The notes under the pieces: generated by a model
What the model was told of the DNA's origin: nothing
Databases searched by the model: none
What the model saw: the letters and a program-made list of their open reading frames with translations, nothing else
In this document: in pieces, positions 1-64,000 of the stretch
Numbering within the stretch: the stretch's first letter is position 1
Layout of the letters: every line of letters begins with the position of its first letter
Assembly: GCA_902596975.1 (NCBI GenBank)
Contig: CACJWS010000003.1
Coordinates: 37,914 to 101,913 of the forward strand
Length of the DNA stretch: 64,000 bases
Origin: an uncultured Pelagibacteraceae bacterium
Lineage (GTDB): Bacteria > Pseudomonadota > Alphaproteobacteria > Pelagibacterales > Pelagibacteraceae
Direction of reading: 5' to 3'
Translations under genes and position numbers: made by a program

Positions 1-1
1 T

Positions 2-991
2 GGTGAAGGCAGTCCTATTAAAAATTTAATTGCCGGTGCTTTTGGAATTCTAATTTCAACTGTTGGTAAAGATTTTATGACATCTATAGATAGGTTTACA
101 TTTGGAATTAATGAATTGACTGAAGGTATTGGTTTTATTCCAGTAGTAGTAGGTTTGTTTGCTATTAGTGAAATGTTAACTCAATCTACTTTAATTAATC
201 AAATATTTAATAGAGTAGCTTTAAAGGCAGTTAAACTTCCATCAATCGATGATTATAAAAAAACTTGGAAAACAATAATTAGATCTAGCGGCATAGGATC
301 ATTCATTGGTGTTTTACCAGCAGAGGGAGGAACTGTTGCATCATTAATAGGATATGCTGAAGCAAAAAGATGGTCAAAAAAACCTGAGAATTTTGGAAAA
401 GGATCAATTGAAGGAATAGCTGGAGCTGAAGCAGCAAATAATGCTGCTACTGGAGGTGCTATGGTTCCAACGCTAGCTTTAGGTATTCCTGGTAGTGCGA
501 CTACAGCAGTAATACTTACAGGATTAATTATACATGGTGTAAGACCGGGTCCAGATTTATTTAGAGAGCAACCTGAGTTTCTTTATGGAATATTTGGATC
601 AATGCTAATCGCAAATATTTTATTCTTTATATTAGGATTTTTTGGAGCTAAAATATTTGCAAGAATAACTCTAGTTCCGAATAAATTATTATGGCCGATG
701 ATTTTTGCAGTTTCTGTTTGCGGAACATATTCTTTAAATCAGTCAATTATTGATGTTTGGTTGATGCTATTATTTGGAGTTATTGGTTTCTTTATGAGAA
801 GATATGGATTTTCAGTTGTGCCTGTAATTATAGGTTTAATTTTGGGTGAATTGGTAGAGGGAACTTTAAGACAATCGCTTGTTATTTTCGATGGAAACTG
901 GTTAATGTTTCTTCAAAGACCTATTGCATTAACATTTTTTGTTTTATCTTTAATTGCTTTAAGTTTTCCATTAATAAAGAAAAAGAAATAA
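2..991 (+). CDS. tctA: TctA-family tripartite tricarboxylate transporter large permease, C-terminal part (5' end upstream of window)
   Basis: Frame is open from nt 2 (GEGSPIKNLIAGAFGILISTVGKDF precedes the first Met of ORF 77..991). Multi-TM protein with the TctA-type segment GIAGAEAANNAATGGAMVPTLALGIPGSATTAV. Confidence 0.8.
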   Translation, partial: GEGSPIKNLIAGAFGILISTVGKDFMTSIDRFTFGINELTEGIGFIPVVVGLFAISEMLTQSTLINQIFNRVALKAVKLPSIDDYKKTWKTIIRSSGIGSFIGVLPAEGGTVASLIGYAEAKRWSKKPENFGKGSIEGIAGAEAANNAATGGAMVPTLALGIPGSATTAVILTGLIIHGVRPGPDLFREQPEFLYGIFGSMLIANILFFILGFFGAKIFARITLVPNKLLWPMIFAVSVCGTYSLNQSIIDVWLMLLFGVIGFFMRRYGFSVVPVIIGLILGELVEGTLRQSLVIFDGNWLMFLQRPIALTFFVLSLIALSFPLIKKKK

Positions 992-992
992 A

Positions 993-1742
993 ATGATAAA
1001 GTTTGATCTAAGCAATAGAGTTGCAGTTATAACAGGTGGTGCTCAAGGTTTTGGATTCGCAATAGCGGAAAGATTCATTCAATCAGGTGCAAAAGTTATT
1101 ATATGGGATATTGATGAACAAGAAGCAAAGAAAGCCGTCGAAAAAATAAATTCAGAAAACATAAGTTATAAAATTGTAAATGTATGTAACTTTGAAGAGA
1201 TTTCTAAAAGCTTAAAAGATATTGAGACTGAACATAATAAAATAGATATCTTTGTAAACAATGCTGGGATAACTGGTATGAACAAAACAGTTGCAGAATA
1301 TCCTATAGAGGAATGGGAAAAAGTAATTCAATTAAATTTAAATGCAGTATTTTACTGTTGCAAAGCAGTTGTCCCTTATTTGGAAAAAAATAATTATGGA
1401 AGAATAGTTAATATTGCATCAATTGCTGGAAAAGAAGGCAATCCTAATGCTGGAGCTTATAGCACATCAAAAGCTGGAGTTATTGGCTTAACAAAATCTC
1501 TAGGAAAAGAATTAGCATTAAAAAATATAGCAGTAAATTGTGTAACTCCTGCGGCGGCGAAAACAAGGATCTTTGATCAAATGACCGAAGAGCATATAAA
1601 TTACATGCTTTCAAAAATTCCAAGAAATAAGTTTGCTAAAGTTAATGAATTGGCTTCTTTAGTTACTTATTTAGCAAGTGAAGAAAATTCTTTTGCTACT
1701 GCAGCTGTTTTTGACTTAAGCGGAGGAAGGGCAACTTATTAG
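993..1742 (+). CDS. Short-chain dehydrogenase/reductase (FabG-like; possible aldose or hydroxyacid dehydrogenase)
   Basis: TGGAQGFG Rossmann motif, NNAGI, catalytic YSTSK (Y-x3-K). Starts 1 nt after the tctA stop. Confidence 0.85.
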   Translation: MIKFDLSNRVAVITGGAQGFGFAIAERFIQSGAKVIIWDIDEQEAKKAVEKINSENISYKIVNVCNFEEISKSLKDIETEHNKIDIFVNNAGITGMNKTVAEYPIEEWEKVIQLNLNAVFYCCKAVVPYLEKNNYGRIVNIASIAGKEGNPNAGAYSTSKAGVIGLTKSLGKELALKNIAVNCVTPAAAKTRIFDQMTEEHINYMLSKIPRNKFAKVNELASLVTYLASEENSFATAAVFDLSGGRATY

Positions 1743-1744
1743 TT

Positions 1745-2638
1745 ATGCACATCGGAGTTGATTTAGGAGGAACTAAGACTGAATGTATTATATTAGATCA
1801 AAAAGGTAAGGAAATTGAACGATTACGAAAAGAAACTCCTAAAAATTATTATGGTACATTAGAAACAGTTTGTGAATTAGTAAATTTCTTTGAGAAAAAA
1901 TATAAAGTTGAATGTAGTGTAGGAATTGGAACTCCAGGAGCTTTATCAAAAGAAACAAATTGTATAAAGGGTGGAAATTCAACTTGGATAAATGATAGAC
2001 CACTTAAAAAAGATATTGAGTTAAGATTAAATAGAAGCATTTTTTTTGAGAATGATGCAAATTGTTTTGCTTTGTCAGAGTCTTATGATGGAGCGGGTAT
2101 AGAACACGAAATTGTTTTTGGCGTTATAATTGGAACAGGTGTGGGTGGTGGACTTGTAATTAATAATAAAATTATAAATGGTTTCAATAATATAACTGGA
2201 GAGTGGGGACATAATCAAATGACTATTGGTACAAATGACAAATGGAATAGACATGATTGTTATTGTGGTAAAAAGGGATGTATTGAAACATATCTCTCTG
2301 GACCTGGACTTGCAAAACATTATTATGATTTACATAAAAAGAATTTAGATGCTAAAACTATTCAAGAAAATGCTAATAATGGAGATGATGAAGCTTTAGA
2401 ATTTATAAATGAATATTTAGATTATTTAGCAAGAGGATTGGCCCAAGTCATAAATATAATAGATCCAGGGGCAATTATACTAGGAGGTGGAGTTTCAAAT
2501 ATGAAGCAAATTTATGGAAATATAAATTCTAAACTAAAAAAATATGTTTTTAGTGATACAGTCAATACACAAATACTAAAAAATAGATTTGGAGACTCAA
2601 GCGGTGTAAGAGGTGCCGCTAGCCTTGGAAGAAAGTAA
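1745..2638 (+). CDS. ROK-family sugar kinase (Mak/NagK-like fructo/manno/gluco-kinase)
   Basis: DLGGTK N-terminus, NDANCFALSE, GTGVGGG, GEWGHN and zinc motif CYCGKKGCIETYLSG. Confidence 0.85.
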   Translation: MHIGVDLGGTKTECIILDQKGKEIERLRKETPKNYYGTLETVCELVNFFEKKYKVECSVGIGTPGALSKETNCIKGGNSTWINDRPLKKDIELRLNRSIFFENDANCFALSESYDGAGIEHEIVFGVIIGTGVGGGLVINNKIINGFNNITGEWGHNQMTIGTNDKWNRHDCYCGKKGCIETYLSGPGLAKHYYDLHKKNLDAKTIQENANNGDDEALEFINEYLDYLARGLAQVINIIDPGAIILGGGVSNMKQIYGNINSKLKKYVFSDTVNTQILKNRFGDSSGVRGAASLGRK

Positions 2639-3399
2639 TGAACGTAAAATATTTTGATTTAAAAGACAAAAAAGTATTGGTCACAGGAGGAGGCTCAGGA
2701 ATTGGTGCAACTATTGTTGAATATTTTTGTGAACAAGAGGCTGAAGTAATATTTATTGATCTTAATGTTAAAGAGTCAAAAAAATTAATTCAAAAAATTA
2801 ATAATAAAAAATTAAGATTACCAAAATTTTATGAGTGCAACCTCATCAATATTAACAGACTTCAGAGTGTAATAAAAAAAATTATATCAAAACATGGAAT
2901 AATAGAAGTTTTAATAAATAATGCTGCAAATGATGATAGACATTCTACATTTAAAGTTGATAAAAAATACTGGGAAAATAGGATAAATGTGAATCTGAGA
3001 CATTATTTTTTTGCAATAAAATCTGTAATTAAAGGAATGATAAAAAATAAAAGTGGTTCAATAGTTAATTTAAGTTCAGTGTCTTGGATTTTGGGGGAAG
3101 GAGATAAAGTAGTTTATGAAACAGCAAAGTCTGCTGTTATTGGACTTAGCAGATCATTCGCTCAAGAATTTGGAAAATACAATATCAGATCAAATGTTGT
3201 GACTCCAGGCTCTATTGCGACTGAAAGACAAATAAAAAATTGGCTTACACCCCAATACAAAAAATTTATACTAAATCAACAAGCTCTAAAAAGACAATTA
3301 AAGCCAAACGATGTTGCAAATCTTGTGCTTTACTTATCTTCAGATGTTTCGTCAGGATGTACAAAACAAAACTTTATTGTTGATGCTGGTATAACGTAA
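2638..3399 (+). CDS. Short-chain dehydrogenase/reductase (candidate sugar 1-dehydrogenase)
   Basis: TGGGSGIG, NNAAN, YETAK (Y-x3-K). Start overlaps the upstream stop by 1 nt. Confidence 0.8.
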   Translation: MNVKYFDLKDKKVLVTGGGSGIGATIVEYFCEQEAEVIFIDLNVKESKKLIQKINNKKLRLPKFYECNLININRLQSVIKKIISKHGIIEVLINNAANDDRHSTFKVDKKYWENRINVNLRHYFFAIKSVIKGMIKNKSGSIVNLSSVSWILGEGDKVVYETAKSAVIGLSRSFAQEFGKYNIRSNVVTPGSIATERQIKNWLTPQYKKFILNQQALKRQLKPNDVANLVLYLSSDVSSGCTKQNFIVDAGIT

Positions 3400-3411
3400 T
3401 ATTCTTATTCC

Positions 3412-5187
3412 GTGAAAAAAATTAAACTTAGAAGCAAAGAATGGTTTGATAATCCTAAAGACCCAGGCCTTACAGCGATTTATTTAGAGAGATATTTAAA
3501 TTACGGATTAAAAAGAAAAGATTTACAGTCAGGTAAGCCAATAATTGGCATAGCTCAATCCGGAAGTGATCTTTCTCCATGCAACAGACATATTTTAGAT
3601 TTAAGTAAAAATATTAAAAAAGGAATTGTGAACGCTGGAGGGGTACCTATGGAATTTCCAACTCATCCAATTCAAGAAACTGGAAAAAGACCAACAGCTG
3701 CTTTAGATAGAAATCTAAGTTATTTATCTTTAGTTGAAGTATTGTATGGTTATCCCTTAGATGGAGTAGTTTTAACAACTGGTTGCGATAAAACTACACC
3801 TGCAGCATTAATGGCTGCAGCAACTGTAAATATTCCATCAATTATTCTCTCTGGTGGACCTATGTTAGATGGTCATTATAAAGGACAAAAAGCTGGATCA
3901 GGAACAATAATTTGGGAGGCAAGAAAAATGTATTCGAAAGGCGAAATTAATTACGATCAGTTTATGGATATGGCTACCGCATCTTCACCAAGTGTCGGAC
4001 ATTGTAATACTATGGGAACCGCATCTACAATGAATTCGATTGCAGAAGCATTAGGTATGTCGCTACCTGGTTGTGCAATTATACCTGCACCTTACCCAGA
4101 AAGAAAAAAAATTTCTTATAAAACTGGTCAAAGAATTGTAAATATGGTCAGAGAAAATTTAACTCCATCAAAAATAATGACAAAAAAAGCATTTGAAAAT
4201 GCAGTTGTAGTTGCTAGCGCGATTGGAGGATCAAGTAATGCAACTACTCATTTGTTAGCTATTGCTAAGCATATGGGCATAAAATTCGATTTATCAAATT
4301 GGCAAAAATTAGGACACAAAATACCTCTTCTTGTTGATTGCCAACCTGCAGGAAAATATTTAATGGAAGGGTTTTATAAAGCAGGGGGTATACCAGCAGT
4401 AATGAAAGAGTTAATAAAAAACAAAAAACTAAATACAAAAGTAAAAACAGTTACTGGAAAAAATTTGGGTCAAAATTTAAAAAGAAAGATTAAAGTTAAT
4501 TCAAAAGTTATCAAAACTTTTAAAAAAAATCTGTCCAAGAATGCTGGTTTTTTAGTTCTTAGAGGAAATTTCTTTAATTCTGCAATTATGAAGACATCTG
4601 TAATAAGCGATGAATTTAAAAAAAGATACTTATCTGACCCAGATAGACCGAATTCATTTATATGTAAAGCAGCAGTATTCGAAGGACCTGAGGACTATCA
4701 CAAAAGAATTAATAGTAAAAAATTAAATATAGATGAAAAATCAATTTTAATTATTAGGGGATGTGGACCTATAGGATATCCAGGTTCCGCAGAGGTTGTT
4801 AATATGCAACCACCAGATGCTTTGCTTAAAAAAGGTATAAATGCATTACCTACACTTGGTGACGGTAGACAAAGTGGTACTTCAGAAAGCCCATCAATAC
4901 TTCATGTTTCACCAGAATCAGCTGCGGGTGGAGACCTAGGTATAATTAAAACAGGAGACAAAATAAAAATTGATTTAAATAAAAAAAGAGTTGATCTTTT
5001 AATATCACCTAAAGAATTTAAAAAAAGAAGATCTAAAAATAAAATCAAAATAATTAATAATCAAACTCCATGGCAAGAACTGTCTAGATTAACAGTGGGT
5101 CAATTAGAGGATGGGGCATGTATTAAAACTAGATCAGTTTATAATAGAATTGTTGAAAAAAAAGGAATTCCAAGACATTCACATTAA
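3412..5187 (+). CDS. IlvD/Edd-family sugar-acid dehydratase (arabonate/xylonate/gluconate type)
   Basis: 591 aa. Cluster-binding motifs SPCNRH, TTGCDKTTPAALMAAA and GHCNTMGTAST; C-terminal GDGRQSGTS. GTG start. Confidence 0.85.
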   Translation: MKKIKLRSKEWFDNPKDPGLTAIYLERYLNYGLKRKDLQSGKPIIGIAQSGSDLSPCNRHILDLSKNIKKGIVNAGGVPMEFPTHPIQETGKRPTAALDRNLSYLSLVEVLYGYPLDGVVLTTGCDKTTPAALMAAATVNIPSIILSGGPMLDGHYKGQKAGSGTIIWEARKMYSKGEINYDQFMDMATASSPSVGHCNTMGTASTMNSIAEALGMSLPGCAIIPAPYPERKKISYKTGQRIVNMVRENLTPSKIMTKKAFENAVVVASAIGGSSNATTHLLAIAKHMGIKFDLSNWQKLGHKIPLLVDCQPAGKYLMEGFYKAGGIPAVMKELIKNKKLNTKVKTVTGKNLGQNLKRKIKVNSKVIKTFKKNLSKNAGFLVLRGNFFNSAIMKTSVISDEFKKRYLSDPDRPNSFICKAAVFEGPEDYHKRINSKKLNIDEKSILIIRGCGPIGYPGSAEVVNMQPPDALLKKGINALPTLGDGRQSGTSESPSILHVSPESAAGGDLGIIKTGDKIKIDLNKKRVDLLISPKEFKKRRSKNKIKIINNQTPWQELSRLTVGQLEDGACIKTRSVYNRIVEKKGIPRHSH

Positions 5188-5189
5188 AT

Positions 5190-6065
5190 ATGGTAAACGT
5201 ATCAATAATAGGAACTGGTTTAATGGGTTACCCAATGGCACAAAATATCCTTAAGGCAGGTTTTAATCTTACTGCATTTAATAGAACAAATAAAAAAGCA
5301 CAAGGTTTATCAAAAAATGGAGCTGAGGTAGTAAATTCAATTAAGGAAGCAGTTCAAAAATCTAAAATTATAATAACTATGCTCTCAGACGATGATGCAG
5401 TTTTATCAGTAATTAGCAATAAAGATTTTTTGGAAAATATAAAAAAAAATTCAATTGTTATAGATATGAGTTCTACAAAACCAATTACATCAAAAAAGAT
5501 TAATGAAATTTTAAAAAAAAAAGAAATATATTTTTTAGATGCACCTGTTTCTGGTGGAACGTCGGGAGCCAAAAATGGTAATTTAGCTATAATGGTTGGA
5601 GGAGAAAAAGAAGTTTTTAATAAAGCACTAAATCTATTAAATACAATGGGCAATCCAACATTAGTAGGACCTATAGGATGTGGTCAAATAGCAAAATTAG
5701 CTAATCAAATAATTGTGGGTGTTACCATTGGAGCTGTAGCAGAAGCTATACATCTTTGCAAAAAGGCTGGAGCAGATCCAAATAAATTTATTAAAGCTGT
5801 TGAGGGCGGGTTTGCCGATAGTAAAATACTTAAAAATCATGGAAAAAAAATGATAGAGTATAATTTTGAACCAGGTGGTAAAACATCTACACATTTAAAG
5901 GATATGAATAATATTTTAGAAAGTGCAGAAAACTTCAATTTCAAACTACCAATTTCTAAATTAATTAAAGAAATGTATCAAGATTTAGTTGACAACAATC
6001 ATTCTGAAAAAGATCACAGTTCATTGTACATACAAATTGAGGAGTTAAACAGAAATGGCAAATAG
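5190..6065 (+). CDS. Beta-hydroxyacid dehydrogenase (3-hydroxyisobutyrate / tartronate-semialdehyde reductase family)
   Basis: N-terminal IIGTGLMGYPMA dinucleotide fold, DAPVSGGTSGA, GQIAKLANQ. Confidence 0.8.
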   Translation: MVNVSIIGTGLMGYPMAQNILKAGFNLTAFNRTNKKAQGLSKNGAEVVNSIKEAVQKSKIIITMLSDDDAVLSVISNKDFLENIKKNSIVIDMSSTKPITSKKINEILKKKEIYFLDAPVSGGTSGAKNGNLAIMVGGEKEVFNKALNLLNTMGNPTLVGPIGCGQIAKLANQIIVGVTIGAVAEAIHLCKKAGADPNKFIKAVEGGFADSKILKNHGKKMIEYNFEPGGKTSTHLKDMNNILESAENFNFKLPISKLIKEMYQDLVDNNHSEKDHSSLYIQIEELNRNGK

Positions 6066-6798
6066 ATTGAAAGATAAAATTGCAATAGTGACAGCTGCCG
6101 GTCAAGGAATAGGCAAAGCTACAGCTATTGCATTTAGTAATGAGGGGGCCAAGGTAATTGCAACGGATATAAATGACAAAACTTTAAATGAATTGAAAAA
6201 AGAGTTTCCAAAAATTGAAGTTCAGAAACTTGACTCAACAGATAATGATTCAATAAAAAAATTTATTAATAAATTTGATAAGATAGATATTCTATTTAAT
6301 GCAGTAGGATTTGTTCATCATGGAACAATTTTAGAATGTGATGAAAATGACTGGGACTTTTCATTTAATGTTAATATCAAATCAATGTATTTTATGTGTA
6401 AATCGGCACTACCAATTATGTTAAAAAATAATTCAGGCAGTATAATTAATATTTCATCTGTAGTTTCTAGCATTAAAGGTTTACCAAATAGATTTGTATA
6501 TGGAGCTACAAAAGCCTCTATTATAGGGCTTACTAAATCTATTGCTTCTGATTTTGTTAAAAACAATATAAGATGTAATGCAATTGCACCTGGAACGGTA
6601 TTTACTCCATCATGGGAAGATAGAGTAAGGCAAAGCAAAGACCCTGTAAAAGCAAAAAAAGACTTTATTGCAAGACAACCAATGGGGCGGTTAGGCACTG
6701 CACAAGAAATCGCTGATTTTGCGATATATCTTGGAAGTGATGAATCAACATTTACTACTGGAAATGTTTTTTCTGTAGATGGAGGAATGACAATTTAA
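6055..6798 (+). CDS. Short-chain dehydrogenase/reductase, BDH2/DHRS6-like (candidate 2-keto-3-deoxy-sugar-acid 4-dehydrogenase)
   Basis: TAAGQGIGKA, YGATK (Y-x3-K). Overlaps the upstream gene by 11 nt. The N-terminus resembles the KDF-dehydrogenase/BDH2 group by eye. Confidence 0.7.
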   Translation: MANRLKDKIAIVTAAGQGIGKATAIAFSNEGAKVIATDINDKTLNELKKEFPKIEVQKLDSTDNDSIKKFINKFDKIDILFNAVGFVHHGTILECDENDWDFSFNVNIKSMYFMCKSALPIMLKNNSGSIINISSVVSSIKGLPNRFVYGATKASIIGLTKSIASDFVKNNIRCNAIAPGTVFTPSWEDRVRQSKDPVKAKKDFIARQPMGRLGTAQEIADFAIYLGSDESTFTTGNVFSVDGGMTI

Positions 6799-6815
6799 TA
6801 ATTAAAGGAGATAAA

Positions 6816-7658
6816 ATGAAATTACTAAGAATTGGATCTAATGGAAATGAAAAACCAGCAGCTTTAGACAAAAATGGAAAAATAAGAGATATAAGTTCTA
6901 TTGTGTCTGACTTAGATCCTCGCACATTAAATTTTAAAAACATATCTAGGTTGCAAGAAACTAATTTGTCTGATTTACCCGAAATTTCTTCAAATGAAAG
7001 AATAGGTTCTTGTGTTGCTAATCCAGGAAAATTTATTGCAATTGGACTTAATTATTCAGATCATGCTGCTGAAACTGGAGCAGAACCACCAACTGAACCA
7101 ATAGTATTTATGAAAGCAACTAGTTGTATTTCTGGACCAAATGATAATATTGAACTTGTTGGTGGATCAAAAAAATTAGATTGGGAAGTGGAGTTGGGAA
7201 TTGTAATAGGAAAAGAAGCAAAGCATATTAAAGAAAATCAGTCTCAAGATTATATTTTAGGGTACTGCTTAGTAAATGACCTGAGTGAAAGAGAGTGGCA
7301 AATAGAAAAAATGGGACAATGGGTTAAGGGAAAATCTCATGATACCTACGGACCTATTGGACCATATCTAGTTACAAAAGATGAAATATCAGATGTAAAT
7401 AACCTTAATATGAGCTTAGATTTAAATGGTATTAGAATGCAAACAGGAAATACAAATACTATGATTTTTAATGTTGATAAAATTGTTTCTTATGTAAGTA
7501 AATTTATGTCTCTTCAGCCAGGAGATATTATAACTACCGGAACACCGCCAGGTGTAGGAATGGGAATGAAGCCACAACAATTTTTAAAAGCTGGAGATGT
7601 ACTTAAATTAAATATAGATAACTTAGGTGAGCAAAATTCAAAAGTGATACAAATATAA
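6816..7658 (+). CDS. Fumarylacetoacetate hydrolase (FAH) family hydrolase (candidate 2,4-diketo-3-deoxy-sugar-acid hydrolase)
   Basis: GLNYSDHAAE, DWEVELGIVIGK, GDIITTGTPPGVG. AGGAG-type RBS upstream. Confidence 0.85.
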   Translation: MKLLRIGSNGNEKPAALDKNGKIRDISSIVSDLDPRTLNFKNISRLQETNLSDLPEISSNERIGSCVANPGKFIAIGLNYSDHAAETGAEPPTEPIVFMKATSCISGPNDNIELVGGSKKLDWEVELGIVIGKEAKHIKENQSQDYILGYCLVNDLSEREWQIEKMGQWVKGKSHDTYGPIGPYLVTKDEISDVNNLNMSLDLNGIRMQTGNTNTMIFNVDKIVSYVSKFMSLQPGDIITTGTPPGVGMGMKPQQFLKAGDVLKLNIDNLGEQNSKVIQI

Positions 7659-7680
7659 ATTTAAAATTTTATATTTATTA

Positions 7681-8571
7681 ATGCATAAAATTAAAACCTC
7701 GCAACCAGAAGTTTTATGGAATTCAAAATGCATTTTAGGCGAAGGAGTAACTTGGGTTAAAGAACATAATTCACTTTATTATGTCGATATAAAAAAAAAA
7801 AAGATATTCAAGCTTAATTACAAAAACAAAAATAAAAAAATTTACAAGATCGAAAAAGAAATTGGATTTTTAGCGCATGTTTCAAAAAATACTTTTGTAT
7901 TAGGTTTGCAAGGGGAAATTAGAATAGTTGATTTAAAAAAAAAAAATAAAAAAATTTCAATTAAAATAGAGAAAAAATTTAAAAATAATAGAATAAATGA
8001 CGGGAAAACAGACCATCAAGGAAGATTATGGTTTGGAACTATGGATAACTTAGAGAGAAAAATTCACAATGGATCTCTCTATTGTCTAGATAGTAATTTA
8101 AATTTAAATCAAGTAGATAAAAATTACATGATAACAAATGGACCAGCATTTATAAATAAAAGATGTTTTTACCATACTGATAGTAAGAAAAAAATAGTTT
8201 ATAAAATTTATATAGATAAAAACTTAAAAGTTATAAGTAAAAAAATATTTATTAAATTTCGTAAAAATGAGGGATCTCCTGATGGAATGACATTAGATAA
8301 TTACCAAAACTTATGGATTTGTCACTACAATGGATCTTGTATTTCAGTCTATAATAAGAAAGGTAATAAGTTACATAGTGTTAATATGCCTACAAAAAAT
8401 ATAACAAATTGTACATTTGGAGGTTACAGAAATTCAGAGTTATTTGTCACTACTGCAATAAAGGGTATGAGCAAAAAAGAGTTAAAGCTCTTTCCTCTTT
8501 CGGGAAATCTTTTTAAAATTAAAACAAATGTATTTGGAATGATTAATAAAAAATTTAAAATTAACTTATGA
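7681..8571 (+). CDS. SMP-30/gluconolactonase/LRE-family lactonase
   Basis: ILGEGVTW, NDGKTDHQGRLWFGTM, NGPAF, SPDGMTLD, LFVTTA. Unusually Lys-rich, with two A12 tracts. Confidence 0.75.
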   Translation: MHKIKTSQPEVLWNSKCILGEGVTWVKEHNSLYYVDIKKKKIFKLNYKNKNKKIYKIEKEIGFLAHVSKNTFVLGLQGEIRIVDLKKKNKKISIKIEKKFKNNRINDGKTDHQGRLWFGTMDNLERKIHNGSLYCLDSNLNLNQVDKNYMITNGPAFINKRCFYHTDSKKKIVYKIYIDKNLKVISKKIFIKFRKNEGSPDGMTLDNYQNLWICHYNGSCISVYNKKGNKLHSVNMPTKNITNCTFGGYRNSELFVTTAIKGMSKKELKLFPLSGNLFKIKTNVFGMINKKFKINL

Positions 8572-11249
8572 TAAAAAGAGATCTTTACTATGAGAGAATA
8601 CCCACAAAAACTTTAAGAGAAGATGTTAAATTTTTAGGAACTGTGCTTGGGAATGTAATTAAAGAACAAGAAGGAGAAAGTTTTTATAATCTTGTTGAAA
8701 AAATTAGAAAGTTGTCAAAAGCAAACAGAAAACAAAAAAGATCATATAAAAAAATATCTAAAGAAATAAAAAGTATAAATCCAAAAAATACTTACAAGAT
8801 TGCAAGAGCATTTAATCATTTCATGAATTTTATAAATCTAGCAGAATCTATCGATGCATCCAGACAACTTAATCAATATGAAAATAAAAGAGACGATAAA
8901 AATCAAAAAAATATTTTTATAGAGGAAATTTTCGAGAAATTATTTAAAAACAAAAAAATTAATAATAATAAAATTTATAGTTTTGCAAAAAATCTAAATA
9001 TTGGAATAGTTTTGACAGCTCATCCAACAGAGGTCAAAAGAAGAACTTTAATTCAAAAATATCATAAAATTACAGAAATACTTGAAGATAGAGAGTTATT
9101 TAAAGATCACTCTTTGAAAATAAAATCTTTAAATAAAAAAATTCACGATGAATTTACCATTATCTGGAATACAGATGACTTAAAAAGATCAAAACCGTCT
9201 CCAGCCGATGAAGCTCGATGGGGTCTTGCTATAATAGAAGATAGTCTTTGGGAAACTGTTCCAAAAGTCTACAGAAGACTTAATGAGATATTTTTGAAAA
9301 ATATGGGCAAAGGTTTGCCAAAAAATTTTAATCCTATTGAGTTTGGATCATGGATGGGTGGTGATAGAGATGGAAATCCAAATGTAACTTCAAAAGTAAC
9401 TAAAGAAGTTTTGTTATTATCAAGATGGGAAGCAGCAAAATTATATGAAAAAGAACTCACTAAATTAATTAGATCATATTCAATGAAAAAGTGTTCAAAA
9501 AAAATTCAAAAACTTACAGGAAAATCATTTGAACCTTACAGAGTTTTCTTAAGACCTTTAAGAGATAAAATGCGATTTACTCATCGAGCAATTGAACAGT
9601 TTATAGTGAACAAAAAACCTTTAGACTATAAAAAATTGCTAAACTCGAAAGAGGAAATTTTAAAACCTCTTAGAATTGTCCGTGAGTCCTTAGAGGAAAA
9701 TCAAAGTGAAAATATAGCAAGTGGCGAATTATTAGATTTAATGAGAAGAGCAAAATGTTTTGGAATTAATCTGGCAAAACTAGATATTAGACAAGAATCA
9801 TCTAGACACTCACAATTAATTAATGAACTTGTTCAGAAAAAAAATAGACAAAATTATTTACAATGGAGAGAGGAGGAAAAAATTAAATTTTTATCATCTA
9901 AGATGAAAAAAAAATCTAATTTCATCAAAAATTTTAATTTTAAAAATAAAGAAAACAAAGAAGTTTGGTCAACATTTAAAATTTTATCTGAAGAGCCACC
10001 TGAATGTTTGGGGGCTTATGTTATTTCAATGACATCATCTGCATCTGACATTCTCTCTGTTTTATATTTGCAAAAGGAGGCAAATATTAAGAATAAATTA
10101 AGAGTTGTTCCTTTATTTGAAACATTAGATGACTTAATCAATGCAAAATCAATAATGGCCAGCTTATTTTCATTAAAGTGGTACAGAGATTTAATAAAAT
10201 ATAAACAAGAAGTCATGATTGGATATTCAGACTCAAGCAAAGATGCTGGAAAAATTTGTGCAAGTTGGCATCAATATAAGGCTCAAGAAGAAATTATAAA
10301 AATTGCAAAAAAATATAAAATAGATGTTACTTTTTTTCATGGAAGAGGTGGTTCAGCAGGTAGAGGTGGAGGCCCAATTCAAGCTACTTTAAAATCTCAG
10401 CCGCCAGATACAGTGAATGGAAAAATTAGAATAACCGATCAAGGAGAAGTTATTCAGCAGAAATATGGATATCAGCCTTTAGCAATTTATAATTTGTGTA
10501 GCTATATAGGAGCGGTAATGGAGGCAACATTAACACCACCTCCAGTCCCTAAAAAAGATTGGAGAAATCTAATTGAAAAAATGTCTGATATTTCAAAAAG
10601 TTCATATAGAAAAAATATTAATCAAAGTTCAGATTTTATTAAATATTTTAAAACCGTTACGCCACATGTGTCTTTAGGAAAACTTTCAATTGGATCAAGA
10701 CCGTCTAAAAGAAAGAATATTGATAATATCAAAGGTTTAAGAGCAATACCCTGGGTATTTGCTTGGACACAAATAAGACTAATGCTCCCAGCATGGCTTG
10801 GAAGTGCAGAAGCTTTAAGATATTCATCGATAGAAAAATTTGAGAAAACACTAATAGATATGGAAAAAAATTGGCCTTTCTTCAATTCAATGATGGATAT
10901 CTTGGATATGGTAATTTCAAAAGTGGACCCAGATATTTCAAAAATATATGAGGAATACTTAGCTGACAAAGATTTAAAAAGAGTTGGAAAAAAACTTAGG
11001 TTCCAATTCGAAGTTATTAAAAAATTAAATAAAAAGATTACGCCTAAAGAAATTATAAATGAAAGAAAAAAATTTAGATCAGGAGTTATTGTAAGAAATA
11101 TTTACACAGAAGTATTAAATATAATTCAAGCAGTAGTTATGAATAAAATCAAAAACAAAAAATTAAATTCAGATAAAAAAAATGATCTTAATGATGCATT
11201 GTTAACATCTATTGCAGGTATTTCAGCTGCAATGAAAAATACTGGTTAA
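8568..11249 (+). CDS. ppc: Phosphoenolpyruvate carboxylase
   Basis: 893 aa. VLTAHPTE, GYSDSSKDAG, FHGRGGSAGRGGGP, C-terminal NTG. The ATG overlaps the lactonase stop (ATGA). Confidence 0.95.
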   Translation: MIKRDLYYERIPTKTLREDVKFLGTVLGNVIKEQEGESFYNLVEKIRKLSKANRKQKRSYKKISKEIKSINPKNTYKIARAFNHFMNFINLAESIDASRQLNQYENKRDDKNQKNIFIEEIFEKLFKNKKINNNKIYSFAKNLNIGIVLTAHPTEVKRRTLIQKYHKITEILEDRELFKDHSLKIKSLNKKIHDEFTIIWNTDDLKRSKPSPADEARWGLAIIEDSLWETVPKVYRRLNEIFLKNMGKGLPKNFNPIEFGSWMGGDRDGNPNVTSKVTKEVLLLSRWEAAKLYEKELTKLIRSYSMKKCSKKIQKLTGKSFEPYRVFLRPLRDKMRFTHRAIEQFIVNKKPLDYKKLLNSKEEILKPLRIVRESLEENQSENIASGELLDLMRRAKCFGINLAKLDIRQESSRHSQLINELVQKKNRQNYLQWREEEKIKFLSSKMKKKSNFIKNFNFKNKENKEVWSTFKILSEEPPECLGAYVISMTSSASDILSVLYLQKEANIKNKLRVVPLFETLDDLINAKSIMASLFSLKWYRDLIKYKQEVMIGYSDSSKDAGKICASWHQYKAQEEIIKIAKKYKIDVTFFHGRGGSAGRGGGPIQATLKSQPPDTVNGKIRITDQGEVIQQKYGYQPLAIYNLCSYIGAVMEATLTPPPVPKKDWRNLIEKMSDISKSSYRKNINQSSDFIKYFKTVTPHVSLGKLSIGSRPSKRKNIDNIKGLRAIPWVFAWTQIRLMLPAWLGSAEALRYSSIEKFEKTLIDMEKNWPFFNSMMDILDMVISKVDPDISKIYEEYLADKDLKRVGKKLRFQFEVIKKLNKKITPKEIINERKKFRSGVIVRNIYTEVLNIIQAVVMNKIKNKKLNSDKKNDLNDALLTSIAGISAAMKNTG

Positions 11250-11957
11250 ATGATAGAATTATTTGTTGCATTTGGAGCTGGATTGATAAGCTTTTTGTCT
11301 CCATGTGTACTTCCATTAATACCTGGATATATATCTTATATTTCTGGAAGTTCTTTAAATGAGTTATTAGAAAAAAAAACAATTAATGTATTCCCTATAG
11401 TTTTATTTACTTTTGGTTTTTCAATTGTTTTTATAAGTTTCGGTGCTACCGCAACTTTTTTAGGTTCTTTAATTTTAAGTAACTCTTTTGAATTAAGAAT
11501 TATTGCAGGAAGTATAATAATTATTTTCTCCCTTCATATTATGGGATTAATTAATATTAAGTTTTTAAATTATGAAAAAAGAATTAATACTGATATTAAA
11601 TCAGGAAATTTTAGCTCAATATTAGTTGGTATGGCATTTGGATTTGGATGGACTCCATGCATTGGACCTATTTTAGGATCAATATTAGCTCTAGCTTCAA
11701 TTGAGCAAAGTTTGAACCGAGGTATATTGTTACTTGTGTTCTATTCACTTGGTTTGGCACTACCTTTTATTGCATCAGGCTATTTGATTCAACGTTTTAT
11801 GGTTGTTACAAAAAATCTAAAATCAAAAATGATAACTATTTCAAGAGTTGGTGGAGGATTATTATTGATAACAGGAATATTAATGATTACAAACCAGTTA
11901 CAAGCTTTAGGATTTTACATATTAAAGTATTTTCCTATACTTCAAAAACTCGGATAA
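11250..11957 (+). CDS. ccdA: Cytochrome c biogenesis thiol:disulfide transporter CcdA (DsbD-core family)
   Basis: Six-TM protein with LSPCVLPLIPGY and GWTPCIGPILG cysteine motifs. Starts immediately after the ppc stop. Confidence 0.85.
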   Translation: MIELFVAFGAGLISFLSPCVLPLIPGYISYISGSSLNELLEKKTINVFPIVLFTFGFSIVFISFGATATFLGSLILSNSFELRIIAGSIIIIFSLHIMGLINIKFLNYEKRINTDIKSGNFSSILVGMAFGFGWTPCIGPILGSILALASIEQSLNRGILLLVFYSLGLALPFIASGYLIQRFMVVTKNLKSKMITISRVGGGLLLITGILMITNQLQALGFYILKYFPILQKLG

Positions 11958-11959
11958 AA

Positions 11960-12547
11960 ATGAAAATATACCAAATCGATTGCAGCGCTAGAAAAGAAGG
12001 TTCTACCTCAAGGATGCTTGCAAAAAAAATACTTGATAAAGTTAAAAAAGATAATGATGAGGTCATTTATAGAGACCTAGATGACGAAATGCTTTTTATA
12101 TCTGGCTTAACTGAGTCTGGAATGAAAATTCCAGAGAATGAGCAAACAGATGAACATAAAAAAATGTTTGAATTATCTGATAAGTTAGTATCGGAGTTAA
12201 AAGAATGTGATGTAATTATTATATCAGTGCCAATTTATAATTTTGGCCCACCAGCAACCCTTAAAGCTTGGGCTGATCTTGCAGCCAGAGTAAAATTGAC
12301 ATTTAAATACGGGGATGACGGAAGAAGAAAAGGTTTATTAGAAGATAAGCAGGTATATTTAGTAATTACTTCTGGTGGAACAAAAATACAAGGGGAAGAA
12401 GACTTTTTAACTCCATGGTTGATACATATGTTAAATTTTTTTGGTATTAAAAAAATCGATATAGTTGCAGCAGATCAAATGGCTTTAGATTATGAAAAGT
12501 CGATAAAAAATGCTGAAGAAAAAATAAAAGAATTATTTAAAGATTAA
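11960..12547 (+). CDS. azoR: FMN-dependent NADH-azoreductase / flavodoxin-like quinone reductase
   Basis: 195 aa flavodoxin-like fold. VIIISVPIYNFGPPATLKAWAD motif typical of AzoR/AcpD. Confidence 0.7.
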   Translation: MKIYQIDCSARKEGSTSRMLAKKILDKVKKDNDEVIYRDLDDEMLFISGLTESGMKIPENEQTDEHKKMFELSDKLVSELKECDVIIISVPIYNFGPPATLKAWADLAARVKLTFKYGDDGRRKGLLEDKQVYLVITSGGTKIQGEEDFLTPWLIHMLNFFGIKKIDIVAADQMALDYEKSIKNAEEKIKELFKD

Positions 12548-13640
12548 ATTTTCTTTTTAAATGTCTAAGTTTACCTTCTGTACTGTCGAAATCAATGTAG
12601 CATCCTTGTAAATATCTATCACCTTCATTAACATCATATTTTGTTCTTCCATGAAGCAATCTATGATTGTCCATCATTAATAAATCTCCAGTATCTAATT
12701 TAAATTCAACTTTATATTTATCAGAGTTGTATAATTCAGAAATTTTATTTCTAGCTTTATAGAATAAATCCAATTTTGATTTTTCTAGTATTGGAGCATA
12801 ATCTAATCTAGGACTAAATCTAACTTGTTTAAAATTATTTTTTTCATCTAATTTAATTAACTCAGACATATCCTCTAGAACAACTGTTTTGTCTATAAAT
12901 TTAAATTTTACTTTAACTGAAGATAAAATTTCATAATATTCTGGATAATCCTCTTTGATTTTTTCACTTACTGTGTAGCCATCAACCAAGGTAGAATTTC
13001 CTCCACTCACATTATTGGTAATACAATGCAATAATTGAACACATGGAACTGGTTTTCTGTACGGATTATCTGTATGCGGAGATAATGCTAATGATGTATA
13101 GGCTAAATCATTTGGATTAGGTACAGATCTAACATTAAAAAATTCTCCAAAATTTGTTCTTCTGACACTACCAATTGAATTTGCAAAATTTATAATAAAA
13201 TTATCTTCAGTTGGAACATTTGTTAAAACTACAAAACCATATTTATAAAATGATACCAATAAATCATACATGATTTTTTTTTCAAATATGTCATTTTCAA
13301 ATTTAAATCTTTGAAAATTATTAAAATTTGAGTCCCATTTAATTTTATCAATTGAAATAGGATCAAGATTTTGAGATTTATACTCATTTAATATCTGATC
13401 TTCTTTTATTTTATAATTGGTCCCATCATTGAAAAATAAATTAAGCAATCCATCTTCATTCTCAATTTTTTCTATATCAATGTTAGTATTTATAGAATTT
13501 GGATCAAATAATCTTTGTTGATTTCCTTTATCCAGAGCATCTTCGTTATTTATTCTTTCTCTTAGCCAAAAAGGATGAATTTCTTCTTTATTATTACCGC
13601 TATTTATAAATACTTTTTTAGAATCAATTTCTATTTTCAT
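12537..13640 (-). CDS. Gamma-butyrobetaine hydroxylase-like Fe(II)/2-oxoglutarate dioxygenase (TauD/TfdA superfamily with N-terminal DUF971-like domain)
   Basis: HPFWLRE N-terminal domain. Facial triad SPHTDNPY (H-x-D) plus NHRLLHGR. 367 aa. Confidence 0.75.
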   Translation of the reverse strand: MKIEIDSKKVFINSGNNKEEIHPFWLRERINNEDALDKGNQQRLFDPNSINTNIDIEKIENEDGLLNLFFNDGTNYKIKEDQILNEYKSQNLDPISIDKIKWDSNFNNFQRFKFENDIFEKKIMYDLLVSFYKYGFVVLTNVPTEDNFIINFANSIGSVRRTNFGEFFNVRSVPNPNDLAYTSLALSPHTDNPYRKPVPCVQLLHCITNNVSGGNSTLVDGYTVSEKIKEDYPEYYEILSSVKVKFKFIDKTVVLEDMSELIKLDEKNNFKQVRFSPRLDYAPILEKSKLDLFYKARNKISELYNSDKYKVEFKLDTGDLLMMDNHRLLHGRTKYDVNEGDRYLQGCYIDFDSTEGKLRHLKRKFNL

Positions 13641-13727
13641 CTATCTGGATTCTTCTATCAAATTCAAAAATTTTCAAGATATTTTATTTGAACTAGTTGT
13701 ATATTTTAACTATTACTCATCAGATAA

Positions 13728-14531
13728 ATGACCTTCAAAGAAACAAAAGATTTCAAAATTTATTACACCTTTTTGAATAAGCTTGCTAAGGATTTAACTA
13801 ATTTTTATTACACTAAACTTAACAAAACTTTTACAATTAATAACAAGTTAAAAGGTAAAGGTTATGATCCTGTTACTAGTGCCGATAAAGCTTTTGAAAA
13901 ATTTATAAGAAAAAAGATTAATGCCAAGTTCCCAGATCACCAAATTATTGGTGAAGAGTTTGGAGTAAAAAAAACAAAAAGTCTATTTTCTTGGATAATT
14001 GATCCAATTGATGGAACAAGATCATTCGTTGCCGGTAATCCTACATGGAGCAATTTAATTTCTTTAAATTATAAGAATAAACCAATGGTTGGGTTAGCCA
14101 ATTTCCCAAGAATGAGAAGATACTATTTAAATCAAAATGACAAATCTGCTTTTGTATTTGAAAATGGAAAAAGAAGAAAATTAAAAGTTAACAAAAAAAT
14201 TAAATTTAATTATTTAAAGTTAGCTGCGGCTTTTCATGGAACTTTGTCTTTTCAAAAACAAAAAAAAATTATGAAATTTGTTAAGAGAATGCAGTTTCCA
14301 TGTTTCGATGCACTAACATACTGTCAATTAGCAGAAGGAAGATTAGATGTTGTAGCTCAATGTGCTAACAAAATTTGGGATATACATCCAATAATACCAA
14401 TTATAAAAGCATCAGGTGGAATTATTACTACATGGGATAATAAGGATGCTTCGTTGGGTGGAAATATAATTGTTTCAAATAATTCATCAAATCATAAAAA
14501 AATTTTAAAATTGCTCAAGCCAGCCATATGA
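13728..14531 (+). CDS. Inositol monophosphatase family phosphatase (possible histidinol-phosphatase HisN type)
   Basis: IIGEEFG, WIIDPIDGTRSF, KIWDIHP motifs. Confidence 0.8.
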   Translation: MTFKETKDFKIYYTFLNKLAKDLTNFYYTKLNKTFTINNKLKGKGYDPVTSADKAFEKFIRKKINAKFPDHQIIGEEFGVKKTKSLFSWIIDPIDGTRSFVAGNPTWSNLISLNYKNKPMVGLANFPRMRRYYLNQNDKSAFVFENGKRRKLKVNKKIKFNYLKLAAAFHGTLSFQKQKKIMKFVKRMQFPCFDALTYCQLAEGRLDVVAQCANKIWDIHPIIPIIKASGGIITTWDNKDASLGGNIIVSNNSSNHKKILKLLKPAI

Positions 14532-15253
14532 AAAATATAATTGTTCTTCAACACATTAAAATTGAGGATCCTGGTTATATTAAAGATTTAATGTTAGAGG
14601 ATAAAGTTAATATTAAAACTATAGAACTTGATGAGGGTGAAAAGATACCTGATGATTTAAATGGATTTGATGCAATGTTTTGTATGGGTGGACCAATGGA
14701 TACTTGGATGGAAAAAGATTACCCGTGGTTAATAGATGAGAAAAAGAAAATCAAAGAATTTGTTGTAGATTTAAATAAACCGTATTTAGGTTTTTGTTTA
14801 GGCTGTCAATTATTAGGAGAGGTAGTTGGAGGTAAAGTAGTTAAATCAAAAAATCCAGAAATAGGTATTTTAGATATTAATTTTTTAAATAGTAAAAAGG
14901 ATGATTTATTATTTAAAGAATATCCTGATATTATTAAATCACTTCAATGGCACTCATATGAAGTTCAAAATCTAGAAAATAATAATGATATAACTCTTTT
15001 AGCGTCATCTCCTGAAACGAAATACCAAATTTTTAAATACAAAAAACATGCTTACGGTATTCAATTTCATATAGAGATAAAAAATACTACTGTAGGAGAA
15101 TGGGGATGTGTGCCTGAATATAAGTCTGCTTTAGAAAGTCAGTTAGGAGAGGGAGCTCTTGATAAATTTGATAGTGATGCGAAAGACAATATTCAATCTA
15201 TGAACAAATATTCTAAAATTCTTTACGAAAACTTCAAAAAAATAGTGAATTAA
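14528..15253 (+). CDS. Class I glutamine amidotransferase-like protein
   Basis: Nucleophile elbow GFCLGCQLL and IQFHIE His-Glu pair. Overlaps the upstream gene by 4 nt. Confidence 0.8.
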   Translation: MKNIIVLQHIKIEDPGYIKDLMLEDKVNIKTIELDEGEKIPDDLNGFDAMFCMGGPMDTWMEKDYPWLIDEKKKIKEFVVDLNKPYLGFCLGCQLLGEVVGGKVVKSKNPEIGILDINFLNSKKDDLLFKEYPDIIKSLQWHSYEVQNLENNNDITLLASSPETKYQIFKYKKHAYGIQFHIEIKNTTVGEWGCVPEYKSALESQLGEGALDKFDSDAKDNIQSMNKYSKILYENFKKIVN

Positions 15254-15314
15254 ATCACTTTAGTTTACATAATTAATAAGTTAGATTTTTATTTTAATAA
15301 TATAGGAGAGAGAA

Positions 15315-16877
15315 ATGAAGTATGGGTATTTTATAAAAATTTTATTGGCTTTTTTTCTAGCTTTTGCTCCAACACAAGCATTTGCAAAAACTATTAAATG
15401 GTCAATGCAGGGTGATAGTTTAACACTTGATCCTCATGCTCAAAACGAAGGTCCTACCACTCAAGTATCTAGACAAGTATATGAGGCTCTAGTTACTAGG
15501 GGATTAGATATGAAAATTGGACCTCAACTAGCAACAGAGTGGAGAACTCAAGGTCCTAATACTTGGATCTTTAAATTAAGAGAAGATGTTAAATTTTCTG
15601 ACGGAACTCCATTTACATCTGAAGATGTTGTATTTAGTATTTTAAGAGCAAAACAAAGAACATCTGATTTTAAAGAATATATTAGTACAGTATCAGGTGT
15701 AAAAGCAGTTAATGACTACACAGTAGAAATAACAACAAGCAAACCAAATCCAATTCTTTTAAACCAACTTTCAAACATTTTTATTATGTCAAAAAAATGG
15801 AGTGAAAAGAATTTTGCAGTTATGGCGCAGAACTGGGATGCTGGACAAGAAACTTTTTCAGCTACAAATGCTATGGGAACTGGACCATTTAAAATTACAT
15901 TAAGAGAACCAAATACTAAAACAGTTTTCAAACGTAATAAAAAATGGTGGGGAACAATGAAAGATGATAAAGTAACAGAAATTCATCTACTACCTATAAA
16001 AAATGCAGCTACTAGAGTTGCAGCTCTTTTATCTGGTGAAATTGATGTTGTTACTGATGCACCTGTGCAGGATTTGGCTAGAATTAAAAATTCACCTGCT
16101 CACAAAGTTGAAAGCACCGCTCAAATGAGAACTATATTCCTAGGAATGGATCAGGGAGCAGATAAACTTAGAACAGGTAATACAGGTGATAACCCATTTA
16201 AAAAGAAAGCAGTTAGACAAGCTCTTTATCAAGCTATAGATATTGAGGCTATTAAGAAAAAAGTAATGAGAGGTTTAAGCGAACCTGCTGGAATAATTAC
16301 TTTTCCAGGTGTTAATGGATACACAGAGGAACTTGATAAGAGACTTCCTTATGATGTAGCTGCTGCAAAAAAACTTTTAGCTGATGCTGGATATCCAAAT
16401 GGATTTGAAGTTGAGCTTAGATGTCCAAATGACAGGTATGTAAATGATGAAGCTATATGTACAGCTGTTGTTGGTATGTTAGGTAAAATCGGTGTTAAAG
16501 TAAATTTATTTGCTCAAACAAAAAGTAAGCACTTTAAAGAACTAAAAGATAATCAAGGTGACTTTTATATGTTAGGTTGGGGAGTTCCAACTTTAGATAG
16601 TCATTATGTTTTCCATTACTTATATGAAAGTGGAGCAAGTTGGAACAGAGTTAACTTTAGTAACTCTGATGTAGATGCCGCGATAAGAGTTATGGAAGGT
16701 GAAGTTAACCTAGATAAGAGAAATGCTGCGATAGCTAAAGCTTGGAAAATAGTAAAAGATGATATATCTTATCTTCCTTTACATCACCAAGTTATATCTT
16801 GGGCTGCAAAAAAAGATGTTAATGTTCCGATAAGACCGAATAACGAACCGTTATTCCGTTTTGCGAGCTTTGACTAA
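15315..16877 (+). CDS. ABC transporter substrate-binding protein, family 5 (DppA/OppA peptide/opine type), secreted
   Basis: Signal peptide ending AFA, 520 aa, family-5 SBP architecture. GGAGAG RBS. Ala/Gly-richer composition than its neighbours. Confidence 0.85.
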   Translation: MKYGYFIKILLAFFLAFAPTQAFAKTIKWSMQGDSLTLDPHAQNEGPTTQVSRQVYEALVTRGLDMKIGPQLATEWRTQGPNTWIFKLREDVKFSDGTPFTSEDVVFSILRAKQRTSDFKEYISTVSGVKAVNDYTVEITTSKPNPILLNQLSNIFIMSKKWSEKNFAVMAQNWDAGQETFSATNAMGTGPFKITLREPNTKTVFKRNKKWWGTMKDDKVTEIHLLPIKNAATRVAALLSGEIDVVTDAPVQDLARIKNSPAHKVESTAQMRTIFLGMDQGADKLRTGNTGDNPFKKKAVRQALYQAIDIEAIKKKVMRGLSEPAGIITFPGVNGYTEELDKRLPYDVAAAKKLLADAGYPNGFEVELRCPNDRYVNDEAICTAVVGMLGKIGVKVNLFAQTKSKHFKELKDNQGDFYMLGWGVPTLDSHYVFHYLYESGASWNRVNFSNSDVDAAIRVMEGEVNLDKRNAAIAKAWKIVKDDISYLPLHHQVISWAAKKDVNVPIRPNNEPLFRFASFD

Positions 16878-16888
16878 ATAATTTATTA

Positions 16889-16914
16889 CAAGCCCTTTTT
16901 AATTAAAGGGCTTG
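16889..16914 (+). terminator. Perfect 10-bp stem-loop after the SBP gene (attenuator or 3' stabiliser; no U-tract)
   Basis: caagcccttt-ttaatt-aaagggcttg, 12 nt after the stop codon and 22 nt before the permease start. Confidence 0.5.
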
Positions 16915-16936
16915 TATAAAAATAAAATTTCATAAA

Positions 16937-17920
16937 TTGATAAAGTATTTTTTCAAACGATTGTTTCAATCTGCAATGGTTATGCTTGTCGTAGCTTTTG
17001 TATCTTTCTCTCTTTTTAATTTTGTAGGAGATCCAATTAATAACATGGTGGGTGAGGAAACTTCAGATGAAGAAAGAGCCGAGTTAAGAGAAACTTTGGG
17101 TTTAATGGACCCAATTCATGTACAATTTACTAGGTTTATAATCAATGCTTCAAAAGGAGAATTTGGAATATCTTATCAATTAAGAAGACCTGTATCAGAA
17201 TTAATAATTGAAAGATTACCAGCAACAATTGAATTAGTTTTAATATCTGCTCTAATTGCATTGGTTTCTGGTACTTTATTGGGAGTATATACAGGCATAA
17301 AAAGAAAAGGTTTTTTGAGTGATTTTATACTAGCAGTTTCATTATTAGGTGTTTCTCTTCCAACTTTTGTAATTGGTATTTTATTCATTTATCTTTTTGC
17401 AGTTATATTGGGCGTTCTACCATCTTTTGGAAGAGGTGAAGTGGTAGATCTAGGATTTTGGTCGACAGGCTTTTTAACCATATCAGGTTTAAAAGCAATT
17501 ATATTACCGTCAGTTACTTTAAGTCTTTTTCAAATGACTTATATAATCAGACTTGTTAGAGCTGAAATGATGGAAATACTTCAGACTGATTACATAAAGT
17601 TTGCAAGAGCCAGAGGTATTAATGAAAAAAGTATTAATTACAAGCACGCACTTAAAAATGGACTAATTCCAGTAATAACTATTGCTGGTATAAATATTGG
17701 AACATTAATTGCATTTTCAATTATTACGGAAACAGTATTTCAATGGCCAGGTATGGGATTTCTTTTCATTCAAGCTGTGCAGTTTGTAGATATTCCAATT
17801 ATGTCGGCATATTTAGTATTTATAGCATTCGTTTTTGTAATGATAAATTTTATAGTCGATATCTTGTATTACTTTATAGATCCAAGAATTAGAGTTAAAG
17901 GAGATTCTGCTAGTGGATAA
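16937..17920 (+). CDS. ABC transporter permease (DppB/OppB type)
   Basis: Six-TM binding-protein-dependent permease with an EAA-loop region (YIKFARARG). TTG start. Confidence 0.9.
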   Translation: MIKYFFKRLFQSAMVMLVVAFVSFSLFNFVGDPINNMVGEETSDEERAELRETLGLMDPIHVQFTRFIINASKGEFGISYQLRRPVSELIIERLPATIELVLISALIALVSGTLLGVYTGIKRKGFLSDFILAVSLLGVSLPTFVIGILFIYLFAVILGVLPSFGRGEVVDLGFWSTGFLTISGLKAIILPSVTLSLFQMTYIIRLVRAEMMEILQTDYIKFARARGINEKSINYKHALKNGLIPVITIAGINIGTLIAFSIITETVFQWPGMGFLFIQAVQFVDIPIMSAYLVFIAFVFVMINFIVDILYYFIDPRIRVKGDSASG

Positions 17921-18842
17921 TAAAGCATTAACAACTTGGGATAAAATAAAAGATAGTGAAATTTATTTTAGTTTTATAAAATCTCCTACAGCAATAGTTT
18001 CATCGATTTTATTAGCAATAATATTTTTCTGTTCATTTTTTGTAGAATTTATTACACCTTATAATCCATTCGACCCATCATCTTTATCTTTAATGGACGC
18101 TTTCACTCCACCATCTTGGACAAGCGAAGGAAAAGTAGAATTTTTACTTGGTACTGATGGACAAGGAAGAGATATGTTATCGACTATTCTTTATGGATCT
18201 AGAATATCTTTAATAGTTGGTTTTTCAGCAATTTTATTTAGTTTAATTTTAGGAGTTGGATTAGGTCTTACTGCTGGTTTTTTTGGTGGTAAGTATGAAA
18301 TGATTGTTATGCGATTAACTGATGTTCAGTTAACGGTTCCAAGTATTTTGATGGCACTTCTTGTTGATGGTATTGCGCGAGGTATAATTTCGCGTGAACT
18401 TCATGACGAAATGGCAATATATGTTTTAATTTTTGCAATTGGTATTTCAGAGTGGCCACAGTTTGCAAGAGTATCAAGAGCAGCAACTTTAGTTGAAAAA
18501 AATAAAGATTATGTTTCAGCTTCAACAATCATTGGAGTTTCTAATTTTATAGTAATGTTTAAGCATATTCTTCCAAATATAATAAGACCAGTTCTTGTTA
18601 TAGGAACTATAGGTCTTGCATTAGCAATCATTGCGGAAGCCACATTGAGTTTTCTGGGTGTTGGCGTTCCTCCAACAACTCCTTCTTTAGGAACTTTAAT
18701 TAGACTTGGAAATGACTTTCTATTTTCTGGTGAATGGTGGATTACCTTTTTTCCAGCAATATTCTTAGTTGTTTTAGCTTTTTCCATTAATCTATTAGGA
18801 GATTGGATGAGAGACACACTTAATCCTAAATTAAAAAAATGA
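17913..18842 (+). CDS. ABC transporter permease (DppC/OppC type)
   Basis: LGTDGQGRDMLS N-terminal motif, permease core. Overlaps the upstream gene by 8 nt. Confidence 0.9.
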   Translation: MDNKALTTWDKIKDSEIYFSFIKSPTAIVSSILLAIIFFCSFFVEFITPYNPFDPSSLSLMDAFTPPSWTSEGKVEFLLGTDGQGRDMLSTILYGSRISLIVGFSAILFSLILGVGLGLTAGFFGGKYEMIVMRLTDVQLTVPSILMALLVDGIARGIISRELHDEMAIYVLIFAIGISEWPQFARVSRAATLVEKNKDYVSASTIIGVSNFIVMFKHILPNIIRPVLVIGTIGLALAIIAEATLSFLGVGVPPTTPSLGTLIRLGNDFLFSGEWWITFFPAIFLVVLAFSINLLGDWMRDTLNPKLKK

Positions 18843-20521
18843 GTTTTTTAAAAATACAAAATTTAAGCGTGGATTATAAATTGAGAAAAGAGACAGTTCA
18901 TGCTGCAAAAGACATTAATATTGAGATAAAAAGAGGAGAAATTGTAGGATTAGTTGGGGAATCTGGGTCTGGAAAAAGTACCGTAGCAAACGCAATAATT
19001 GATTTAATTGACGAACCAGGGAAAGTATCTGAAGGATCAATTTATTTAAGTGACATAAATATTCATGAAAATAAAAAAAATATTCTAAGTTTAAGAGGAA
19101 AAAAAATTGGATTTATTTTTCAAGATCCCCAGACATCTTTAAATCCTATCTTAACAATTGGACAACAACTTATTGAAACAATTCAAACTCATTTAAACCT
19201 CAGTAACTCAGAAGCAAAAGATAAATCAATAAATCTTTTAAAAGAAGTAGGTATAAAAGATGCTGAAAAAAGATTTAATGATTATCCTCATCAATTTTCA
19301 GGAGGTATGAGACAAAGAGTTGTTATATCGCTTTCCCTGTGTTGTGAACCAGAGTTGTTAATTGCAGATGAGCCCACAACTGCACTTGATGTATCAATAC
19401 AATCACAAATATTAGAACTTATAAAAAAGCTGACTAAAGAAAGAAATTTAGCAGTTATATTAATTACACATGATATGGGAGTTATAGCAGAGACTACCAA
19501 TAGAGTTGCTGTAATGAGAAATGGTAATTTGGTAGAATTGGGAACAACAAAGCAAATATTAACTGAACCAAAAGAAACTTATACAAAAAGTTTAGTCAGC
19601 TCTGTTCCTCCCACAAATAAAAAGATATCCAGATTTAAAATTATAGAGAAAGAAAATAATAACCAGGAAAATATTAATTTAAAAATTTTAAATAGATGGA
19701 ATAAAAGAGAGATTTTAAAAAAAGATTTAGTTCAAATAAAAAATCTTTGTAAAACTTTTAATGAAGGTTTTTTTACAGAAAAGTCTCAAAATAATGTATT
19801 AGCAGTTGATACTGTTTCATTTAATATACAAGAAGGAAAATCTTTTGGACTTGTTGGTGAAAGTGGCAGTGGAAAGACTACAATTGCAAAAATGATTGTT
19901 AATTTATTTAAACCCACTTCAGGTGAAATTTATTTTGATGATGTATGTATTAATAATATAAAAAGTAACAAAGAATTACTAAAATTTAGAAAACAAATTC
20001 AAATGATATTTCAAGATCCATACTCTTCATTGAATGGCAGGCTTAAAGTTAAAGATATCATTGCCGAACCTATAAAGTTACATGATACAAATATTAGTTC
20101 TAATGAATTAAATGAGTATATAAATGATCTCTTAGACTCTGTGGAGTTATCCAAGTCTTCATCCGAAAGATATCCTCATGAGTTTTCAGGAGGACAAAGA
20201 CAAAGAATTTCTATTGCAAGAGCGTTAGCAACAAAACCAAGACTGTTAGTTTGTGATGAACCAACATCTGCTTTGGATGTGAGTATCCAGGCCCAAATAC
20301 TAAATTTACTTAAAGATTTACAGGAACAACTTAATTTAACTATACTTTTTATAAGTCATGATCTACCAGTTGTAAGACAAATGTGTGATGACATTGGAGT
20401 TTTAAGGAATGGAAAACTATGCGAGGTGTCTGAGACAGAAGAGTTGTTTAAAAATCCAAATCATGAATATACTAAGGAATTATTAAGATTAATGCCTAAA
20501 ATAGAAACAATTTACAATTAA
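18839..20521 (+). CDS. Fused double ATP-binding-cassette protein (DppD-DppF type)
   Basis: Two Walker A motifs (both GESGSGKST/T), two LSGG signatures (FSGGMRQR, FSGGQRQR). 560 aa. Confidence 0.9.
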   Translation: MSFLKIQNLSVDYKLRKETVHAAKDINIEIKRGEIVGLVGESGSGKSTVANAIIDLIDEPGKVSEGSIYLSDINIHENKKNILSLRGKKIGFIFQDPQTSLNPILTIGQQLIETIQTHLNLSNSEAKDKSINLLKEVGIKDAEKRFNDYPHQFSGGMRQRVVISLSLCCEPELLIADEPTTALDVSIQSQILELIKKLTKERNLAVILITHDMGVIAETTNRVAVMRNGNLVELGTTKQILTEPKETYTKSLVSSVPPTNKKISRFKIIEKENNNQENINLKILNRWNKREILKKDLVQIKNLCKTFNEGFFTEKSQNNVLAVDTVSFNIQEGKSFGLVGESGSGKTTIAKMIVNLFKPTSGEIYFDDVCINNIKSNKELLKFRKQIQMIFQDPYSSLNGRLKVKDIIAEPIKLHDTNISSNELNEYINDLLDSVELSKSSSERYPHEFSGGQRQRISIARALATKPRLLVCDEPTSALDVSIQAQILNLLKDLQEQLNLTILFISHDLPVVRQMCDDIGVLRNGKLCEVSETEELFKNPNHEYTKELLRLMPKIETIYN

Positions 20522-20530
20522 GGAGGTGAA

Positions 20531-20923
20531 ATGGCAGTTTTTAATATGATTGAAGAAGCTGATGCTACAGGAAAGGTAAAAGAGGTATTTGAAGATATTA
20601 AAAAGAAGAGAAATACAGACTACATAAACAATTTTTGGAAAATGTTAGCCAACAATCCAGAAACTTTAGAGAGAACTTGGACTTCTATACAGCAAGTGAT
20701 GAAAAAAGGCGCTTTAGATGAAATGACAAAAGAGCTTATTTATGTTGCAGTTTCAATGACAAATAGTTGTGAGTATTGTATTAAATCTCACAGTATCGCT
20801 GCTAAATCTAAAGGTGCTACTACTGAGATGTTAAGTGAACTTATTGCAGTCGTTGCAATGGCAAATGAAACCAACAGACTTGTAGAATCATATCAGGTAA
20901 AAGTTGATAAAGTTTATGAATGA
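20531..20923 (+). CDS. Carboxymuconolactone decarboxylase / AhpD-like family protein
   Basis: 130 aa with a NSCEYCIKSH (CxxC-x2-H) motif. AGGAGG RBS. Confidence 0.75.
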   Translation: MAVFNMIEEADATGKVKEVFEDIKKKRNTDYINNFWKMLANNPETLERTWTSIQQVMKKGALDEMTKELIYVAVSMTNSCEYCIKSHSIAAKSKGATTEMLSELIAVVAMANETNRLVESYQVKVDKVYE

Positions 20924-21476
20924 TAGAGCCAAAGCAATATTAGATTTTTGGTTTGATGATATGGTCGTTGAAAAACGATTTAAAAGAGATGATAATTTTG
21001 ATCAATTGATTAGAGACAAGTTTAAAGATGATCATGAGAAAGCTACTTTGAATGAATATGATGATTGGCAAGATGAACCATTAAGCACTCTAGCTTTAGT
21101 TATTTTATTGGATCAATTTTCAAGAAATTTATATAGAGATGATAAAAAAGCTTTCGAGTTTGACCATAAAGCAAGACTGATTGTAAATGATGCAGTCTAT
21201 AACGGGTATCTTGATCAAATGGATGAATATCAACGTTTTTTCATGCTACTGCCATACATTCATAGCGAAGAAGTTATAGATCATGATAGAGCATATAAAT
21301 TGTTAGATAACTATTTATCTAACCATCCAAACTATAATGAGATAAAAAAATTTTGGAAAGATCATACCGCTGCAATTAAAAGATTTCATAGATATCCTCA
21401 TCGAAATAAAGTTATGGGAAGAAAATCCACACCAGATGAGTTAAAATTTTTAGAAAGTCCAAATTCCTCCTGGTAA
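20916..21476 (+). CDS. DUF924 family protein
   Basis: ILDFWF N-terminus and RYPHRN near the C-terminus. ATG at 20916 preferred over TTG at 20904; it overlaps the upstream gene by 8 nt. Confidence 0.6.
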   Translation: MNDRAKAILDFWFDDMVVEKRFKRDDNFDQLIRDKFKDDHEKATLNEYDDWQDEPLSTLALVILLDQFSRNLYRDDKKAFEFDHKARLIVNDAVYNGYLDQMDEYQRFFMLLPYIHSEEVIDHDRAYKLLDNYLSNHPNYNEIKKFWKDHTAAIKRFHRYPHRNKVMGRKSTPDELKFLESPNSSW

Positions 21477-22391
21477 TTATTCTATTGGATAATCCCAAGC
21501 ATCTCCACCAATAACCTTCGATATAGCAGAAAAATCTTTCGAACTATTTCCATCCTCACAAAACTTAGAATATATTTCTAATGCCATCTCTCCTAATGGA
21601 GTAGATGCATTTGCATTTTTAGCACATTCATTTGCAAGCTTTAAATCTTTGTTCATCATACCTGCAGAAAAGCCAGGTTTATATTTATTGTTAGATGGAG
21701 TTCCTTCAATTAATCCAGGTAAGGGTGGATAAACTGAAATAGGCCAGCTATTTCCAGAGGCATTTTTCATAATTTCATGAACTTTCTTTATATCTATATT
21801 CAATCTTCTTGCTAACATTAATGACTCTGAAGCAGCAATCATTGTTATTCCAAGAGACATGTTGTTACAAATCTTTGCACCGTTTCCGCTTCCTATCTCT
21901 CCAGCATGATAAATATTTTTACCCATTAATTTTAAAATAGGTAAAGCTTGATTAAATGCATCATTTGATCCACCTACCATAATATTTAAAGTTGCTTTTT
22001 GTGCACCCATCACTCCACCACTTACTGGTGCATCAATCATCTTAATACCTTTTTCATTAGCTTTTTTTCCTATTTCTTTAGAAGTATCTATATCGATTGT
22101 TGAACAATCTATTAGTAGACAATTTTTAGAAACTTTATCTAGAACACCATTTTCTTTTAAATAAACTTCTTTCGAATGTTTACCCTCAGGCAGCATAGTG
22201 ATTACAACAGACGTTTCACTATTGATTAGCTTTCCAAAATCCTTCTCAACATCAAGATTATTTTCAATGGCTTTATCAATCATCTCTTTAGAAACATCAA
22301 ATACCTTAACTTTTTTCCCTGCATTCTTTAAATTACAGGCCATTGGGTTTCCCATATTACCAACTCCTATAAAAGCTATATTTTCACTCAT
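21477..22391 (-). CDS. mmsB: 3-hydroxyisobutyrate dehydrogenase-type beta-hydroxyacid dehydrogenase
   Basis: FIGVGNMGNPMA, DAPVSGGVMGA, GNGAKICNNM, KPGFSAGMMNKDL. Confidence 0.7.
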   Translation of the reverse strand: MSENIAFIGVGNMGNPMACNLKNAGKKVKVFDVSKEMIDKAIENNLDVEKDFGKLINSETSVVITMLPEGKHSKEVYLKENGVLDKVSKNCLLIDCSTIDIDTSKEIGKKANEKGIKMIDAPVSGGVMGAQKATLNIMVGGSNDAFNQALPILKLMGKNIYHAGEIGSGNGAKICNNMSLGITMIAASESLMLARRLNIDIKKVHEIMKNASGNSWPISVYPPLPGLIEGTPSNNKYKPGFSAGMMNKDLKLANECAKNANASTPLGEMALEIYSKFCEDGNSSKDFSAISKVIGGDAWDYPIE

Positions 22392-22403
22392 ATGATATCC
22401 TCT

Positions 22404-22625
22404 CTATTTAGTAATTTTTTCCACTAATTTATTAACCAATGGTGCAACAAAAGTCGTTGCAACTAATGCAACTGGCAAACTAATAGACCAAGCTTTGAAA
22501 AATCTTTTATAATAAAATTCATCATAACCTGTATTTATAAATGTAATAATTAGGGTCATTAACAAACTCATTCCTAAACCCATAAAAAAAACGAAAAGAA
22601 TTTTAGAAAATTTTTTTGGAAACAT
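22404..22625 (-). CDS. Small two-TM membrane protein (DUF2798-like)
   Basis: 73 aa with two hydrophobic helices. Translationally coupled to the upstream lyase gene (1-nt overlap). Confidence 0.45.
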   Translation of the reverse strand: MFPKKFSKILFVFFMGLGMSLLMTLIITFINTGYDEFYYKRFFKAWSISLPVALVATTFVAPLVNKLVEKITK

Positions 22626-23500
22626 TATTTATATTTGTCTTCAATATCGTAATATTCGTTGAAGCCAACTATATCTCTTAAGTCTGAAAATTTAGAAATA
22701 TTTTTATTATAAACTTTATTTTTCATATTATTCAAGCATTCTTGCATCGTTTTTACTGATGCACTCATTAGGGTTAGAGGCATTACAGCAATTTTATAAC
22801 CAATTTCCTCTATTTCATTAATTTCTAATAATGGGGTTTCACCATCTTCGATTAAATTTAACATGTGATGACCTGGAACTTCTTTAATAATTCTTTTCAT
22901 ATCTTCTTTATTTTTAACAGCTTCAATAAATAAAATATCAACACCAAGTTTTGAAAATGATTGCATTCTTTTAATTGCATCATCTAATCCTCTAGTTGCT
23001 ATGGCATCAGTTCTTGCCATTATTAAGATATCTTTATTTCCATACTCTCTTGCATCCACTGCAGCTTTAATTCTTGAGTTAGCTTCATCAAGATCGACAA
23101 CATCTTTTCCCTTTGTGTGACCACATTTTTTTGGCCACTTTTGGTCTTCAATCATCACACCAGCTGCTCCTGCGTCCGCATACCCTCTTACAGTTCTAAA
23201 TACGTTCACTGAATTTCCATATCCAGTATCCCCATCAAATATTATTGGAATTGATGTAGCATTACATATATTTCTTACTTGTTCTGCCATTTCAGAAAAA
23301 GAAATTAAACCTGTGTCAGGCATACCAAGTTTTGTTGATGAAACACTGAAGCCAGACATAAACCCAACTTTCAAACCTTCTCTTTCAATTAATTTTGCTG
23401 ATAACGCATCAAAGCAACCAGGCATTACAATTATTTCTGGTCCATTTAATAATTTTCTTAGTTGTTCTGCTTTATCTTTTGATTTTATTTTTGAAAACAT
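22625..23500 (-). CDS. Isocitrate lyase / PEP mutase superfamily enzyme (methylisocitrate-lyase / carboxy-PEP-mutase / oxaloacetate-decarboxylase-like)
   Basis: DGDTGYG, family signature KKCGH, ARTDA. Confidence 0.85.
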   Translation of the reverse strand: MFSKIKSKDKAEQLRKLLNGPEIIVMPGCFDALSAKLIEREGLKVGFMSGFSVSSTKLGMPDTGLISFSEMAEQVRNICNATSIPIIFDGDTGYGNSVNVFRTVRGYADAGAAGVMIEDQKWPKKCGHTKGKDVVDLDEANSRIKAAVDAREYGNKDILIMARTDAIATRGLDDAIKRMQSFSKLGVDILFIEAVKNKEDMKRIIKEVPGHHMLNLIEDGETPLLEINEIEEIGYKIAVMPLTLMSASVKTMQECLNNMKNKVYNKNISKFSDLRDIVGFNEYYDIEDKYK

Positions 23501-23502
23501 AA

Positions 23503-24774
23503 TTATAATTTAAAAGGTATATATAATGCCAGGTCAGGGAATAAGTAAATAACAAATACTGTAAATAACATTATAATGACAAAAGGTATCACACCTTTAG
23601 CTATTTCTGACATTTTTGCTTTACCAATAGCTTGCAGAACATAAATATTTAGTCCTACGGGAGGAGTAATTAATGCACACTCAATCATTAATGTAAAAAT
23701 TATTCCAAACCAAATCAAATCAATATTCATTGCAGCGATTGAAATCGAAAATATAGGCATCATAATTAAAATTAATGAAAGAGTTTCCATTATAAATCCT
23801 AAGATTAACAAAGTAATACAAACAACAAGTATAAACAAACCAGTCTCATTAATATTAGTAACTATGAAAGATGATAAATCTTGAGGAATTCTATAAAGAG
23901 AAATTGCTTTACCAAAAACCTTTGCTCCTGCAATAATTATAAATATTGTAACTGTAGTCTTCATTGTCTCCAGACCTGCTTCGATAAAACCTTTAAAATC
24001 TAATCTTTTTTTAGCCACAACATAGATAAATGATATTAAAAAACCAATACCACCAGCTTCTGTTGGTGTATAAATTCCAGCATAAATTCCACCCAACATG
24101 ATGAAGGCCATTAATAATATTGGTAAACCTCTTTTTGTGTATTTAATTTTTTCTTCTAAAGTGCTGGATACATTTTGAACTTCTTTATTAAAAAATTTTA
24201 CGTAAAAAACTGAAAATATAATAAAAAATAAAGCTAAAACTATTCCAGGCCCAATTCCTGCAAGAAACATACTTAGTACCGACTCTTCCACAACAAATGC
24301 ATATACAATCATTGGAATTGATGGAGGAATTAAAATCCCTAAAGTTCCACCCGCTGCCAAAATACCTAAAGTAAAGTTTCTATGATAACCTCTATTAATC
24401 ATTGCAGGAAATGCTACGGTTGAGATTGTTGCAGCAGTAGCCACTGATGATCCAGATATAGCAGCAAAAATACTGCAAGAAACTATAGTTGCTATTGCCA
24501 AACCGCCTGGAAAATTTCCAACCCAGCTTTGAGCAAAATTAAAAAGATCTTCTCCAACACCTGCTTTTAACAATATATTAGACATCATCAAAAACATCGG
24601 AACGGCTAATAAAATAAAGTTATCTGCCACACTGTAAAAAGTTTGTGGGATCATTAAAGGAGAAATATCTCCAAATAACATTAAACCCAATCCTATAGAA
24701 CCTAAACCAAATGCTATTGGCACTCCTAAAAAAAGTACAAAAAATAACAAAAATAAGATTATTGCTACTGTCAT
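23503..24774 (-). CDS. dctM: TRAP transporter large permease subunit
   Basis: 423 aa polytopic DctM-type protein. Confidence 0.9.
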   Translation of the reverse strand: MTVAIILFLLFFVLFLGVPIAFGLGSIGLGLMLFGDISPLMIPQTFYSVADNFILLAVPMFLMMSNILLKAGVGEDLFNFAQSWVGNFPGGLAIATIVSCSIFAAISGSSVATAATISTVAFPAMINRGYHRNFTLGILAAGGTLGILIPPSIPMIVYAFVVEESVLSMFLAGIGPGIVLALFFIIFSVFYVKFFNKEVQNVSSTLEEKIKYTKRGLPILLMAFIMLGGIYAGIYTPTEAGGIGFLISFIYVVAKKRLDFKGFIEAGLETMKTTVTIFIIIAGAKVFGKAISLYRIPQDLSSFIVTNINETGLFILVVCITLLILGFIMETLSLILIMMPIFSISIAAMNIDLIWFGIIFTLMIECALITPPVGLNIYVLQAIGKAKMSEIAKGVIPFVIIMLFTVFVIYLFPDLALYIPFKL

Positions 24775-25247
24775 TTAATTATATCTTTGATGTATTTAGG
24801 TACTTCGAAAAGCACTCTTAATACCAAAAATGCAAAACATAATGGTATTGCAAATTCTGTAAGAAAGGATGGAACATCTAAAATTGTAGAGCTTGTTCTT
24901 CCAACTTTAAGAGAGTCATAAGCAATTAACCATCCATAATAAAGTACAAATCCACTAAAAATTAAAATAAAAATTGCACTTATTAAATCTAATATCTTTT
25001 TTCCTTTATCTCCTACTTTGTCATATATAACTGTTATTCTGATAAAATCATTTTTGTGAAAAGTATAAGTTAAGGCTAAATAAGTAGCCCAAATTTGTAA
25101 AAATCGAGAAATTTCATTTACCCAGATAGTAGGTGAGTTAAATATGTATCTCATTATAACTTCATAAGAAACTATAAAGCCTATCATAATAAACAACGCT
25201 GAAGCTAAATAGCCAGAATATTTTACAATTTTGTCGTAGGTATTCAT
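24771..25247 (-). CDS. dctQ: TRAP transporter small permease subunit
   Basis: Four-TM, about 158 aa, overlaps dctM by 4 nt. ATG at 25247 preferred over the GTG at 25262, which lies inside the GC hairpin. Confidence 0.85.
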   Translation of the reverse strand: MNTYDKIVKYSGYLASALFIMIGFIVSYEVIMRYIFNSPTIWVNEISRFLQIWATYLALTYTFHKNDFIRITVIYDKVGDKGKKILDLISAIFILIFSGFVLYYGWLIAYDSLKVGRTSSTILDVPSFLTEFAIPLCFAFLVLRVLFEVPKYIKDIIK

Positions 25248-25254
25248 TTGAAAA

Positions 25255-25274
25255 CCCCGCACTTACGTGCGGGG
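25255..25274 (-). terminator. GC-rich 8-bp stem with GUAA tetraloop followed by UUUU, between dctP and dctQ (intra-operon attenuator)
   Basis: Minus-strand RNA reads ccccgcac-guaa-gugcgggg-uuuu. It sits 12 nt after the dctP stop and 7 nt before the dctQ ATG. Confidence 0.6.
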
Positions 25275-25286
25275 TATTTATATGAT

Positions 25287-26276
25287 TTAAAGTTTGTTTG
25301 CAGCTTTTACAAGTTGATCACCAACTCCACCAGCTCCACCTGTTCTTGAAATATAATCATCAATAACAGATGATGATGCTTTTTTAAGAGCAGAAACTTC
25401 AGAACTACTTAGGTTTACAATGTTCATTCCATTTGCTTTTGCTTCTTTGTAAGCGCCAGCCTCGATGTTAGCCATGTCATCTCTAACAGCTTTTTCAGCT
25501 ACTTTTGATGCTTCAGCTATAGCGTCTCTTTGTTTTTGAGTTAATGAGCTTAGCCATTTATCATTAGCAACAACAACGAATTCGATATCGCCATGATTTG
25601 TAACTGTTAAAGTATCCATTACTTGATATAATTTTCTAGATTTTACACCAGATACACCAGTCATACCTGCATCAACTGTATTTCTTTGGTAAGCTAAATA
25701 TTGCTCAGATCCAGATATTAATGCTGGTTTACCGCCTAAAGAACTTACAAAAGCTCCAAGTGTTTTTCCAAATACTCTAATTTTTTTATCTTTAAAGTCA
25801 GCCGGAGTTTTCATCGGACCACCATTAGATAACATTATTGCTGATCCATAAGCTTGATAATAAAGTGGAACTGCTCCAGTCTTTGCTATTGCAGGATCAA
25901 GAATAGCTCTTATCTCAGATCCAGCTTGAGTTGCTTTTCTTACTTTTTGTTCTGAATCAAACAAGAATGGAAGATAGAAAACATCTACTTCAGGATTAGT
26001 TCCTGCAAATCTTGTTATAGATGCAACACCAGCTTCTATTGCTCCTGAACCTACGGCTTGTGGAACTTCTTTATCTTTATAAAGTTGTGCAGAGTCGTAA
26101 ATCTCCACTTTAATGTCTGATCTAGATTCTAATTCTTTTTTAAATACCAAAAGATTCTGACCCAAGTGAGCCTTTAATGGTAATTGAAGTGTAATTCTCA
26201 TTTTTGTTTCTGCCAAACTTGCGCTGGCAAAAGAAACAAAAATTAGAGAAAATATTATTCTTTTAAAGATTTTCAT
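25287..26276 (-). CDS. dctP: TRAP transporter substrate-binding protein
   Basis: Signal peptide (ASASLA), 329 aa DctP-family SBP. Confidence 0.9.
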   Translation of the reverse strand: MKIFKRIIFSLIFVSFASASLAETKMRITLQLPLKAHLGQNLLVFKKELESRSDIKVEIYDSAQLYKDKEVPQAVGSGAIEAGVASITRFAGTNPEVDVFYLPFLFDSEQKVRKATQAGSEIRAILDPAIAKTGAVPLYYQAYGSAIMLSNGGPMKTPADFKDKKIRVFGKTLGAFVSSLGGKPALISGSEQYLAYQRNTVDAGMTGVSGVKSRKLYQVMDTLTVTNHGDIEFVVVANDKWLSSLTQKQRDAIAEASKVAEKAVRDDMANIEAGAYKEAKANGMNIVNLSSSEVSALKKASSSVIDDYISRTGGAGGVGDQLVKAANKL

Positions 26277-26351
26277 GTTATTTCCTTCTTTTTTGTTTAA
26301 TCACACTATTTAAGTCGACTTTAAAATTAAATACAATATTAATAATCATCA

Positions 26352-27251
26352 ATGAATTGGATAATTGTAGCTATTTCTGGGGCTTTTTTTCAAAATCTTA
26401 GATCAACCTTACAGAAAAAACTTAATCAAAAAGTGTCAACTATTGCATCTACTTATGTAAGATTTGCTTTTGCATTACCATTTGTGACAATTTTATTTTT
26501 TTTGTATTTTCAAGACTTAAATGTAATTCCTGAAATTCTAATTCAAAAAAAATTTATATTTAACGTATTATTAGGTTCAATATTTCAAATAATTTTTACA
26601 TTTATTTTACTTTACCTATTTAGATTTGCTAATTTTGTTGTTGGAACTTCTTTAAGCAAAACTGAAGTTATTCAGGTTGCAATTTTTGAATATTTGATAA
26701 TAGGGGACAAATTAAATAAATTTGGAATAACAGGAATTATTGTGTCAACAATTGGAGTAATTATACTATCGATTAAAGACTTAAGTTTATTTCTAAAAAA
26801 CTTATTTTCAAAAACCACTTTAATCGGTTTATCCGCAGGGTTATTTTTAGGTGTAAGCGTTGTATACTTTAGAGCAGCAGCATTAACATTGGAAAATTTT
26901 AGTAGTAACTTTGAAAAAGCTATAGCAACACTCTTTTTTGGTCTAGTTATACAAACAACATTAATTACTATCTATTTAATTATATTTGAAAAATCACAGT
27001 TTAAAAAGTTATATGAAAACAAGTATGAATGTTTGATAGCAGGTTTTGCTGGTTTTCTAGCAACATTATCTTGGTTTTATGCCTTTACGTTAATACAGTC
27101 ATCATTTGTAAGAGCTGTCGGCCAAATAGAATTATTGTTCAGCTACATATCCTCAAAGTATATGTTTAAAGAAAAAGTAAAAATTACTGAAATTTTAGGG
27201 ATAATTATATTTGTAGTAGGTGTACTAATTTTATTATTAAATAAGAGCTAA
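26352..27251 (+). CDS. DMT-superfamily (EamA-like) transporter
   Basis: 299 aa, about 10 TM arranged as two similar halves. Confidence 0.65.
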   Translation: MNWIIVAISGAFFQNLRSTLQKKLNQKVSTIASTYVRFAFALPFVTILFFLYFQDLNVIPEILIQKKFIFNVLLGSIFQIIFTFILLYLFRFANFVVGTSLSKTEVIQVAIFEYLIIGDKLNKFGITGIIVSTIGVIILSIKDLSLFLKNLFSKTTLIGLSAGLFLGVSVVYFRAAALTLENFSSNFEKAIATLFFGLVIQTTLITIYLIIFEKSQFKKLYENKYECLIAGFAGFLATLSWFYAFTLIQSSFVRAVGQIELLFSYISSKYMFKEKVKITEILGIIIFVVGVLILLLNKS

Positions 27252-27583
27252 TTAATTCTTCCAAGATAATTAACCATTACAACGCCAATAATAATTAAAA
27301 AAATCCCAATTAAACCGTATATATTTGGTATCTGGTTATATTTAATCATCCCGAAGACTAATATAGCAGCTACTGTTGTCCCACTATAAGTAGCATAAGT
27401 AAAACCTACTGGTATCATAGACATTGCTTTTGCAAGTCCATACATAGTTATACACATAAAAGCTATTGATAATATCGTTGGGGTTAATTTTGAAAATCCA
27501 TCTGAAATTTTAGCAAAACTATTTGCAGCAATTCCTGTTGATATAGCTAATACTAAATAAATATAACCAGATAATGGTTTCAT
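27248..27583 (-). CDS. SMR-family small membrane protein, subunit B of a pair (lacks the canonical TM1 Glu)
   Basis: 111 aa, four TM. FAKISDGF and IPVGFTYATYSG align with EmrE MKFSEGF and LPTGIAYAIWSG. Confidence 0.8.
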   Translation of the reverse strand: MKPLSGYIYLVLAISTGIAANSFAKISDGFSKLTPTILSIAFMCITMYGLAKAMSMIPVGFTYATYSGTTVAAILVFGMIKYNQIPNIYGLIGIFLIIIGVVMVNYLGRIN

Positions 27584-27915
27584 TTATTTGTTCCTAATAA
27601 GTTAACTATTAAGACACCCGATATAATTAAAATCAATCCAATTATTGTATAAAAATTTGGTACTTGATTAAATTTTATAAAACCAACAGCAGCTGTTGCA
27701 ATTATACATAAGCCTGCAAAAGAGGCATATGTTATTCCAACTGGTATACTTTTCATAACTAAAGACAAAGTATACATGCATCCAACAATTGTTACTGCTG
27801 TAATTATGCTAGGTATTAATAATGTAAAACCTTGAGCACTTTTAGCAAAACTATTTGAAGCTGTTCCAAGAATTACTGCGATTAATAAAATTATATAAGC
27901 AGTTATATTATTCAT
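27580..27915 (-). CDS. SMR-family small membrane protein, subunit A of a pair (no acidic residue at all)
   Basis: 111 aa from the ATG at 27915. FAKSAQGF and IPVGITYASFAG motifs. Overlaps its partner by 4 nt and the upstream gene by 8 nt. Confidence 0.8.
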   Translation of the reverse strand: MNNITAYIILLIAVILGTASNSFAKSAQGFTLLIPSIITAVTIVGCMYTLSLVMKSIPVGITYASFAGLCIIATAAVGFIKFNQVPNFYTIIGLILIISGVLIVNLLGTNK

Positions 27916-28504
27916 TTGCCTTCGACCATTTGATTGCATCTTCCATTCTATCATCTCCCCAGAATATTTCATTTTTTACAATAAATGACGGACTTCCAAA
28001 TATTTTATTTTTTCTAGCCTTTTCTGTATTTGATAAATAAATATTATTAACTTCCTCAGAGCTTGCCTCTGAAACAATCTTTTCTTTATCTAAGCTTAGT
28101 TTTTCGCAGATTTCACTCAAGTTGGGTTCAACAGCAGGCTCTTTTCCTTCTTGAAACCATCGTTTATACGTAAGCTGAACGTAATCTACACCCCAATTAT
28201 TTTTTAAACCTAATATTGCAATTTTATTAGCTAAATCAAATTCTGTTAAAGGGTAAGGGACTGGTGTTTTAGCAAAAAATCCATAATTTTTTGCTCGTCT
28301 TTCTATGTCTCTCCACATGTAATCTACTTTATTTTTTTTTTCTTTAGGAAAGGGAACATTGTTCATTTCTTTCATTATTGCTCTCACACTAAAAGGAGTC
28401 CAGTTAAACTTAATTTGATGTTGTTTTTCTGCTTCTAGTGCTCGAGTAACCGAAAGATAAGTATAAGTACTTCCAATAGAAAAATAAAAATCTATGTTGT
28501 TCAC
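27908..28504 (-). CDS. DsbA-fold 2-hydroxychromene-2-carboxylate isomerase / GST-kappa-like protein
   Basis: IDFYFSIGSTYTYL (no CxxC) and FGSPSFIVKNEIFWGDDR motifs. Confidence 0.7.
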   Translation of the reverse strand: MNNIDFYFSIGSTYTYLSVTRALEAEKQHQIKFNWTPFSVRAIMKEMNNVPFPKEKKNKVDYMWRDIERRAKNYGFFAKTPVPYPLTEFDLANKIAILGLKNNWGVDYVQLTYKRWFQEGKEPAVEPNLSEICEKLSLDKEKIVSEASSEEVNNIYLSNTEKARKNKIFGSPSFIVKNEIFWGDDRMEDAIKWSKANE

Positions 28505-28825
28505 TTATTTTGGCATTGGCGTTGCGCCAGTTTCTAAACTAATCATTTTGCCATCTTTGTATTTGTAGACTGCCATAACTGCTTCTACATTACCATCATC
28601 AAATGTTACAAACGCATGGTGAACACCAACTTCATCATTTTCATAAACAATTCTATTTTTATCTTGTTTGATATCACCACTCATTGCCCATTTGATAACA
28701 TCACTTTTAGTTAAAACACTCCCCGATTTATGCATTGTGAATTTAAAATCATCATGCAAAAGTTCATTCATTGCTGCTTCATCTTTATTTTTAATTGCAG
28801 CACTATATTTTTCTAATATTGACAT
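28505..28825 (-). CDS. NTF2-like (SnoaL/DUF4440-like) small protein
   Basis: 106 aa. The pattern AAIKNKDEAAMNELLHDDFKF is typical of NTF2-fold proteins. Zero-nt spacer to the downstream gene. Confidence 0.5.
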   Translation of the reverse strand: MSILEKYSAAIKNKDEAAMNELLHDDFKFTMHKSGSVLTKSDVIKWAMSGDIKQDKNRIVYENDEVGVHHAFVTFDDGNVEAVMAVYKYKDGKMISLETGATPMPK

Positions 28826-28837
28826 TTTTTTTCTCCT

Positions 28838-29128
28838 TTATGCTCCTTTAATTATTAATGTATTTGATACAGTATTATCTAATCTAATCTGTCTGATAGG
28901 TTTATATATTTCTGAATTGTACCACTCAAAAACTTTTTCATAAGATGGGAATTTAATTACAACAGTTCTTGGATATTTCCACTCACCTTCAATGACTTCA
29001 TTTTCGCCACCTCTTATAATGTATTCGCCACCAAACATTTGAGCAGTTGGAGGAGCTTTTTCCAAATACTCTTTGTAATTTTCAGGATTTAACACATTAA
29101 TATTTAATATGATATATCCTGAAGGCAT
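28838..29128 (-). CDS. DUF1330 family protein
   Basis: 96 aa. GYIILNINVLNPENYKEY, FGGEYIIRGG, TVVIKFPSYEKVFEWYNS. Confidence 0.7.
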   Translation of the reverse strand: MPSGYIILNINVLNPENYKEYLEKAPPTAQMFGGEYIIRGGENEVIEGEWKYPRTVVIKFPSYEKVFEWYNSEIYKPIRQIRLDNTVSNTLIIKGA

Positions 29129-29151
29129 TACAAACCTTATTACAAAAATTA

Positions 29152-29442
29152 TTACATATCTACTTTATTTAATTCGTAGACACTGTAACTCTCCATAACT
29201 TCTTTCATAACAGGAGCTGATACTGGATTGCTTCCATCTATAAACGCTTTTAGAGCAGCTTTATCGGTCACAAAAATTTTAAACATTACTGTTTTTTTGT
29301 CAGGTGCAACTGTTCCAATTGTTTTTGATACATTTGCAACTTTCGATCTCTCTGCCATACCAGCATCCGATTGCATAAAGCCCATAAACTTTTCTAGCAT
29401 CCCTTCTTTAAGGTGAGCTACGACTAATGTTTCTGTTTCCAT
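29152..29442 (-). CDS. Hypothetical 96-aa protein (possible divergent DUF1330/ferredoxin-like fold)
   Basis: Clean ORF in an operon context. Weak by-eye similarity to its neighbours (TVMFKIFVTDKAALKAFIDGS versus TVVIKFPSYEKVFEWYNS). Confidence 0.45.
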   Translation of the reverse strand: METETLVVAHLKEGMLEKFMGFMQSDAGMAERSKVANVSKTIGTVAPDKKTVMFKIFVTDKAALKAFIDGSNPVSAPVMKEVMESYSVYELNKVDM

Positions 29443-29469
29443 AATTTATCCTTTCTTTATATTAATTGT

Positions 29470-29760
29470 TTATCCACTAAAATTTTCCATAAAATCTTCA
29501 TGCATTGGTGTAACCTTTGCTGAATCTAAATCCACACCTGCTTCAGCTCTTGCTGCATGAAGTTCTTTGTCATTTTTAAATGCTTCAAAACCTTGCATGG
29601 TTGCATACTTAACGATTACAGTAAATTTTGAAGGGTCTTCTTTAGATACACCCGCAAAAATAATAGTAGCACCAAATCCTTTAATTTTTTCAGCATTCGC
29701 CTTTACCATATTCATCCAAGATGAAAATGATTTTATATTTTCTTCTATTTTTATGATCAT
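29470..29760 (-). CDS. Hypothetical 96-aa protein (possible divergent DUF1330/ferredoxin-like fold)
   Basis: FGATIIFAGV and FTVIVKYATMQGFEAFKND resemble the DUF1330 segments FGGEYIIRGG and TVVIKFPSYEKVFEWYNS. Confidence 0.45.
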   Translation of the reverse strand: MIIKIEENIKSFSSWMNMVKANAEKIKGFGATIIFAGVSKEDPSKFTVIVKYATMQGFEAFKNDKELHAARAEAGVDLDSAKVTPMHEDFMENFSG

Positions 29761-29773
29761 TTCTTTTTCCTTT

Positions 29774-30172
29774 TTATTTTACCGGTGTCATAATTTTCTG
29801 TCCTTCGACACCAATTGCAACTACAATCGCTTTAACTGGAACATTTCCAATATTTTTCGACTCGTGTACAATTCCAACATCTTCAACAAATGCATCACCA
29901 GCTTTGAATACTTGGGTTTTTCCTTCATGAATTAATTCAATTTCACCTTGCTGAATCATTATTAGAACTGGAAATGAGTGCGTATGAGGAGTTACTGGAG
30001 CTCCTACAGGTACAGTAAATTCAAAAGCTGTTATCTTTGCTTTTCCAGTAGGGTATACAATATCATTTCCCATTCCTGTTTGACTTGTTGATATAATTCT
30101 CTTTACATGGCTATCTGCGTAAACATTAGCTGTAAATAAACTTAAAATTAAAATAAAATATAATTTTTTCAT
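29774..30172 (-). CDS. Secreted cupin-domain protein
   Basis: Signal peptide MKKLYFILILSLFTANVYA. Cupin motifs PHTHSFPVLIMIQQGE and GIVHESKN. Confidence 0.75.
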   Translation of the reverse strand: MKKLYFILILSLFTANVYADSHVKRIISTSQTGMGNDIVYPTGKAKITAFEFTVPVGAPVTPHTHSFPVLIMIQQGEIELIHEGKTQVFKAGDAFVEDVGIVHESKNIGNVPVKAIVVAIGVEGQKIMTPVK

Positions 30173-30178
30173 AAACTC

Positions 30179-30553
30179 TTACTTCTTAATTGCATTGAAC
30201 ATGCTTAGTGTGTCATCAAACGCAATAAATAATGTCAGTTTACCATCATCGCCTACTTCAAAATAATGACCAAAAATAGTATCCATGCCATCTGCCTTAG
30301 CAGTTGCTTTAACAAACACTTTATTCCCCTCACTAATCATCATATCAGGGGTTACTGAAAAATTACTCCAAAGATTTGGAACTTGCATCATGGTTTTCAT
30401 ATATGCCTCTTTGCCTTTATGAGTTCCTGACATTGGATGCTTATCCCCAGGATAAATCCAAGTGATATCATCATGTACCATTTCCATAAATCCCTCCATA
30501 TCTCCTTTGCCAAAAAGTTCATATCCTTTTTTAACTACTTCTTTTGCGTCCAT
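30179..30553 (-). CDS. SnoaL-like / ketosteroid-isomerase-like NTF2-fold protein
   Basis: 124 aa. VVKKGYELFGKGDMEGFMEMVHDDITW is the typical N-terminal helix pattern. Confidence 0.65.
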   Translation of the reverse strand: MDAKEVVKKGYELFGKGDMEGFMEMVHDDITWIYPGDKHPMSGTHKGKEAYMKTMMQVPNLWSNFSVTPDMMISEGNKVFVKATAKADGMDTIFGHYFEVGDDGKLTLFIAFDDTLSMFNAIKK

Positions 30554-30635
30554 AAAATTTCCTTAATTTTTTAATTATTATTATTTATTGTAAGTTAAAA
30601 ATGTAATGGTTTTATTACAGTGCTGATATGCGTTA

Positions 30636-31637
30636 TTATATCCAATCGGGATAAGGCAAACCTTTTTCAATTAAAAAAGGTTTATTAAACATCTTTGAGT
30701 TGTATCTGTCTGATTTGTCGCAAAGAATAGTGACAATAGTTTTTCCTGGTCCTAATTTTTTACCCAATCTTATTGCGCCTGCAATATTTACTCCACAACT
30801 TGTTCCAAGACTTAAACCTTCATTTTTGATTAAATCATATAGTATTGGCAAAGACTCTTTATCTTCAATTGAAAAGGCTCCATCTATTTTTGCTTCTGCA
30901 AAATTAGCAGTTACTCTGCTGGATCCAATGCCTTCAGTTATTGATCCACCTTCAGCTTTTAACTCACCGTTTTCAATGTGATTGTAAAGAGAGGATCCCT
31001 TTGGATCTGATAGATAAATTTTTACATCTTTATTTTTTTCTTTTAAAAAACTACTTACTCCACCAATTGTTCCCCCAGTTCCAGAAGAACATACAAATCC
31101 ATCAACTTTACCTTCAGTTTGTTCCCATATCTCAGGACCCGTTGTATTATAGTGACCTTTTGAGTTTGCTGTATTATCAAATTGATTTGCCCAAACAACT
31201 CCGTGATTATTTGAACTTTTTAGGTCTTCAGCCATTCTAGCAGCAACTTTAACAAAGTTATTTTCATCTTTATAAGGTTTTGGTGGAACTAATTTTAAAT
31301 CTGCACCAATATTTCTTAATGTATCTTTTTTTTCTTGAGTTTGATTATCATTCATTACAATAATCGTTTTGTAACCAAGTGAATTTCCAATAAGGCATAA
31401 ACCAATGCCAGTGTTTCCTGCAGTTCCTTCTACAATTATTCCACCTTTAGATATTAATTTTTTTTGTTCAGCATCCCTTATTAAAGCAAGTGCTGCTCTG
31501 TCTTTTACAGATCCTCCTGGATTTAAATATTCGGCTTTACCATAAATGTTACAGCCAGTTATTTCAGATGCAGCTTTCAGTTTTATTAAAGGAGTATTTC
31601 CAATTGATTGGATAAAATCATCCTTGTAATTTTTCAT
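30636..31637 (-). CDS. cysK: Cysteine synthase / cystathionine beta-synthase family PLP enzyme
   Basis: GGSVKDRAA (PLP lysine), GTAGNTGIGL, SSGTGGTIGG. Confidence 0.8.
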   Translation of the reverse strand: MKNYKDDFIQSIGNTPLIKLKAASEITGCNIYGKAEYLNPGGSVKDRAALALIRDAEQKKLISKGGIIVEGTAGNTGIGLCLIGNSLGYKTIIVMNDNQTQEKKDTLRNIGADLKLVPPKPYKDENNFVKVAARMAEDLKSSNNHGVVWANQFDNTANSKGHYNTTGPEIWEQTEGKVDGFVCSSGTGGTIGGVSSFLKEKNKDVKIYLSDPKGSSLYNHIENGELKAEGGSITEGIGSSRVTANFAEAKIDGAFSIEDKESLPILYDLIKNEGLSLGTSCGVNIAGAIRLGKKLGPGKTIVTILCDKSDRYNSKMFNKPFLIEKGLPYPDWI

Positions 31638-32212
31638 TATTCTTTTTCCTCATTGCCATTTGTAACAGCATAAGGTTTAAATTCTTCAGTTGCTGTTCCA
31701 ACATTCTTAGCAGGTATTCCTACCATAACAGCATTTTCAGGAACATTTTTTGTTACAACTGCATTAGCACCAATTCTTGCATTTTTCCCTACAACTACAG
31801 GCCCCAAAATTTGTGCCCCTGAACCAACAACAACATTATCATGAAGAGTAGGGTGTCTTTTAATTTCTCTTTGATCATTGGAATTTATGCTTGGAGATAT
31901 TCCACCTAAAGTAACCATATGATAAATTGTTACGTTATCTGCAATGTCAGATGTTTCACCTATAACGACGCCCATACCGTGATCAATAAATAAATTTTTA
32001 CCTATCTTAGCTCTTGGATGAATTTCAATACCAGTTAAAAATCTTGAAAATTGAGAAATTATTCTTGCGATAAGATCGAATTTTGCAGTAGCAAAAAAAT
32101 TTGCAATTCTGTGAAAAAATACAGCCTTAACGCCAGGGTACGTTAATATTACACTTAACTTAGATCTTGCCGCTGGATCCCTATCAATAATTGATTGCAA
32201 ATAGTCATTCAT
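31637..32212 (-). CDS. cysE: Serine O-acetyltransferase
   Basis: [24 protein letters not shown] hexapeptide repeats. Stop overlaps the cysK start by 1 nt. Confidence 0.85.
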
Positions 32213-32249
32213 AGACTGCCTATATAGTTATTAATGTTGAAATTTAAAG

Positions 32250-32945
32250 TTAATTAATATTGTCTAAAGTAAGCCCTTTTACATTAGCAGGCACTGCGAC
32301 ATCCATCATTTTTGGATTTGCAAGATTTAGATTATTCATTATGTCTGCGTATTCTTCTTTTGAACTTACTTGTAATCTTGGATTATTATTTTTTTCATTT
32401 TCGATAGTGGAAAATTTCTTGCCATTATAATCATGAGCTGGAAATACGAGAGTTTTTTCGGGTAATTTTAATAATTTATTAAATATAGAATCATAAGCAT
32501 CGTAAGCATTACCATTTTGAAAATCTGTTCTACCACTTCCATTTATTAAAAGTGTATCTCCAGTAAAAACTCTATCATTCATCAAAAAACTATAAGAGCA
32601 GTCAGTATGACCAGGAGTATAAATTGCTTGAAGTTCAACTTCTTCAACTTTAATTTTTTCACCATCTTTAATTCTTAGATCTATCACTTCTGATTTAGAT
32701 TTTTCTCCCATAACTCTTATACAGTTTGTTCTTTTATTTAATTCATTTAATGCTGAGATGTGATCAGCATGAATGTGAGTATCAATTACTTTTACAAGTT
32801 TAAGATCTAAATTATTTAATATAGTTGAATACTCATCAGAATGTTCAATGACTGGATCAATTATTAATGCTTCTCTACCTTCACCACTTGCAATTATATA
32901 AGTGTATGTAGAAGATTTTTGATCGAAAAGTTGTTCAAATATCAT
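32250..32945 (-). CDS. Persulfide dioxygenase (ETHE1-type metallo-beta-lactamase fold)
   Basis: FEQLFDQKSSTYTYII, THIHADH, TPGHTD, GDTLLINGSGRTDF, PAHDYNG...NPRL. Confidence 0.85.
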   Translation of the reverse strand: MIFEQLFDQKSSTYTYIIASGEGREALIIDPVIEHSDEYSTILNNLDLKLVKVIDTHIHADHISALNELNKRTNCIRVMGEKSKSEVIDLRIKDGEKIKVEEVELQAIYTPGHTDCSYSFLMNDRVFTGDTLLINGSGRTDFQNGNAYDAYDSIFNKLLKLPEKTLVFPAHDYNGKKFSTIENEKNNNPRLQVSSKEEYADIMNNLNLANPKMMDVAVPANVKGLTLDNIN

Positions 32946-33019
32946 AAATACTTAACTTTATAAAAGTTTGCTTAGTAAAACAATCTTTCATATAATATTT
33001 TTTTTATAAGGAGGAGACA

Positions 33020-33679
33020 ATGTTAAAAATAAATAGTATGTGTCCTGATTTTCAAGCTAAAACAACTGAAGGAGATATTTCTTTTCACGAATGGTTAGGT
33101 GATAGTTGGGGAGTTATTTTTTCACACCCTAAAGATTTTACACCAGTTTGTACTACAGAACTTGGTGCTTTAGGATTAATGAAAGATGAATTCGATAAAA
33201 GAAATGTCAAAGTAATTGGTTTAAGCGTTGATGGGGTAGAGGATCATAAAAAATGGCTAGATGATATTAAAGATGTATCTGGTACAAAACCAAATTATCC
33301 AATTATTGCTGATGAAGATTTAAAAGTAGCAAAATTGTTTAATATGTTGGAGGGTGATGCCGGCACAACGTCAATGGGTAGAACTGCAGTTGATAATGAA
33401 ACTGTAAGAACTATTTTTGTAATCAGACCTGATAAGAGAATTGGATTATATCTTACATATCCTATGGCAACTGGAAGAAACTTTTTAGAGATTTTGCGTG
33501 CAATAGACTCTATGCAGCTAACAGCTAAACATAAAGTAGCTACTCCTGCTAATTGGAAAAAGGGAGAGGATGTTGTTATTTTGCCAGCGATTAAAGATGA
33601 TGAAGCTAAAAAAATATATCCAGATGGATGGGAAACTGTAAAACCTTATCTAAGAAAGGTTCCAGATCCTTCTAAGTAA
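33020..33679 (+). CDS. 1-Cys peroxiredoxin (Prx6 type)
   Basis: HPKDFTPVCTTE active site, 219 aa. Strong AAGGAGGAG RBS. Confidence 0.9.
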   Translation: MLKINSMCPDFQAKTTEGDISFHEWLGDSWGVIFSHPKDFTPVCTTELGALGLMKDEFDKRNVKVIGLSVDGVEDHKKWLDDIKDVSGTKPNYPIIADEDLKVAKLFNMLEGDAGTTSMGRTAVDNETVRTIFVIRPDKRIGLYLTYPMATGRNFLEILRAIDSMQLTAKHKVATPANWKKGEDVVILPAIKDDEAKKIYPDGWETVKPYLRKVPDPSK

Positions 33680-33680
33680 A

Positions 33681-34334
33681 TTGGATAAAAATATTTTAAA
33701 CCGACAATCTCAGCATTGGGAAACTAATTTCTCAAATAAGCCTGAGATGTTTGGTTTAGAACCAAGTTTACCTGCAAAAAAAGCTTTAAATATTTTCAAA
33801 GAAAATAATTATTCTAAAATTGTTGAGCTAGGAGCAGGTCTAGGAAGAGATAGCATTTACTTTGGAAAGAATTCGATAAATGTGACAGCATTAGACTATA
33901 GTGAAAATGGAATTAAAATTATCAATGAAAAAATAAAAAAAGAAAATTTAACATCTTCAATTTCAACATTAAAATTTGACATAAGAGAAGACTTACCATT
34001 TGAAACTAATTCAGTTGACGCTTGTTATTCACATATGCTTTATTGCATGGCTTTAACCCAGAAAGATTTGGACAAACTTAATAGCGAAATTCATAGAATT
34101 TTAAAACCTGGAGGATTAAATATTTACACAGTCAGAAATACTGATGATGGAGACTATAAAAAAGGAATTCATAGAGGAGAAGATCTATACGAAATAGATG
34201 GTTTTATTATTCATTTTTTTTCTAAAGATAAAATACTGAATTTAACAAATGGATTTAAAAACTTAAATATTGAGTATTTTGAAGAAGGATCATTTCCAAG
34301 AAAATTATATTTTATTTGTAATAAAAAAAATTGA
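33681..34334 (+). CDS. Class I SAM-dependent methyltransferase
   Basis: VELGAGLGRD motif I and LKPGG post-I/III motif. TTG start 1 nt after the upstream stop. Confidence 0.7.
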   Translation: MDKNILNRQSQHWETNFSNKPEMFGLEPSLPAKKALNIFKENNYSKIVELGAGLGRDSIYFGKNSINVTALDYSENGIKIINEKIKKENLTSSISTLKFDIREDLPFETNSVDACYSHMLYCMALTQKDLDKLNSEIHRILKPGGLNIYTVRNTDDGDYKKGIHRGEDLYEIDGFIIHFFSKDKILNLTNGFKNLNIEYFEEGSFPRKLYFICNKKN

Positions 34335-34336
34335 AT

Positions 34337-35038
34337 TTACTTTAAATTTTTATATTTTTTCATGCAAACTTGAGCTAACAAAAGATTTGGATCAACAAAT
34401 ATTTTAGAGTCTTTTGCTTTTTTAAATGATTTGTATGAAAAAATAGCTATTGGTAGTTCAGTACAACCAAGAATTATTTTTTTACATTTTTTTTTCATTA
34501 AAAATTTAACTGCTGGTCTTAAAGCTTTTTCAGCATCTTTTACTTTACCTTTTTTTACATATTTAATAGCAGTATTTACTGAACTTTTTTGCAATCTTTC
34601 ACTTGGACTTATCAAATTATAATTTTTTTCAAAATACTTATGATAGATTTTTGTGTCTAAAGTAGCTTCAGTGCTTAATAATCCAATAGTTGAATTTTTC
34701 TTAAATTGTTTTTGTGTATTTAAATATACCTCTTTTGGCATACTTAGAAATGGCACGTTTATTTTTTTTTGAATATCTTCATGCCAGTAATGTGCTGTGT
34801 TACAAGGCATTACAATAAACTTGCATTTATTTTTTTCCAGCATTCGACAACCAGCAATTAATTCTTTTAAAACATTTTTGTATTGCTTTAAATTCTCTGC
34901 TCTTCGCGGTGTATTTGATTTATTATAAAGGACAAACATTGGATATTTTTGATCTAATTTTCCTCTGTTTAATTTTGCTAGCTTGTCACAAAAGTCTAAG
35001 CCCGCTTGAGTTCCCATGCCACCTAATATTCCAATCAT
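34337..35038 (-). CDS. Aspartate/glutamate/hydantoin racemase family protein (aspartate racemase-like)
   Basis: GILGGMG N-terminus and two catalytic-Cys motifs, MPCNTAH and GCTELP. Confidence 0.8.
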   Translation of the reverse strand: MIGILGGMGTQAGLDFCDKLAKLNRGKLDQKYPMFVLYNKSNTPRRAENLKQYKNVLKELIAGCRMLEKNKCKFIVMPCNTAHYWHEDIQKKINVPFLSMPKEVYLNTQKQFKKNSTIGLLSTEATLDTKIYHKYFEKNYNLISPSERLQKSSVNTAIKYVKKGKVKDAEKALRPAVKFLMKKKCKKIILGCTELPIAIFSYKSFKKAKDSKIFVDPNLLLAQVCMKKYKNLK

Positions 35039-35112
35039 AATTTAAATAATATCTTCTATATTAAAATTCAAAACATCTATATAGATATTTAAATAACAGC
35101 ATAAATATATTA

Positions 35113-36291
35113 TTGCTAAATATGAACAGAAATTTATCCTTGCTTACGTTAAGTCAGATATTTGGTTTTACTACAGCAACAATAACTGTATTTCTTAGCG
35201 GAATAGTTGGTTCTCAAATTAGCTCAAATCAATCTTTATCAACCTTACCAACTGCTTTATTCGTAGTTGGAACAGCAAGTTTTACTGTCTTAGCTGCAAA
35301 TATTATGAGTAAAATTGGAAGAAGAAATGGTTTTGTATTTGCGGCTATCGGAAGTTCTTGTTCAGCACTACTTGCTGCTTTTGCTATCAGTCAGAAAAGT
35401 TTTAATTTATTTTGTTTATCTTGCTTAATTCTTGGAATGGGCGCTGCATTTAATCATCAATATAGATTTGCAGCAGCTGAAAGTGTTGAAAAAGAAAAAA
35501 TACCAAAAGCAGTTTCTACTCTTCTGTTGGCAGGAATTGTTTCTGCATTTTTAGGTATAACTCTTGCAAATTACACTAAAGATTTAATTCAAGATCAATT
35601 GTATGTTGGTTCTTATCTTTTGCTATCTTTACTATCTTTTATGCCTGGAGTTTTTTTATTTTTTTTTAAAAATGTAGAAAATGTTCAGGAGGATAGTCTA
35701 AAGGAAGGAAATGTAAGAAATCTAAAATCTATAGTATTACAACCAAGATTTTTACAAGCAATTACTGCAGCTGCTTTTGCTTATGCAGTAATGTCATTTT
35801 TAATGACAGCAACTCCTTTAAGTATGCATGTTATGGAAAATATGAGCTTAAAAGAAACTGGTGTGGTTTTACAATTTCATGTGGTTGCAATGTTTTTACC
35901 TTCGCTAATAACAGGTAATTTAATAAAAAAATATGGACACAGTGCAATAATTTATGGTGGAGTTTTATTTTTTTTTATTACAGTTCTTTTAAGTTTATTT
36001 GAACAGACATATCTTAATTATATGCTCTCATTAATTTTTTTAGGTCTCGGTTGGAATTTTTTATTTATATCAGGTACCAGCTTAGTGGTTTTGACTTACA
36101 ACAAAGAAGAAAAATTTAAAGTGCAAGGGATAAATGACTTAATTGTTTTTTCAACTATGGCTTTGGCCAGTTTATCTGCTGGAATTTTACTAAATTCTAT
36201 TGGATGGAAAATAATGAATATTATTTGTATACCTTTTTTAATATTAATTATTTTAGTAAGTTTTGTTGCTGATAAAAAATCAGTTTCTTAA
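35113..36291 (+). CDS. MFS transporter
   Basis: 392 aa, about 12 TM in two six-helix halves. Confidence 0.75.
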   Translation: MLNMNRNLSLLTLSQIFGFTTATITVFLSGIVGSQISSNQSLSTLPTALFVVGTASFTVLAANIMSKIGRRNGFVFAAIGSSCSALLAAFAISQKSFNLFCLSCLILGMGAAFNHQYRFAAAESVEKEKIPKAVSTLLLAGIVSAFLGITLANYTKDLIQDQLYVGSYLLLSLLSFMPGVFLFFFKNVENVQEDSLKEGNVRNLKSIVLQPRFLQAITAAAFAYAVMSFLMTATPLSMHVMENMSLKETGVVLQFHVVAMFLPSLITGNLIKKYGHSAIIYGGVLFFFITVLLSLFEQTYLNYMLSLIFLGLGWNFLFISGTSLVVLTYNKEEKFKVQGINDLIVFSTMALASLSAGILLNSIGWKIMNIICIPFLILIILVSFVADKKSVS

Positions 36292-36293
36292 AC

Positions 36294-36908
36294 ATGTCTT
36301 TCCTTTTTTTAGGTTTTTTGACGGGCTTAACATTAATTTTTGCAATAGGACCTCAAAATGTTTTTGTAATAGAGCAAGGACTAAAGAAACAATATATATT
36401 TTTAGTTTGCTTAGTCTGTGCATTATCTGATTTGATTTTAATTTTCTTAGGTATCTTTTTATTTAATTATTTTTCTAATTATTTTAATAATGTAGTGGAG
36501 CTGATTTTAAATATACTTTTAATTATTTTTTTATCTTTTTTTATTTATGGAAAAATTAAAGAAATATTTAAATTTAAATCTTTAGAATTCAAAAATAATG
36601 TCGTAGCGCAGAGCTCATTTAATATCTTTATTAAGACCTTAGGTTTTACATATTTAAATCCTCACGTATATTCTGATACAGTATTTTTTTTAGGAAATTT
36701 CTCAAAATCCTTTAATATTGAAAACAAAATTTACTTTGGAATAGGCGCTTCTATAGCTTCTTTTTTATTTTTCTTTTCTTTAGGATACTTATCTAAGATT
36801 TTTTCAGACAAATTAAATAATAGAAGCTTTTGGAAATACATAAATATTTTTATTATAATATTTATGTCAGGTATAGTTTTTTACATTATTAGAGATATTA
36901 TTTATTAA
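36294..36908 (+). CDS. LysE/ArgO family amino-acid exporter
   Basis: 204 aa. GPQNVFVIEQG N-terminal motif typical of LysE/ArgO. Confidence 0.75.
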   Translation: MSFLFLGFLTGLTLIFAIGPQNVFVIEQGLKKQYIFLVCLVCALSDLILIFLGIFLFNYFSNYFNNVVELILNILLIIFLSFFIYGKIKEIFKFKSLEFKNNVVAQSSFNIFIKTLGFTYLNPHVYSDTVFFLGNFSKSFNIENKIYFGIGASIASFLFFFSLGYLSKIFSDKLNNRSFWKYINIFIIIFMSGIVFYIIRDIIY

Positions 36909-37557
36909 AGATTTTTTTTGATAATTTATTAACCTTTAGATGGTTCCCATCAAATCCGTATTGAGTGTGATATTTTCCAGGAAATGCAACACATTTTATA
37001 TCTGCACTTAAAGCAGAATTTAAACTTTCTTCTGTATCTTCAATTGCCACACATTCGTCTGAGTTAATATTCAAGTATTTTAAAGCATAATTATAAATAT
37101 CGGGATATGGTTTTTCTCTTAATATGAATTCATTATTGCCGATAAAATCAAAATCTTTTTTTTCAATTCTTCCTCTTAACGAGTTAAAAATAGAATTGAT
37201 ATTGTTACTCGTTGTTGAGCTAGCAAGCCCAATTTTTATTTTGTTCTTTTTGCAAAATTGAATTATTTCTTTTACACCGTCTCTAGGCTCAACTTTGTGT
37301 TTGTTTAAATATTCATTAAAAATTTTGGTTTTTAAATTTCTTATTTTTTTTCCGTCTATTTCAACACTAGTATCTTTTGCGTAATCATTGATTCTCGTAG
37401 TTCCACCTGATTTTGACAGTAGTTTTCTGTATATATCTTCATCCCAAAACCAGTCTAATCCACTTATTTTAAAAGCTTCATTAAATGCATCTCTTTGAAG
37501 ATCTGATGTCTCAGCTAAAGTTCCAATAGAACCAAATAAAACAGCTTTGTAACTCAT
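36898..37557 (-). CDS. HAD-superfamily (CbbY/beta-PGM-like) protein with a degenerate motif I
   Basis: Start at 37557 (TAATG overlap with the upstream permease stop). Motif II LASSTT, motif III K in REKPYPD, motif IV AIEDTEES. Motif I reads LFGSIGT instead of hhhDxDGT. Confidence 0.7.
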   Translation of the reverse strand: MSYKAVLFGSIGTLAETSDLQRDAFNEAFKISGLDWFWDEDIYRKLLSKSGGTTRINDYAKDTSVEIDGKKIRNLKTKIFNEYLNKHKVEPRDGVKEIIQFCKKNKIKIGLASSTTSNNINSIFNSLRGRIEKKDFDFIGNNEFILREKPYPDIYNYALKYLNINSDECVAIEDTEESLNSALSADIKCVAFPGKYHTQYGFDGNHLKVNKLSKKIFNK

Positions 37558-38438
37558 TATCCCTTCACAGCACCAGCTGTTAATCCACTGATGACTTGTC
37601 TTTGGAAAAACATAACTAACATAAATAAAGGAGCAGTAGCTGAAACAACTGCTGAAACAGCCCACATCAAATTACCTTCATGTTGATTTGTTCCAAGATA
37701 ACTTTGAATTTTGGGTACCATAGTATGATTTTCCTGATTTAATAAAAGAGCTGTCACTGTAAAATCATTATACGCAAGCATTAAACTAAATAATCCAGCT
37801 GTTATTACTCCAGGCCACATAACTGGCATAATGATATGTCTAAATGCTTGAAAATAAGAACAGCCATCAATTAAAGCACTTTCATCAAGTTCTTTAGGAA
37901 CAGTTTTAAAAAATGAATACAATAACCACAAAGTAAATGGTTGATTTATTGCAACAAGGACAACGATGGTCGTCGGTAGTATTCCCCAAATTTGTAATTG
38001 AAAAAACGGAAATAAATAACCAGAGACTAATGTAATATGAGGCATTGCTCTAAAAATTAATGCTGCAATTAAAATCCAAAATGCATAATTTCTTGTAGAT
38101 CTAGATAAAGCATAAGCTCCTAAAGTCCCGAGGAACAGAGAAATGGTTACAACAAAAAATGTAACTATAACTGTATTCCTTGATGCCTTCCAAAACTCTC
38201 CTTCAGTCCAAGCTTGACTATAAGCATCTGTTGTAAACTTTCCTCCAGTTTCTAACAATGTATTGAATGCTGTGATAGCGTACCACCAGTCAGCTCTTGA
38301 AAAAAAGTCAGCTCTTACCTTAAATGACCCCCAGAAAGTCCAAATAAAAGGAAAGCATGCAACCAAAAGCCAAACTATTATAAAGGTTGTATTAAAAATT
38401 TTTAAAGCATTTGATCTTTTATCAAGTCCGTATTCCAT
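37557..38438 (-). CDS. Carbohydrate-type ABC transporter permease (MalG/UgpE-like)
   Basis: Six-TM permease with EAA loop ESALIDGCSYFQAFRHIIMP. Confidence 0.9.
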   Translation of the reverse strand: MEYGLDKRSNALKIFNTTFIIVWLLVACFPFIWTFWGSFKVRADFFSRADWWYAITAFNTLLETGGKFTTDAYSQAWTEGEFWKASRNTVIVTFFVVTISLFLGTLGAYALSRSTRNYAFWILIAALIFRAMPHITLVSGYLFPFFQLQIWGILPTTIVVLVAINQPFTLWLLYSFFKTVPKELDESALIDGCSYFQAFRHIIMPVMWPGVITAGLFSLMLAYNDFTVTALLLNQENHTMVPKIQSYLGTNQHEGNLMWAVSAVVSATAPLFMLVMFFQRQVISGLTAGAVKG

Positions 38439-39467
38439 TTATCTCGCTGTCCTAAATTCCTTCCATGTTCTTATTAAAACTGGTGCTAAAAGTATGGCTA
38501 TCCCAACAATCGTCATCATCGAGGTGGCTGCGGCCGAACCAAATAATATTACTTCCTCATTAACGAGGTTATCATAAATTAACCAAGATAAAGATTGAGC
38601 ACTTCCTTCAGCACTGAAACCAATTATAGGCTCAAAAACTCTAAAATTATCCATCAATGAAATAAGAGCAACAAATGTAACTACAGGATAAATATGAGGC
38701 AAAACAATATGTCTTACTCTCTGCCATCTTGATGCTCCATCAATAATAGCTGCTTCAACAGGTTCTTGAGGAACAGTTTGTAAAGCTGCATAAAATACTA
38801 CAAAAGCAAATGGTGAATGGTGCCAAATTCCATAAATTATTATAGTTATCCAAGTAAGAGTTTTTGAGGATTTTAACGATAAATAAGGGTCATCCATTAA
38901 CATCTGCAAATTTGCACCAATAATTCCTTCTGCATCTATCATCCAAAATAAAACTAAAGAACCTACCAATGGGGTAACAATCATCGGCAATATGGTTCCA
39001 AATATTAATGGTCCTCTAATTCTTCTAGTTACTGCATTAAGACTTAAAGCAATTATAAAACCTAAAAGTAAGACGTTAGGCGTCACAAACAAGCAATAGG
39101 TTAAAGTAAAAATTAGAGCCTTGTAAAAGGGTAGGTTGGTAACTTGATCTACAAATTCCCCAAAACTATTTGTTTCATTCCAAAATTTTCCAATTTCTTC
39201 TATTGCAAGATGATTTCTATCTACATAAGTCCCAAATCCATTGAATTTTCCTAAAGGCTTTTCTTCACGAATTTTTGAAGTTTTTTCTTGGTCAACAACT
39301 ATAGAAACTGTACATCCAAAAGGATCACATTTTTTTACTTCCTTAACAACTTGGTCGTGCTGCGCATAAAATGATTGTATCCCTGTTGAAATAATAGGAA
39401 GACCTATAAATAAAATCATTGCCAATCCAGTTGGCAAGAAAAACCAAAAAAAAGTTTTGTTAGGCAT
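38439..39467 (-). CDS. Carbohydrate-type ABC transporter permease (MalF/UgpA-like) with enlarged first periplasmic loop
   Basis: EAA loop EAAIIDGASRWQRVRHIVLP. Zero-nt spacer to the next permease. Confidence 0.9.
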   Translation of the reverse strand: MPNKTFFWFFLPTGLAMILFIGLPIISTGIQSFYAQHDQVVKEVKKCDPFGCTVSIVVDQEKTSKIREEKPLGKFNGFGTYVDRNHLAIEEIGKFWNETNSFGEFVDQVTNLPFYKALIFTLTYCLFVTPNVLLLGFIIALSLNAVTRRIRGPLIFGTILPMIVTPLVGSLVLFWMIDAEGIIGANLQMLMDDPYLSLKSSKTLTWITIIIYGIWHHSPFAFVVFYAALQTVPQEPVEAAIIDGASRWQRVRHIVLPHIYPVVTFVALISLMDNFRVFEPIIGFSAEGSAQSLSWLIYDNLVNEEVILFGSAAATSMMTIVGIAILLAPVLIRTWKEFRTAR

Positions 39468-39476
39468 TAATGTAAT

Positions 39477-39500
39477 AAGTGGGGATTTTCATCCCCACTT
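39477..39500 (-). terminator. Perfect 9-bp stem-loop between the SBP gene and the first permease gene (attenuator/stabiliser, no U-tract)
   Basis: Plus strand reads aagtgggga-ttttca-tccccactt. It sits 12 nt after the SBP stop and 9 nt before the permease ATG. Confidence 0.5.
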
Positions 39501-39512
39501 AAAATTTATTGA

Positions 39513-40733
39513 TTATAGAAAGCCTTGTTCTTTTGCTTTACTCATGTAAGCTGCTTCCACATCTTTTAAAGCTTGTTCTGCTGACTCTTTACCTTGTAAA
39601 AATTCAACAATCTCACTTCCTAATGCACCATGCATTAAACCCATTTGTGGTAACATTGGATATGGTTTAGCTTTCATTTTAACAGCTTCGATAACTCCAA
39701 TTGATTTTGGTCCAGGCTTAAAACCTTCAATTAACCAAACAGCTTGATCCGCTGCATCTGCAACCATCTTTTTGTTAGCAGCTGCGTGTGCCAAAGCTCT
39801 AAATGTTGCTTCAGCATCAGCGTCAGATCTATTTTTTGCTAACGTGAAACCATCCCACCATAAAGTCGCTGCTGGTATGTTTCCTCCAGCAACCGTTGCT
39901 GGTCCAGTTAATTTAGTTGCAGCTGTAATTTTTGCATCACCATCATCATCAAGCAATGTTCCTGATCTTGATGCCCAAAGAGTCATTAATGCAACATTTC
40001 CAGATTCCCATTCAACTTTAATAGCTTCACTATCGTGAGTTAAATAATCTGGGTTACTTAAACCTGCCAATTTTTTTAGCATATTTAATGTTGCCACACC
40101 TTTTGCATTGTTAATGCTTGGTTGAGCAGTTCCTGCTTTAAAGAATTCTCCTCCATGTCCAATGTACATGTTAACGAATTCTTCTGCTAAATTCCAACCA
40201 GCTTTGTATGCTGCTGCGTAAGGATATTGCATTTTACCAGATGCTCTTATTTTTTCTGATGCCGCAACAACTTCCTCATATGTTTTAGGAACAGCTATAC
40301 CCAATTCTTTTAAAACATCTTCCCTGTAATATAAGTGCTGAGTATTTGCCATAAAAGCAACTGCCATTATTTTTCCATCAATTGTTATCAATTGAGAGTC
40401 TTGTATTCCTTTTCCATATTTCTTAACAAGATCATCAAGTGGTCTAATTAAGTCTTGGTTCATCAAAGGAACTATAGAGCTATTTGCTGCAATTCTTGCA
40501 GAAAACTCTGATGGATTTGCAGTTAGAGCTGGCACAGCAATTTTATTGTGCTCAGATGAGTGTGTGACTTTAAAATCCGCACTTCCTTTACATCCTTTAG
40601 CTGTTTCCACGAAAGTTCTTAAAGCTGGAAAATCATTAGCTAAAATATTTATTGATCCACTCTTAATGTTACAATCTGCGTAAGCAGAAGTTCCAAAAAG
40701 AAGAAACAATAAAGATATTAATATTTTTTTCAT
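39513..40733 (-). CDS. ABC transporter substrate-binding protein, family 1 (sugar/polyol/glycerophosphodiester type), secreted
   Basis: Start at 40733 (GAGGGA RBS 7 nt upstream). Signal peptide MKKILISLLFLLFGTSAYA. Ala-rich 406 aa SBP. Confidence 0.85.
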   Translation of the reverse strand: MKKILISLLFLLFGTSAYADCNIKSGSINILANDFPALRTFVETAKGCKGSADFKVTHSSEHNKIAVPALTANPSEFSARIAANSSIVPLMNQDLIRPLDDLVKKYGKGIQDSQLITIDGKIMAVAFMANTQHLYYREDVLKELGIAVPKTYEEVVAASEKIRASGKMQYPYAAAYKAGWNLAEEFVNMYIGHGGEFFKAGTAQPSINNAKGVATLNMLKKLAGLSNPDYLTHDSEAIKVEWESGNVALMTLWASRSGTLLDDDGDAKITAATKLTGPATVAGGNIPAATLWWDGFTLAKNRSDADAEATFRALAHAAANKKMVADAADQAVWLIEGFKPGPKSIGVIEAVKMKAKPYPMLPQMGLMHGALGSEIVEFLQGKESAEQALKDVEAAYMSKAKEQGFL

Positions 40734-40806
40734 ATTTGTTTCCCTCATTAAATTTAAATTTATGGGTGAAAGGATATATATTCCTTAGGGAATTTAAAAG
40801 TAGTTT

Positions 40807-41934
40807 TTAAATCGCATTTGACGCAAGCTCTGCACCTGCGACCAAAGATTCAAATTTCTTGTAAACAATATTTTCATCAACATTTCCAAAGCCCGCAAAA
40901 GTACTAAATCCACAATCACTTCCAGCCATCAATTGATCTTTATCAATTACTTTTGAATACTGAATTATTCTATTTTTTACTAACTCTTCATGCTCTATGA
41001 AGTTTGAGGTTGAGTCTATTACACCAGGAACTATTACTTTGTCATTAGGAAGTTTAATATTCTCAAAAACCTGCCATTCATGAGCATGTCTTGGGTTCGA
41101 GGCTTCAATTAAATAAGTTTGGATATTTGCTTTTAAAGCAATAGGTAATATTTTTTCTAATCCAATATCGTGAATATGTGGTCCTTCATAATTTCCCCAG
41201 CAGATATGCATTCTCAACTTAGAGGCATCGATATCTTTGATTGCTTCATTAAGACATTCGATTTGTTTTTCAGCTCTTACTAAAAATTCTTCATCTGATA
41301 CATTTTTAAAAGTCATATGTCTTGCAAGTGCAAGATCTGGGCAATCAATTTGCAATAATAAATCATTTTTTGTTATTTCATCGTATTCAGTTTTCATCAT
41401 TTTTGATAATTCCTCTAAATACTTATCGTCATTTTTATAGAATTTGTTTGGAAGGAAATTTGAAATTACTCCTGGTGATGCAGAGTTTATAAATCCTTGA
41501 GAATGGTTATTTTTTTTTAATGCAGATTTTAAATTACTGATATCTTTAGTAAGAGACTTAGTATCTTTGATTTTTAAATCAGCAGTACAACATGGTCTTG
41601 TATAAGTAGGTGTGCCTCCTGATTTTGCAATTTTTTCTTTATATGATGGAAAATCATCTAAGTCTTTAGGAGCTCTTCTCTCGCTTTGACCACTAAAGCC
41701 ATGTAATCGATCCTTGACGTAGGTAGCGTAACTTATTTTTGACATTTCACCATCACTTATAATGTCAATTCCGATATCAATTTGTTTTTTTACAATTCTG
41801 TTTACGTCTTCTTCAATTATCTTATCAAGTTCTCCTTGATCAAATAATTCATTTTTATCTTTTTTAAAAAGTATCTCAGATAGCTTTTTTGATCTTGGTA
41901 GACTTCCAACATGTGTGGTTTTAATTTTATACAT
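40807..41934 (-). CDS. Cobalamin-independent methionine synthase-like (MetE C-terminal-domain-only, UROD/MetE superfamily) zinc enzyme
   Basis: TTHVGSLPRS N-terminus. Zn-ligand motifs MHICWGN and AGSDCGF. About 375 aa, so it lacks the N-terminal folate-side barrel of full-length MetE. Confidence 0.75.
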   Translation of the reverse strand: MYKIKTTHVGSLPRSKKLSEILFKKDKNELFDQGELDKIIEEDVNRIVKKQIDIGIDIISDGEMSKISYATYVKDRLHGFSGQSERRAPKDLDDFPSYKEKIAKSGGTPTYTRPCCTADLKIKDTKSLTKDISNLKSALKKNNHSQGFINSASPGVISNFLPNKFYKNDDKYLEELSKMMKTEYDEITKNDLLLQIDCPDLALARHMTFKNVSDEEFLVRAEKQIECLNEAIKDIDASKLRMHICWGNYEGPHIHDIGLEKILPIALKANIQTYLIEASNPRHAHEWQVFENIKLPNDKVIVPGVIDSTSNFIEHEELVKNRIIQYSKVIDKDQLMAGSDCGFSTFAGFGNVDENIVYKKFESLVAGAELASNAI

Positions 41935-41939
41935 AGTTT

Positions 41940-42899
41940 TTACATTAATATTTGTTTCCAAATAGCCACTTCATCAAACAATACCCATTCTCTTATTATT
42001 TTATCATCTCTTAATTCTGCATGATTTATACCCATTATAAATAAATCTTTGTCAGTCTTTTTCCCAAATTCTTCACTGTCTTTAGAGTGCTTACCACTTA
42101 AAAACCATCTGATGGTAGCTTTTTGATTGTTATTTTTTTCATCCAATGATGCAACATGTTCGATTGTAAACTTTATTTCAGAAAATATATTTTTTAAAGA
42201 GCTCCAATATTTAATTATATCTTCACTGCCATTTCCAACTTTATTACTTGGCCAAAATAGACTGGCTGCTCTATCATAATCTTCAAAATCATAATCATTA
42301 TTAAATATTTTCTTTAAAATATTGGAATATATATAACCTGATGAAACTTCATTAACTTTTACTGGAGTATAATCTGACTTTTTATCAGAAGATCTATTAA
42401 AAACTTTGATAGCTTTAGATACACCACCTTCTTTATCAATTAAATGCCTTGCAAATTGTTCAGGTGTATAACCTAGCTGTCGAACCATTGCACCTTGATC
42501 TCTCACAATCCACTCATCATAAACCTGATTATTTTTACATGCACAGTCAGCTATAACTCTATAAACAATTTTGTTTCCTGTTTTTTTTCCGTAATACCCG
42601 TCATTTAAATGTGTAGCTTTGCTCAGAATTCTGTGAGATGAATGATATCCCTCATCGTCATTTCCACTCCAAATTACATCTTCACCTAGTAATTGTCTGT
42701 CTGGAAATTCGTCTAAAGTTTTATAAGTTGCATCAATAACAGGTTTAAAACCATAGGTTATTCCAAAGGGTGATCTTACGGGGATATTCTCTGAATAGTA
42801 TTTGGATATCGACTCGACATCTTTCCTTTCCCAAATTTGTTTTGTAATTTTTAAAATGTAATCAGTTAAATTTTTATAATTACTTTCAAATCCTTTCAT
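41940..42899 (-). CDS. Tandem SnoaL-like (ester-cyclase/NTF2-fold) two-domain protein
   Basis: 319 aa. N-half shows IWERKDVESISKYYSENIPV...LDEFPD; C-half shows a second NTF2-like pattern (KIIREWVLFD). Confidence 0.5.
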   Translation of the reverse strand: MKGFESNYKNLTDYILKITKQIWERKDVESISKYYSENIPVRSPFGITYGFKPVIDATYKTLDEFPDRQLLGEDVIWSGNDDEGYHSSHRILSKATHLNDGYYGKKTGNKIVYRVIADCACKNNQVYDEWIVRDQGAMVRQLGYTPEQFARHLIDKEGGVSKAIKVFNRSSDKKSDYTPVKVNEVSSGYIYSNILKKIFNNDYDFEDYDRAASLFWPSNKVGNGSEDIIKYWSSLKNIFSEIKFTIEHVASLDEKNNNQKATIRWFLSGKHSKDSEEFGKKTDKDLFIMGINHAELRDDKIIREWVLFDEVAIWKQILM

Positions 42900-43837
42900 T
42901 AGATCTGACTAACAAAATTTAAAATACTATTTTCTGAATTATTACAAGAGATATCTATTTTGCTACTCAAAGGAACTGAAAAAGTATCCCCTTTTTCTAA
43001 TTTTATATTTGAGTTTCCTATTATTATTTCCCAATTACCTTCTTGAGCAAAAAGAACGGTAGGCTTTATACATTCAATATCTTTAATTTCACCAGATATA
43101 GAATTTAGTGTTGTTAAATTAAATCCAGTATCTTGTTTGATTGAAGGTTCATAAGTTTTTTTATTAAATTTGTTTCCTAATACTTGATATAATTTAATAC
43201 CATTAATTTCATCGCTGATATTGTTTTGTTTATTTCTATAAATATTTTTCTCTAATTCTTCTGGCAAATAATTATCAAATCTTTCTAATTCATCTTTGGT
43301 GATAGGCTCTATCATTTTTCTTCCTTTAGGTACTTCAACCTTTTTTAAATCTATTAACGAATTATCATCAAGCAATGCCATACCAGTCTCTTTTGCTTTT
43401 TTTAGAATTTCTGGAACCCATGTTATTATACCAGGATCATCTCCACCTAATACAACGAACATTAAACTTTCTTTATCTCCAACATTTTCAAATGCTCTGA
43501 ACATATTTGTAGGCATTGAGATTATATCGCCAGCTTCTAATATTGTTTCTTGTTTTCCATCAGCACCCCAATAAAATCTCCATCTACCTGAGTAAATTAC
43601 AAACACCTCAGCCGTAGTATGACTGTGAAGACCAGATCCATTTTTTGGCATGGCACTCACAGCTCCTAAATTATACCCATGTAAAGACTGTATTTTTATT
43701 ATTTGTTTGGCGTCTTCAGCAACTCCACGTCCAATAATTGTATAATTTTTTCTTTCTTTATGACCTTCTAGCCTCCCTTCCACAAAAGGAAGACTGCTTG
43801 GAACCAGTTCATTAAATTTTGCCAATCTGTCAATCAT
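42899..43837 (-). CDS. Bicupin protein (N-terminal cupin with metal-ligand motif, C-terminal cupin degenerate)
   Basis: GLHSHTTAEVFVIYSG...GDIISMP in the first barrel. The second barrel (EGNWEIIIGNSNIKLEKGDTFSVP) has no His ligands. Confidence 0.6.
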   Translation of the reverse strand: MIDRLAKFNELVPSSLPFVEGRLEGHKERKNYTIIGRGVAEDAKQIIKIQSLHGYNLGAVSAMPKNGSGLHSHTTAEVFVIYSGRWRFYWGADGKQETILEAGDIISMPTNMFRAFENVGDKESLMFVVLGGDDPGIITWVPEILKKAKETGMALLDDNSLIDLKKVEVPKGRKMIEPITKDELERFDNYLPEELEKNIYRNKQNNISDEINGIKLYQVLGNKFNKKTYEPSIKQDTGFNLTTLNSISGEIKDIECIKPTVLFAQEGNWEIIIGNSNIKLEKGDTFSVPLSSKIDISCNNSENSILNFVSQI

Positions 43838-43878
43838 ATTCTTGTTATTTATGTCTATTTAAATATAAATTGCAACTT

Positions 43879-44955
43879 ATGCAAATAGAACAATTTGATA
43901 CAGGACTTAAAAATCAAAATAATTTTCAAGAATTAAAAATCACAGCTGAAGAAAATAAACAAAATAAACAAATAGTTAGAAATTATTTGAGCAACATATA
44001 CAAGCTTGGATCATCAAATATAGAAGAAAATTTGAACAAATATTTTAGCGAAGATGTAAGCATTAAATGTTTTTTTCCAATAAATGAATTTAAAGGATTG
44101 TCTAATTTTAGAGATAAATTTTGGACTCCACTATTTGATGCGTTTCCTGATTTAGAGAGAAGAGAACAAGTTGTTATAGGTGGAGCTTTTAGAGATAAAT
44201 TCCAAGTTGGGACAATATCTACCTTATCAGGAATTTTTAAAAAGAAATGGCTTAATGTAGAGCCAAATTTTAAAATGGTAAATTTAAGATGCTGTGAGAT
44301 ACACGAATTAAAAAATGATAAAATTATTGAAAGTCACATATTAATAGACACAATAAACTTTCTAAATCAAGTAGGGAAGTTTCCAATAAATCCTTCAAGA
44401 GGGTATGAGGGCATTTGGATGACACCAATAAACTCAGATGGTGTAAATTTTTACGAAAACAATTTAGATGTTTCAAAAGCCACTCTAGATCAATCTCTTA
44501 CTATGCAAAGAAGTTTAAATATTAAACCAGAATTAGAGGCATCATCTGACTCTGATTTAAAGGAAAAACTTCTTAATCACCCACAAAAAGATTTTTGGCA
44601 TGAAAAAATGATTTGGTATGGACCTAGCGGTATAGGAACAGCTCGCTCTTTGGAAGGTTTCATTGATCATCATCAACTTCCTTTTAGAAAAACATTTAAA
44701 GAAAGAAATTACTGGGAATTAGGACATTATTGTGAATTAGGAGATGGTAAATTTTCACTTACTGCTGGATGGCACAGTATACAAGCAGTCTATGATTCAA
44801 ATGATTGGCTAGGATATAATTCAAACAAAAATAAAGTAACCATGAGAGTTATGGATTTTTACCATCATGATGAGGGAAAAATTAGAGAAAATTGGGTACC
44901 GATAGATCTAGCGCATATATTAAGTCAAATCGGAATTAATATTTTTAAATCTTGA
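43879..44955 (+). CDS. Tandem SnoaL-like (ester-cyclase/NTF2-fold) two-domain protein
   Basis: NKQIVRNYLSNIY...AFPDLER in the N-half and KIRENWVPIDL at the C-terminus. ATG at 43879 preferred, because the 43819 start would overlap the divergent gene. Confidence 0.5.
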   Translation: MQIEQFDTGLKNQNNFQELKITAEENKQNKQIVRNYLSNIYKLGSSNIEENLNKYFSEDVSIKCFFPINEFKGLSNFRDKFWTPLFDAFPDLERREQVVIGGAFRDKFQVGTISTLSGIFKKKWLNVEPNFKMVNLRCCEIHELKNDKIIESHILIDTINFLNQVGKFPINPSRGYEGIWMTPINSDGVNFYENNLDVSKATLDQSLTMQRSLNIKPELEASSDSDLKEKLLNHPQKDFWHEKMIWYGPSGIGTARSLEGFIDHHQLPFRKTFKERNYWELGHYCELGDGKFSLTAGWHSIQAVYDSNDWLGYNSNKNKVTMRVMDFYHHDEGKIRENWVPIDLAHILSQIGINIFKS

Positions 44956-44968
44956 AAACTAAAGCTCT

Positions 44969-46255
44969 CTAATTTGAATAACCATATTTTCGAAGCCTCA
45001 CATCACCAGTTCTAGCATGAGCTTCCATACCTTCATATCTAGAAATTCTAGCTGCTGCAGCACCAACTTCTTTGTTAGATTCTTTATTCATCTTTTGGTA
45101 TGTAACGGTTTTAATAAATTTTCCAACGTATAAGCCTCCGGTATATTTTCCTGCACCTTTTGTTGGTAGAATATGATTTGGTCCAGAGCATTTATCTCCA
45201 TATGCAACTGTTGTTTCTTCACCTAAAAATAAAGAACCATAATTTTTAAGATTTTTTAAATACCAGTCTAAGTTTTCAGCTTGAACCTCCAAATGTTCAG
45301 GCGCATATTCATCGCTCACTTTCATCATTTCTTCTTTGGTATCACACATAATTACTTCTCCATAATCTCTCCATGCAGCATCAGCATTATTTCTGTTGTG
45401 TTCAGGTAACTCTTGAATAATTTCTGGAACTCTTTTCATTACATAATCACATAAAGACTTATCAGTAGTGTAGAGCCACGCTGGAGAGTCAGGACCATGT
45501 TCAGCCTGTCCAACTAAATCGTAAGCGATTATTTCTTTATCAGCTGTATGATCTGCAATTATGCCTATTTCGGTTGGTCCAGCAAATAAATCAATTCCAA
45601 CTTTTCCAAATAAAATCCTTTTAGACTCTGCTACAAATTTATTTCCAGGTCCAACAATCATATCTACTTCTGGATTACCAAAGCAACCATAAGCAAGCGC
45701 ACCAATTGCCCCTATACCACCAATGTTCATAATTACATCTGCACCACAAAGATTAGCTGTATAAATTATAATTGGGTTAGCACCATTCGAATCTTTCGGT
45801 GGACTTGTTGCAATTACATTCTTTACTCCAGCGACTTTTGCAGTTGTCACACTCATTATAGCAGAGGCGATATTATTATATCTTCCACCAGGAACGTAAC
45901 ACCCAACAGTATTTACAGGTATTAATTTTTGTCCTGCTATTAAACCAGGCGATAATTCAACTTCTGAGTCTTTTCCGAGATTTTCTAGTTGATGTTCTGC
46001 AAACTTTCTTACTCTTTCATGAGAGAACTGAATATCATCTTTAATCTTTTGATCTAAAGTTTTATTTATATCCTCAATTTTTTCTTTGCTAACAATTATA
46101 TCACCTTCATAATTATCAAATTTTTTTAAAATATCTTTAACCCCTTGGTCCTTTGTTTTTTCTAAATCTTTTAAAATTGAACTTACTTTAGTTCTTGTTT
46201 CATCTTCACCTGTAAATGCAGTTTTTTCAGCTTTTTTTATATAAGTAATTGCCAT
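44969..46255 (-). CDS. Histidinol dehydrogenase family NAD-dependent 4-electron alcohol dehydrogenase (HisD paralogue; HpsN-like candidate)
   Basis: GQAEHGPDS, YAPEHLEV, GDKCSGPNHILPT. No other his genes adjacent. Confidence 0.8.
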   Translation of the reverse strand: MAITYIKKAEKTAFTGEDETRTKVSSILKDLEKTKDQGVKDILKKFDNYEGDIIVSKEKIEDINKTLDQKIKDDIQFSHERVRKFAEHQLENLGKDSEVELSPGLIAGQKLIPVNTVGCYVPGGRYNNIASAIMSVTTAKVAGVKNVIATSPPKDSNGANPIIIYTANLCGADVIMNIGGIGAIGALAYGCFGNPEVDMIVGPGNKFVAESKRILFGKVGIDLFAGPTEIGIIADHTADKEIIAYDLVGQAEHGPDSPAWLYTTDKSLCDYVMKRVPEIIQELPEHNRNNADAAWRDYGEVIMCDTKEEMMKVSDEYAPEHLEVQAENLDWYLKNLKNYGSLFLGEETTVAYGDKCSGPNHILPTKGAGKYTGGLYVGKFIKTVTYQKMNKESNKEVGAAAARISRYEGMEAHARTGDVRLRKYGYSN

Positions 46256-46314
46256 TATCTTTCCTCTAATTTTATAAATGTTTAAATTATAAAAGATGTT
46301 TATTCAACAGAAGT

Positions 46315-47226
46315 TTAATCTAAAGCAACAACAGCTGCAGCTATTGAAGCAAGTCTTGCTGTCGCATCATCTGACCTACTTGTTATAACAACAGGCACTT
46401 TACCTCCAACAACTACGCCTGCTGCACATGCTCCCATAAAATAAATCATCATTTTTACAAGCGCATTCCCAGTTTCGACATTTGGAACTAATAATACATC
46501 GGCCTCTCCAGCAACTATATTCTCAATTCCCTTAATTGAAGCAGATTTTTTTGAGATGCTATTATCAAATGCCAAAGGTCCAAATATATCAGCATTAAAA
46601 TTTTCTTTACTTGCCAATTCAGTTAATTCTTTAGCTTCAACCGAACTCTGTACACTATCAATTACTTCTTCTGTTGCTGAAAGGACAGAAATCTTTGGTC
46701 TTGGAATATTAATTCTATGACTAAAATCTATAACATTTCTTAAAATATGCATTTTAGTTTTTAGGTTAGGAGAAACATTCAATGCTCCATCGGTTATGAT
46801 TAATGGTTTATCATCTTTTTGTAATGTCATATGCCAAATATGACTTAATCTTGTTTTTCCAATTAATTTATATTCTCTTTTAAGAACTTCTTTCATCAAT
46901 ATATCAGTATGAATATGTCCTTTTACAATAATTTTTACTTTATCTTCAGATGCAAGTTTTGTTGCAATTCCAGCTGTATTGTTTTCAACTGGCTCATTGA
47001 TTATTTCAAAATTTGATATATCAAATTTAAGCTCATCTGCGCATTCTTGTATTTTTTGTTTATCACCTATTAATATTGGGGTAATCAATTTTTCTGAGAC
47101 AGCATCCATTACCGACATCATTGGTAATTTTTTGCCTGCATTTACAATTGCTGCTTTTACACCCCTTTTTTGATGGGCTATATTAAGTAGATTAACAGGG
47201 CAAACTGTAGATTTATCAGATAACAT
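46315..47226 (-). CDS. pta: Phosphate acetyl/butyryl-transferase family protein
   Basis: 303 aa. VKGHIHTD, ITDGALNV, LSATEEV and a C-terminal Ala-rich helix typical of PTA_PTB. Confidence 0.75.
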   Translation of the reverse strand: MLSDKSTVCPVNLLNIAHQKRGVKAAIVNAGKKLPMMSVMDAVSEKLITPILIGDKQKIQECADELKFDISNFEIINEPVENNTAGIATKLASEDKVKIIVKGHIHTDILMKEVLKREYKLIGKTRLSHIWHMTLQKDDKPLIITDGALNVSPNLKTKMHILRNVIDFSHRINIPRPKISVLSATEEVIDSVQSSVEAKELTELASKENFNADIFGPLAFDNSISKKSASIKGIENIVAGEADVLLVPNVETGNALVKMMIYFMGACAAGVVVGGKVPVVITSRSDDATARLASIAAAVVALD

Positions 47227-47310
47227 ATGAGTTTAAATATTTGTTATGGTTCTAAATATCAATATTTTTTATTACGTTCGATATAAAAATAGTTTAAAAT
47301 TGAATAAACG

Positions 47311-48159
47311 ATGGAGATAGTTACAAAAATTGCACCTATAGCGTTAGCACTTATAATGTTAGGTCTGGGATTGGGCTTATCAACTAGAGATTTTTTAAGA
47401 GTTATAAATAATCCAAAAGATTTTACAGTCGGAATAATTTGTCAATTAATCCTTCTTCCAATCGTCGCTTATATTTTACTTTTAATATTAAGATTACCAG
47501 TTGAATTAGCTTTAGGATTAATGATTATTGCTGCTGCTCCTGGAGGAGTAACATCAAATGTCTTAACAAAATTTGCAAATGGAGATGTTGCATTATCTAT
47601 TTCGTTAACAGCAGTAGGTAGTTTAATTAGTATTTTTTCTGTTCCATTTATTGTTTTTTCTTCAGCAAAATTATTAGGTGTAACTGATTTATCCTCAGAT
47701 ATTACGATGACTGGTATTGCTTTTAAAATGGCACTAGTTGTAACTGTGCCAGTAATTCTAGGAATGATAATTAGAAGATTTGCTGAAAACTTTATTTCTT
47801 CTAATATTAATATTGTAAATAGAATTACAGGAATTTTGTTTATTGTTGTATTTGCAGCAATATGGATTGAGGAAAGAGAAAATATAATATCATACTTAGG
47901 TCAAGCGGGTTTAGCTGTTTTAATATTAAACGTAGTCATGATGACTTTGGCATTTTACATTGCAAAAGGTTTTGCAACTGGAATACCACAAAGAAAATGT
48001 ATTTCTTTAGAATGTGGATTACAAAATGGAACTTTAGCTGTATTTGTAGCAACACAAATTTTCAATGATGTCGCTTATATGGTTCCCACCGCTGCTTACG
48101 CATTAATAATGTATATAACTGGATTTATATTTATATATATTCTTAAAAATTCTAATTAA
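47311..48159 (+). CDS. Bile acid:sodium symporter (BASS) family transporter
   Basis: 282 aa polytopic protein. GLGLGLSTRDF and AAAPGGVTSNV motifs. Confidence 0.85.
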   Translation: MEIVTKIAPIALALIMLGLGLGLSTRDFLRVINNPKDFTVGIICQLILLPIVAYILLLILRLPVELALGLMIIAAAPGGVTSNVLTKFANGDVALSISLTAVGSLISIFSVPFIVFSSAKLLGVTDLSSDITMTGIAFKMALVVTVPVILGMIIRRFAENFISSNINIVNRITGILFIVVFAAIWIEERENIISYLGQAGLAVLILNVVMMTLAFYIAKGFATGIPQRKCISLECGLQNGTLAVFVATQIFNDVAYMVPTAAYALIMYITGFIFIYILKNSN

Positions 48160-49114
48160 GATTTATTTGATTGTAAGTTCTTTTTATAAAAACATTTATT
48201 GATTTTAAATTTTCATCTTGGATTATCGACATATCTTTAAAATTTTGTTTGCTGACATCAAAATTTATCAATTTATTTTTGTCTAAAGAAATAAATTTAC
48301 TTTTAGTTAATTTCTTGATTTTTCTTACTACTGTTGGTCTTGGTATTCCTGTTATTTCAGAAATAGACATTGCATTAATTCCTTTTATTTTTTTATTAAT
48401 AATTTTATCTCTCCATTTATCTAAATAACTATCAACTCCTTTAAGTTGCCTTCCAATTTTTGAATTATTATTCAAAATTATAGTTGCTAAAATAGTAAAT
48501 ATTTCCATATCACCAAAATAATTTTTCCACCTTAAGCAGTAAGGGAATAAAAATTTATAAAATTGATACCAGCAAAATGAGAAATTATGTTTAATTAAGT
48601 TATTAATTTCATTACTGGACATTTCGTTTTTTATTACTTTTTCTTCTTTTAAAATTTGACTAAAAACAGATAAAAGTGCGCATATATTTTTTAATGTATC
48701 ATTTGGCTGTGTTGAATTGTATGCACTTCTATCTATTGTAATCTTCTTGCCTTTTTTTTTAATTATTCCTTTTTTTTCTAGGGATATAACTTTTCTTCTG
48801 ACACTTTCTTTTGGTATTTTAAGATCCTTTGATATTCTTATAAGGTTAATTTTCTCAATCTCTAATGTTTTATCCTTATAAAAATCATTGAAAGTAATAT
48901 TTAAATTATTTCGTCTGTAAAAATCAAACTGCTTACTAATCAAATAAATTAAAATCGTGTAAGTATCTATATCTTTAAACACTTTATAAGCACCGATTGT
49001 CCATTCAGACATAAGTTTTAAAAAAAAAGGACTTAAAATATCAAAATGATTTTTGAAAATTTTATCGATCAGTTCATCATCTAGTTCTGAATTTACACTT
49101 GGTAGCTGCTTCAT
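48152..49114 (-). CDS. Hypothetical protein made of two tandem winged-helix (wHTH) DNA-binding modules
   Basis: Internal duplication visible by eye: INLIRISKDLKIPKESVRRKVISLEKKG versus INAMSISEITGIPRPTVVRKIKKLTKSK, and DTYTILIYLI versus DMEIFTILATI. Very Lys/Asn/Ile-rich. Confidence 0.5.
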   Translation of the reverse strand: MKQLPSVNSELDDELIDKIFKNHFDILSPFFLKLMSEWTIGAYKVFKDIDTYTILIYLISKQFDFYRRNNLNITFNDFYKDKTLEIEKINLIRISKDLKIPKESVRRKVISLEKKGIIKKKGKKITIDRSAYNSTQPNDTLKNICALLSVFSQILKEEKVIKNEMSSNEINNLIKHNFSFCWYQFYKFLFPYCLRWKNYFGDMEIFTILATIILNNNSKIGRQLKGVDSYLDKWRDKIINKKIKGINAMSISEITGIPRPTVVRKIKKLTKSKFISLDKNKLINFDVSKQNFKDMSIIQDENLKSINVFIKRTYNQINLN

Positions 49115-49124
49115 AATGTATCAA

Positions 49125-49171
49125 AACCCAATTTGAACAATTTTAAAACTTGAGTCAACCCATTTTGAACA
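49125..49171. repeat. Two 15-nt direct repeats (14/15 identical) 32 bp apart in the divergent promoter region
   Basis: aacccaatttgaaca (49125-49139) and aacccattttgaaca (49157-49171), each followed by a tTAAAA-like extension. Confidence 0.6.
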
Positions 49172-49214
49172 GTTAAAATCTGTAAAATTTTTTACTTTAT
49201 GTTTTAATTATTTA

Positions 49215-49421
49215 ATGAGTACTGAAAGCTTAAACAGAACATCTAATATTGAAATACCTGAAAAAAAACGAAGAGTAATTCGAATGTCCCCTCGTAAAGT
49301 AAATATAGATGTTCTAAAGAAACGAGTTATCACTGAAAAGAAAAAAGAGGCACTTCAGTCAAAAATAATAATACTTTCAGTCTGTTTATCTATCGGAATA
49401 CTAGGTTATTTTGCAGGTTAA
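49215..49421 (+). CDS. Hypothetical small basic protein with a C-terminal transmembrane anchor
   Basis: 68 aa. The N-terminal 45 aa are Lys/Arg-rich; the C-terminus is IIILSVCLSIGILGYFAG. No family recognised. Confidence 0.35.
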   Translation: MSTESLNRTSNIEIPEKKRRVIRMSPRKVNIDVLKKRVITEKKKEALQSKIIILSVCLSIGILGYFAG

Positions 49422-50422
49422 CTATTTAAGAGAATATCTAAATCCTTTTTAATATTTTTTGGAATTTTTATAGATTTTTTGGAGTTTGTTTTTGTTCTTA
49501 AATACTTTTGCTCACCGGGATAAAATATTTTTTGTCCTTTTAAATTAGGTATTTTTTTTATTCTTTTAATATTTTTTTTTATCTCTTTTTTATAATCTTT
49601 AACAAATAGATTGTCTTTAAATGCTAAAAATAAGTGACCGATATTTTGTGGCCCAGAGAAATCATCAAATGGGTCTTTTACTTTGCCACCATGATTACTT
49701 CCAACAAATACTCCAGTTAAAATATCTACCATCCAGGCTAATCCAGATCCTCTAAATCCAGCTATTGGAAGTTGTACCCCAGCAAGAGCTTCTTTTGCAT
49801 TTGTAGTTGGTTTACCAAATTTGTTTAAAGCAACTCCATATGGTATTTTTTTTCCTAACTTTTCTGCAATCCTAATTTTACCTCTATTAATCATAGACAT
49901 TGATGTATCTAGTATAAATGGAACCTTGCTATTAGTTTGAGTTCCAAAACATATTGGATTAGTTCCAAAGACTGATTTTTTCCCTCCAAAAGGCGCAATA
50001 GCAGGAGGAGCATTTGTAAATGCGAAAGTTATTAAATTTTTTTTAACCGCTTGCTCGACGTAGTATCCAGATAGACCGTAATGTCCGCTGTTTTTTACAG
50101 CAACAAACCCAATCCCTGTTTTTTTTGCATTTTGTATAGTTTTTTTAATAGCCTCATCTGCTGCAACAAAACCTATAGAATTATCAGCATCAATTATTGA
50201 TATAGATTTTGATATATTTTTTACAGTAATTTTAGGTCTCGGATTAATGACTTTTTTTGAGATTCTTTCACAATACATTTTTAAACGAGACAATCCATGT
50301 GAAGGCGCACCTACAAGCTCTGCATTGATAATTGCATTTGCGCAAATTATAGAGTGTTTTCTACTTAATTTAAAATTAGTAAAAATTTTAATAATTAAAT
50401 TTTTAAGCTCTTTTTCATTCAT
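49418..50422 (-). CDS. Ldh_2 family (type-2 malate/L-lactate/sulfolactate/ureidoglycolate) dehydrogenase
   Basis: 334 aa. GAPSHGLSR, NSGHYGLSGYY, GTNPI motifs. Confidence 0.85.
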   Translation of the reverse strand: MNEKELKNLIIKIFTNFKLSRKHSIICANAIINAELVGAPSHGLSRLKMYCERISKKVINPRPKITVKNISKSISIIDADNSIGFVAADEAIKKTIQNAKKTGIGFVAVKNSGHYGLSGYYVEQAVKKNLITFAFTNAPPAIAPFGGKKSVFGTNPICFGTQTNSKVPFILDTSMSMINRGKIRIAEKLGKKIPYGVALNKFGKPTTNAKEALAGVQLPIAGFRGSGLAWMVDILTGVFVGSNHGGKVKDPFDDFSGPQNIGHLFLAFKDNLFVKDYKKEIKKNIKRIKKIPNLKGQKIFYPGEQKYLRTKTNSKKSIKIPKNIKKDLDILLNS

Positions 50423-50572
50423 AATTTATGTAAACATAATTGATTTGAAAATTAAACTATAAATTGAATATTTTTTTTATTTATTAAAATTATCTTTAAA
50501 TTTAAAGTAACAAAAGATTAACATTAGTCGTTTAAATTTATTATCATTAACAAATAAAAAAGTGAGGGATAT

Positions 50573-51610
50573 ATGAAAAATATACTTAAAGTAGCTTCTA
50601 TGGCACTAGTTCTTTCATTAACACTTTTCGGTATCACAAATAAAGCTTCAGCTGCAAAACTAACTTTATATTGCAGTGTTGAAATAGATGTTTGTGAAAT
50701 GCTTGAACAAGCTTATGAAAAAGAAACTGGAACAAAAGTTGCTATGACAAGAGCAAGTAGTGGTGAAACTTTTGCAAAAATAAAAGCAGAAGCATCGAAT
50801 CCAAAAGGAGATGTTTGGTTTGGTGGAACAGGTGATCCACATTTAACTGCAGCACAAGAAAATTTAACTGAGAAATATAAATCTGTTCATTTTAATGATT
50901 TATTACCTGCAGCTCAGAACCAAGCAAAAAATGCTGATTTTAAATCAGTAGGAATTTATGTTGGTGCATTAGGTTTTGGATACAACAAAGATCTTTTAGC
51001 AAAAAAGGGTCTTCCAGCTCCAAAATCGTGGATGGATTTAACAAAACCAATATATAAAGGTGAAATACAAGTAGCAAATCCAAACTCATCTGGAACTGCT
51101 TACACAACCTTAGCTACTATTCTTCAAATATTTGGTGAAGATAAAGGTTGGGATTACATGAAAAAACTTCATGCAAACATAAATACATACACTAAATCTG
51201 GTTCTGCACCAATTAAGGCAACTGGTAGAGGTGAAAACTTAATTGGTATTTGTTTCCAACACGATGGTGTTAAACAAACGAAGAAAGGTTTGCCGGTTGT
51301 TACCGTCTCTCCTGCTGAAGGAACTGGTTATGAAGTTGGATCTATGAGTATTATTGCAGGTGCAAGAAATATGAAGGAAGCTAAAAAGTTTTATGACTGG
51401 GCTTTAAGTCCTGCTATTCAAACTATGGTTTTCACTTCAGGAAAATCTTTGCAAGTGCCATCTAATACCAAGGCAAAAGCTGATCCTGATGCTCCAGACT
51501 TATCAACAATAAACTTAATTGATTATAATTTTAAAGTTTATGGAGACAAAAGTACTAGAGCGAGTTTGTTATCCAAATGGGATAACGATGTTTCTGTAAT
51601 TCCTCGATAA
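50573..51610 (+). CDS. ABC transporter substrate-binding protein, family 1 (Fe3+ / 2-aminoethylphosphonate / thiamin-like subgroup), secreted
   Basis: Signal peptide ending ASA. LTLYCSVE...SSGETFAKIKAE...GDVWFGG pattern. GTGAGGGA RBS. Confidence 0.75.
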   Translation: MKNILKVASMALVLSLTLFGITNKASAAKLTLYCSVEIDVCEMLEQAYEKETGTKVAMTRASSGETFAKIKAEASNPKGDVWFGGTGDPHLTAAQENLTEKYKSVHFNDLLPAAQNQAKNADFKSVGIYVGALGFGYNKDLLAKKGLPAPKSWMDLTKPIYKGEIQVANPNSSGTAYTTLATILQIFGEDKGWDYMKKLHANINTYTKSGSAPIKATGRGENLIGICFQHDGVKQTKKGLPVVTVSPAEGTGYEVGSMSIIAGARNMKEAKKFYDWALSPAIQTMVFTSGKSLQVPSNTKAKADPDAPDLSTINLIDYNFKVYGDKSTRASLLSKWDNDVSVIPR

Positions 51611-51619
51611 GGAATTATA

Positions 51620-53818
51620 ATGAGAGGGCTCGTTATCTGTTGGATGCTCATTGGAGTATTGGGTTTCCTAATATTTCCATGGTATGTAACAGGTGACGGG
51701 TTTTTCTCAATAAATTGGATATTAGAATATTCTTTAGAAGATTACGGTTCTGTATTACCACAGGTATTTATAAATAAAAAATATTGGCTTCTACCTTTAA
51801 TTGTCCCTTTATTTTTTCCATTATCAACTTTAAAATTAAATCAGAATAATCCCATTTATTCCAAAATTTTCTTGTACTCAGGATTGTTTGGCATTTTTTA
51901 TTTTATTCTTCAGGGGTTTTCAATTGGTATAAGAGGGTGGAATTTTGAAATCTTTCAATCGATTTTTGGCGATGTAGAAAATCAATTTGGAGTAGGGTCT
52001 GGAGCAGTTCTTTTATGCTCTACATTTATTTTTTACATTACACACGGGCTATCCTCACGTGGGTGGTTGAATGGAGATAATTTTATTGTAGGCAGTATAG
52101 GAAGCATAATTATTTTAGTTTCAACTTTCGTTTTTTTTCCTATTTTTAGAATGTTTGCTGTTGCCTTTAAAGGCACAGAGGGTGGATATGAAATTAGTAA
52201 TTTTTCAACCAAAATATTTAATAAAGGAATTTGGGGCCTTGATTGTTTGTATAGTGATTATGCATGTGGTGTTTTTTGGAACACTGTTACTATGGGAACA
52301 CTTACAGCTTTCTCTTCAACAATTTTGGGTTTAGGTTTTGCTTTATTAATTGCAAGAACAAGTTTTAAATTTAAAAAAACGATTAGAATTTTATCTGTTT
52401 TACCAATCATAACACCTCCATTTGTAATCGGTTTAGCAATAATAATATTATTCGGTAGAACGGGAGTTGTAAGTTCTTTTCTTGAATGGGCATTTGAGAT
52501 TGAGCCCTCGAGATGGATTTATGGTTTACCAGGAATATGGTTTGCACAAACTCTTGCTTTTACACCTATTGCTTTTTTAGTTTTGATAGGAGTTGTTGAA
52601 AGTGTAAGTCCTGCAATGGAAGAGGCTTCACAAACATTGAGAGCTTCAAAATGGCAAGTTTTTAAAACTGTTACATTGCCTTTAATGAGACCTGGAATTG
52701 CGAATGCATTTTTGCTTGGGTTTATTGAAAGCTTAGCTGATTTTGGAAATCCACTTGTACTAGGTGCCGAATATGATGTTTTATCTACAGAAATATTCTT
52801 TGCAATTGTAGGTGCACAGTATGATGAAACTAAAGCTGCAATATTAGCAATGATTTTATTAACCGTTGTTCTGGTAGTATTTTATCTTCAGAATCAATGG
52901 TTGGGAAAAAAATCCTATATTTCAATTTCTGGGAAAGGTGATAGTGGAGTTCATCCTGAATTACCAAATAATACTAAGTGGATAATTTACTCAACTGTTC
53001 TACCTTGGGCACTCCTTACATTTATAATTTATATAATGATTATGTTTGGTGGATTTGTAGAGATGTGGGGTGTCGATCACAGTTTTACTTTAAGACACTA
53101 TGTTGAAGCATTTAGTGTTGAATGGGTTAAAGAAAGAGGAATTTTATGGACTGGTACCGCGTGGAATTCTTTTAATACTACTTTTGCGATAGCATTAATT
53201 TCATCATTTCCTACTGCTGCAATAGGTATTTTAACAGCATATCTTCTTACAAGACATAAGTTTAAAGGAAAAAATGCTTTTGAATTCGGCACAATGTTAA
53301 GTTTTGCAATACCTGGAAGTGTTATTGGTGTAAGTTACGTTTTTGCGTTTAATGTTCCGCCACTTGAACTTACAGGAACAGGAATTATTTTGGTAATCGC
53401 TTTTGTATTTAGAAATATGCCTGTTGGGGTTAGGGCAGGTATAGCTTCGATGAATCAATTAGATCCTCACTTAGATGAAGCTTCATCAACATTGAATGCA
53501 TCTAGTTCTCAAACATTTAGGAATGTAATTCTTCCATTGCTTAAACCTGCAATTACTGCTTCTTTAGTTTTTAGTTTTGTTAGAGCAATGACGGCAATTA
53601 GTGCTGTTATATTCCTTGTTAGTGCTAATTATGATTTAGCTGTCTCATATATATTAGGAAGATTAGAAAACAATGATTATGGTCTAGCAATTGTTTATTC
53701 GTCTGCATTAATTGTTGTTATGTTATTTACAATAACTTTAATGCAATTAATAATAGGTAAACGAAAATTAGGAAGAAGAGAAGAAACAGCAGGAATACTA
53801 CAAGGAAATTTTGGATAA
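51620..53818 (+). CDS. Fused double-domain ABC transporter permease (FbpB/AfuB type) with an N-terminal multi-TM extension
   Basis: 732 aa. Two EAA-loop regions (EEASQTLRASKWQVFKTVTLP and DEASSTLNASSSQTFRNVILP). Confidence 0.85.
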   Translation: MRGLVICWMLIGVLGFLIFPWYVTGDGFFSINWILEYSLEDYGSVLPQVFINKKYWLLPLIVPLFFPLSTLKLNQNNPIYSKIFLYSGLFGIFYFILQGFSIGIRGWNFEIFQSIFGDVENQFGVGSGAVLLCSTFIFYITHGLSSRGWLNGDNFIVGSIGSIIILVSTFVFFPIFRMFAVAFKGTEGGYEISNFSTKIFNKGIWGLDCLYSDYACGVFWNTVTMGTLTAFSSTILGLGFALLIARTSFKFKKTIRILSVLPIITPPFVIGLAIIILFGRTGVVSSFLEWAFEIEPSRWIYGLPGIWFAQTLAFTPIAFLVLIGVVESVSPAMEEASQTLRASKWQVFKTVTLPLMRPGIANAFLLGFIESLADFGNPLVLGAEYDVLSTEIFFAIVGAQYDETKAAILAMILLTVVLVVFYLQNQWLGKKSYISISGKGDSGVHPELPNNTKWIIYSTVLPWALLTFIIYIMIMFGGFVEMWGVDHSFTLRHYVEAFSVEWVKERGILWTGTAWNSFNTTFAIALISSFPTAAIGILTAYLLTRHKFKGKNAFEFGTMLSFAIPGSVIGVSYVFAFNVPPLELTGTGIILVIAFVFRNMPVGVRAGIASMNQLDPHLDEASSTLNASSSQTFRNVILPLLKPAITASLVFSFVRAMTAISAVIFLVSANYDLAVSYILGRLENNDYGLAIVYSSALIVVMLFTITLMQLIIGKRKLGRREETAGILQGNFG

Positions 53819-54873
53819 TGAAAAAAGCAGAAGTAAAATTTGAAAATATTACAAAAAAATTTAATGAGACTGTTGCTGTTGATAATGTGAGTTGTACTTT
53901 TGAAGCAGGAACACTGACTACATTACTAGGTCCTTCTGGATGCGGAAAAACCACTTCTTTAAGAATTATTGCTGGTCTAGAAAGAGCTACTAGTGGCAGA
54001 ATTTTAGTAGAAAATGAAGATGTAACATTATTACCAGCAACAGACAGAGATGTATCTATGGTATTCCAATCTTATGCTTTGTTTCCACACATGAGTGTGC
54101 TTGAAAATGTATCTTATGGTTTGAAGATGATTAATGTTCCAAAAGAAGAATTTACAGAAAAGTCATTAGAAACTCTTAAGTTAGTTAATTTAGAAGGTTA
54201 CGAAAATAGGATGCCTTCAGAGCTATCGGGGGGTCAGCAACAAAGAGTTGCGGTTGCAAGAGCAATTGTGCTGAAACCTAAAGTTTTACTCTTTGACGAG
54301 CCTTTATCTAATTTAGATGCAAAATTAAGAAGACAAGTAAGAGAGGATATTAGAGAAATTCAACAAAAACTTGGAGTAACTACAATTTATGTAACTCATG
54401 ATCAAGAGGAAGCATTAGCAATTTCTGACAAAGTAATTGTAATGAACAATGCTATTATTGCTCAACAAGGTAGCCCAAAAGAATTGTATAACTTTCCTAA
54501 AACTAAATTTGTAGCCAACTTCATAGGAGACGCAAATGTTGTTAAAGCTAAAATCATTAAACAAAATAATAATGTTTACGAGATTCAATTAGCAGAAATG
54601 AAAATTAATATAAAAAGTGATCAAAAATTAGAAAGTTCAGTTTCCGTCTCTTTAAGACCAGAAAAAATAACTATTTCAAAAAGTCCTGAAGAAAACTCAA
54701 TACATGCATCTGTTAATAATGCGTCATTCGTTGGAAATAGTTATCAATATATAGTTAATTCAAAAGTCGGTAAGATTTACGTAGTTTCTAGCGATACCAA
54801 TGAAATATTTAATGTTGGAGAAAACGTTTATTTAAATTTCGACGAAAAAGAATTACGCTTACTCGACGATTAA
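53818..54873 (+). CDS. ABC transporter ATP-binding protein (PotA/FbpC type with C-terminal TOBE-like domain)
   Basis: GPSGCGKTT, LSGGQQQRVAVARA, LLFDEPLS. The ATG overlaps the permease stop. Confidence 0.9.
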   Translation: MKKAEVKFENITKKFNETVAVDNVSCTFEAGTLTTLLGPSGCGKTTSLRIIAGLERATSGRILVENEDVTLLPATDRDVSMVFQSYALFPHMSVLENVSYGLKMINVPKEEFTEKSLETLKLVNLEGYENRMPSELSGGQQQRVAVARAIVLKPKVLLFDEPLSNLDAKLRRQVREDIREIQQKLGVTTIYVTHDQEEALAISDKVIVMNNAIIAQQGSPKELYNFPKTKFVANFIGDANVVKAKIIKQNNNVYEIQLAEMKINIKSDQKLESSVSVSLRPEKITISKSPEENSIHASVNNASFVGNSYQYIVNSKVGKIYVVSSDTNEIFNVGENVYLNFDEKELRLLDD

Positions 54874-54876
54874 GGA

Positions 54877-56802
54877 TTAGCCTTTACCTCTCCAAGGTAT
54901 TGTCTTATCTATAATTTTTCTCAAAGTTACATCAAAAAGAAGACCCAACATACCCATTATAAAAATTGTGATCCAAATTACTTCATATTGAAAATACTTT
55001 TTGGCAACATTTTCAACAAATCCAATTCCAGTTGTACCTGCTAAAAATTCTGCTGCAACCAAAGTTCCCCAACACATACCAACCGCCACTCTAATACCTG
55101 TTAAAATTTCAGGTAAAGAATTTGGAAAAATAACATATCTAAGTATTTGTCTTTTAGAAGCACCAAGAGAATGTGCTGCATGTATTTTAGATAGCTGTGT
55201 ACCTGATGCTCCAGCTCTAGCTGAAATGATCATTATAGACAATGAAACCATAAATAATAAAAATACTTTTCCAGTATTATCAATACCTAAAACCGAGATT
55301 ATTAAAGGAGCCCACGCAAGTGGAGGTACTGGTCTATAAAGTTCAATTAATGGATCAAAGAAACCTTTAGCAAATCTATTTAAGCCCATGAAAAGTCCTA
55401 ATGGAACACCAATCAATATTCCAAAAACTAATCCAAGAAAAACTCTTAAAAATGAATCCCAAATATGACCATAAGGAACAGGGATTTTAAATAATTTAAA
55501 ATCACCAGTAACAATTTTTAAAACTTTACCTTTAAAATTTTGCTTAACCACACCGTCTTTAGTGTGAACCGGATATTCTCCAGGCAAAACATCAGCTATC
55601 CAATCTGGCAATATAAAGCCAATTATTTGGCTTACATCCATCATATCAATCCAAAGAAGTGGGATATTTTTGTAACCTACACTTGGCTTAGACATTAAAA
55701 TAAATTTATTAAGTGTATCTGAGGGTTTTGGTAACCATCTACCTGAACCTTGCTCAGAACAACTAGGACCACTTGCAACTATAGTTCCTGCAGGGAATAA
55801 AAGAATGTCAATTAATCTTAAACCCCCTTGCTCAGTTTTTTGAAGATTATCAAATTCAATAATTGCATTTTGCATTTCATTAAGAGCATTTGGTGGATAA
55901 ATACTTGCAAATTCAATTCTTCTTGCAATTTTTACAATGTTTTTTGCGTAAGTAGATGCCACTTCCTCAGTGTCATCTAAATTTTTTCTATATAATTTTA
56001 TCTCTGATTTAAGTTCTTTTATTGCATTTTTGAATTGAGGATTATGGTTTCTTAATTTAAAAAATTTATCGTTAATTTTTTTTAATTGTTCAGCTGCAGC
56101 GTGAAATTTTAATCCTCTATCTGTTTCAGGCACTAAAGGCACTTCAATAGTATTTTCTATTGATCCTGTTCCGGCACTTACAGTTACTATGCCCCAGCTT
56201 CCTTGCTCAGCAATTGCTTTTTGTCTTTCATTTTTTTGCTCTGGTGTTTCAAATGGATAATCTTTCTTTTGAAAATTAGTGCTTAACAATCTAATTTCAT
56301 CAGTCATCTCATCTATTTTAATTTTTGTGTTAATCTCCATTAGATTATCGTTAGTAAGTAATGGAATTAATTTGTTTGTTTTATTAATAAAACCAACTAA
56401 TGCAGTTTTCTGTATGTTGCTTAAATCTGGCGAATTTTGAATTTCTAAACTTATTTTTTTAAGATTTTTATTTTCTATTTTTATTATTGAAGTACTTTTG
56501 AATTCTCTTTCTTCAATTGGAAATTGATATTTTAATCCTAATAAAGACTCATTTATTTTTGCGACCTGACATAATTCATTTGCTGATTTTGGATAAAATC
56601 CTTTTGCAATATCCCAAGAATAATAAAGCCAAACTAACAATATTGCACTGCTTCCGACAATTATCCAATGAGTTCCACCTTTTGCTCTTTCTGGATTTCC
56701 AAAAACTGCATCAACTTTTTCAGTTTTTATTAAACGTCTTCCATAAAGTATGCACCCGATAATTGATACGACAATTAATATTGTTATTATTTGAGTAAAC
56801 AT
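54877..56802 (-). CDS. NitT/TauT-family ABC permease (TauC-like core) carrying an N-terminal insertion of about 375 aa
   Basis: The C-terminal 200 aa hold the permease core with EAA loop AAHSLGASKRQILRYVIFP. Two N-terminal TM helices are followed by an unrecognised domain of about 375 aa. Confidence 0.75.
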   Translation of the reverse strand: MFTQIITILIVVSIIGCILYGRRLIKTEKVDAVFGNPERAKGGTHWIIVGSSAILLVWLYYSWDIAKGFYPKSANELCQVAKINESLLGLKYQFPIEEREFKSTSIIKIENKNLKKISLEIQNSPDLSNIQKTALVGFINKTNKLIPLLTNDNLMEINTKIKIDEMTDEIRLLSTNFQKKDYPFETPEQKNERQKAIAEQGSWGIVTVSAGTGSIENTIEVPLVPETDRGLKFHAAAEQLKKINDKFFKLRNHNPQFKNAIKELKSEIKLYRKNLDDTEEVASTYAKNIVKIARRIEFASIYPPNALNEMQNAIIEFDNLQKTEQGGLRLIDILLFPAGTIVASGPSCSEQGSGRWLPKPSDTLNKFILMSKPSVGYKNIPLLWIDMMDVSQIIGFILPDWIADVLPGEYPVHTKDGVVKQNFKGKVLKIVTGDFKLFKIPVPYGHIWDSFLRVFLGLVFGILIGVPLGLFMGLNRFAKGFFDPLIELYRPVPPLAWAPLIISVLGIDNTGKVFLLFMVSLSIMIISARAGASGTQLSKIHAAHSLGASKRQILRYVIFPNSLPEILTGIRVAVGMCWGTLVAAEFLAGTTGIGFVENVAKKYFQYEVIWITIFIMGMLGLLFDVTLRKIIDKTIPWRGKG

Positions 56803-57600
56803 TTAATTTTCTTTTCCCATAATTTCTTCCTCCATGTTCCAAATCATGGATAAAATTTCTTCTCTTTTTGACGAAAAATCTTTATTTTTTTTTATTTCTC
56901 TTAAATCTTCTTTTAAACCCATCTCTGCAAATGGAAGATTATATTCTTTATGTATCCTACCTGGTCTTGGTGCCATTACGTACAACCTTTCACCAAGCAG
57001 TAGTGCTTCCTCAACCGAGTGTGTAATTAAAATAATTGTTTTTCCAGTTTCTTTCCAAATTTTCAAAACTAAAGATTGCATTTTTTCTCTTGTTAGAGCA
57101 TCAAGAGCACCTAAAGGCTCATCCATTAAAATCAAATCAGGATCATTGATTAAACACCTTGCAAGAGCTACTCTTTGCTGCATTCCTCCAGACAATTGAT
57201 ATGTTGGGGTATTTCCAAATCCTTTTAAGCCAACAATCTCTAGCCACTCATCAACTTTTTTTGAAGTTTCTATAGGATCTTTTTTTTTCATTCTGAGACC
57301 AAAGTTTACGTTCTCTGCAACAGTCAACCATTCAAATAATGCACCTTGTTGAAAAACCATGCCTCTTTCAACTCCAGGTCCATCAATTTCTTTACCATTC
57401 AAAGTTATATTTCCAGATGTTGGTCTTAAGAAACCAGCTGCAATATTTAACAAAGTTGTTTTTCCACAACCAGAAGGCCCAAGAACTGTTAGAAGTTCTC
57501 CTTTTTTTAATTTGAAATTTAAATCTTTTAAAGCATGAACAGTCTCTCCTTTTGGAGTTTTGAAAATCATGTTTAGATTTTGAGATATCAAATCACTCAT
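56803..57600 (-). CDS. tauB: NitT/TauT-family ABC ATP-binding protein (TauB-like)
   Basis: GPSGCGKTT, LSGGMQQRVALARC, ILMDEPLGALD. Zero-nt spacer to the permease gene. Confidence 0.8.
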   Translation of the reverse strand: MSDLISQNLNMIFKTPKGETVHALKDLNFKLKKGELLTVLGPSGCGKTTLLNIAAGFLRPTSGNITLNGKEIDGPGVERGMVFQQGALFEWLTVAENVNFGLRMKKKDPIETSKKVDEWLEIVGLKGFGNTPTYQLSGGMQQRVALARCLINDPDLILMDEPLGALDALTREKMQSLVLKIWKETGKTIILITHSVEEALLLGERLYVMAPRPGRIHKEYNLPFAEMGLKEDLREIKKNKDFSSKREEILSMIWNMEEEIMGKEN

Positions 57601-57628
57601 TAGCTGACTTTATATAAAATATTTACTT

Positions 57629-57661
57629 AAAAAAATAGGCACCAATAAAATTGGCGCCTAT
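57629..57661 (-). terminator. Rho-independent terminator/attenuator after the SBP gene
   Basis: Minus-strand RNA reads auaggcgccaau-uuu-auuggugccuau with one G-U pair (an A-C mismatch on the other strand), followed by seven U. Confidence 0.7.
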
Positions 57662-57682
57662 TTAATTATTCTAATCTTTAAA

Positions 57683-58624
57683 TTATAAAGGTAAGAAACT
57701 AGTGTCTACTGCTCCACCTGGAGTTCCCATTCCTTTTAAGAATGCATCTAAGTTTCCGCTTTCCATAGATTTTTTAGTTTCTTCTGGAGTTAAGAATTTA
57801 AAACCACTTAAAGTGTCTTTCATATCAGCAATTTTCATCTCTGAAGCTTTTGACATAGAATTCATATCACTTTTTCCATTTCTATATCTTTCATTTGCTT
57901 CATGAGTTACTTCAATAAAAGTTCTCAACATTCCAGGATTTTCCTTCATAAACTTGTCTGTTACAGAAGTAATATCTATTCCTAAAATACCTGCATCTCT
58001 TGCTTCTTGAACAGTTAAAAGTCTTGATCCTACAGCAACTGCAGCTTTGATAGAATTACCACCAAATAGACATGCCATTACTACATCTCCACTTACTAAT
58101 GCAGCCGCACCTTCTTCAGGGTCCATTTGAATTATATCCATTTTGCTTCTGTCAGCTCCGACAACTTTCATACTTTCGTCGAAAACGTACTCAGCCATAG
58201 TACCTAACGGAACAGCAACTTTTTTACCTTCTAATTCAGTTGCATTTGCTTTTGTTATTCCTGATGCATTAGATGTTACACAAGTTGTTCCACCCATTCC
58301 GTACTCCATTGCAATATCAACTAATTTGATAGGTGCATTTGATTTTACAGCATTAATAAATGGTACCAAACCTTGTGAGTAAGAAATATCAATATCTCCT
58401 GCTAACATTGCATCTGTCATTGCTCCACCATTTGTGAAGTTTGTCCATTTTACTGGAACTCCTAAAGCTTTAGCAAAATTCTTTTTTTGCATGTCCTCTA
58501 AATTTGGACTTGGCCACTCTAGAAAGTATGCAACTCTAACTTCGTTCGCAGCAGAGTTTGCTGCTGTGATTGTTAAGTTTAGAGCAAATAAACTTCCTAA
58601 AATGAAACTAATTATTTTTTTCAT
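57683..58624 (-). CDS. tauA: NitT/TauT-family substrate-binding protein (taurine TauA-like), secreted
   Basis: Signal peptide ending ANSAA, 313 aa NMT1/TauA-like SBP. AGGAGA RBS. Confidence 0.75.
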   Translation of the reverse strand: MKKIISFILGSLFALNLTITAANSAANEVRVAYFLEWPSPNLEDMQKKNFAKALGVPVKWTNFTNGGAMTDAMLAGDIDISYSQGLVPFINAVKSNAPIKLVDIAMEYGMGGTTCVTSNASGITKANATELEGKKVAVPLGTMAEYVFDESMKVVGADRSKMDIIQMDPEEGAAALVSGDVVMACLFGGNSIKAAVAVGSRLLTVQEARDAGILGIDITSVTDKFMKENPGMLRTFIEVTHEANERYRNGKSDMNSMSKASEMKIADMKDTLSGFKFLTPEETKKSMESGNLDAFLKGMGTPGGAVDTSFLPL

Positions 58625-58797
58625 TTCATCTCCTGTTAATTAAATTTAATTATCGATATTTAAGTTTAAATTTTCTTTTAAGTAAATGATGAATAAATTA
58701 CACAGGCTTCAAAAGTCATAAGTTACAACCTACAGTTGCGATCATTTAACATAGCAAGTATGACTAAAATTTACTGGTTAATTTATATAATTAGTCT

Positions 58798-60159
58798 ATG
58801 AATCGAAACATAATTATGAGTTCAGAAAAACCTCAAATACCAAATTCTTTGAATGAACATTGGATGCCATTTACATCTAATAGAGATTTCAAAGAATCTC
58901 CAAGATTAATTGTAGAGGCAAAAGGTGTTTATTTAAAAAATCATCAAGGTCAAACCCAGATAGATGCAAGCTCGGGATTATTTTGCAATCCTTTAGGTCA
59001 CGGAAGAGAAGAAATAATTAATGCGATTACAAATCAATTAAAAAAATTAGACTATGCTCAACCATTTCAACAAGGTTTTGGTGGTTCATTTGAACTTGCA
59101 ACAAAAATTTCTAAACATACACCAGGAAATTTAAATAGAATTTTTTATACAATTTGTGGATCTACTGCTGTTGAGACTGCAATTAAAATTGCAGTTGCAT
59201 ATCATAAAGCTAGAGGTGAAGGACATAGATTTAGATTTGTTGGAAGAGAAAGAGGTTATCACGGCATGAATATAGGAGCTACTTCCGTTGGTGGAATGAT
59301 TAATAATGTGAAAACATTTGCCAATGTTTTAATGCCGGGTGTTCTTCATATGAGACATACACATTTACCAGAACATAAATTTGTTTCAGGTCAACCTGAA
59401 ACTGGTGCGGAGATGGCAGAAGACCTTGAGAGAATTTGTACAAATTTTGGATCAGAGAATATAGCAGCTTGCATTGTTGAACCAATTGCTGGATCAACAG
59501 GAACTTTAGTTCCACCAAAAGGATATTTACAAAGATTAAGAGAAATTTGCGATAAGCATGGTATTTTATTAGTTTTTGATGAAGTTATTACAGGGTGGGG
59601 AAGAACAGGTTCGCCTTTTGCATCTCAAGAATACGGAGTTACACCAGATATTATTACAATGGCTAAAGCTACAACAAATGGAATAAGTCCTTTAGGTGCA
59701 GTTGCGTGTAAAGAAGAAATTTATGACACAGTTATGGATGGATCTCCAAAAGGAACAATAGAATTATTTCATGGTTACACTTACTCTGGAATTCCTGTCT
59801 CAGTAGCTGCAGGCTTAGCGGTTCAAGATATTTTTGAAAAAGATGATATCTTTAATAGAGCAAAAAATTTATCTCCATATTTCCAAGAAGGTTTAATGTC
59901 TTTAAAAGATATTGATGTTGTTGATAACATAAGAGGTTATGGAATGATGGGTGGTATTGATATTAAAATGCATAAAAAACCTGGCGCAGCAGGATTTACA
60001 TGTTTCAAACACTGTTATGATGCAGGAGTTAACTTTAAAGCGACTGGAGATTGTTTAATTATTGCTCCAATGTTTATCTGTGAAAAAAAACATATTGATG
60101 AAATAATAGAGAAACTAAGAACTGGTATTACCAACTATTCAAAAAGCAAAAAAAATTAA
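58798..60159 (+). CDS. Class III omega-amino-acid:pyruvate aminotransferase (taurine:pyruvate / beta-alanine:pyruvate type)
   Basis: HWMPFTSNRDF, GSTAVETAIK, DEVITGWGRTG, PLP lysine in TMAKATTNG. Alternative start at 58816. Confidence 0.85.
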   Translation: MNRNIIMSSEKPQIPNSLNEHWMPFTSNRDFKESPRLIVEAKGVYLKNHQGQTQIDASSGLFCNPLGHGREEIINAITNQLKKLDYAQPFQQGFGGSFELATKISKHTPGNLNRIFYTICGSTAVETAIKIAVAYHKARGEGHRFRFVGRERGYHGMNIGATSVGGMINNVKTFANVLMPGVLHMRHTHLPEHKFVSGQPETGAEMAEDLERICTNFGSENIAACIVEPIAGSTGTLVPPKGYLQRLREICDKHGILLVFDEVITGWGRTGSPFASQEYGVTPDIITMAKATTNGISPLGAVACKEEIYDTVMDGSPKGTIELFHGYTYSGIPVSVAAGLAVQDIFEKDDIFNRAKNLSPYFQEGLMSLKDIDVVDNIRGYGMMGGIDIKMHKKPGAAGFTCFKHCYDAGVNFKATGDCLIIAPMFICEKKHIDEIIEKLRTGITNYSKSKKN

Positions 60160-60168
60160 TTTAATTCT

Positions 60169-61287
60169 ATGAAAATCGGGGTTCCAAAAGAAATAAAGCC
60201 TCAAGAAAATAGAATTGGACTCACTCCAGAAAGTGTAAAGGCATTAACCTCTAATGGCCATGAAGTTTTAATTGAAAATAATGGAGGTTTTGAAGCAGGA
60301 TTTGAAAACGATCATTACGTATCAAGCGGAGCAAAAATAGTTAATACAGCTGAAGATATATTTAACGACTCTGACATCATCGTTAAAGTTAAAGAGCCAC
60401 AATCTAGTGAAGTAAAAATGATAAGAGAAAATCAAGTTGTCTTTACATATCTTCATCTTGCTGCAGCTAAGGAACTGACACAAGGCTTAATAGACAGCAA
60501 ATCAATATGCATCGCTTATGAAACAGTCACAGATAACAACGGAAGACTTCCTTTGCTAGCACCAATGAGTGCAGTAGCAGGAAGAATGTCAGTTCAAGCA
60601 GGTGCACATTGTTTAGAAAAAAATCAAAAAGGCCGTGGTCTTTTGTTAGGAGGAGCTCCTGGTGTAGAGCCTGGAAATGTAGTTATACTTGGAGGTGGAG
60701 TAGTAGGAGAAAATGCTGCTATAATTGCAACAGGCATGAAAGCCAAGGTTAATATTGTAGATAAATCTGAAAAAAGATTAAACGAACTTTCCCAAATATT
60801 TGGAGACAAAATAATTCCCAACTTAAGCGACAAAACTGATTTAGAAAAATTAATTTCTGAATGTGATTTGTTAGTAGGTGGAGTTTTGATACCAGGTGCT
60901 GAGGCACCAAAATTAGTTACAAAGAATATGTTAAAAAAAATGAAAAGGGGATCAGTAATTGTAGATGTTGCAATTGATCAAGGAGGATGTGTTGAAACCA
61001 GTAAACCGACTACTTTTGCAGAACCAACTTTTATAATAGATGATATAATTCATTATTGTGTTGCAAATATGCCCGGTGGTGTTCCTAGAACATCAACAAT
61101 TGCATTGAATAAAGCAACTCTTCCTTTTTTATCTAAACTAGCAAAAGATGGGTACTTAAAAGCTCTAAATGATGATCAAAATTTTCAAGCAGGATTAAAT
61201 GTATTTAAAGGAGGTGTTACTCATAAAGCTGTTGCTGATGTATTTGGTCATGATTATTTACCAGCTCAAAAGGCATTGCTTAATTAA
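60169..61287 (+). CDS. ald: Alanine dehydrogenase
   Basis: MKIGVPKEIKPQENRIGLTP, GGGVVGENAA, AIDQGGC, CVANMPG. Confidence 0.95.
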   Translation: MKIGVPKEIKPQENRIGLTPESVKALTSNGHEVLIENNGGFEAGFENDHYVSSGAKIVNTAEDIFNDSDIIVKVKEPQSSEVKMIRENQVVFTYLHLAAAKELTQGLIDSKSICIAYETVTDNNGRLPLLAPMSAVAGRMSVQAGAHCLEKNQKGRGLLLGGAPGVEPGNVVILGGGVVGENAAIIATGMKAKVNIVDKSEKRLNELSQIFGDKIIPNLSDKTDLEKLISECDLLVGGVLIPGAEAPKLVTKNMLKKMKRGSVIVDVAIDQGGCVETSKPTTFAEPTFIIDDIIHYCVANMPGGVPRTSTIALNKATLPFLSKLAKDGYLKALNDDQNFQAGLNVFKGGVTHKAVADVFGHDYLPAQKALLN

Positions 61288-61317
61288 AATCCCTAATTTT
61301 TCTTGCTTTTTCATAAA

Positions 61318-61345
61318 TTGACAAAAAAAAAATTAATTCTATATA
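61318..61345 (+). promoter_or_regulatory. Near-consensus sigma70-like promoter with no downstream same-strand gene
   Basis: TTGACA (61318-61323), a 16-nt spacer, then TATATA (61340-61345), inside a convergent intergenic region. Confidence 0.3.
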
Positions 61346-61413
61346 GCAATCATAATTTAAAAAATTATTCCTGAATTTAACATTCATTTATTTCTCTCTT
61401 TTTTGTTGAATTC

Positions 61414-61433
61414 ACCTCCTCGAAAGGGGAGGT
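61414..61433 (+). other. 8-bp stem-loop with GAAA tetraloop, better formed in the plus-strand RNA
   Basis: acctcctc-gaaa-ggggaggt, with one U-G pair on the plus strand that becomes an A-C mismatch on the minus strand. No U-tract follows on either strand. Confidence 0.4.
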
Positions 61434-61442
61434 AAAAAGGAA

Positions 61443-61817
61443 TTATATCCCTTTGTTTATTAAATTATATATTTGGTCTTTGTCAGTTAAACCAATTTCT
61501 CTTGCTACTTCACTTTCACCTTTAAAAACTACTATTGTAGTCCAATAATTTACACCTAAAGCTTTAGCAATATCTTCATGTTCTGTTTGCTCATAGAATA
61601 AAAATTCTACATCCTTAAAGTCTTTCATTGCTTGATCGAAAACTTTTGTTTGTGCTGCGCAAGTTGAACAATATTCATTCCAAGAATTAATAACAATTGT
61701 TTTACCAGATTTTTGAATTTCAAATAATTTTTTCAGATCAAAGTTTGTGGTTTTTTCAAAACCAAATGAGATATTTGGTATCAAGAATAAAATAAAAAAG
61801 ACAAAATATTTTTTCAT
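61443..61817 (-). CDS. Secreted thioredoxin-fold protein
   Basis: Signal peptide and WNEYCSTCAAQ CxxC motif. 124 aa. Confidence 0.8.
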   Translation of the reverse strand: MKKYFVFFILFLIPNISFGFEKTTNFDLKKLFEIQKSGKTIVINSWNEYCSTCAAQTKVFDQAMKDFKDVEFLFYEQTEHEDIAKALGVNYWTTIVVFKGESEVAREIGLTDKDQIYNLINKGI

Positions 61818-61830
61818 GAGCTCTATTTAA

Positions 61831-62358
61831 TTATCTGGTCATTCTTTTCAAGATGTTTTCTTTCAAAAATATTTGATGAAACAAAACTGCAAAAATATGC
61901 AATGAGATTAAAACTATTAATGTATAATTTGAAATAACGTGAACATTATAAAATTGATCTGCTAAATCAAAGTTATCTTCAATCCTTAATTTAAAAATAA
62001 AAAAATTTAGCTTTTCACCATTAAATAGCTTTTTTAAAATTCCTGATGTTGTTATTGTTAAAAGTGCGACATAAAGAGCGAAATGATTCAATTTCGCAAT
62101 CAAGTTTTGTCCAAAGAATGCCTCAGGCATTAGTTTTGGGGACTTGCTAAAAAATTTATAAATTAACCTAAATAAGGTTATGTAAAATATAGATATTCCA
62201 ACAATTACGTGCACATTTTCTATAGTTATTCTTAAATCCGAAAAATCCAATCTGACTAAAATAAACCCCATTGGTATCTGAGCAATTAGAAGGAGCAAAG
62301 TGAACCAATGGAAAAATTTAGCTAACCAACTATATTGTAATGCTATACTATTCGACAT
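61831..62358 (-). CDS. cybB: Cytochrome b561 (CybB family)
   Basis: Four TM with conserved His positions (FFHWF, NVHVIVG, LNHFALY, SLHIFAVLFHQ) and a C-terminal LKRM, as in E. coli CybB. Confidence 0.8.
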   Translation of the reverse strand: MSNSIALQYSWLAKFFHWFTLLLLIAQIPMGFILVRLDFSDLRITIENVHVIVGISIFYITLFRLIYKFFSKSPKLMPEAFFGQNLIAKLNHFALYVALLTITTSGILKKLFNGEKLNFFIFKLRIEDNFDLADQFYNVHVISNYTLIVLISLHIFAVLFHQIFLKENILKRMTR

Positions 62359-62821
62359 GAGCTATTTTATAAAAATAAATAATATTTTCAAAATAATGTT
62401 TATTGTAGCACTTTCTTTTTCATTTAACTCTAATGTTTTATCAGAAGAAAGTGCAAAAGACATTATAAAGAAAAGAAAATCTTTATTCAGTCAAAATTAT
62501 AAACTAGCAAAAAGAATTAGTATTTTGCTTAACGAAGTTGAAATTGAGGACTCAAAAAAACTAATGATTAGAATGAGTGATAATTATTTAGAATTACTAA
62601 ATTTATTTCCAGAAAATACAAAAGAGGGACATGGAACAGAGGCTTTACCAATTATTTGGGAAGAAAAAGATGAATTTAATGCTCTAATGAAAAAATCATC
62701 TGATCAAATGATAAAACTAGCCTCAATTATAGAAGACCAAGATGATTTTAGAGCAGCTTTGAAACAATATATGTGGTCGAGCTGTAAAGCTTGTCATAGC
62801 AGATATAGGGCTCCACACTAA
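62357..62821 (+). CDS. Class II c-type cytochrome (cytochrome c' / c-556 four-helix-bundle type), secreted
   Basis: C-terminal heme motif CKACHSRYR, TEALPIIWEE, helical repeats. Start is ambiguous (62300 GTG, 62357 ATG or 62396 ATG). Confidence 0.75.
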   Translation: MSYFIKINNIFKIMFIVALSFSFNSNVLSEESAKDIIKKRKSLFSQNYKLAKRISILLNEVEIEDSKKLMIRMSDNYLELLNLFPENTKEGHGTEALPIIWEEKDEFNALMKKSSDQMIKLASIIEDQDDFRAALKQYMWSSCKACHSRYRAPH

Positions 62822-63249
62822 TGAAAAAGTATTTTTTTATTCTTATTGTTTTATTTTATGCAGATACTGCTTTCTCTCATTCGCACTACCCCATAACAAG
62901 AGATTCATTAGAAGCAATTAAAAATGGCAAGATATTATACAATCAATATTGTGTTTCTTGTCACCAAGCAAATTTAGCTGGAGCTACAAATTGGCAAGGT
63001 TTAGATGAAGATGGGCATAGAAAAGCACCCCCTTTAAATGGAACTGGTCATACTTGGCATCATACAGATGAGTTACTACATAGAATGATAAAGTATGGAT
63101 TTGCTAAATTGATAAAAAATTATGAAGGCAAGATGATGGGTTTTGGTGATAAAATAAGTGATGAAGGTATTGATAACATTCTTTCGTACATTAAATCTTA
63201 TTGGAAAGATGATATTTATGAATATCATTTAGAAATGAGCAAACAATGA
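62821..63249 (+). CDS. Class I c-type cytochrome, secreted
   Basis: Signal peptide and CVSCHQ heme motif. The ATG overlaps the upstream stop. Confidence 0.85.
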   Translation: MKKYFFILIVLFYADTAFSHSHYPITRDSLEAIKNGKILYNQYCVSCHQANLAGATNWQGLDEDGHRKAPPLNGTGHTWHHTDELLHRMIKYGFAKLIKNYEGKMMGFGDKISDEGIDNILSYIKSYWKDDIYEYHLEMSKQ

Positions 63250-63689
63250 GTTCAGAAGCAATTAATTTTAATTGGTCATGCAAGCATACTTGGAAAAGAA
63301 GCGCAAAAAATACTGCTTGGTGTTTACTAGGCTGTGCAATTGGTGACTTTGGAACTATATTGTATTTTCAGATAACAGGAATTCCCTGGCCTGTTTTAGC
63401 CATCATGACTTTAGCAATTATAAATGGTTTGATTACAAGTATTATTTTAGAAACTATAATTTTACTAAGACAAAAACTTGATTTTTCCAAAGCATTAAAG
63501 ACTGCACTTGGTATGAGCTTTATATCAATGGTCAGTATGGAAATAGCCATGAACCTCACAGATGTAATTTTAACAGGTGGAGCTATTTTAAATTGGTGGG
63601 TAGTACCAATAATGCTTTTAGTTGGATTTTTAACTCCATGGCCATACAATTATTGGAGATTAAAAAAATATAATATTGCTTGTCACTAA
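63246..63689 (+). CDS. DUF4396-like integral membrane protein
   Basis: 147 aa, four TM, N-terminal CLLGCAIGDFG motif. Overlaps the upstream gene by 4 nt. Confidence 0.5.
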   Translation: MSSEAINFNWSCKHTWKRSAKNTAWCLLGCAIGDFGTILYFQITGIPWPVLAIMTLAIINGLITSIILETIILLRQKLDFSKALKTALGMSFISMVSMEIAMNLTDVILTGGAILNWWVVPIMLLVGFLTPWPYNYWRLKKYNIACH

Positions 63690-63722
63690 AAACATCTCTA
63701 TATCAAATTAAGATCTCAGATA

Positions 63723-64000
63723 ATGACTAAAGATTTAATAACAATTGATGGCCTTTCAAAGGTATACGACAATGGATTTAACGCTTTAAAAACTGTTAAT
63801 CTAAATATAAAACAAGGTGAAATTATTGCTATGCTTGGACCAAATGGAGCTGGCAAAACTACACTCATAAGTATTGTATGTGGTATAGTTAAACCAACTT
63901 CTGGAGTAATTACAGTAGATGGTTTTGATATTATAAAAGATTATAGAGAAACAAGATCAAGAATAGGACTGGTCCCCCAAGAAATTTCACTAGAACAATT
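63723..64000 (+). CDS. ABC transporter ATP-binding protein (ABC-2/DrrA-like), N-terminal fragment running off the window
   Basis: Not in the ORF track because it has no stop in the window. The translation begins [47 protein letters not shown] (Walker A). Confidence 0.85.

Follow-up and report, generated by a model that had tools for sequence, protein, structure and literature searches.

Why would a bacterium keep a methionine-synthase-like zinc enzyme in one cluster with a cupin, two tandem SnoaL proteins and a sugar-type ABC importer? The question arises from the window, a stretch of 64,000 nucleotides from contig CACJWS010000003.1 of an uncultured Pelagibacteraceae bacterium. An earlier note on this DNA had not recognized the gene combination from any described pathway, and we found no paper describing this gene set in the searchable literature. 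The gene borders given there were all recovered on the open reading frames (Table 1): the TAA stop of the bicupin gene shares one nucleotide with the ATG of SnoaL-A (TAATG), the TAA of SnoaL-A is followed by a 5-nt spacer (AAACT) and the MetE-core ATG, and 41 bp separate the bicupin start from the ATG of SnoaL-B at 43879 on the opposite strand. Judging from these junctions, the bicupin, SnoaL-A and MetE-core genes are translationally coupled in the window. The domain content and metal motifs could also be verified, by Pfam and by the presence of HICWGN and SDCGF in the MetE-core protein and of LHSHTTAE in barrel 1 of the bicupin. An Rfam check returned no SAM riboswitch or other Rfam element near the cluster genes. 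The hairpin in the importer operon is placed where ABC operons typically have an element for expressing the SBP at a different level, and it may act in this way here.

Table 1. Features of the cluster and its flanks (positions in the window)
Feature	Position	Strand	Remarks
HAD-IA hydrolase, beta-phosphoglucomutase/hexitol-phosphatase-like	36898..37554	-	HAD_2 79.7 bits
ABC permease 2, MalG/UgpE-like	37557..38438	-	BPD_transp_1
ABC permease 1, UgpA/MalF-like	38439..39467	-	BPD_transp_1
Hairpin, 11-bp stem	39476..39501	.	between SBP and permease genes; terminator-like scan
CUT1-family periplasmic solute-binding protein (SBP)	39513..40748	-	Pfam SBP_bac_1
MetE-core Zn enzyme	40807..41934	-	375 aa from ATG; distinct subfamily of PF01717
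Tandem SnoaL/NTF2-like protein A (SnoaL-A)	41940..42899	-	319 aa
Bicupin	42899..43837	-	312 aa; HxHxxxE in barrel 1, barrel 2 without ligands
Tandem SnoaL/NTF2-like protein B (SnoaL-B)	43879..44955	+	358 aa; divergent from bicupin
HpsN-type (DHPS-3-dehydrogenase family) dehydrogenase	44969..46255	-	adjoins SnoaL-B, convergent; 509 bits to CpHpsN 8V35

What kind of enzyme is the MetE-core protein? Pfam recognizes only Meth_synt_2 (63 bits), and the N-terminal, folate-side Meth_synt_1 is absent; classical MetE, a two-barrel protein of ~750 aa, is rejected on these grounds and by length. The motifs DGE, HxCW and DCGF occur in 67/67 homologues. Aligning the family profile with Thermotoga maritima MetE places all four zinc ligands (which we take to be His618, Cys620, Glu642 and Cys704 in that enzyme) and the three Ser/Glu/Asp homocysteine contacts (presumably Ser411, Glu462 and Asp577) at conserved positions, in motifs that do not vary in 66-67 of 67 homologues. 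All of these residues are kept in the window protein, in agreement with its earlier description as a core-only homologue with intact zinc ligands. An additional motif, NPRHxHEW, is invariant in the family and missing from classical MetE. The protein scores under the curated cut-off of every NCBIfam methionine-synthase equivalog, reaching 42 bits against TIGR01371 and NF003556 (cut-offs 930 and 541). Among the short methionine-synthase models (NF003317, NF004875, NF006589, NF002119, NF002272), the highest score is 104 bits where 406 are required and the others are lower (72 where 576 are required, for one), so that membership of the Mes (core-MetE) families, which the earlier note had brought up, is rejected. 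The likeness to the core folate-independent methionine synthases MesA-D/core-MetE (Price et al. 2021, PMC7857596; Deobald et al. 2020, PMC7005905) nevertheless extends to the presence of just the C-terminal barrel of MetE, some 340-390 aa long, its His/Cys/Glu/Cys zinc site and homocysteine-binding residues, and the need of MesA-D for other proteins to supply the methyl donor. The differences lie in the partners, here cupin and SnoaL instead of corrinoid proteins or DUF1852, in the family's own motif, and in the LacI-regulated catabolic operon that surrounds the gene in other taxa.

Could the enzyme still be an anabolic folate-independent methionine synthase, with cupin and SnoaL proteins delivering or generating the methyl donor by analogy with MesD/MesX? 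The conserved zinc and homocysteine residues would suit this idea, which the earlier note had raised, but we consider it distinctly unlikely. Besides the scores far under all curated short models, DUF1852 (MesX, the partner of MesD) is not found beside the MetE-core gene: SnoaL-A, for which it had been considered, matches the SnoaL profile instead. No B12-binding domain was detected among the annotated window ORFs, and the lack of a SAM riboswitch also speaks against the idea. SAR11 loci are few, about 15 SAR11-like of 80 among the matches listed, and in other taxa the genes stand in LacI-controlled operons with transporter, lactonase and aldolase, a catabolic context that is not one of methionine biosynthesis.

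The densely packed SAR11 genomes, in which short spacers alone prove little, would allow a fortuitous adjacency of genes with unrelated roles. Synteny was compared in 80 loci among the matches listed, comprising 15 SAR11-like and 65 non-SAR11 species genomes with a MetE-core homologue. SnoaL-A, bicupin and MetE-core genes occur together in 15/15 of the former, and in 36/65 of the latter both a tandem-SnoaL and a bicupin gene lie within 8 kb of the MetE-core gene. The three are adjacent in nearly all gene maps and the flanks vary, a pattern that recurs across several phyla, rules out chance adjacency and makes this explanation scarcely credible. The cluster is thus not a SAR11 peculiarity; it recurs in many unrelated bacteria, including SAR116, roseobacters, SUP05, Halieaceae, Rhizobiaceae, Burkholderiales, Chloroflexota and Acidimicrobiia. 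The coupling of the MetE-core gene to cupin, SnoaL and importer genes, proposed earlier from gene order, is borne out.

Outside SAR11 Ia, the module is usually larger. It adds a LacI (RbsR-like) regulator (31 loci), a KduD/gluconate-5-DH-like SDR (25 loci), an HpsN-like dehydrogenase of a third subfamily, a lactonase-type hydrolase (PcaD-like alpha/beta hydrolase at 18 loci, fuconolactonase-like amidohydrolase at 5) and a class-II pyruvate aldolase (RraA-like at 13 loci, GarL/HpcH-like at 7). Together these genes mark a catabolic operon that acts on a sugar- or cyclitol-like compound. The SDR, the lactonase (of alpha/beta or amidohydrolase_2 type) and the RraA-like or HpcH-like class-II pyruvate aldolase are of kinds that also serve in non-phosphorylative sugar routes and in lower aromatic degradation (sulfo-ED, L-fucose/L-rhamnose, LigI/LigK steps). 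MetE-core, bicupin and the four or five SnoaL domains have no counterpart there. The earlier proposal, an import-coupled methyl-transfer or ring-modifying route for a marine metabolite, is thereby supported in part: the route fits the extended gene content, but the module is not confined to the sea, being present also in Polaromonas, Burkholderiales, Microvirga and Steroidobacteraceae genomes.

Most likely, then, the cluster breaks down an imported metabolite. Our preferred reading, to which we give a probability of roughly 40%, is that the window holds the pared-down SAR11 form of a catabolic module that is conserved widely and handles a polar metabolite, sugar- or cyclitol-like, taken up from outside, with a homocysteine-dependent dealkylation (demethylation) step. 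Observed are the genes themselves, their conservation and the catalytic and ligand residues that they keep; what each step does, in which direction it runs and what kind of substrate it serves are inferred. The CUT1 ABC system would import the compound, a task that an SSF symporter and a TonB receptor would take over in Gammaproteobacteria. The zinc-bound homocysteine thiolate of MetE-core would then take over a small alkyl group, methyl or another, that the substrate or a pathway intermediate carries, yielding methionine, and the metal-binding cupin and the two tandem SnoaL proteins may isomerize, (de)hydrate, hydrolyse or open the carbon skeleton. The HpsN-like dehydrogenase could oxidize a CH2OH adjoining a hydroxyl to a carboxylate, and in larger genomes SDR, lactonase-type hydrolase and class-II aldolase (RraA-like or HpcH-like) would lead to pyruvate. 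Since genes for SDR, lactonase, aldolase and LacI are missing from the SAR11 Ia version, the window does not reveal the route in full. About a quarter of the MetE-core homologues occur without the partners, so that the family as a whole does not belong to a single pathway, a further point against this reading. Candidate substrates are mycosporine/gadusol-type cyclitols, sulfosugar-like compounds and O-methyl sugars. As aliphatic methyl ethers do not readily give up their methyl group, an activated donor (onium, enol ether or ester) would be required, which counts against the dealkylation reading. A possible parallel is BHMT in glycine betaine catabolism, including SAR11 Bhmt (PMC12478193), where zinc-activated homocysteine takes a methyl group from a catabolic substrate; as there, degradation would be coupled to methionine formation. 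The fold families differ (PF02574 in BHMT, PF01717 here), and the transporter of the module is of sugar type (CUT1/SSF), not betaine type.

Gene maps of other taxa show no recognizable sugar-acid dehydratase in the module, neither of IlvD nor of enolase type, next to SDR, lactonase and aldolase. Could MetE-core fill this gap as a zinc-dependent dehydratase, decarboxylase or isomerase, recruited for chemistry other than thiol alkylation? The family-specific NPRHxHEW would be in keeping with a new function, but the invariant homocysteine contacts and the His/Cys/Cys zinc site are hard to explain without an amino-acid thiol ligand. We know of no precedent for such chemistry in the MetE superfamily and consider this unlikely.

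The conserved set also includes an HpsN-like dehydrogenase, either the one next to the cluster in the window or a member of a paralogous subfamily, which the earlier note had omitted. The window enzyme is much closer to CpHpsN than to HisD (about 240 bits), and its YAPEHL and GDK motifs conserve the equivalents of the catalytic Glu318, His319, Asp352 and Lys353 of HpsN, the (R)-DHPS 3-dehydrogenase (PMC11382572); by family, it would perform the four-electron oxidation of CH2OH to COOH. The diagnostic HpsN signature G-R-Y-A/S-H, with the sulfonate-binding His126 (PMC11382572), is present as GRYAH in HpsN-type proteins of other SAR11 loci and reads GRYNN in the window. The module-linked enzyme of other taxa, motif GKFPMV, is likewise nearer HpsN than HisD and keeps Glu-His and Asp-Lys, with the sulfonate-specific His missing. 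The window dehydrogenase may stand in for this enzyme of the module; one locus (L084) carries both types. L-cysteinolate dehydrogenase (PMC12814064) belongs with HpsN among the close known systems.

These findings raise the possibility of a sulfosugar or C3-sulfonate route, in which sulfoquinovose or another 6-deoxy-6-X sugar, or else a compound resembling DHPS, would undergo Entner-Doudoroff-like degradation (SDR, lactonase, aldolase) followed by HpsN-like oxidation of the C3 aldehyde or alcohol, with MetE-core, cupin and SnoaL proteins as the missing dehydratase, mutarotase or desulfonation steps. The sulfo-ED pathway employs an SDR, a lactonase and an HpcH aldolase, which the accessory enzymes mirror. 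The HpsN kinship of both dehydrogenase types, their co-occurrence at L084 and the sulfonate-contacting Lys kept in the module's enzyme point the same way, as do the weak match of the SBP to SmoF, a sulfoquinovosyl-glycerol binder, and the character of the window as an organosulfonate island with genes for a taurine-type ABC system, class III aminotransferase, Ald, a Pta-like protein, Ldh_2 and a CuyB-family racemase. However, the sulfonate-recognizing His126 is missing from both the window protein and the module-linked subfamily, the module has no conserved gene for a sulfoquinovosidase, a sulfolyase or a sulfite exporter, and a zinc-thiolate enzyme would have no obvious role. Cupin, SnoaL and MetE-like genes are also absent from what reviews and surveys say about SQ and DHPS pathways. 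On balance, we judge this route rather unlikely.

What could the remaining proteins contribute to the proposed dealkylating catabolic module? Both SnoaL proteins match Pfam SnoaL/SnoaL_2 in two stretches (SnoaL: 52.8 bits for A and 68.6 for B; gathering cut-off 28.4), and they share about 24% identity. SnoaL-A is 46-48% identical to its roseobacter orthologues, with a highly conserved N-terminal domain, while SnoaL-B homologues occur at 47/80 loci. An AF2 model of SnoaL-A (pLDDT 72) predicts two alpha+beta barrels, for which Foldseek returns only generic SnoaL-type matches (SnoaL2, IdmH, AclR; TM about 0.7 per domain), and the structure models yielded no functional resolution. A polyketide cyclase context was considered and rejected: Pfam and gene maps show no polyketide genes nearby, and the surroundings are a transporter-linked catabolic operon. 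In the bicupin, Pfam Cupin_2/Cupin_1 match the N-terminal barrel only (Cupin_2 at residues 64-129), and the last ~85 residues of barrel 2 contain no His. HxHxxxE-x-F is kept in 47/49 orthologues, and an Arg occupies the position of the fourth metal-ligand His in at least 40 of the 49. The best PDB sequence match of barrel 1 (E about 1e-4) is DddK, the SAR11 cupin DMSP lyase (5TFZ, 6A53), which shares the HxHxxxE metal motif (His56, His58 and Glu62 kept) but is a single barrel of about 130 aa. A DddK-type DMSP lyase is rejected, as the bicupin has Phe for Tyr64 and Arg for the fourth-ligand His96.

A more specific version of the catabolic reading is a long shot: the module could degrade mycosporine-like amino acids, C7 cyclitols of gadusol type or some related methoxy-enone metabolite, and would then be the first pathway to do so. 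SnoaL proteins would take off N-substituents or tautomerize the ring, after which MetE-core would transfer the activated enol-ether methyl to homocysteine, giving methionine and a cyclic aci-reductone. Oxidative cleavage by the cupin might turn the latter into 4-hydroxy-4-(hydroxymethyl)-2-oxoadipate, whose HO-CH2-C(OH)-CH2-COO- unit would be a carboxylate isostere of DHPS and whose CH2OH the HpsN-like enzyme could oxidize. An RraA/HpcH aldolase would finally split the resulting 4-carboxy-4-hydroxy-2-oxoadipate into pyruvate and oxaloacetate. In that case SAR11 would also possess a new way of forming methionine.

As to import, other taxa use a CUT1 ABC system, or SSF plus TBDR, and the gene for ABC permease 1 is syntenic at 40/80 loci. 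The SBP gives weak matches to UgpB, NgcE and MalE models; identity with the SAR11 glucose binder (SAR11_0769/8HQQ) is rejected, the best PDB match being 5IAI at 41 bits. The ABC operon contains no ATPase gene within the window. The nearest MalK-like gene (53818-54873) encodes a protein that shares 42% identity with the ATPase found alongside the module elsewhere in SAR11. The HAD hydrolase, with subfamily-level NCBIfam matches only, is not accounted for by the proposed route, a point against that route. Its gene recurs at 15 loci, and in SUP05 it lies between the bicupin and MetE-core genes.

The core of the cluster consists of three translationally coupled genes, encoding a bicupin, a tandem-SnoaL protein (SnoaL-A) and MetE-core, a homologue of the C-terminal MetE barrel, with a second tandem-SnoaL gene (SnoaL-B) running divergently from them. 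On re-reading, the layout of ORFs and junctions described in the earlier note was matched exactly, and Pfam bore out the core-only MetE, the two tandem-SnoaL proteins and the bicupin: MetE-core matches Meth_synt_2 alone, both SnoaL proteins contain two SnoaL stretches, and the bicupin has a single scoring cupin barrel. The motifs HICWGN and SDCGF were found in MetE-core and LHSHTTAE in the cupin, while the second barrel of the SAR11 bicupin contains no histidine, in agreement with its description as ligand-less. One gene had been left out of the set: an HpsN-like dehydrogenase, either the one abutting SnoaL-B or a paralogous subfamily of it, belongs to it as well. The window has a G+C content of ~30%, and its proteins share 97-99% identity with 'Candidatus Pelagibacter' sequences. 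Over the 64 kb, Rfam returned no family at gathering score (no tRNA, rRNA, SAM or other riboswitch), on which ground riboswitch control was rejected, and a promoter scan stayed at chance level (51 found versus 53.9 expected).

Features of the window, with junctions and gene content
Feature	Position	Strand	Remarks
Sugar-acid-type cluster	77-8571	+	separate; resembles a non-phosphorylative sugar-acid pathway: TctA-family transporter fragment, three SDRs, ROK kinase, IlvD/Edd dehydratase, 3-hydroxyisobutyrate-DH-like reductase, FAH-family hydrolase, SMP-30 gluconolactonase
TauD-family dioxygenase	12537-13640		
TRAP transporter group	21477-26276	-	beta-hydroxyacid dehydrogenase, PEP-mutase/isocitrate-lyase-family protein, TRAP transporter (DctP/Q/M)
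Asp/Glu racemase-family gene	34337-35038	-	just past the LysE and MFS genes flanking the cluster
Hairpin	39476-39501		perfect 11-bp stem; within the 45-nt gap between the binding-protein gene and the first permease gene
CUT1-type binding protein (SBP)	39513-40748	-	downstream of MetE-core, as are two permeases and a HAD-IA hydrolase (same strand)
MetE-core	40807-41934	-	ATG at 41934; 375 aa
SnoaL-A, tandem SnoaL	41940-42899	-	stop, then 5-base spacer AAACT before MetE-core
Bicupin	42899-43837	-	TAA stop shares one base with the SnoaL-A ATG
SnoaL-B, tandem SnoaL	starts 43879	+	41 bp from the bicupin start, opposite strand
HpsN-family dehydrogenase	44969-46255	-	abuts SnoaL-B, convergent
Pta-like group	46315-50422		Pta-like phosphotransacylase, SBF (bile-acid/Na+ symporter family) transporter, TrmB/Crp-HTH regulator-like gene, Ldh_2 (ComC/sulfolactate-DH family)
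MalK-like ATPase	53818-54873		part of a neighbouring ABC system; the only one in the 64 kb
Taurine-type group	54877-61287		ABC transporter (NMT1-like SBP, ATPase, long permease), class-III aminotransferase, alanine dehydrogenase; classic tauABC-tpa-ald order

How widely is this gene set conserved? A profile built from the MetE-core protein and 20 diverse relatives was used to scan GTDB (one genome per species), and the best 80 loci were examined, ~15 of them SAR11-like; the remaining 65 come from SAR116, many Paracoccaceae/roseobacters (including Ruegeria denitrificans CECT 5091 and HTCC2255), SUP05, Halieaceae, Pseudohongiella, Geminicoccaceae, Granulosicoccaceae, Rhizobiaceae, Hyphomicrobiales, Burkholderiales/Polaromonas, Steroidobacteraceae, Chloroflexota, Acidimicrobiia and Acidobacteriota. 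When the window proteins were searched against these loci with tblastn, SnoaL-A and the bicupin lay within 8 kb of the MetE-core gene in 15 of 15 SAR11-like loci; they occurred together in 36 of the 65 others, with one or more present in 46. The possibility raised in the earlier note that the genes are syntenic in no other genome is thus clearly dismissed, and its marine setting proved too narrow, as the module is widespread and not restricted to the sea. SnoaL-B was present in 47, a HisD-like gene (HpsN/histidinol dehydrogenase family) in 44 and the CUT1 transporter genes in 40 of the best 80 loci. In the gene maps, SnoaL-A, bicupin and MetE-core are mutually adjacent almost everywhere, and in a neighbour-joining tree the partner-less MetE-core homologues fall into a small number of branches of their own, one of them from Acidobacteriota.

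Individual loci vary around this theme. In Ruegeria denitrificans (L066, 7391-7993), a SAM-dependent methyltransferase gene sits between the bicupin and MetE-core genes. Two SAR11-related SAGs (L016, L021) have three extra SnoaL-family genes (334, 379 and 139 aa) between MetE-core and LacI/SBP, giving five or more SnoaL-type proteins per locus, and loci L015-L019 are flanked by CysD/CysNC genes. In a small-genome gammaproteobacterium (L047, 9988-12309), the alpha/beta hydrolase gene of the module is separated from a SnoaL gene by two genes of the Peptidase_M19 (renal-dipeptidase) family.

The MetE-core family comprises 654 clusters (50% identity, E < 1e-30) and stands apart from both classical MetE and the curated short methionine synthases; in the PDB it is related only to the MetE C-terminal barrel and to two uncharacterised proteins, 1YPX from Listeria and 3RPD from Shewanella. 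When the family profile was aligned to T. maritima MetE, TTHxGS fell on Ser411, DGE on Glu462, QxDxP on Asp577, HxC on His618/Cys620, the E preceding (A/S)NxRH on Glu642 and DCGF on Cys704. These motifs are conserved in 65-67 of 67 homologues, at positions that we take to bind the zinc and the amino-acid end of homocysteine. With these residues kept, the most economical inference is that MetE-core would still activate homocysteine, or a very close analogue, for alkyl transfer. The earlier note had drawn a parallel to the folate-independent core-MetE methionine synthases (Mes). Here, however, the top NCBIfam match reaches 104 bits where 406 are required, and the neighbour SnoaL-A, which it had proposed to compare with DUF1852 (MesX), is not a DUF1852 protein; a MesD/MesX-type system is therefore rejected, and the biosynthetic Mes-type assignment falls with it.

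The first cupin barrel has its best PDB sequence match in DddK, the SAR11 DMSP lyase (E ~1e-4). Phe takes the place of the catalytic Tyr64 of DddK, and Arg that of His96, its fourth metal ligand; the bicupin orthologues share this Arg as well as the pattern HxHxxxE-x-F. By these residues, the bicupin is a predicted metal-binding cupin other than a DddK-type lyase, a candidate function that we reject. Its AF2 model was too poor to use (pLDDT 50.6). The model of SnoaL-A (pLDDT 72, pTM 0.72) contains two alpha+beta barrels, for which Foldseek returned generic SnoaL-type structures alone, at 10-15% identity; the striking conservation of the N-terminal domain between SAR11 and roseobacters suggests that the active site may lie there. 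The binding protein was rejected as the characterised SAR11 glucose binder SAR11_0769, 8HQQ being absent from its PDB matches.

More can be read from the companions outside SAR11 Ia, for which all ORFs of the loci were clustered and representatives annotated. An RbsR-like LacI-family regulator recurs in 31 loci, a KduD/gluconate-5-dehydrogenase-like SDR in 25, a MalK-like ATPase in 22, a PcaD-like alpha/beta hydrolase in 18, an RraA-like putative aldolase in 13 or, alternatively, a GarL/HpcH-like aldolase in 7, and a fuconolactonase-like amidohydrolase in 5. Additional single-domain SnoaL proteins also recur, and gammaproteobacteria have an SSF symporter with TonB-dependent receptors instead of the ABC system. 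This architecture is that of a catabolic operon, predicted to be substrate-inducible and to serve a sugar- or cyclitol-like compound, with a pyruvate aldolase as the putative last step. The SAR11 genotype of the window is a minimal set: LacI, hydrolase and RraA homologues are absent across the 64-kb window.

Our general model, to which we assign a probability of roughly 40%, is the following. A polar metabolite would be imported and dealkylated by MetE-core, in the simplest case demethylated, with homocysteine being converted to methionine; the cupin and SnoaL proteins would rearrange or open the skeleton; the HpsN-like enzyme would oxidise a CH2OH group; and, where the genes exist, lactone hydrolysis and then aldol cleavage would yield pyruvate. 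The idea of a core-MetE enzyme acting with partners in an import-linked route stands, but needs to be recast as a widespread catabolic module. The module is shared by SAR11, SAR116, SUP05 and roseobacters, the RCA group included, which rank with the most abundant bacteria of the sea; it therefore probably handles an abundant dissolved metabolite.

The dehydrogenase may bear on the nature of this metabolite. It scores 509 bits against CpHpsN, the solved (R)-DHPS 3-dehydrogenase, and ~240 against histidinol dehydrogenases, and this kinship, together with the organosulfonate genes around the cluster, speaks for a sulfosugar- or sulfonate-linked route. The Pta-like group and the dehydrogenase suggest an organosulfonate island; the Asp/Glu racemase family, also represented nearby, includes the cysteate racemase CuyB (PMC12814064). 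HpsN is marked by the motif G-R-Y-A/S-H, in which the sulfonate is bound by the final His (PMC11382572). The window enzyme has G-R-Y-N-N, with this His replaced, while GRYAH, the canonical form, is kept in other SAR11 loci (L012-L014, L020). The HisD-like gene accompanying the module (~30 loci, mostly non-Ia) represents a third subfamily, with G-K-F-P-M-V, that keeps the catalytic Glu-His and Asp-Lys pair and is nearer to HpsN than to HisD; in a Hyphomicrobiales locus (L084, 3584-4891 and 9878-11203), a GKFPMV HisD-like gene and a canonical GRYSH HpsN gene flank one operon. In SAR11 Ia, the HpsN-type gene is placed with the Pta-like gene, and it is uncertain whether it serves the module. With His126 missing and no conserved sulfolyase, sulfoquinovosidase or sulfite exporter in the loci, we consider the sulfonate route unlikely. 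A published SAR11 'HpsN', a possible orthologue of the window enzyme, has a Km of ~106 mM for R-DHPS (PMC11131964). Since a module-adjacent dehydrogenase lacks the sulfonate-binding His, SAR11 HisD/HpsN-family genes may over-count when used as markers of DHPS catabolism.

Within the homocysteine-dependent dealkylation route, the chemically most coherent candidate substrate is a methoxy-enone such as the gadusol/mycosporine core, because its enol-ether methyl group would be an activated donor; its demethylation would give an aci-reductone, a type of compound cleaved by cupin dioxygenases; the HO-CH2-C(OH)-CH2-COO- unit of the ring-opened product would be isosteric with DHPS, its carboxylate fitting an HpsN-like enzyme without the sulfonate-specific His; and oxidation would lead to 4-carboxy-4-hydroxy-2-oxoadipate, an RraA-like aldolase substrate. 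Arrived at purely by inference, this particular substrate remains a long shot, and the literature searched contained no report of bacterial mycosporine catabolism. O-methyl sugars or inositols, S-ribosylhomocysteine and betaine-lipid head groups have no specific support.

Finally, we would like to place the module among known systems. The closest are core-MetE/Mes, BHMT-type coupling, HpsN, DddK, and the non-phosphorylative sugar and lower aromatic pathways; the cluster resembles parts of each and is a member of none. Features that define Mes, DddK and HpsN were looked for in its proteins and found to be missing. By analogy, its logic would be that of BHMT in betaine catabolism, where demethylation is coupled to methionine formation. 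The recently described homarine (hom) operon was rejected for its different gene content (flavin-dependent HomAB, peptidase, ALDH), and no description of the combination of SnoaL, cupin, HisD-like and MetE-like genes was found in the literature searched. The module would also bear on a question in the recent literature, namely if core-MetE homologues have any function in aerobic marine bacteria (PMC12478193), and the roseobacter isolates among its carriers are tractable hosts for solving the pathway. The closest non-SAR11 MetE-core representatives in the 50%-identity library (P0121-P0124) have unrelated gene contexts, among them an apparently eukaryotic contig, and were uninformative. The relatives P0123/L005, P0162, P0194 and P0257 include cases beside WD40, MFS and O-methyltransferase genes on an apparently eukaryotic contig and cases in which MetE-core is a domain of 1,600-1,900-aa proteins.
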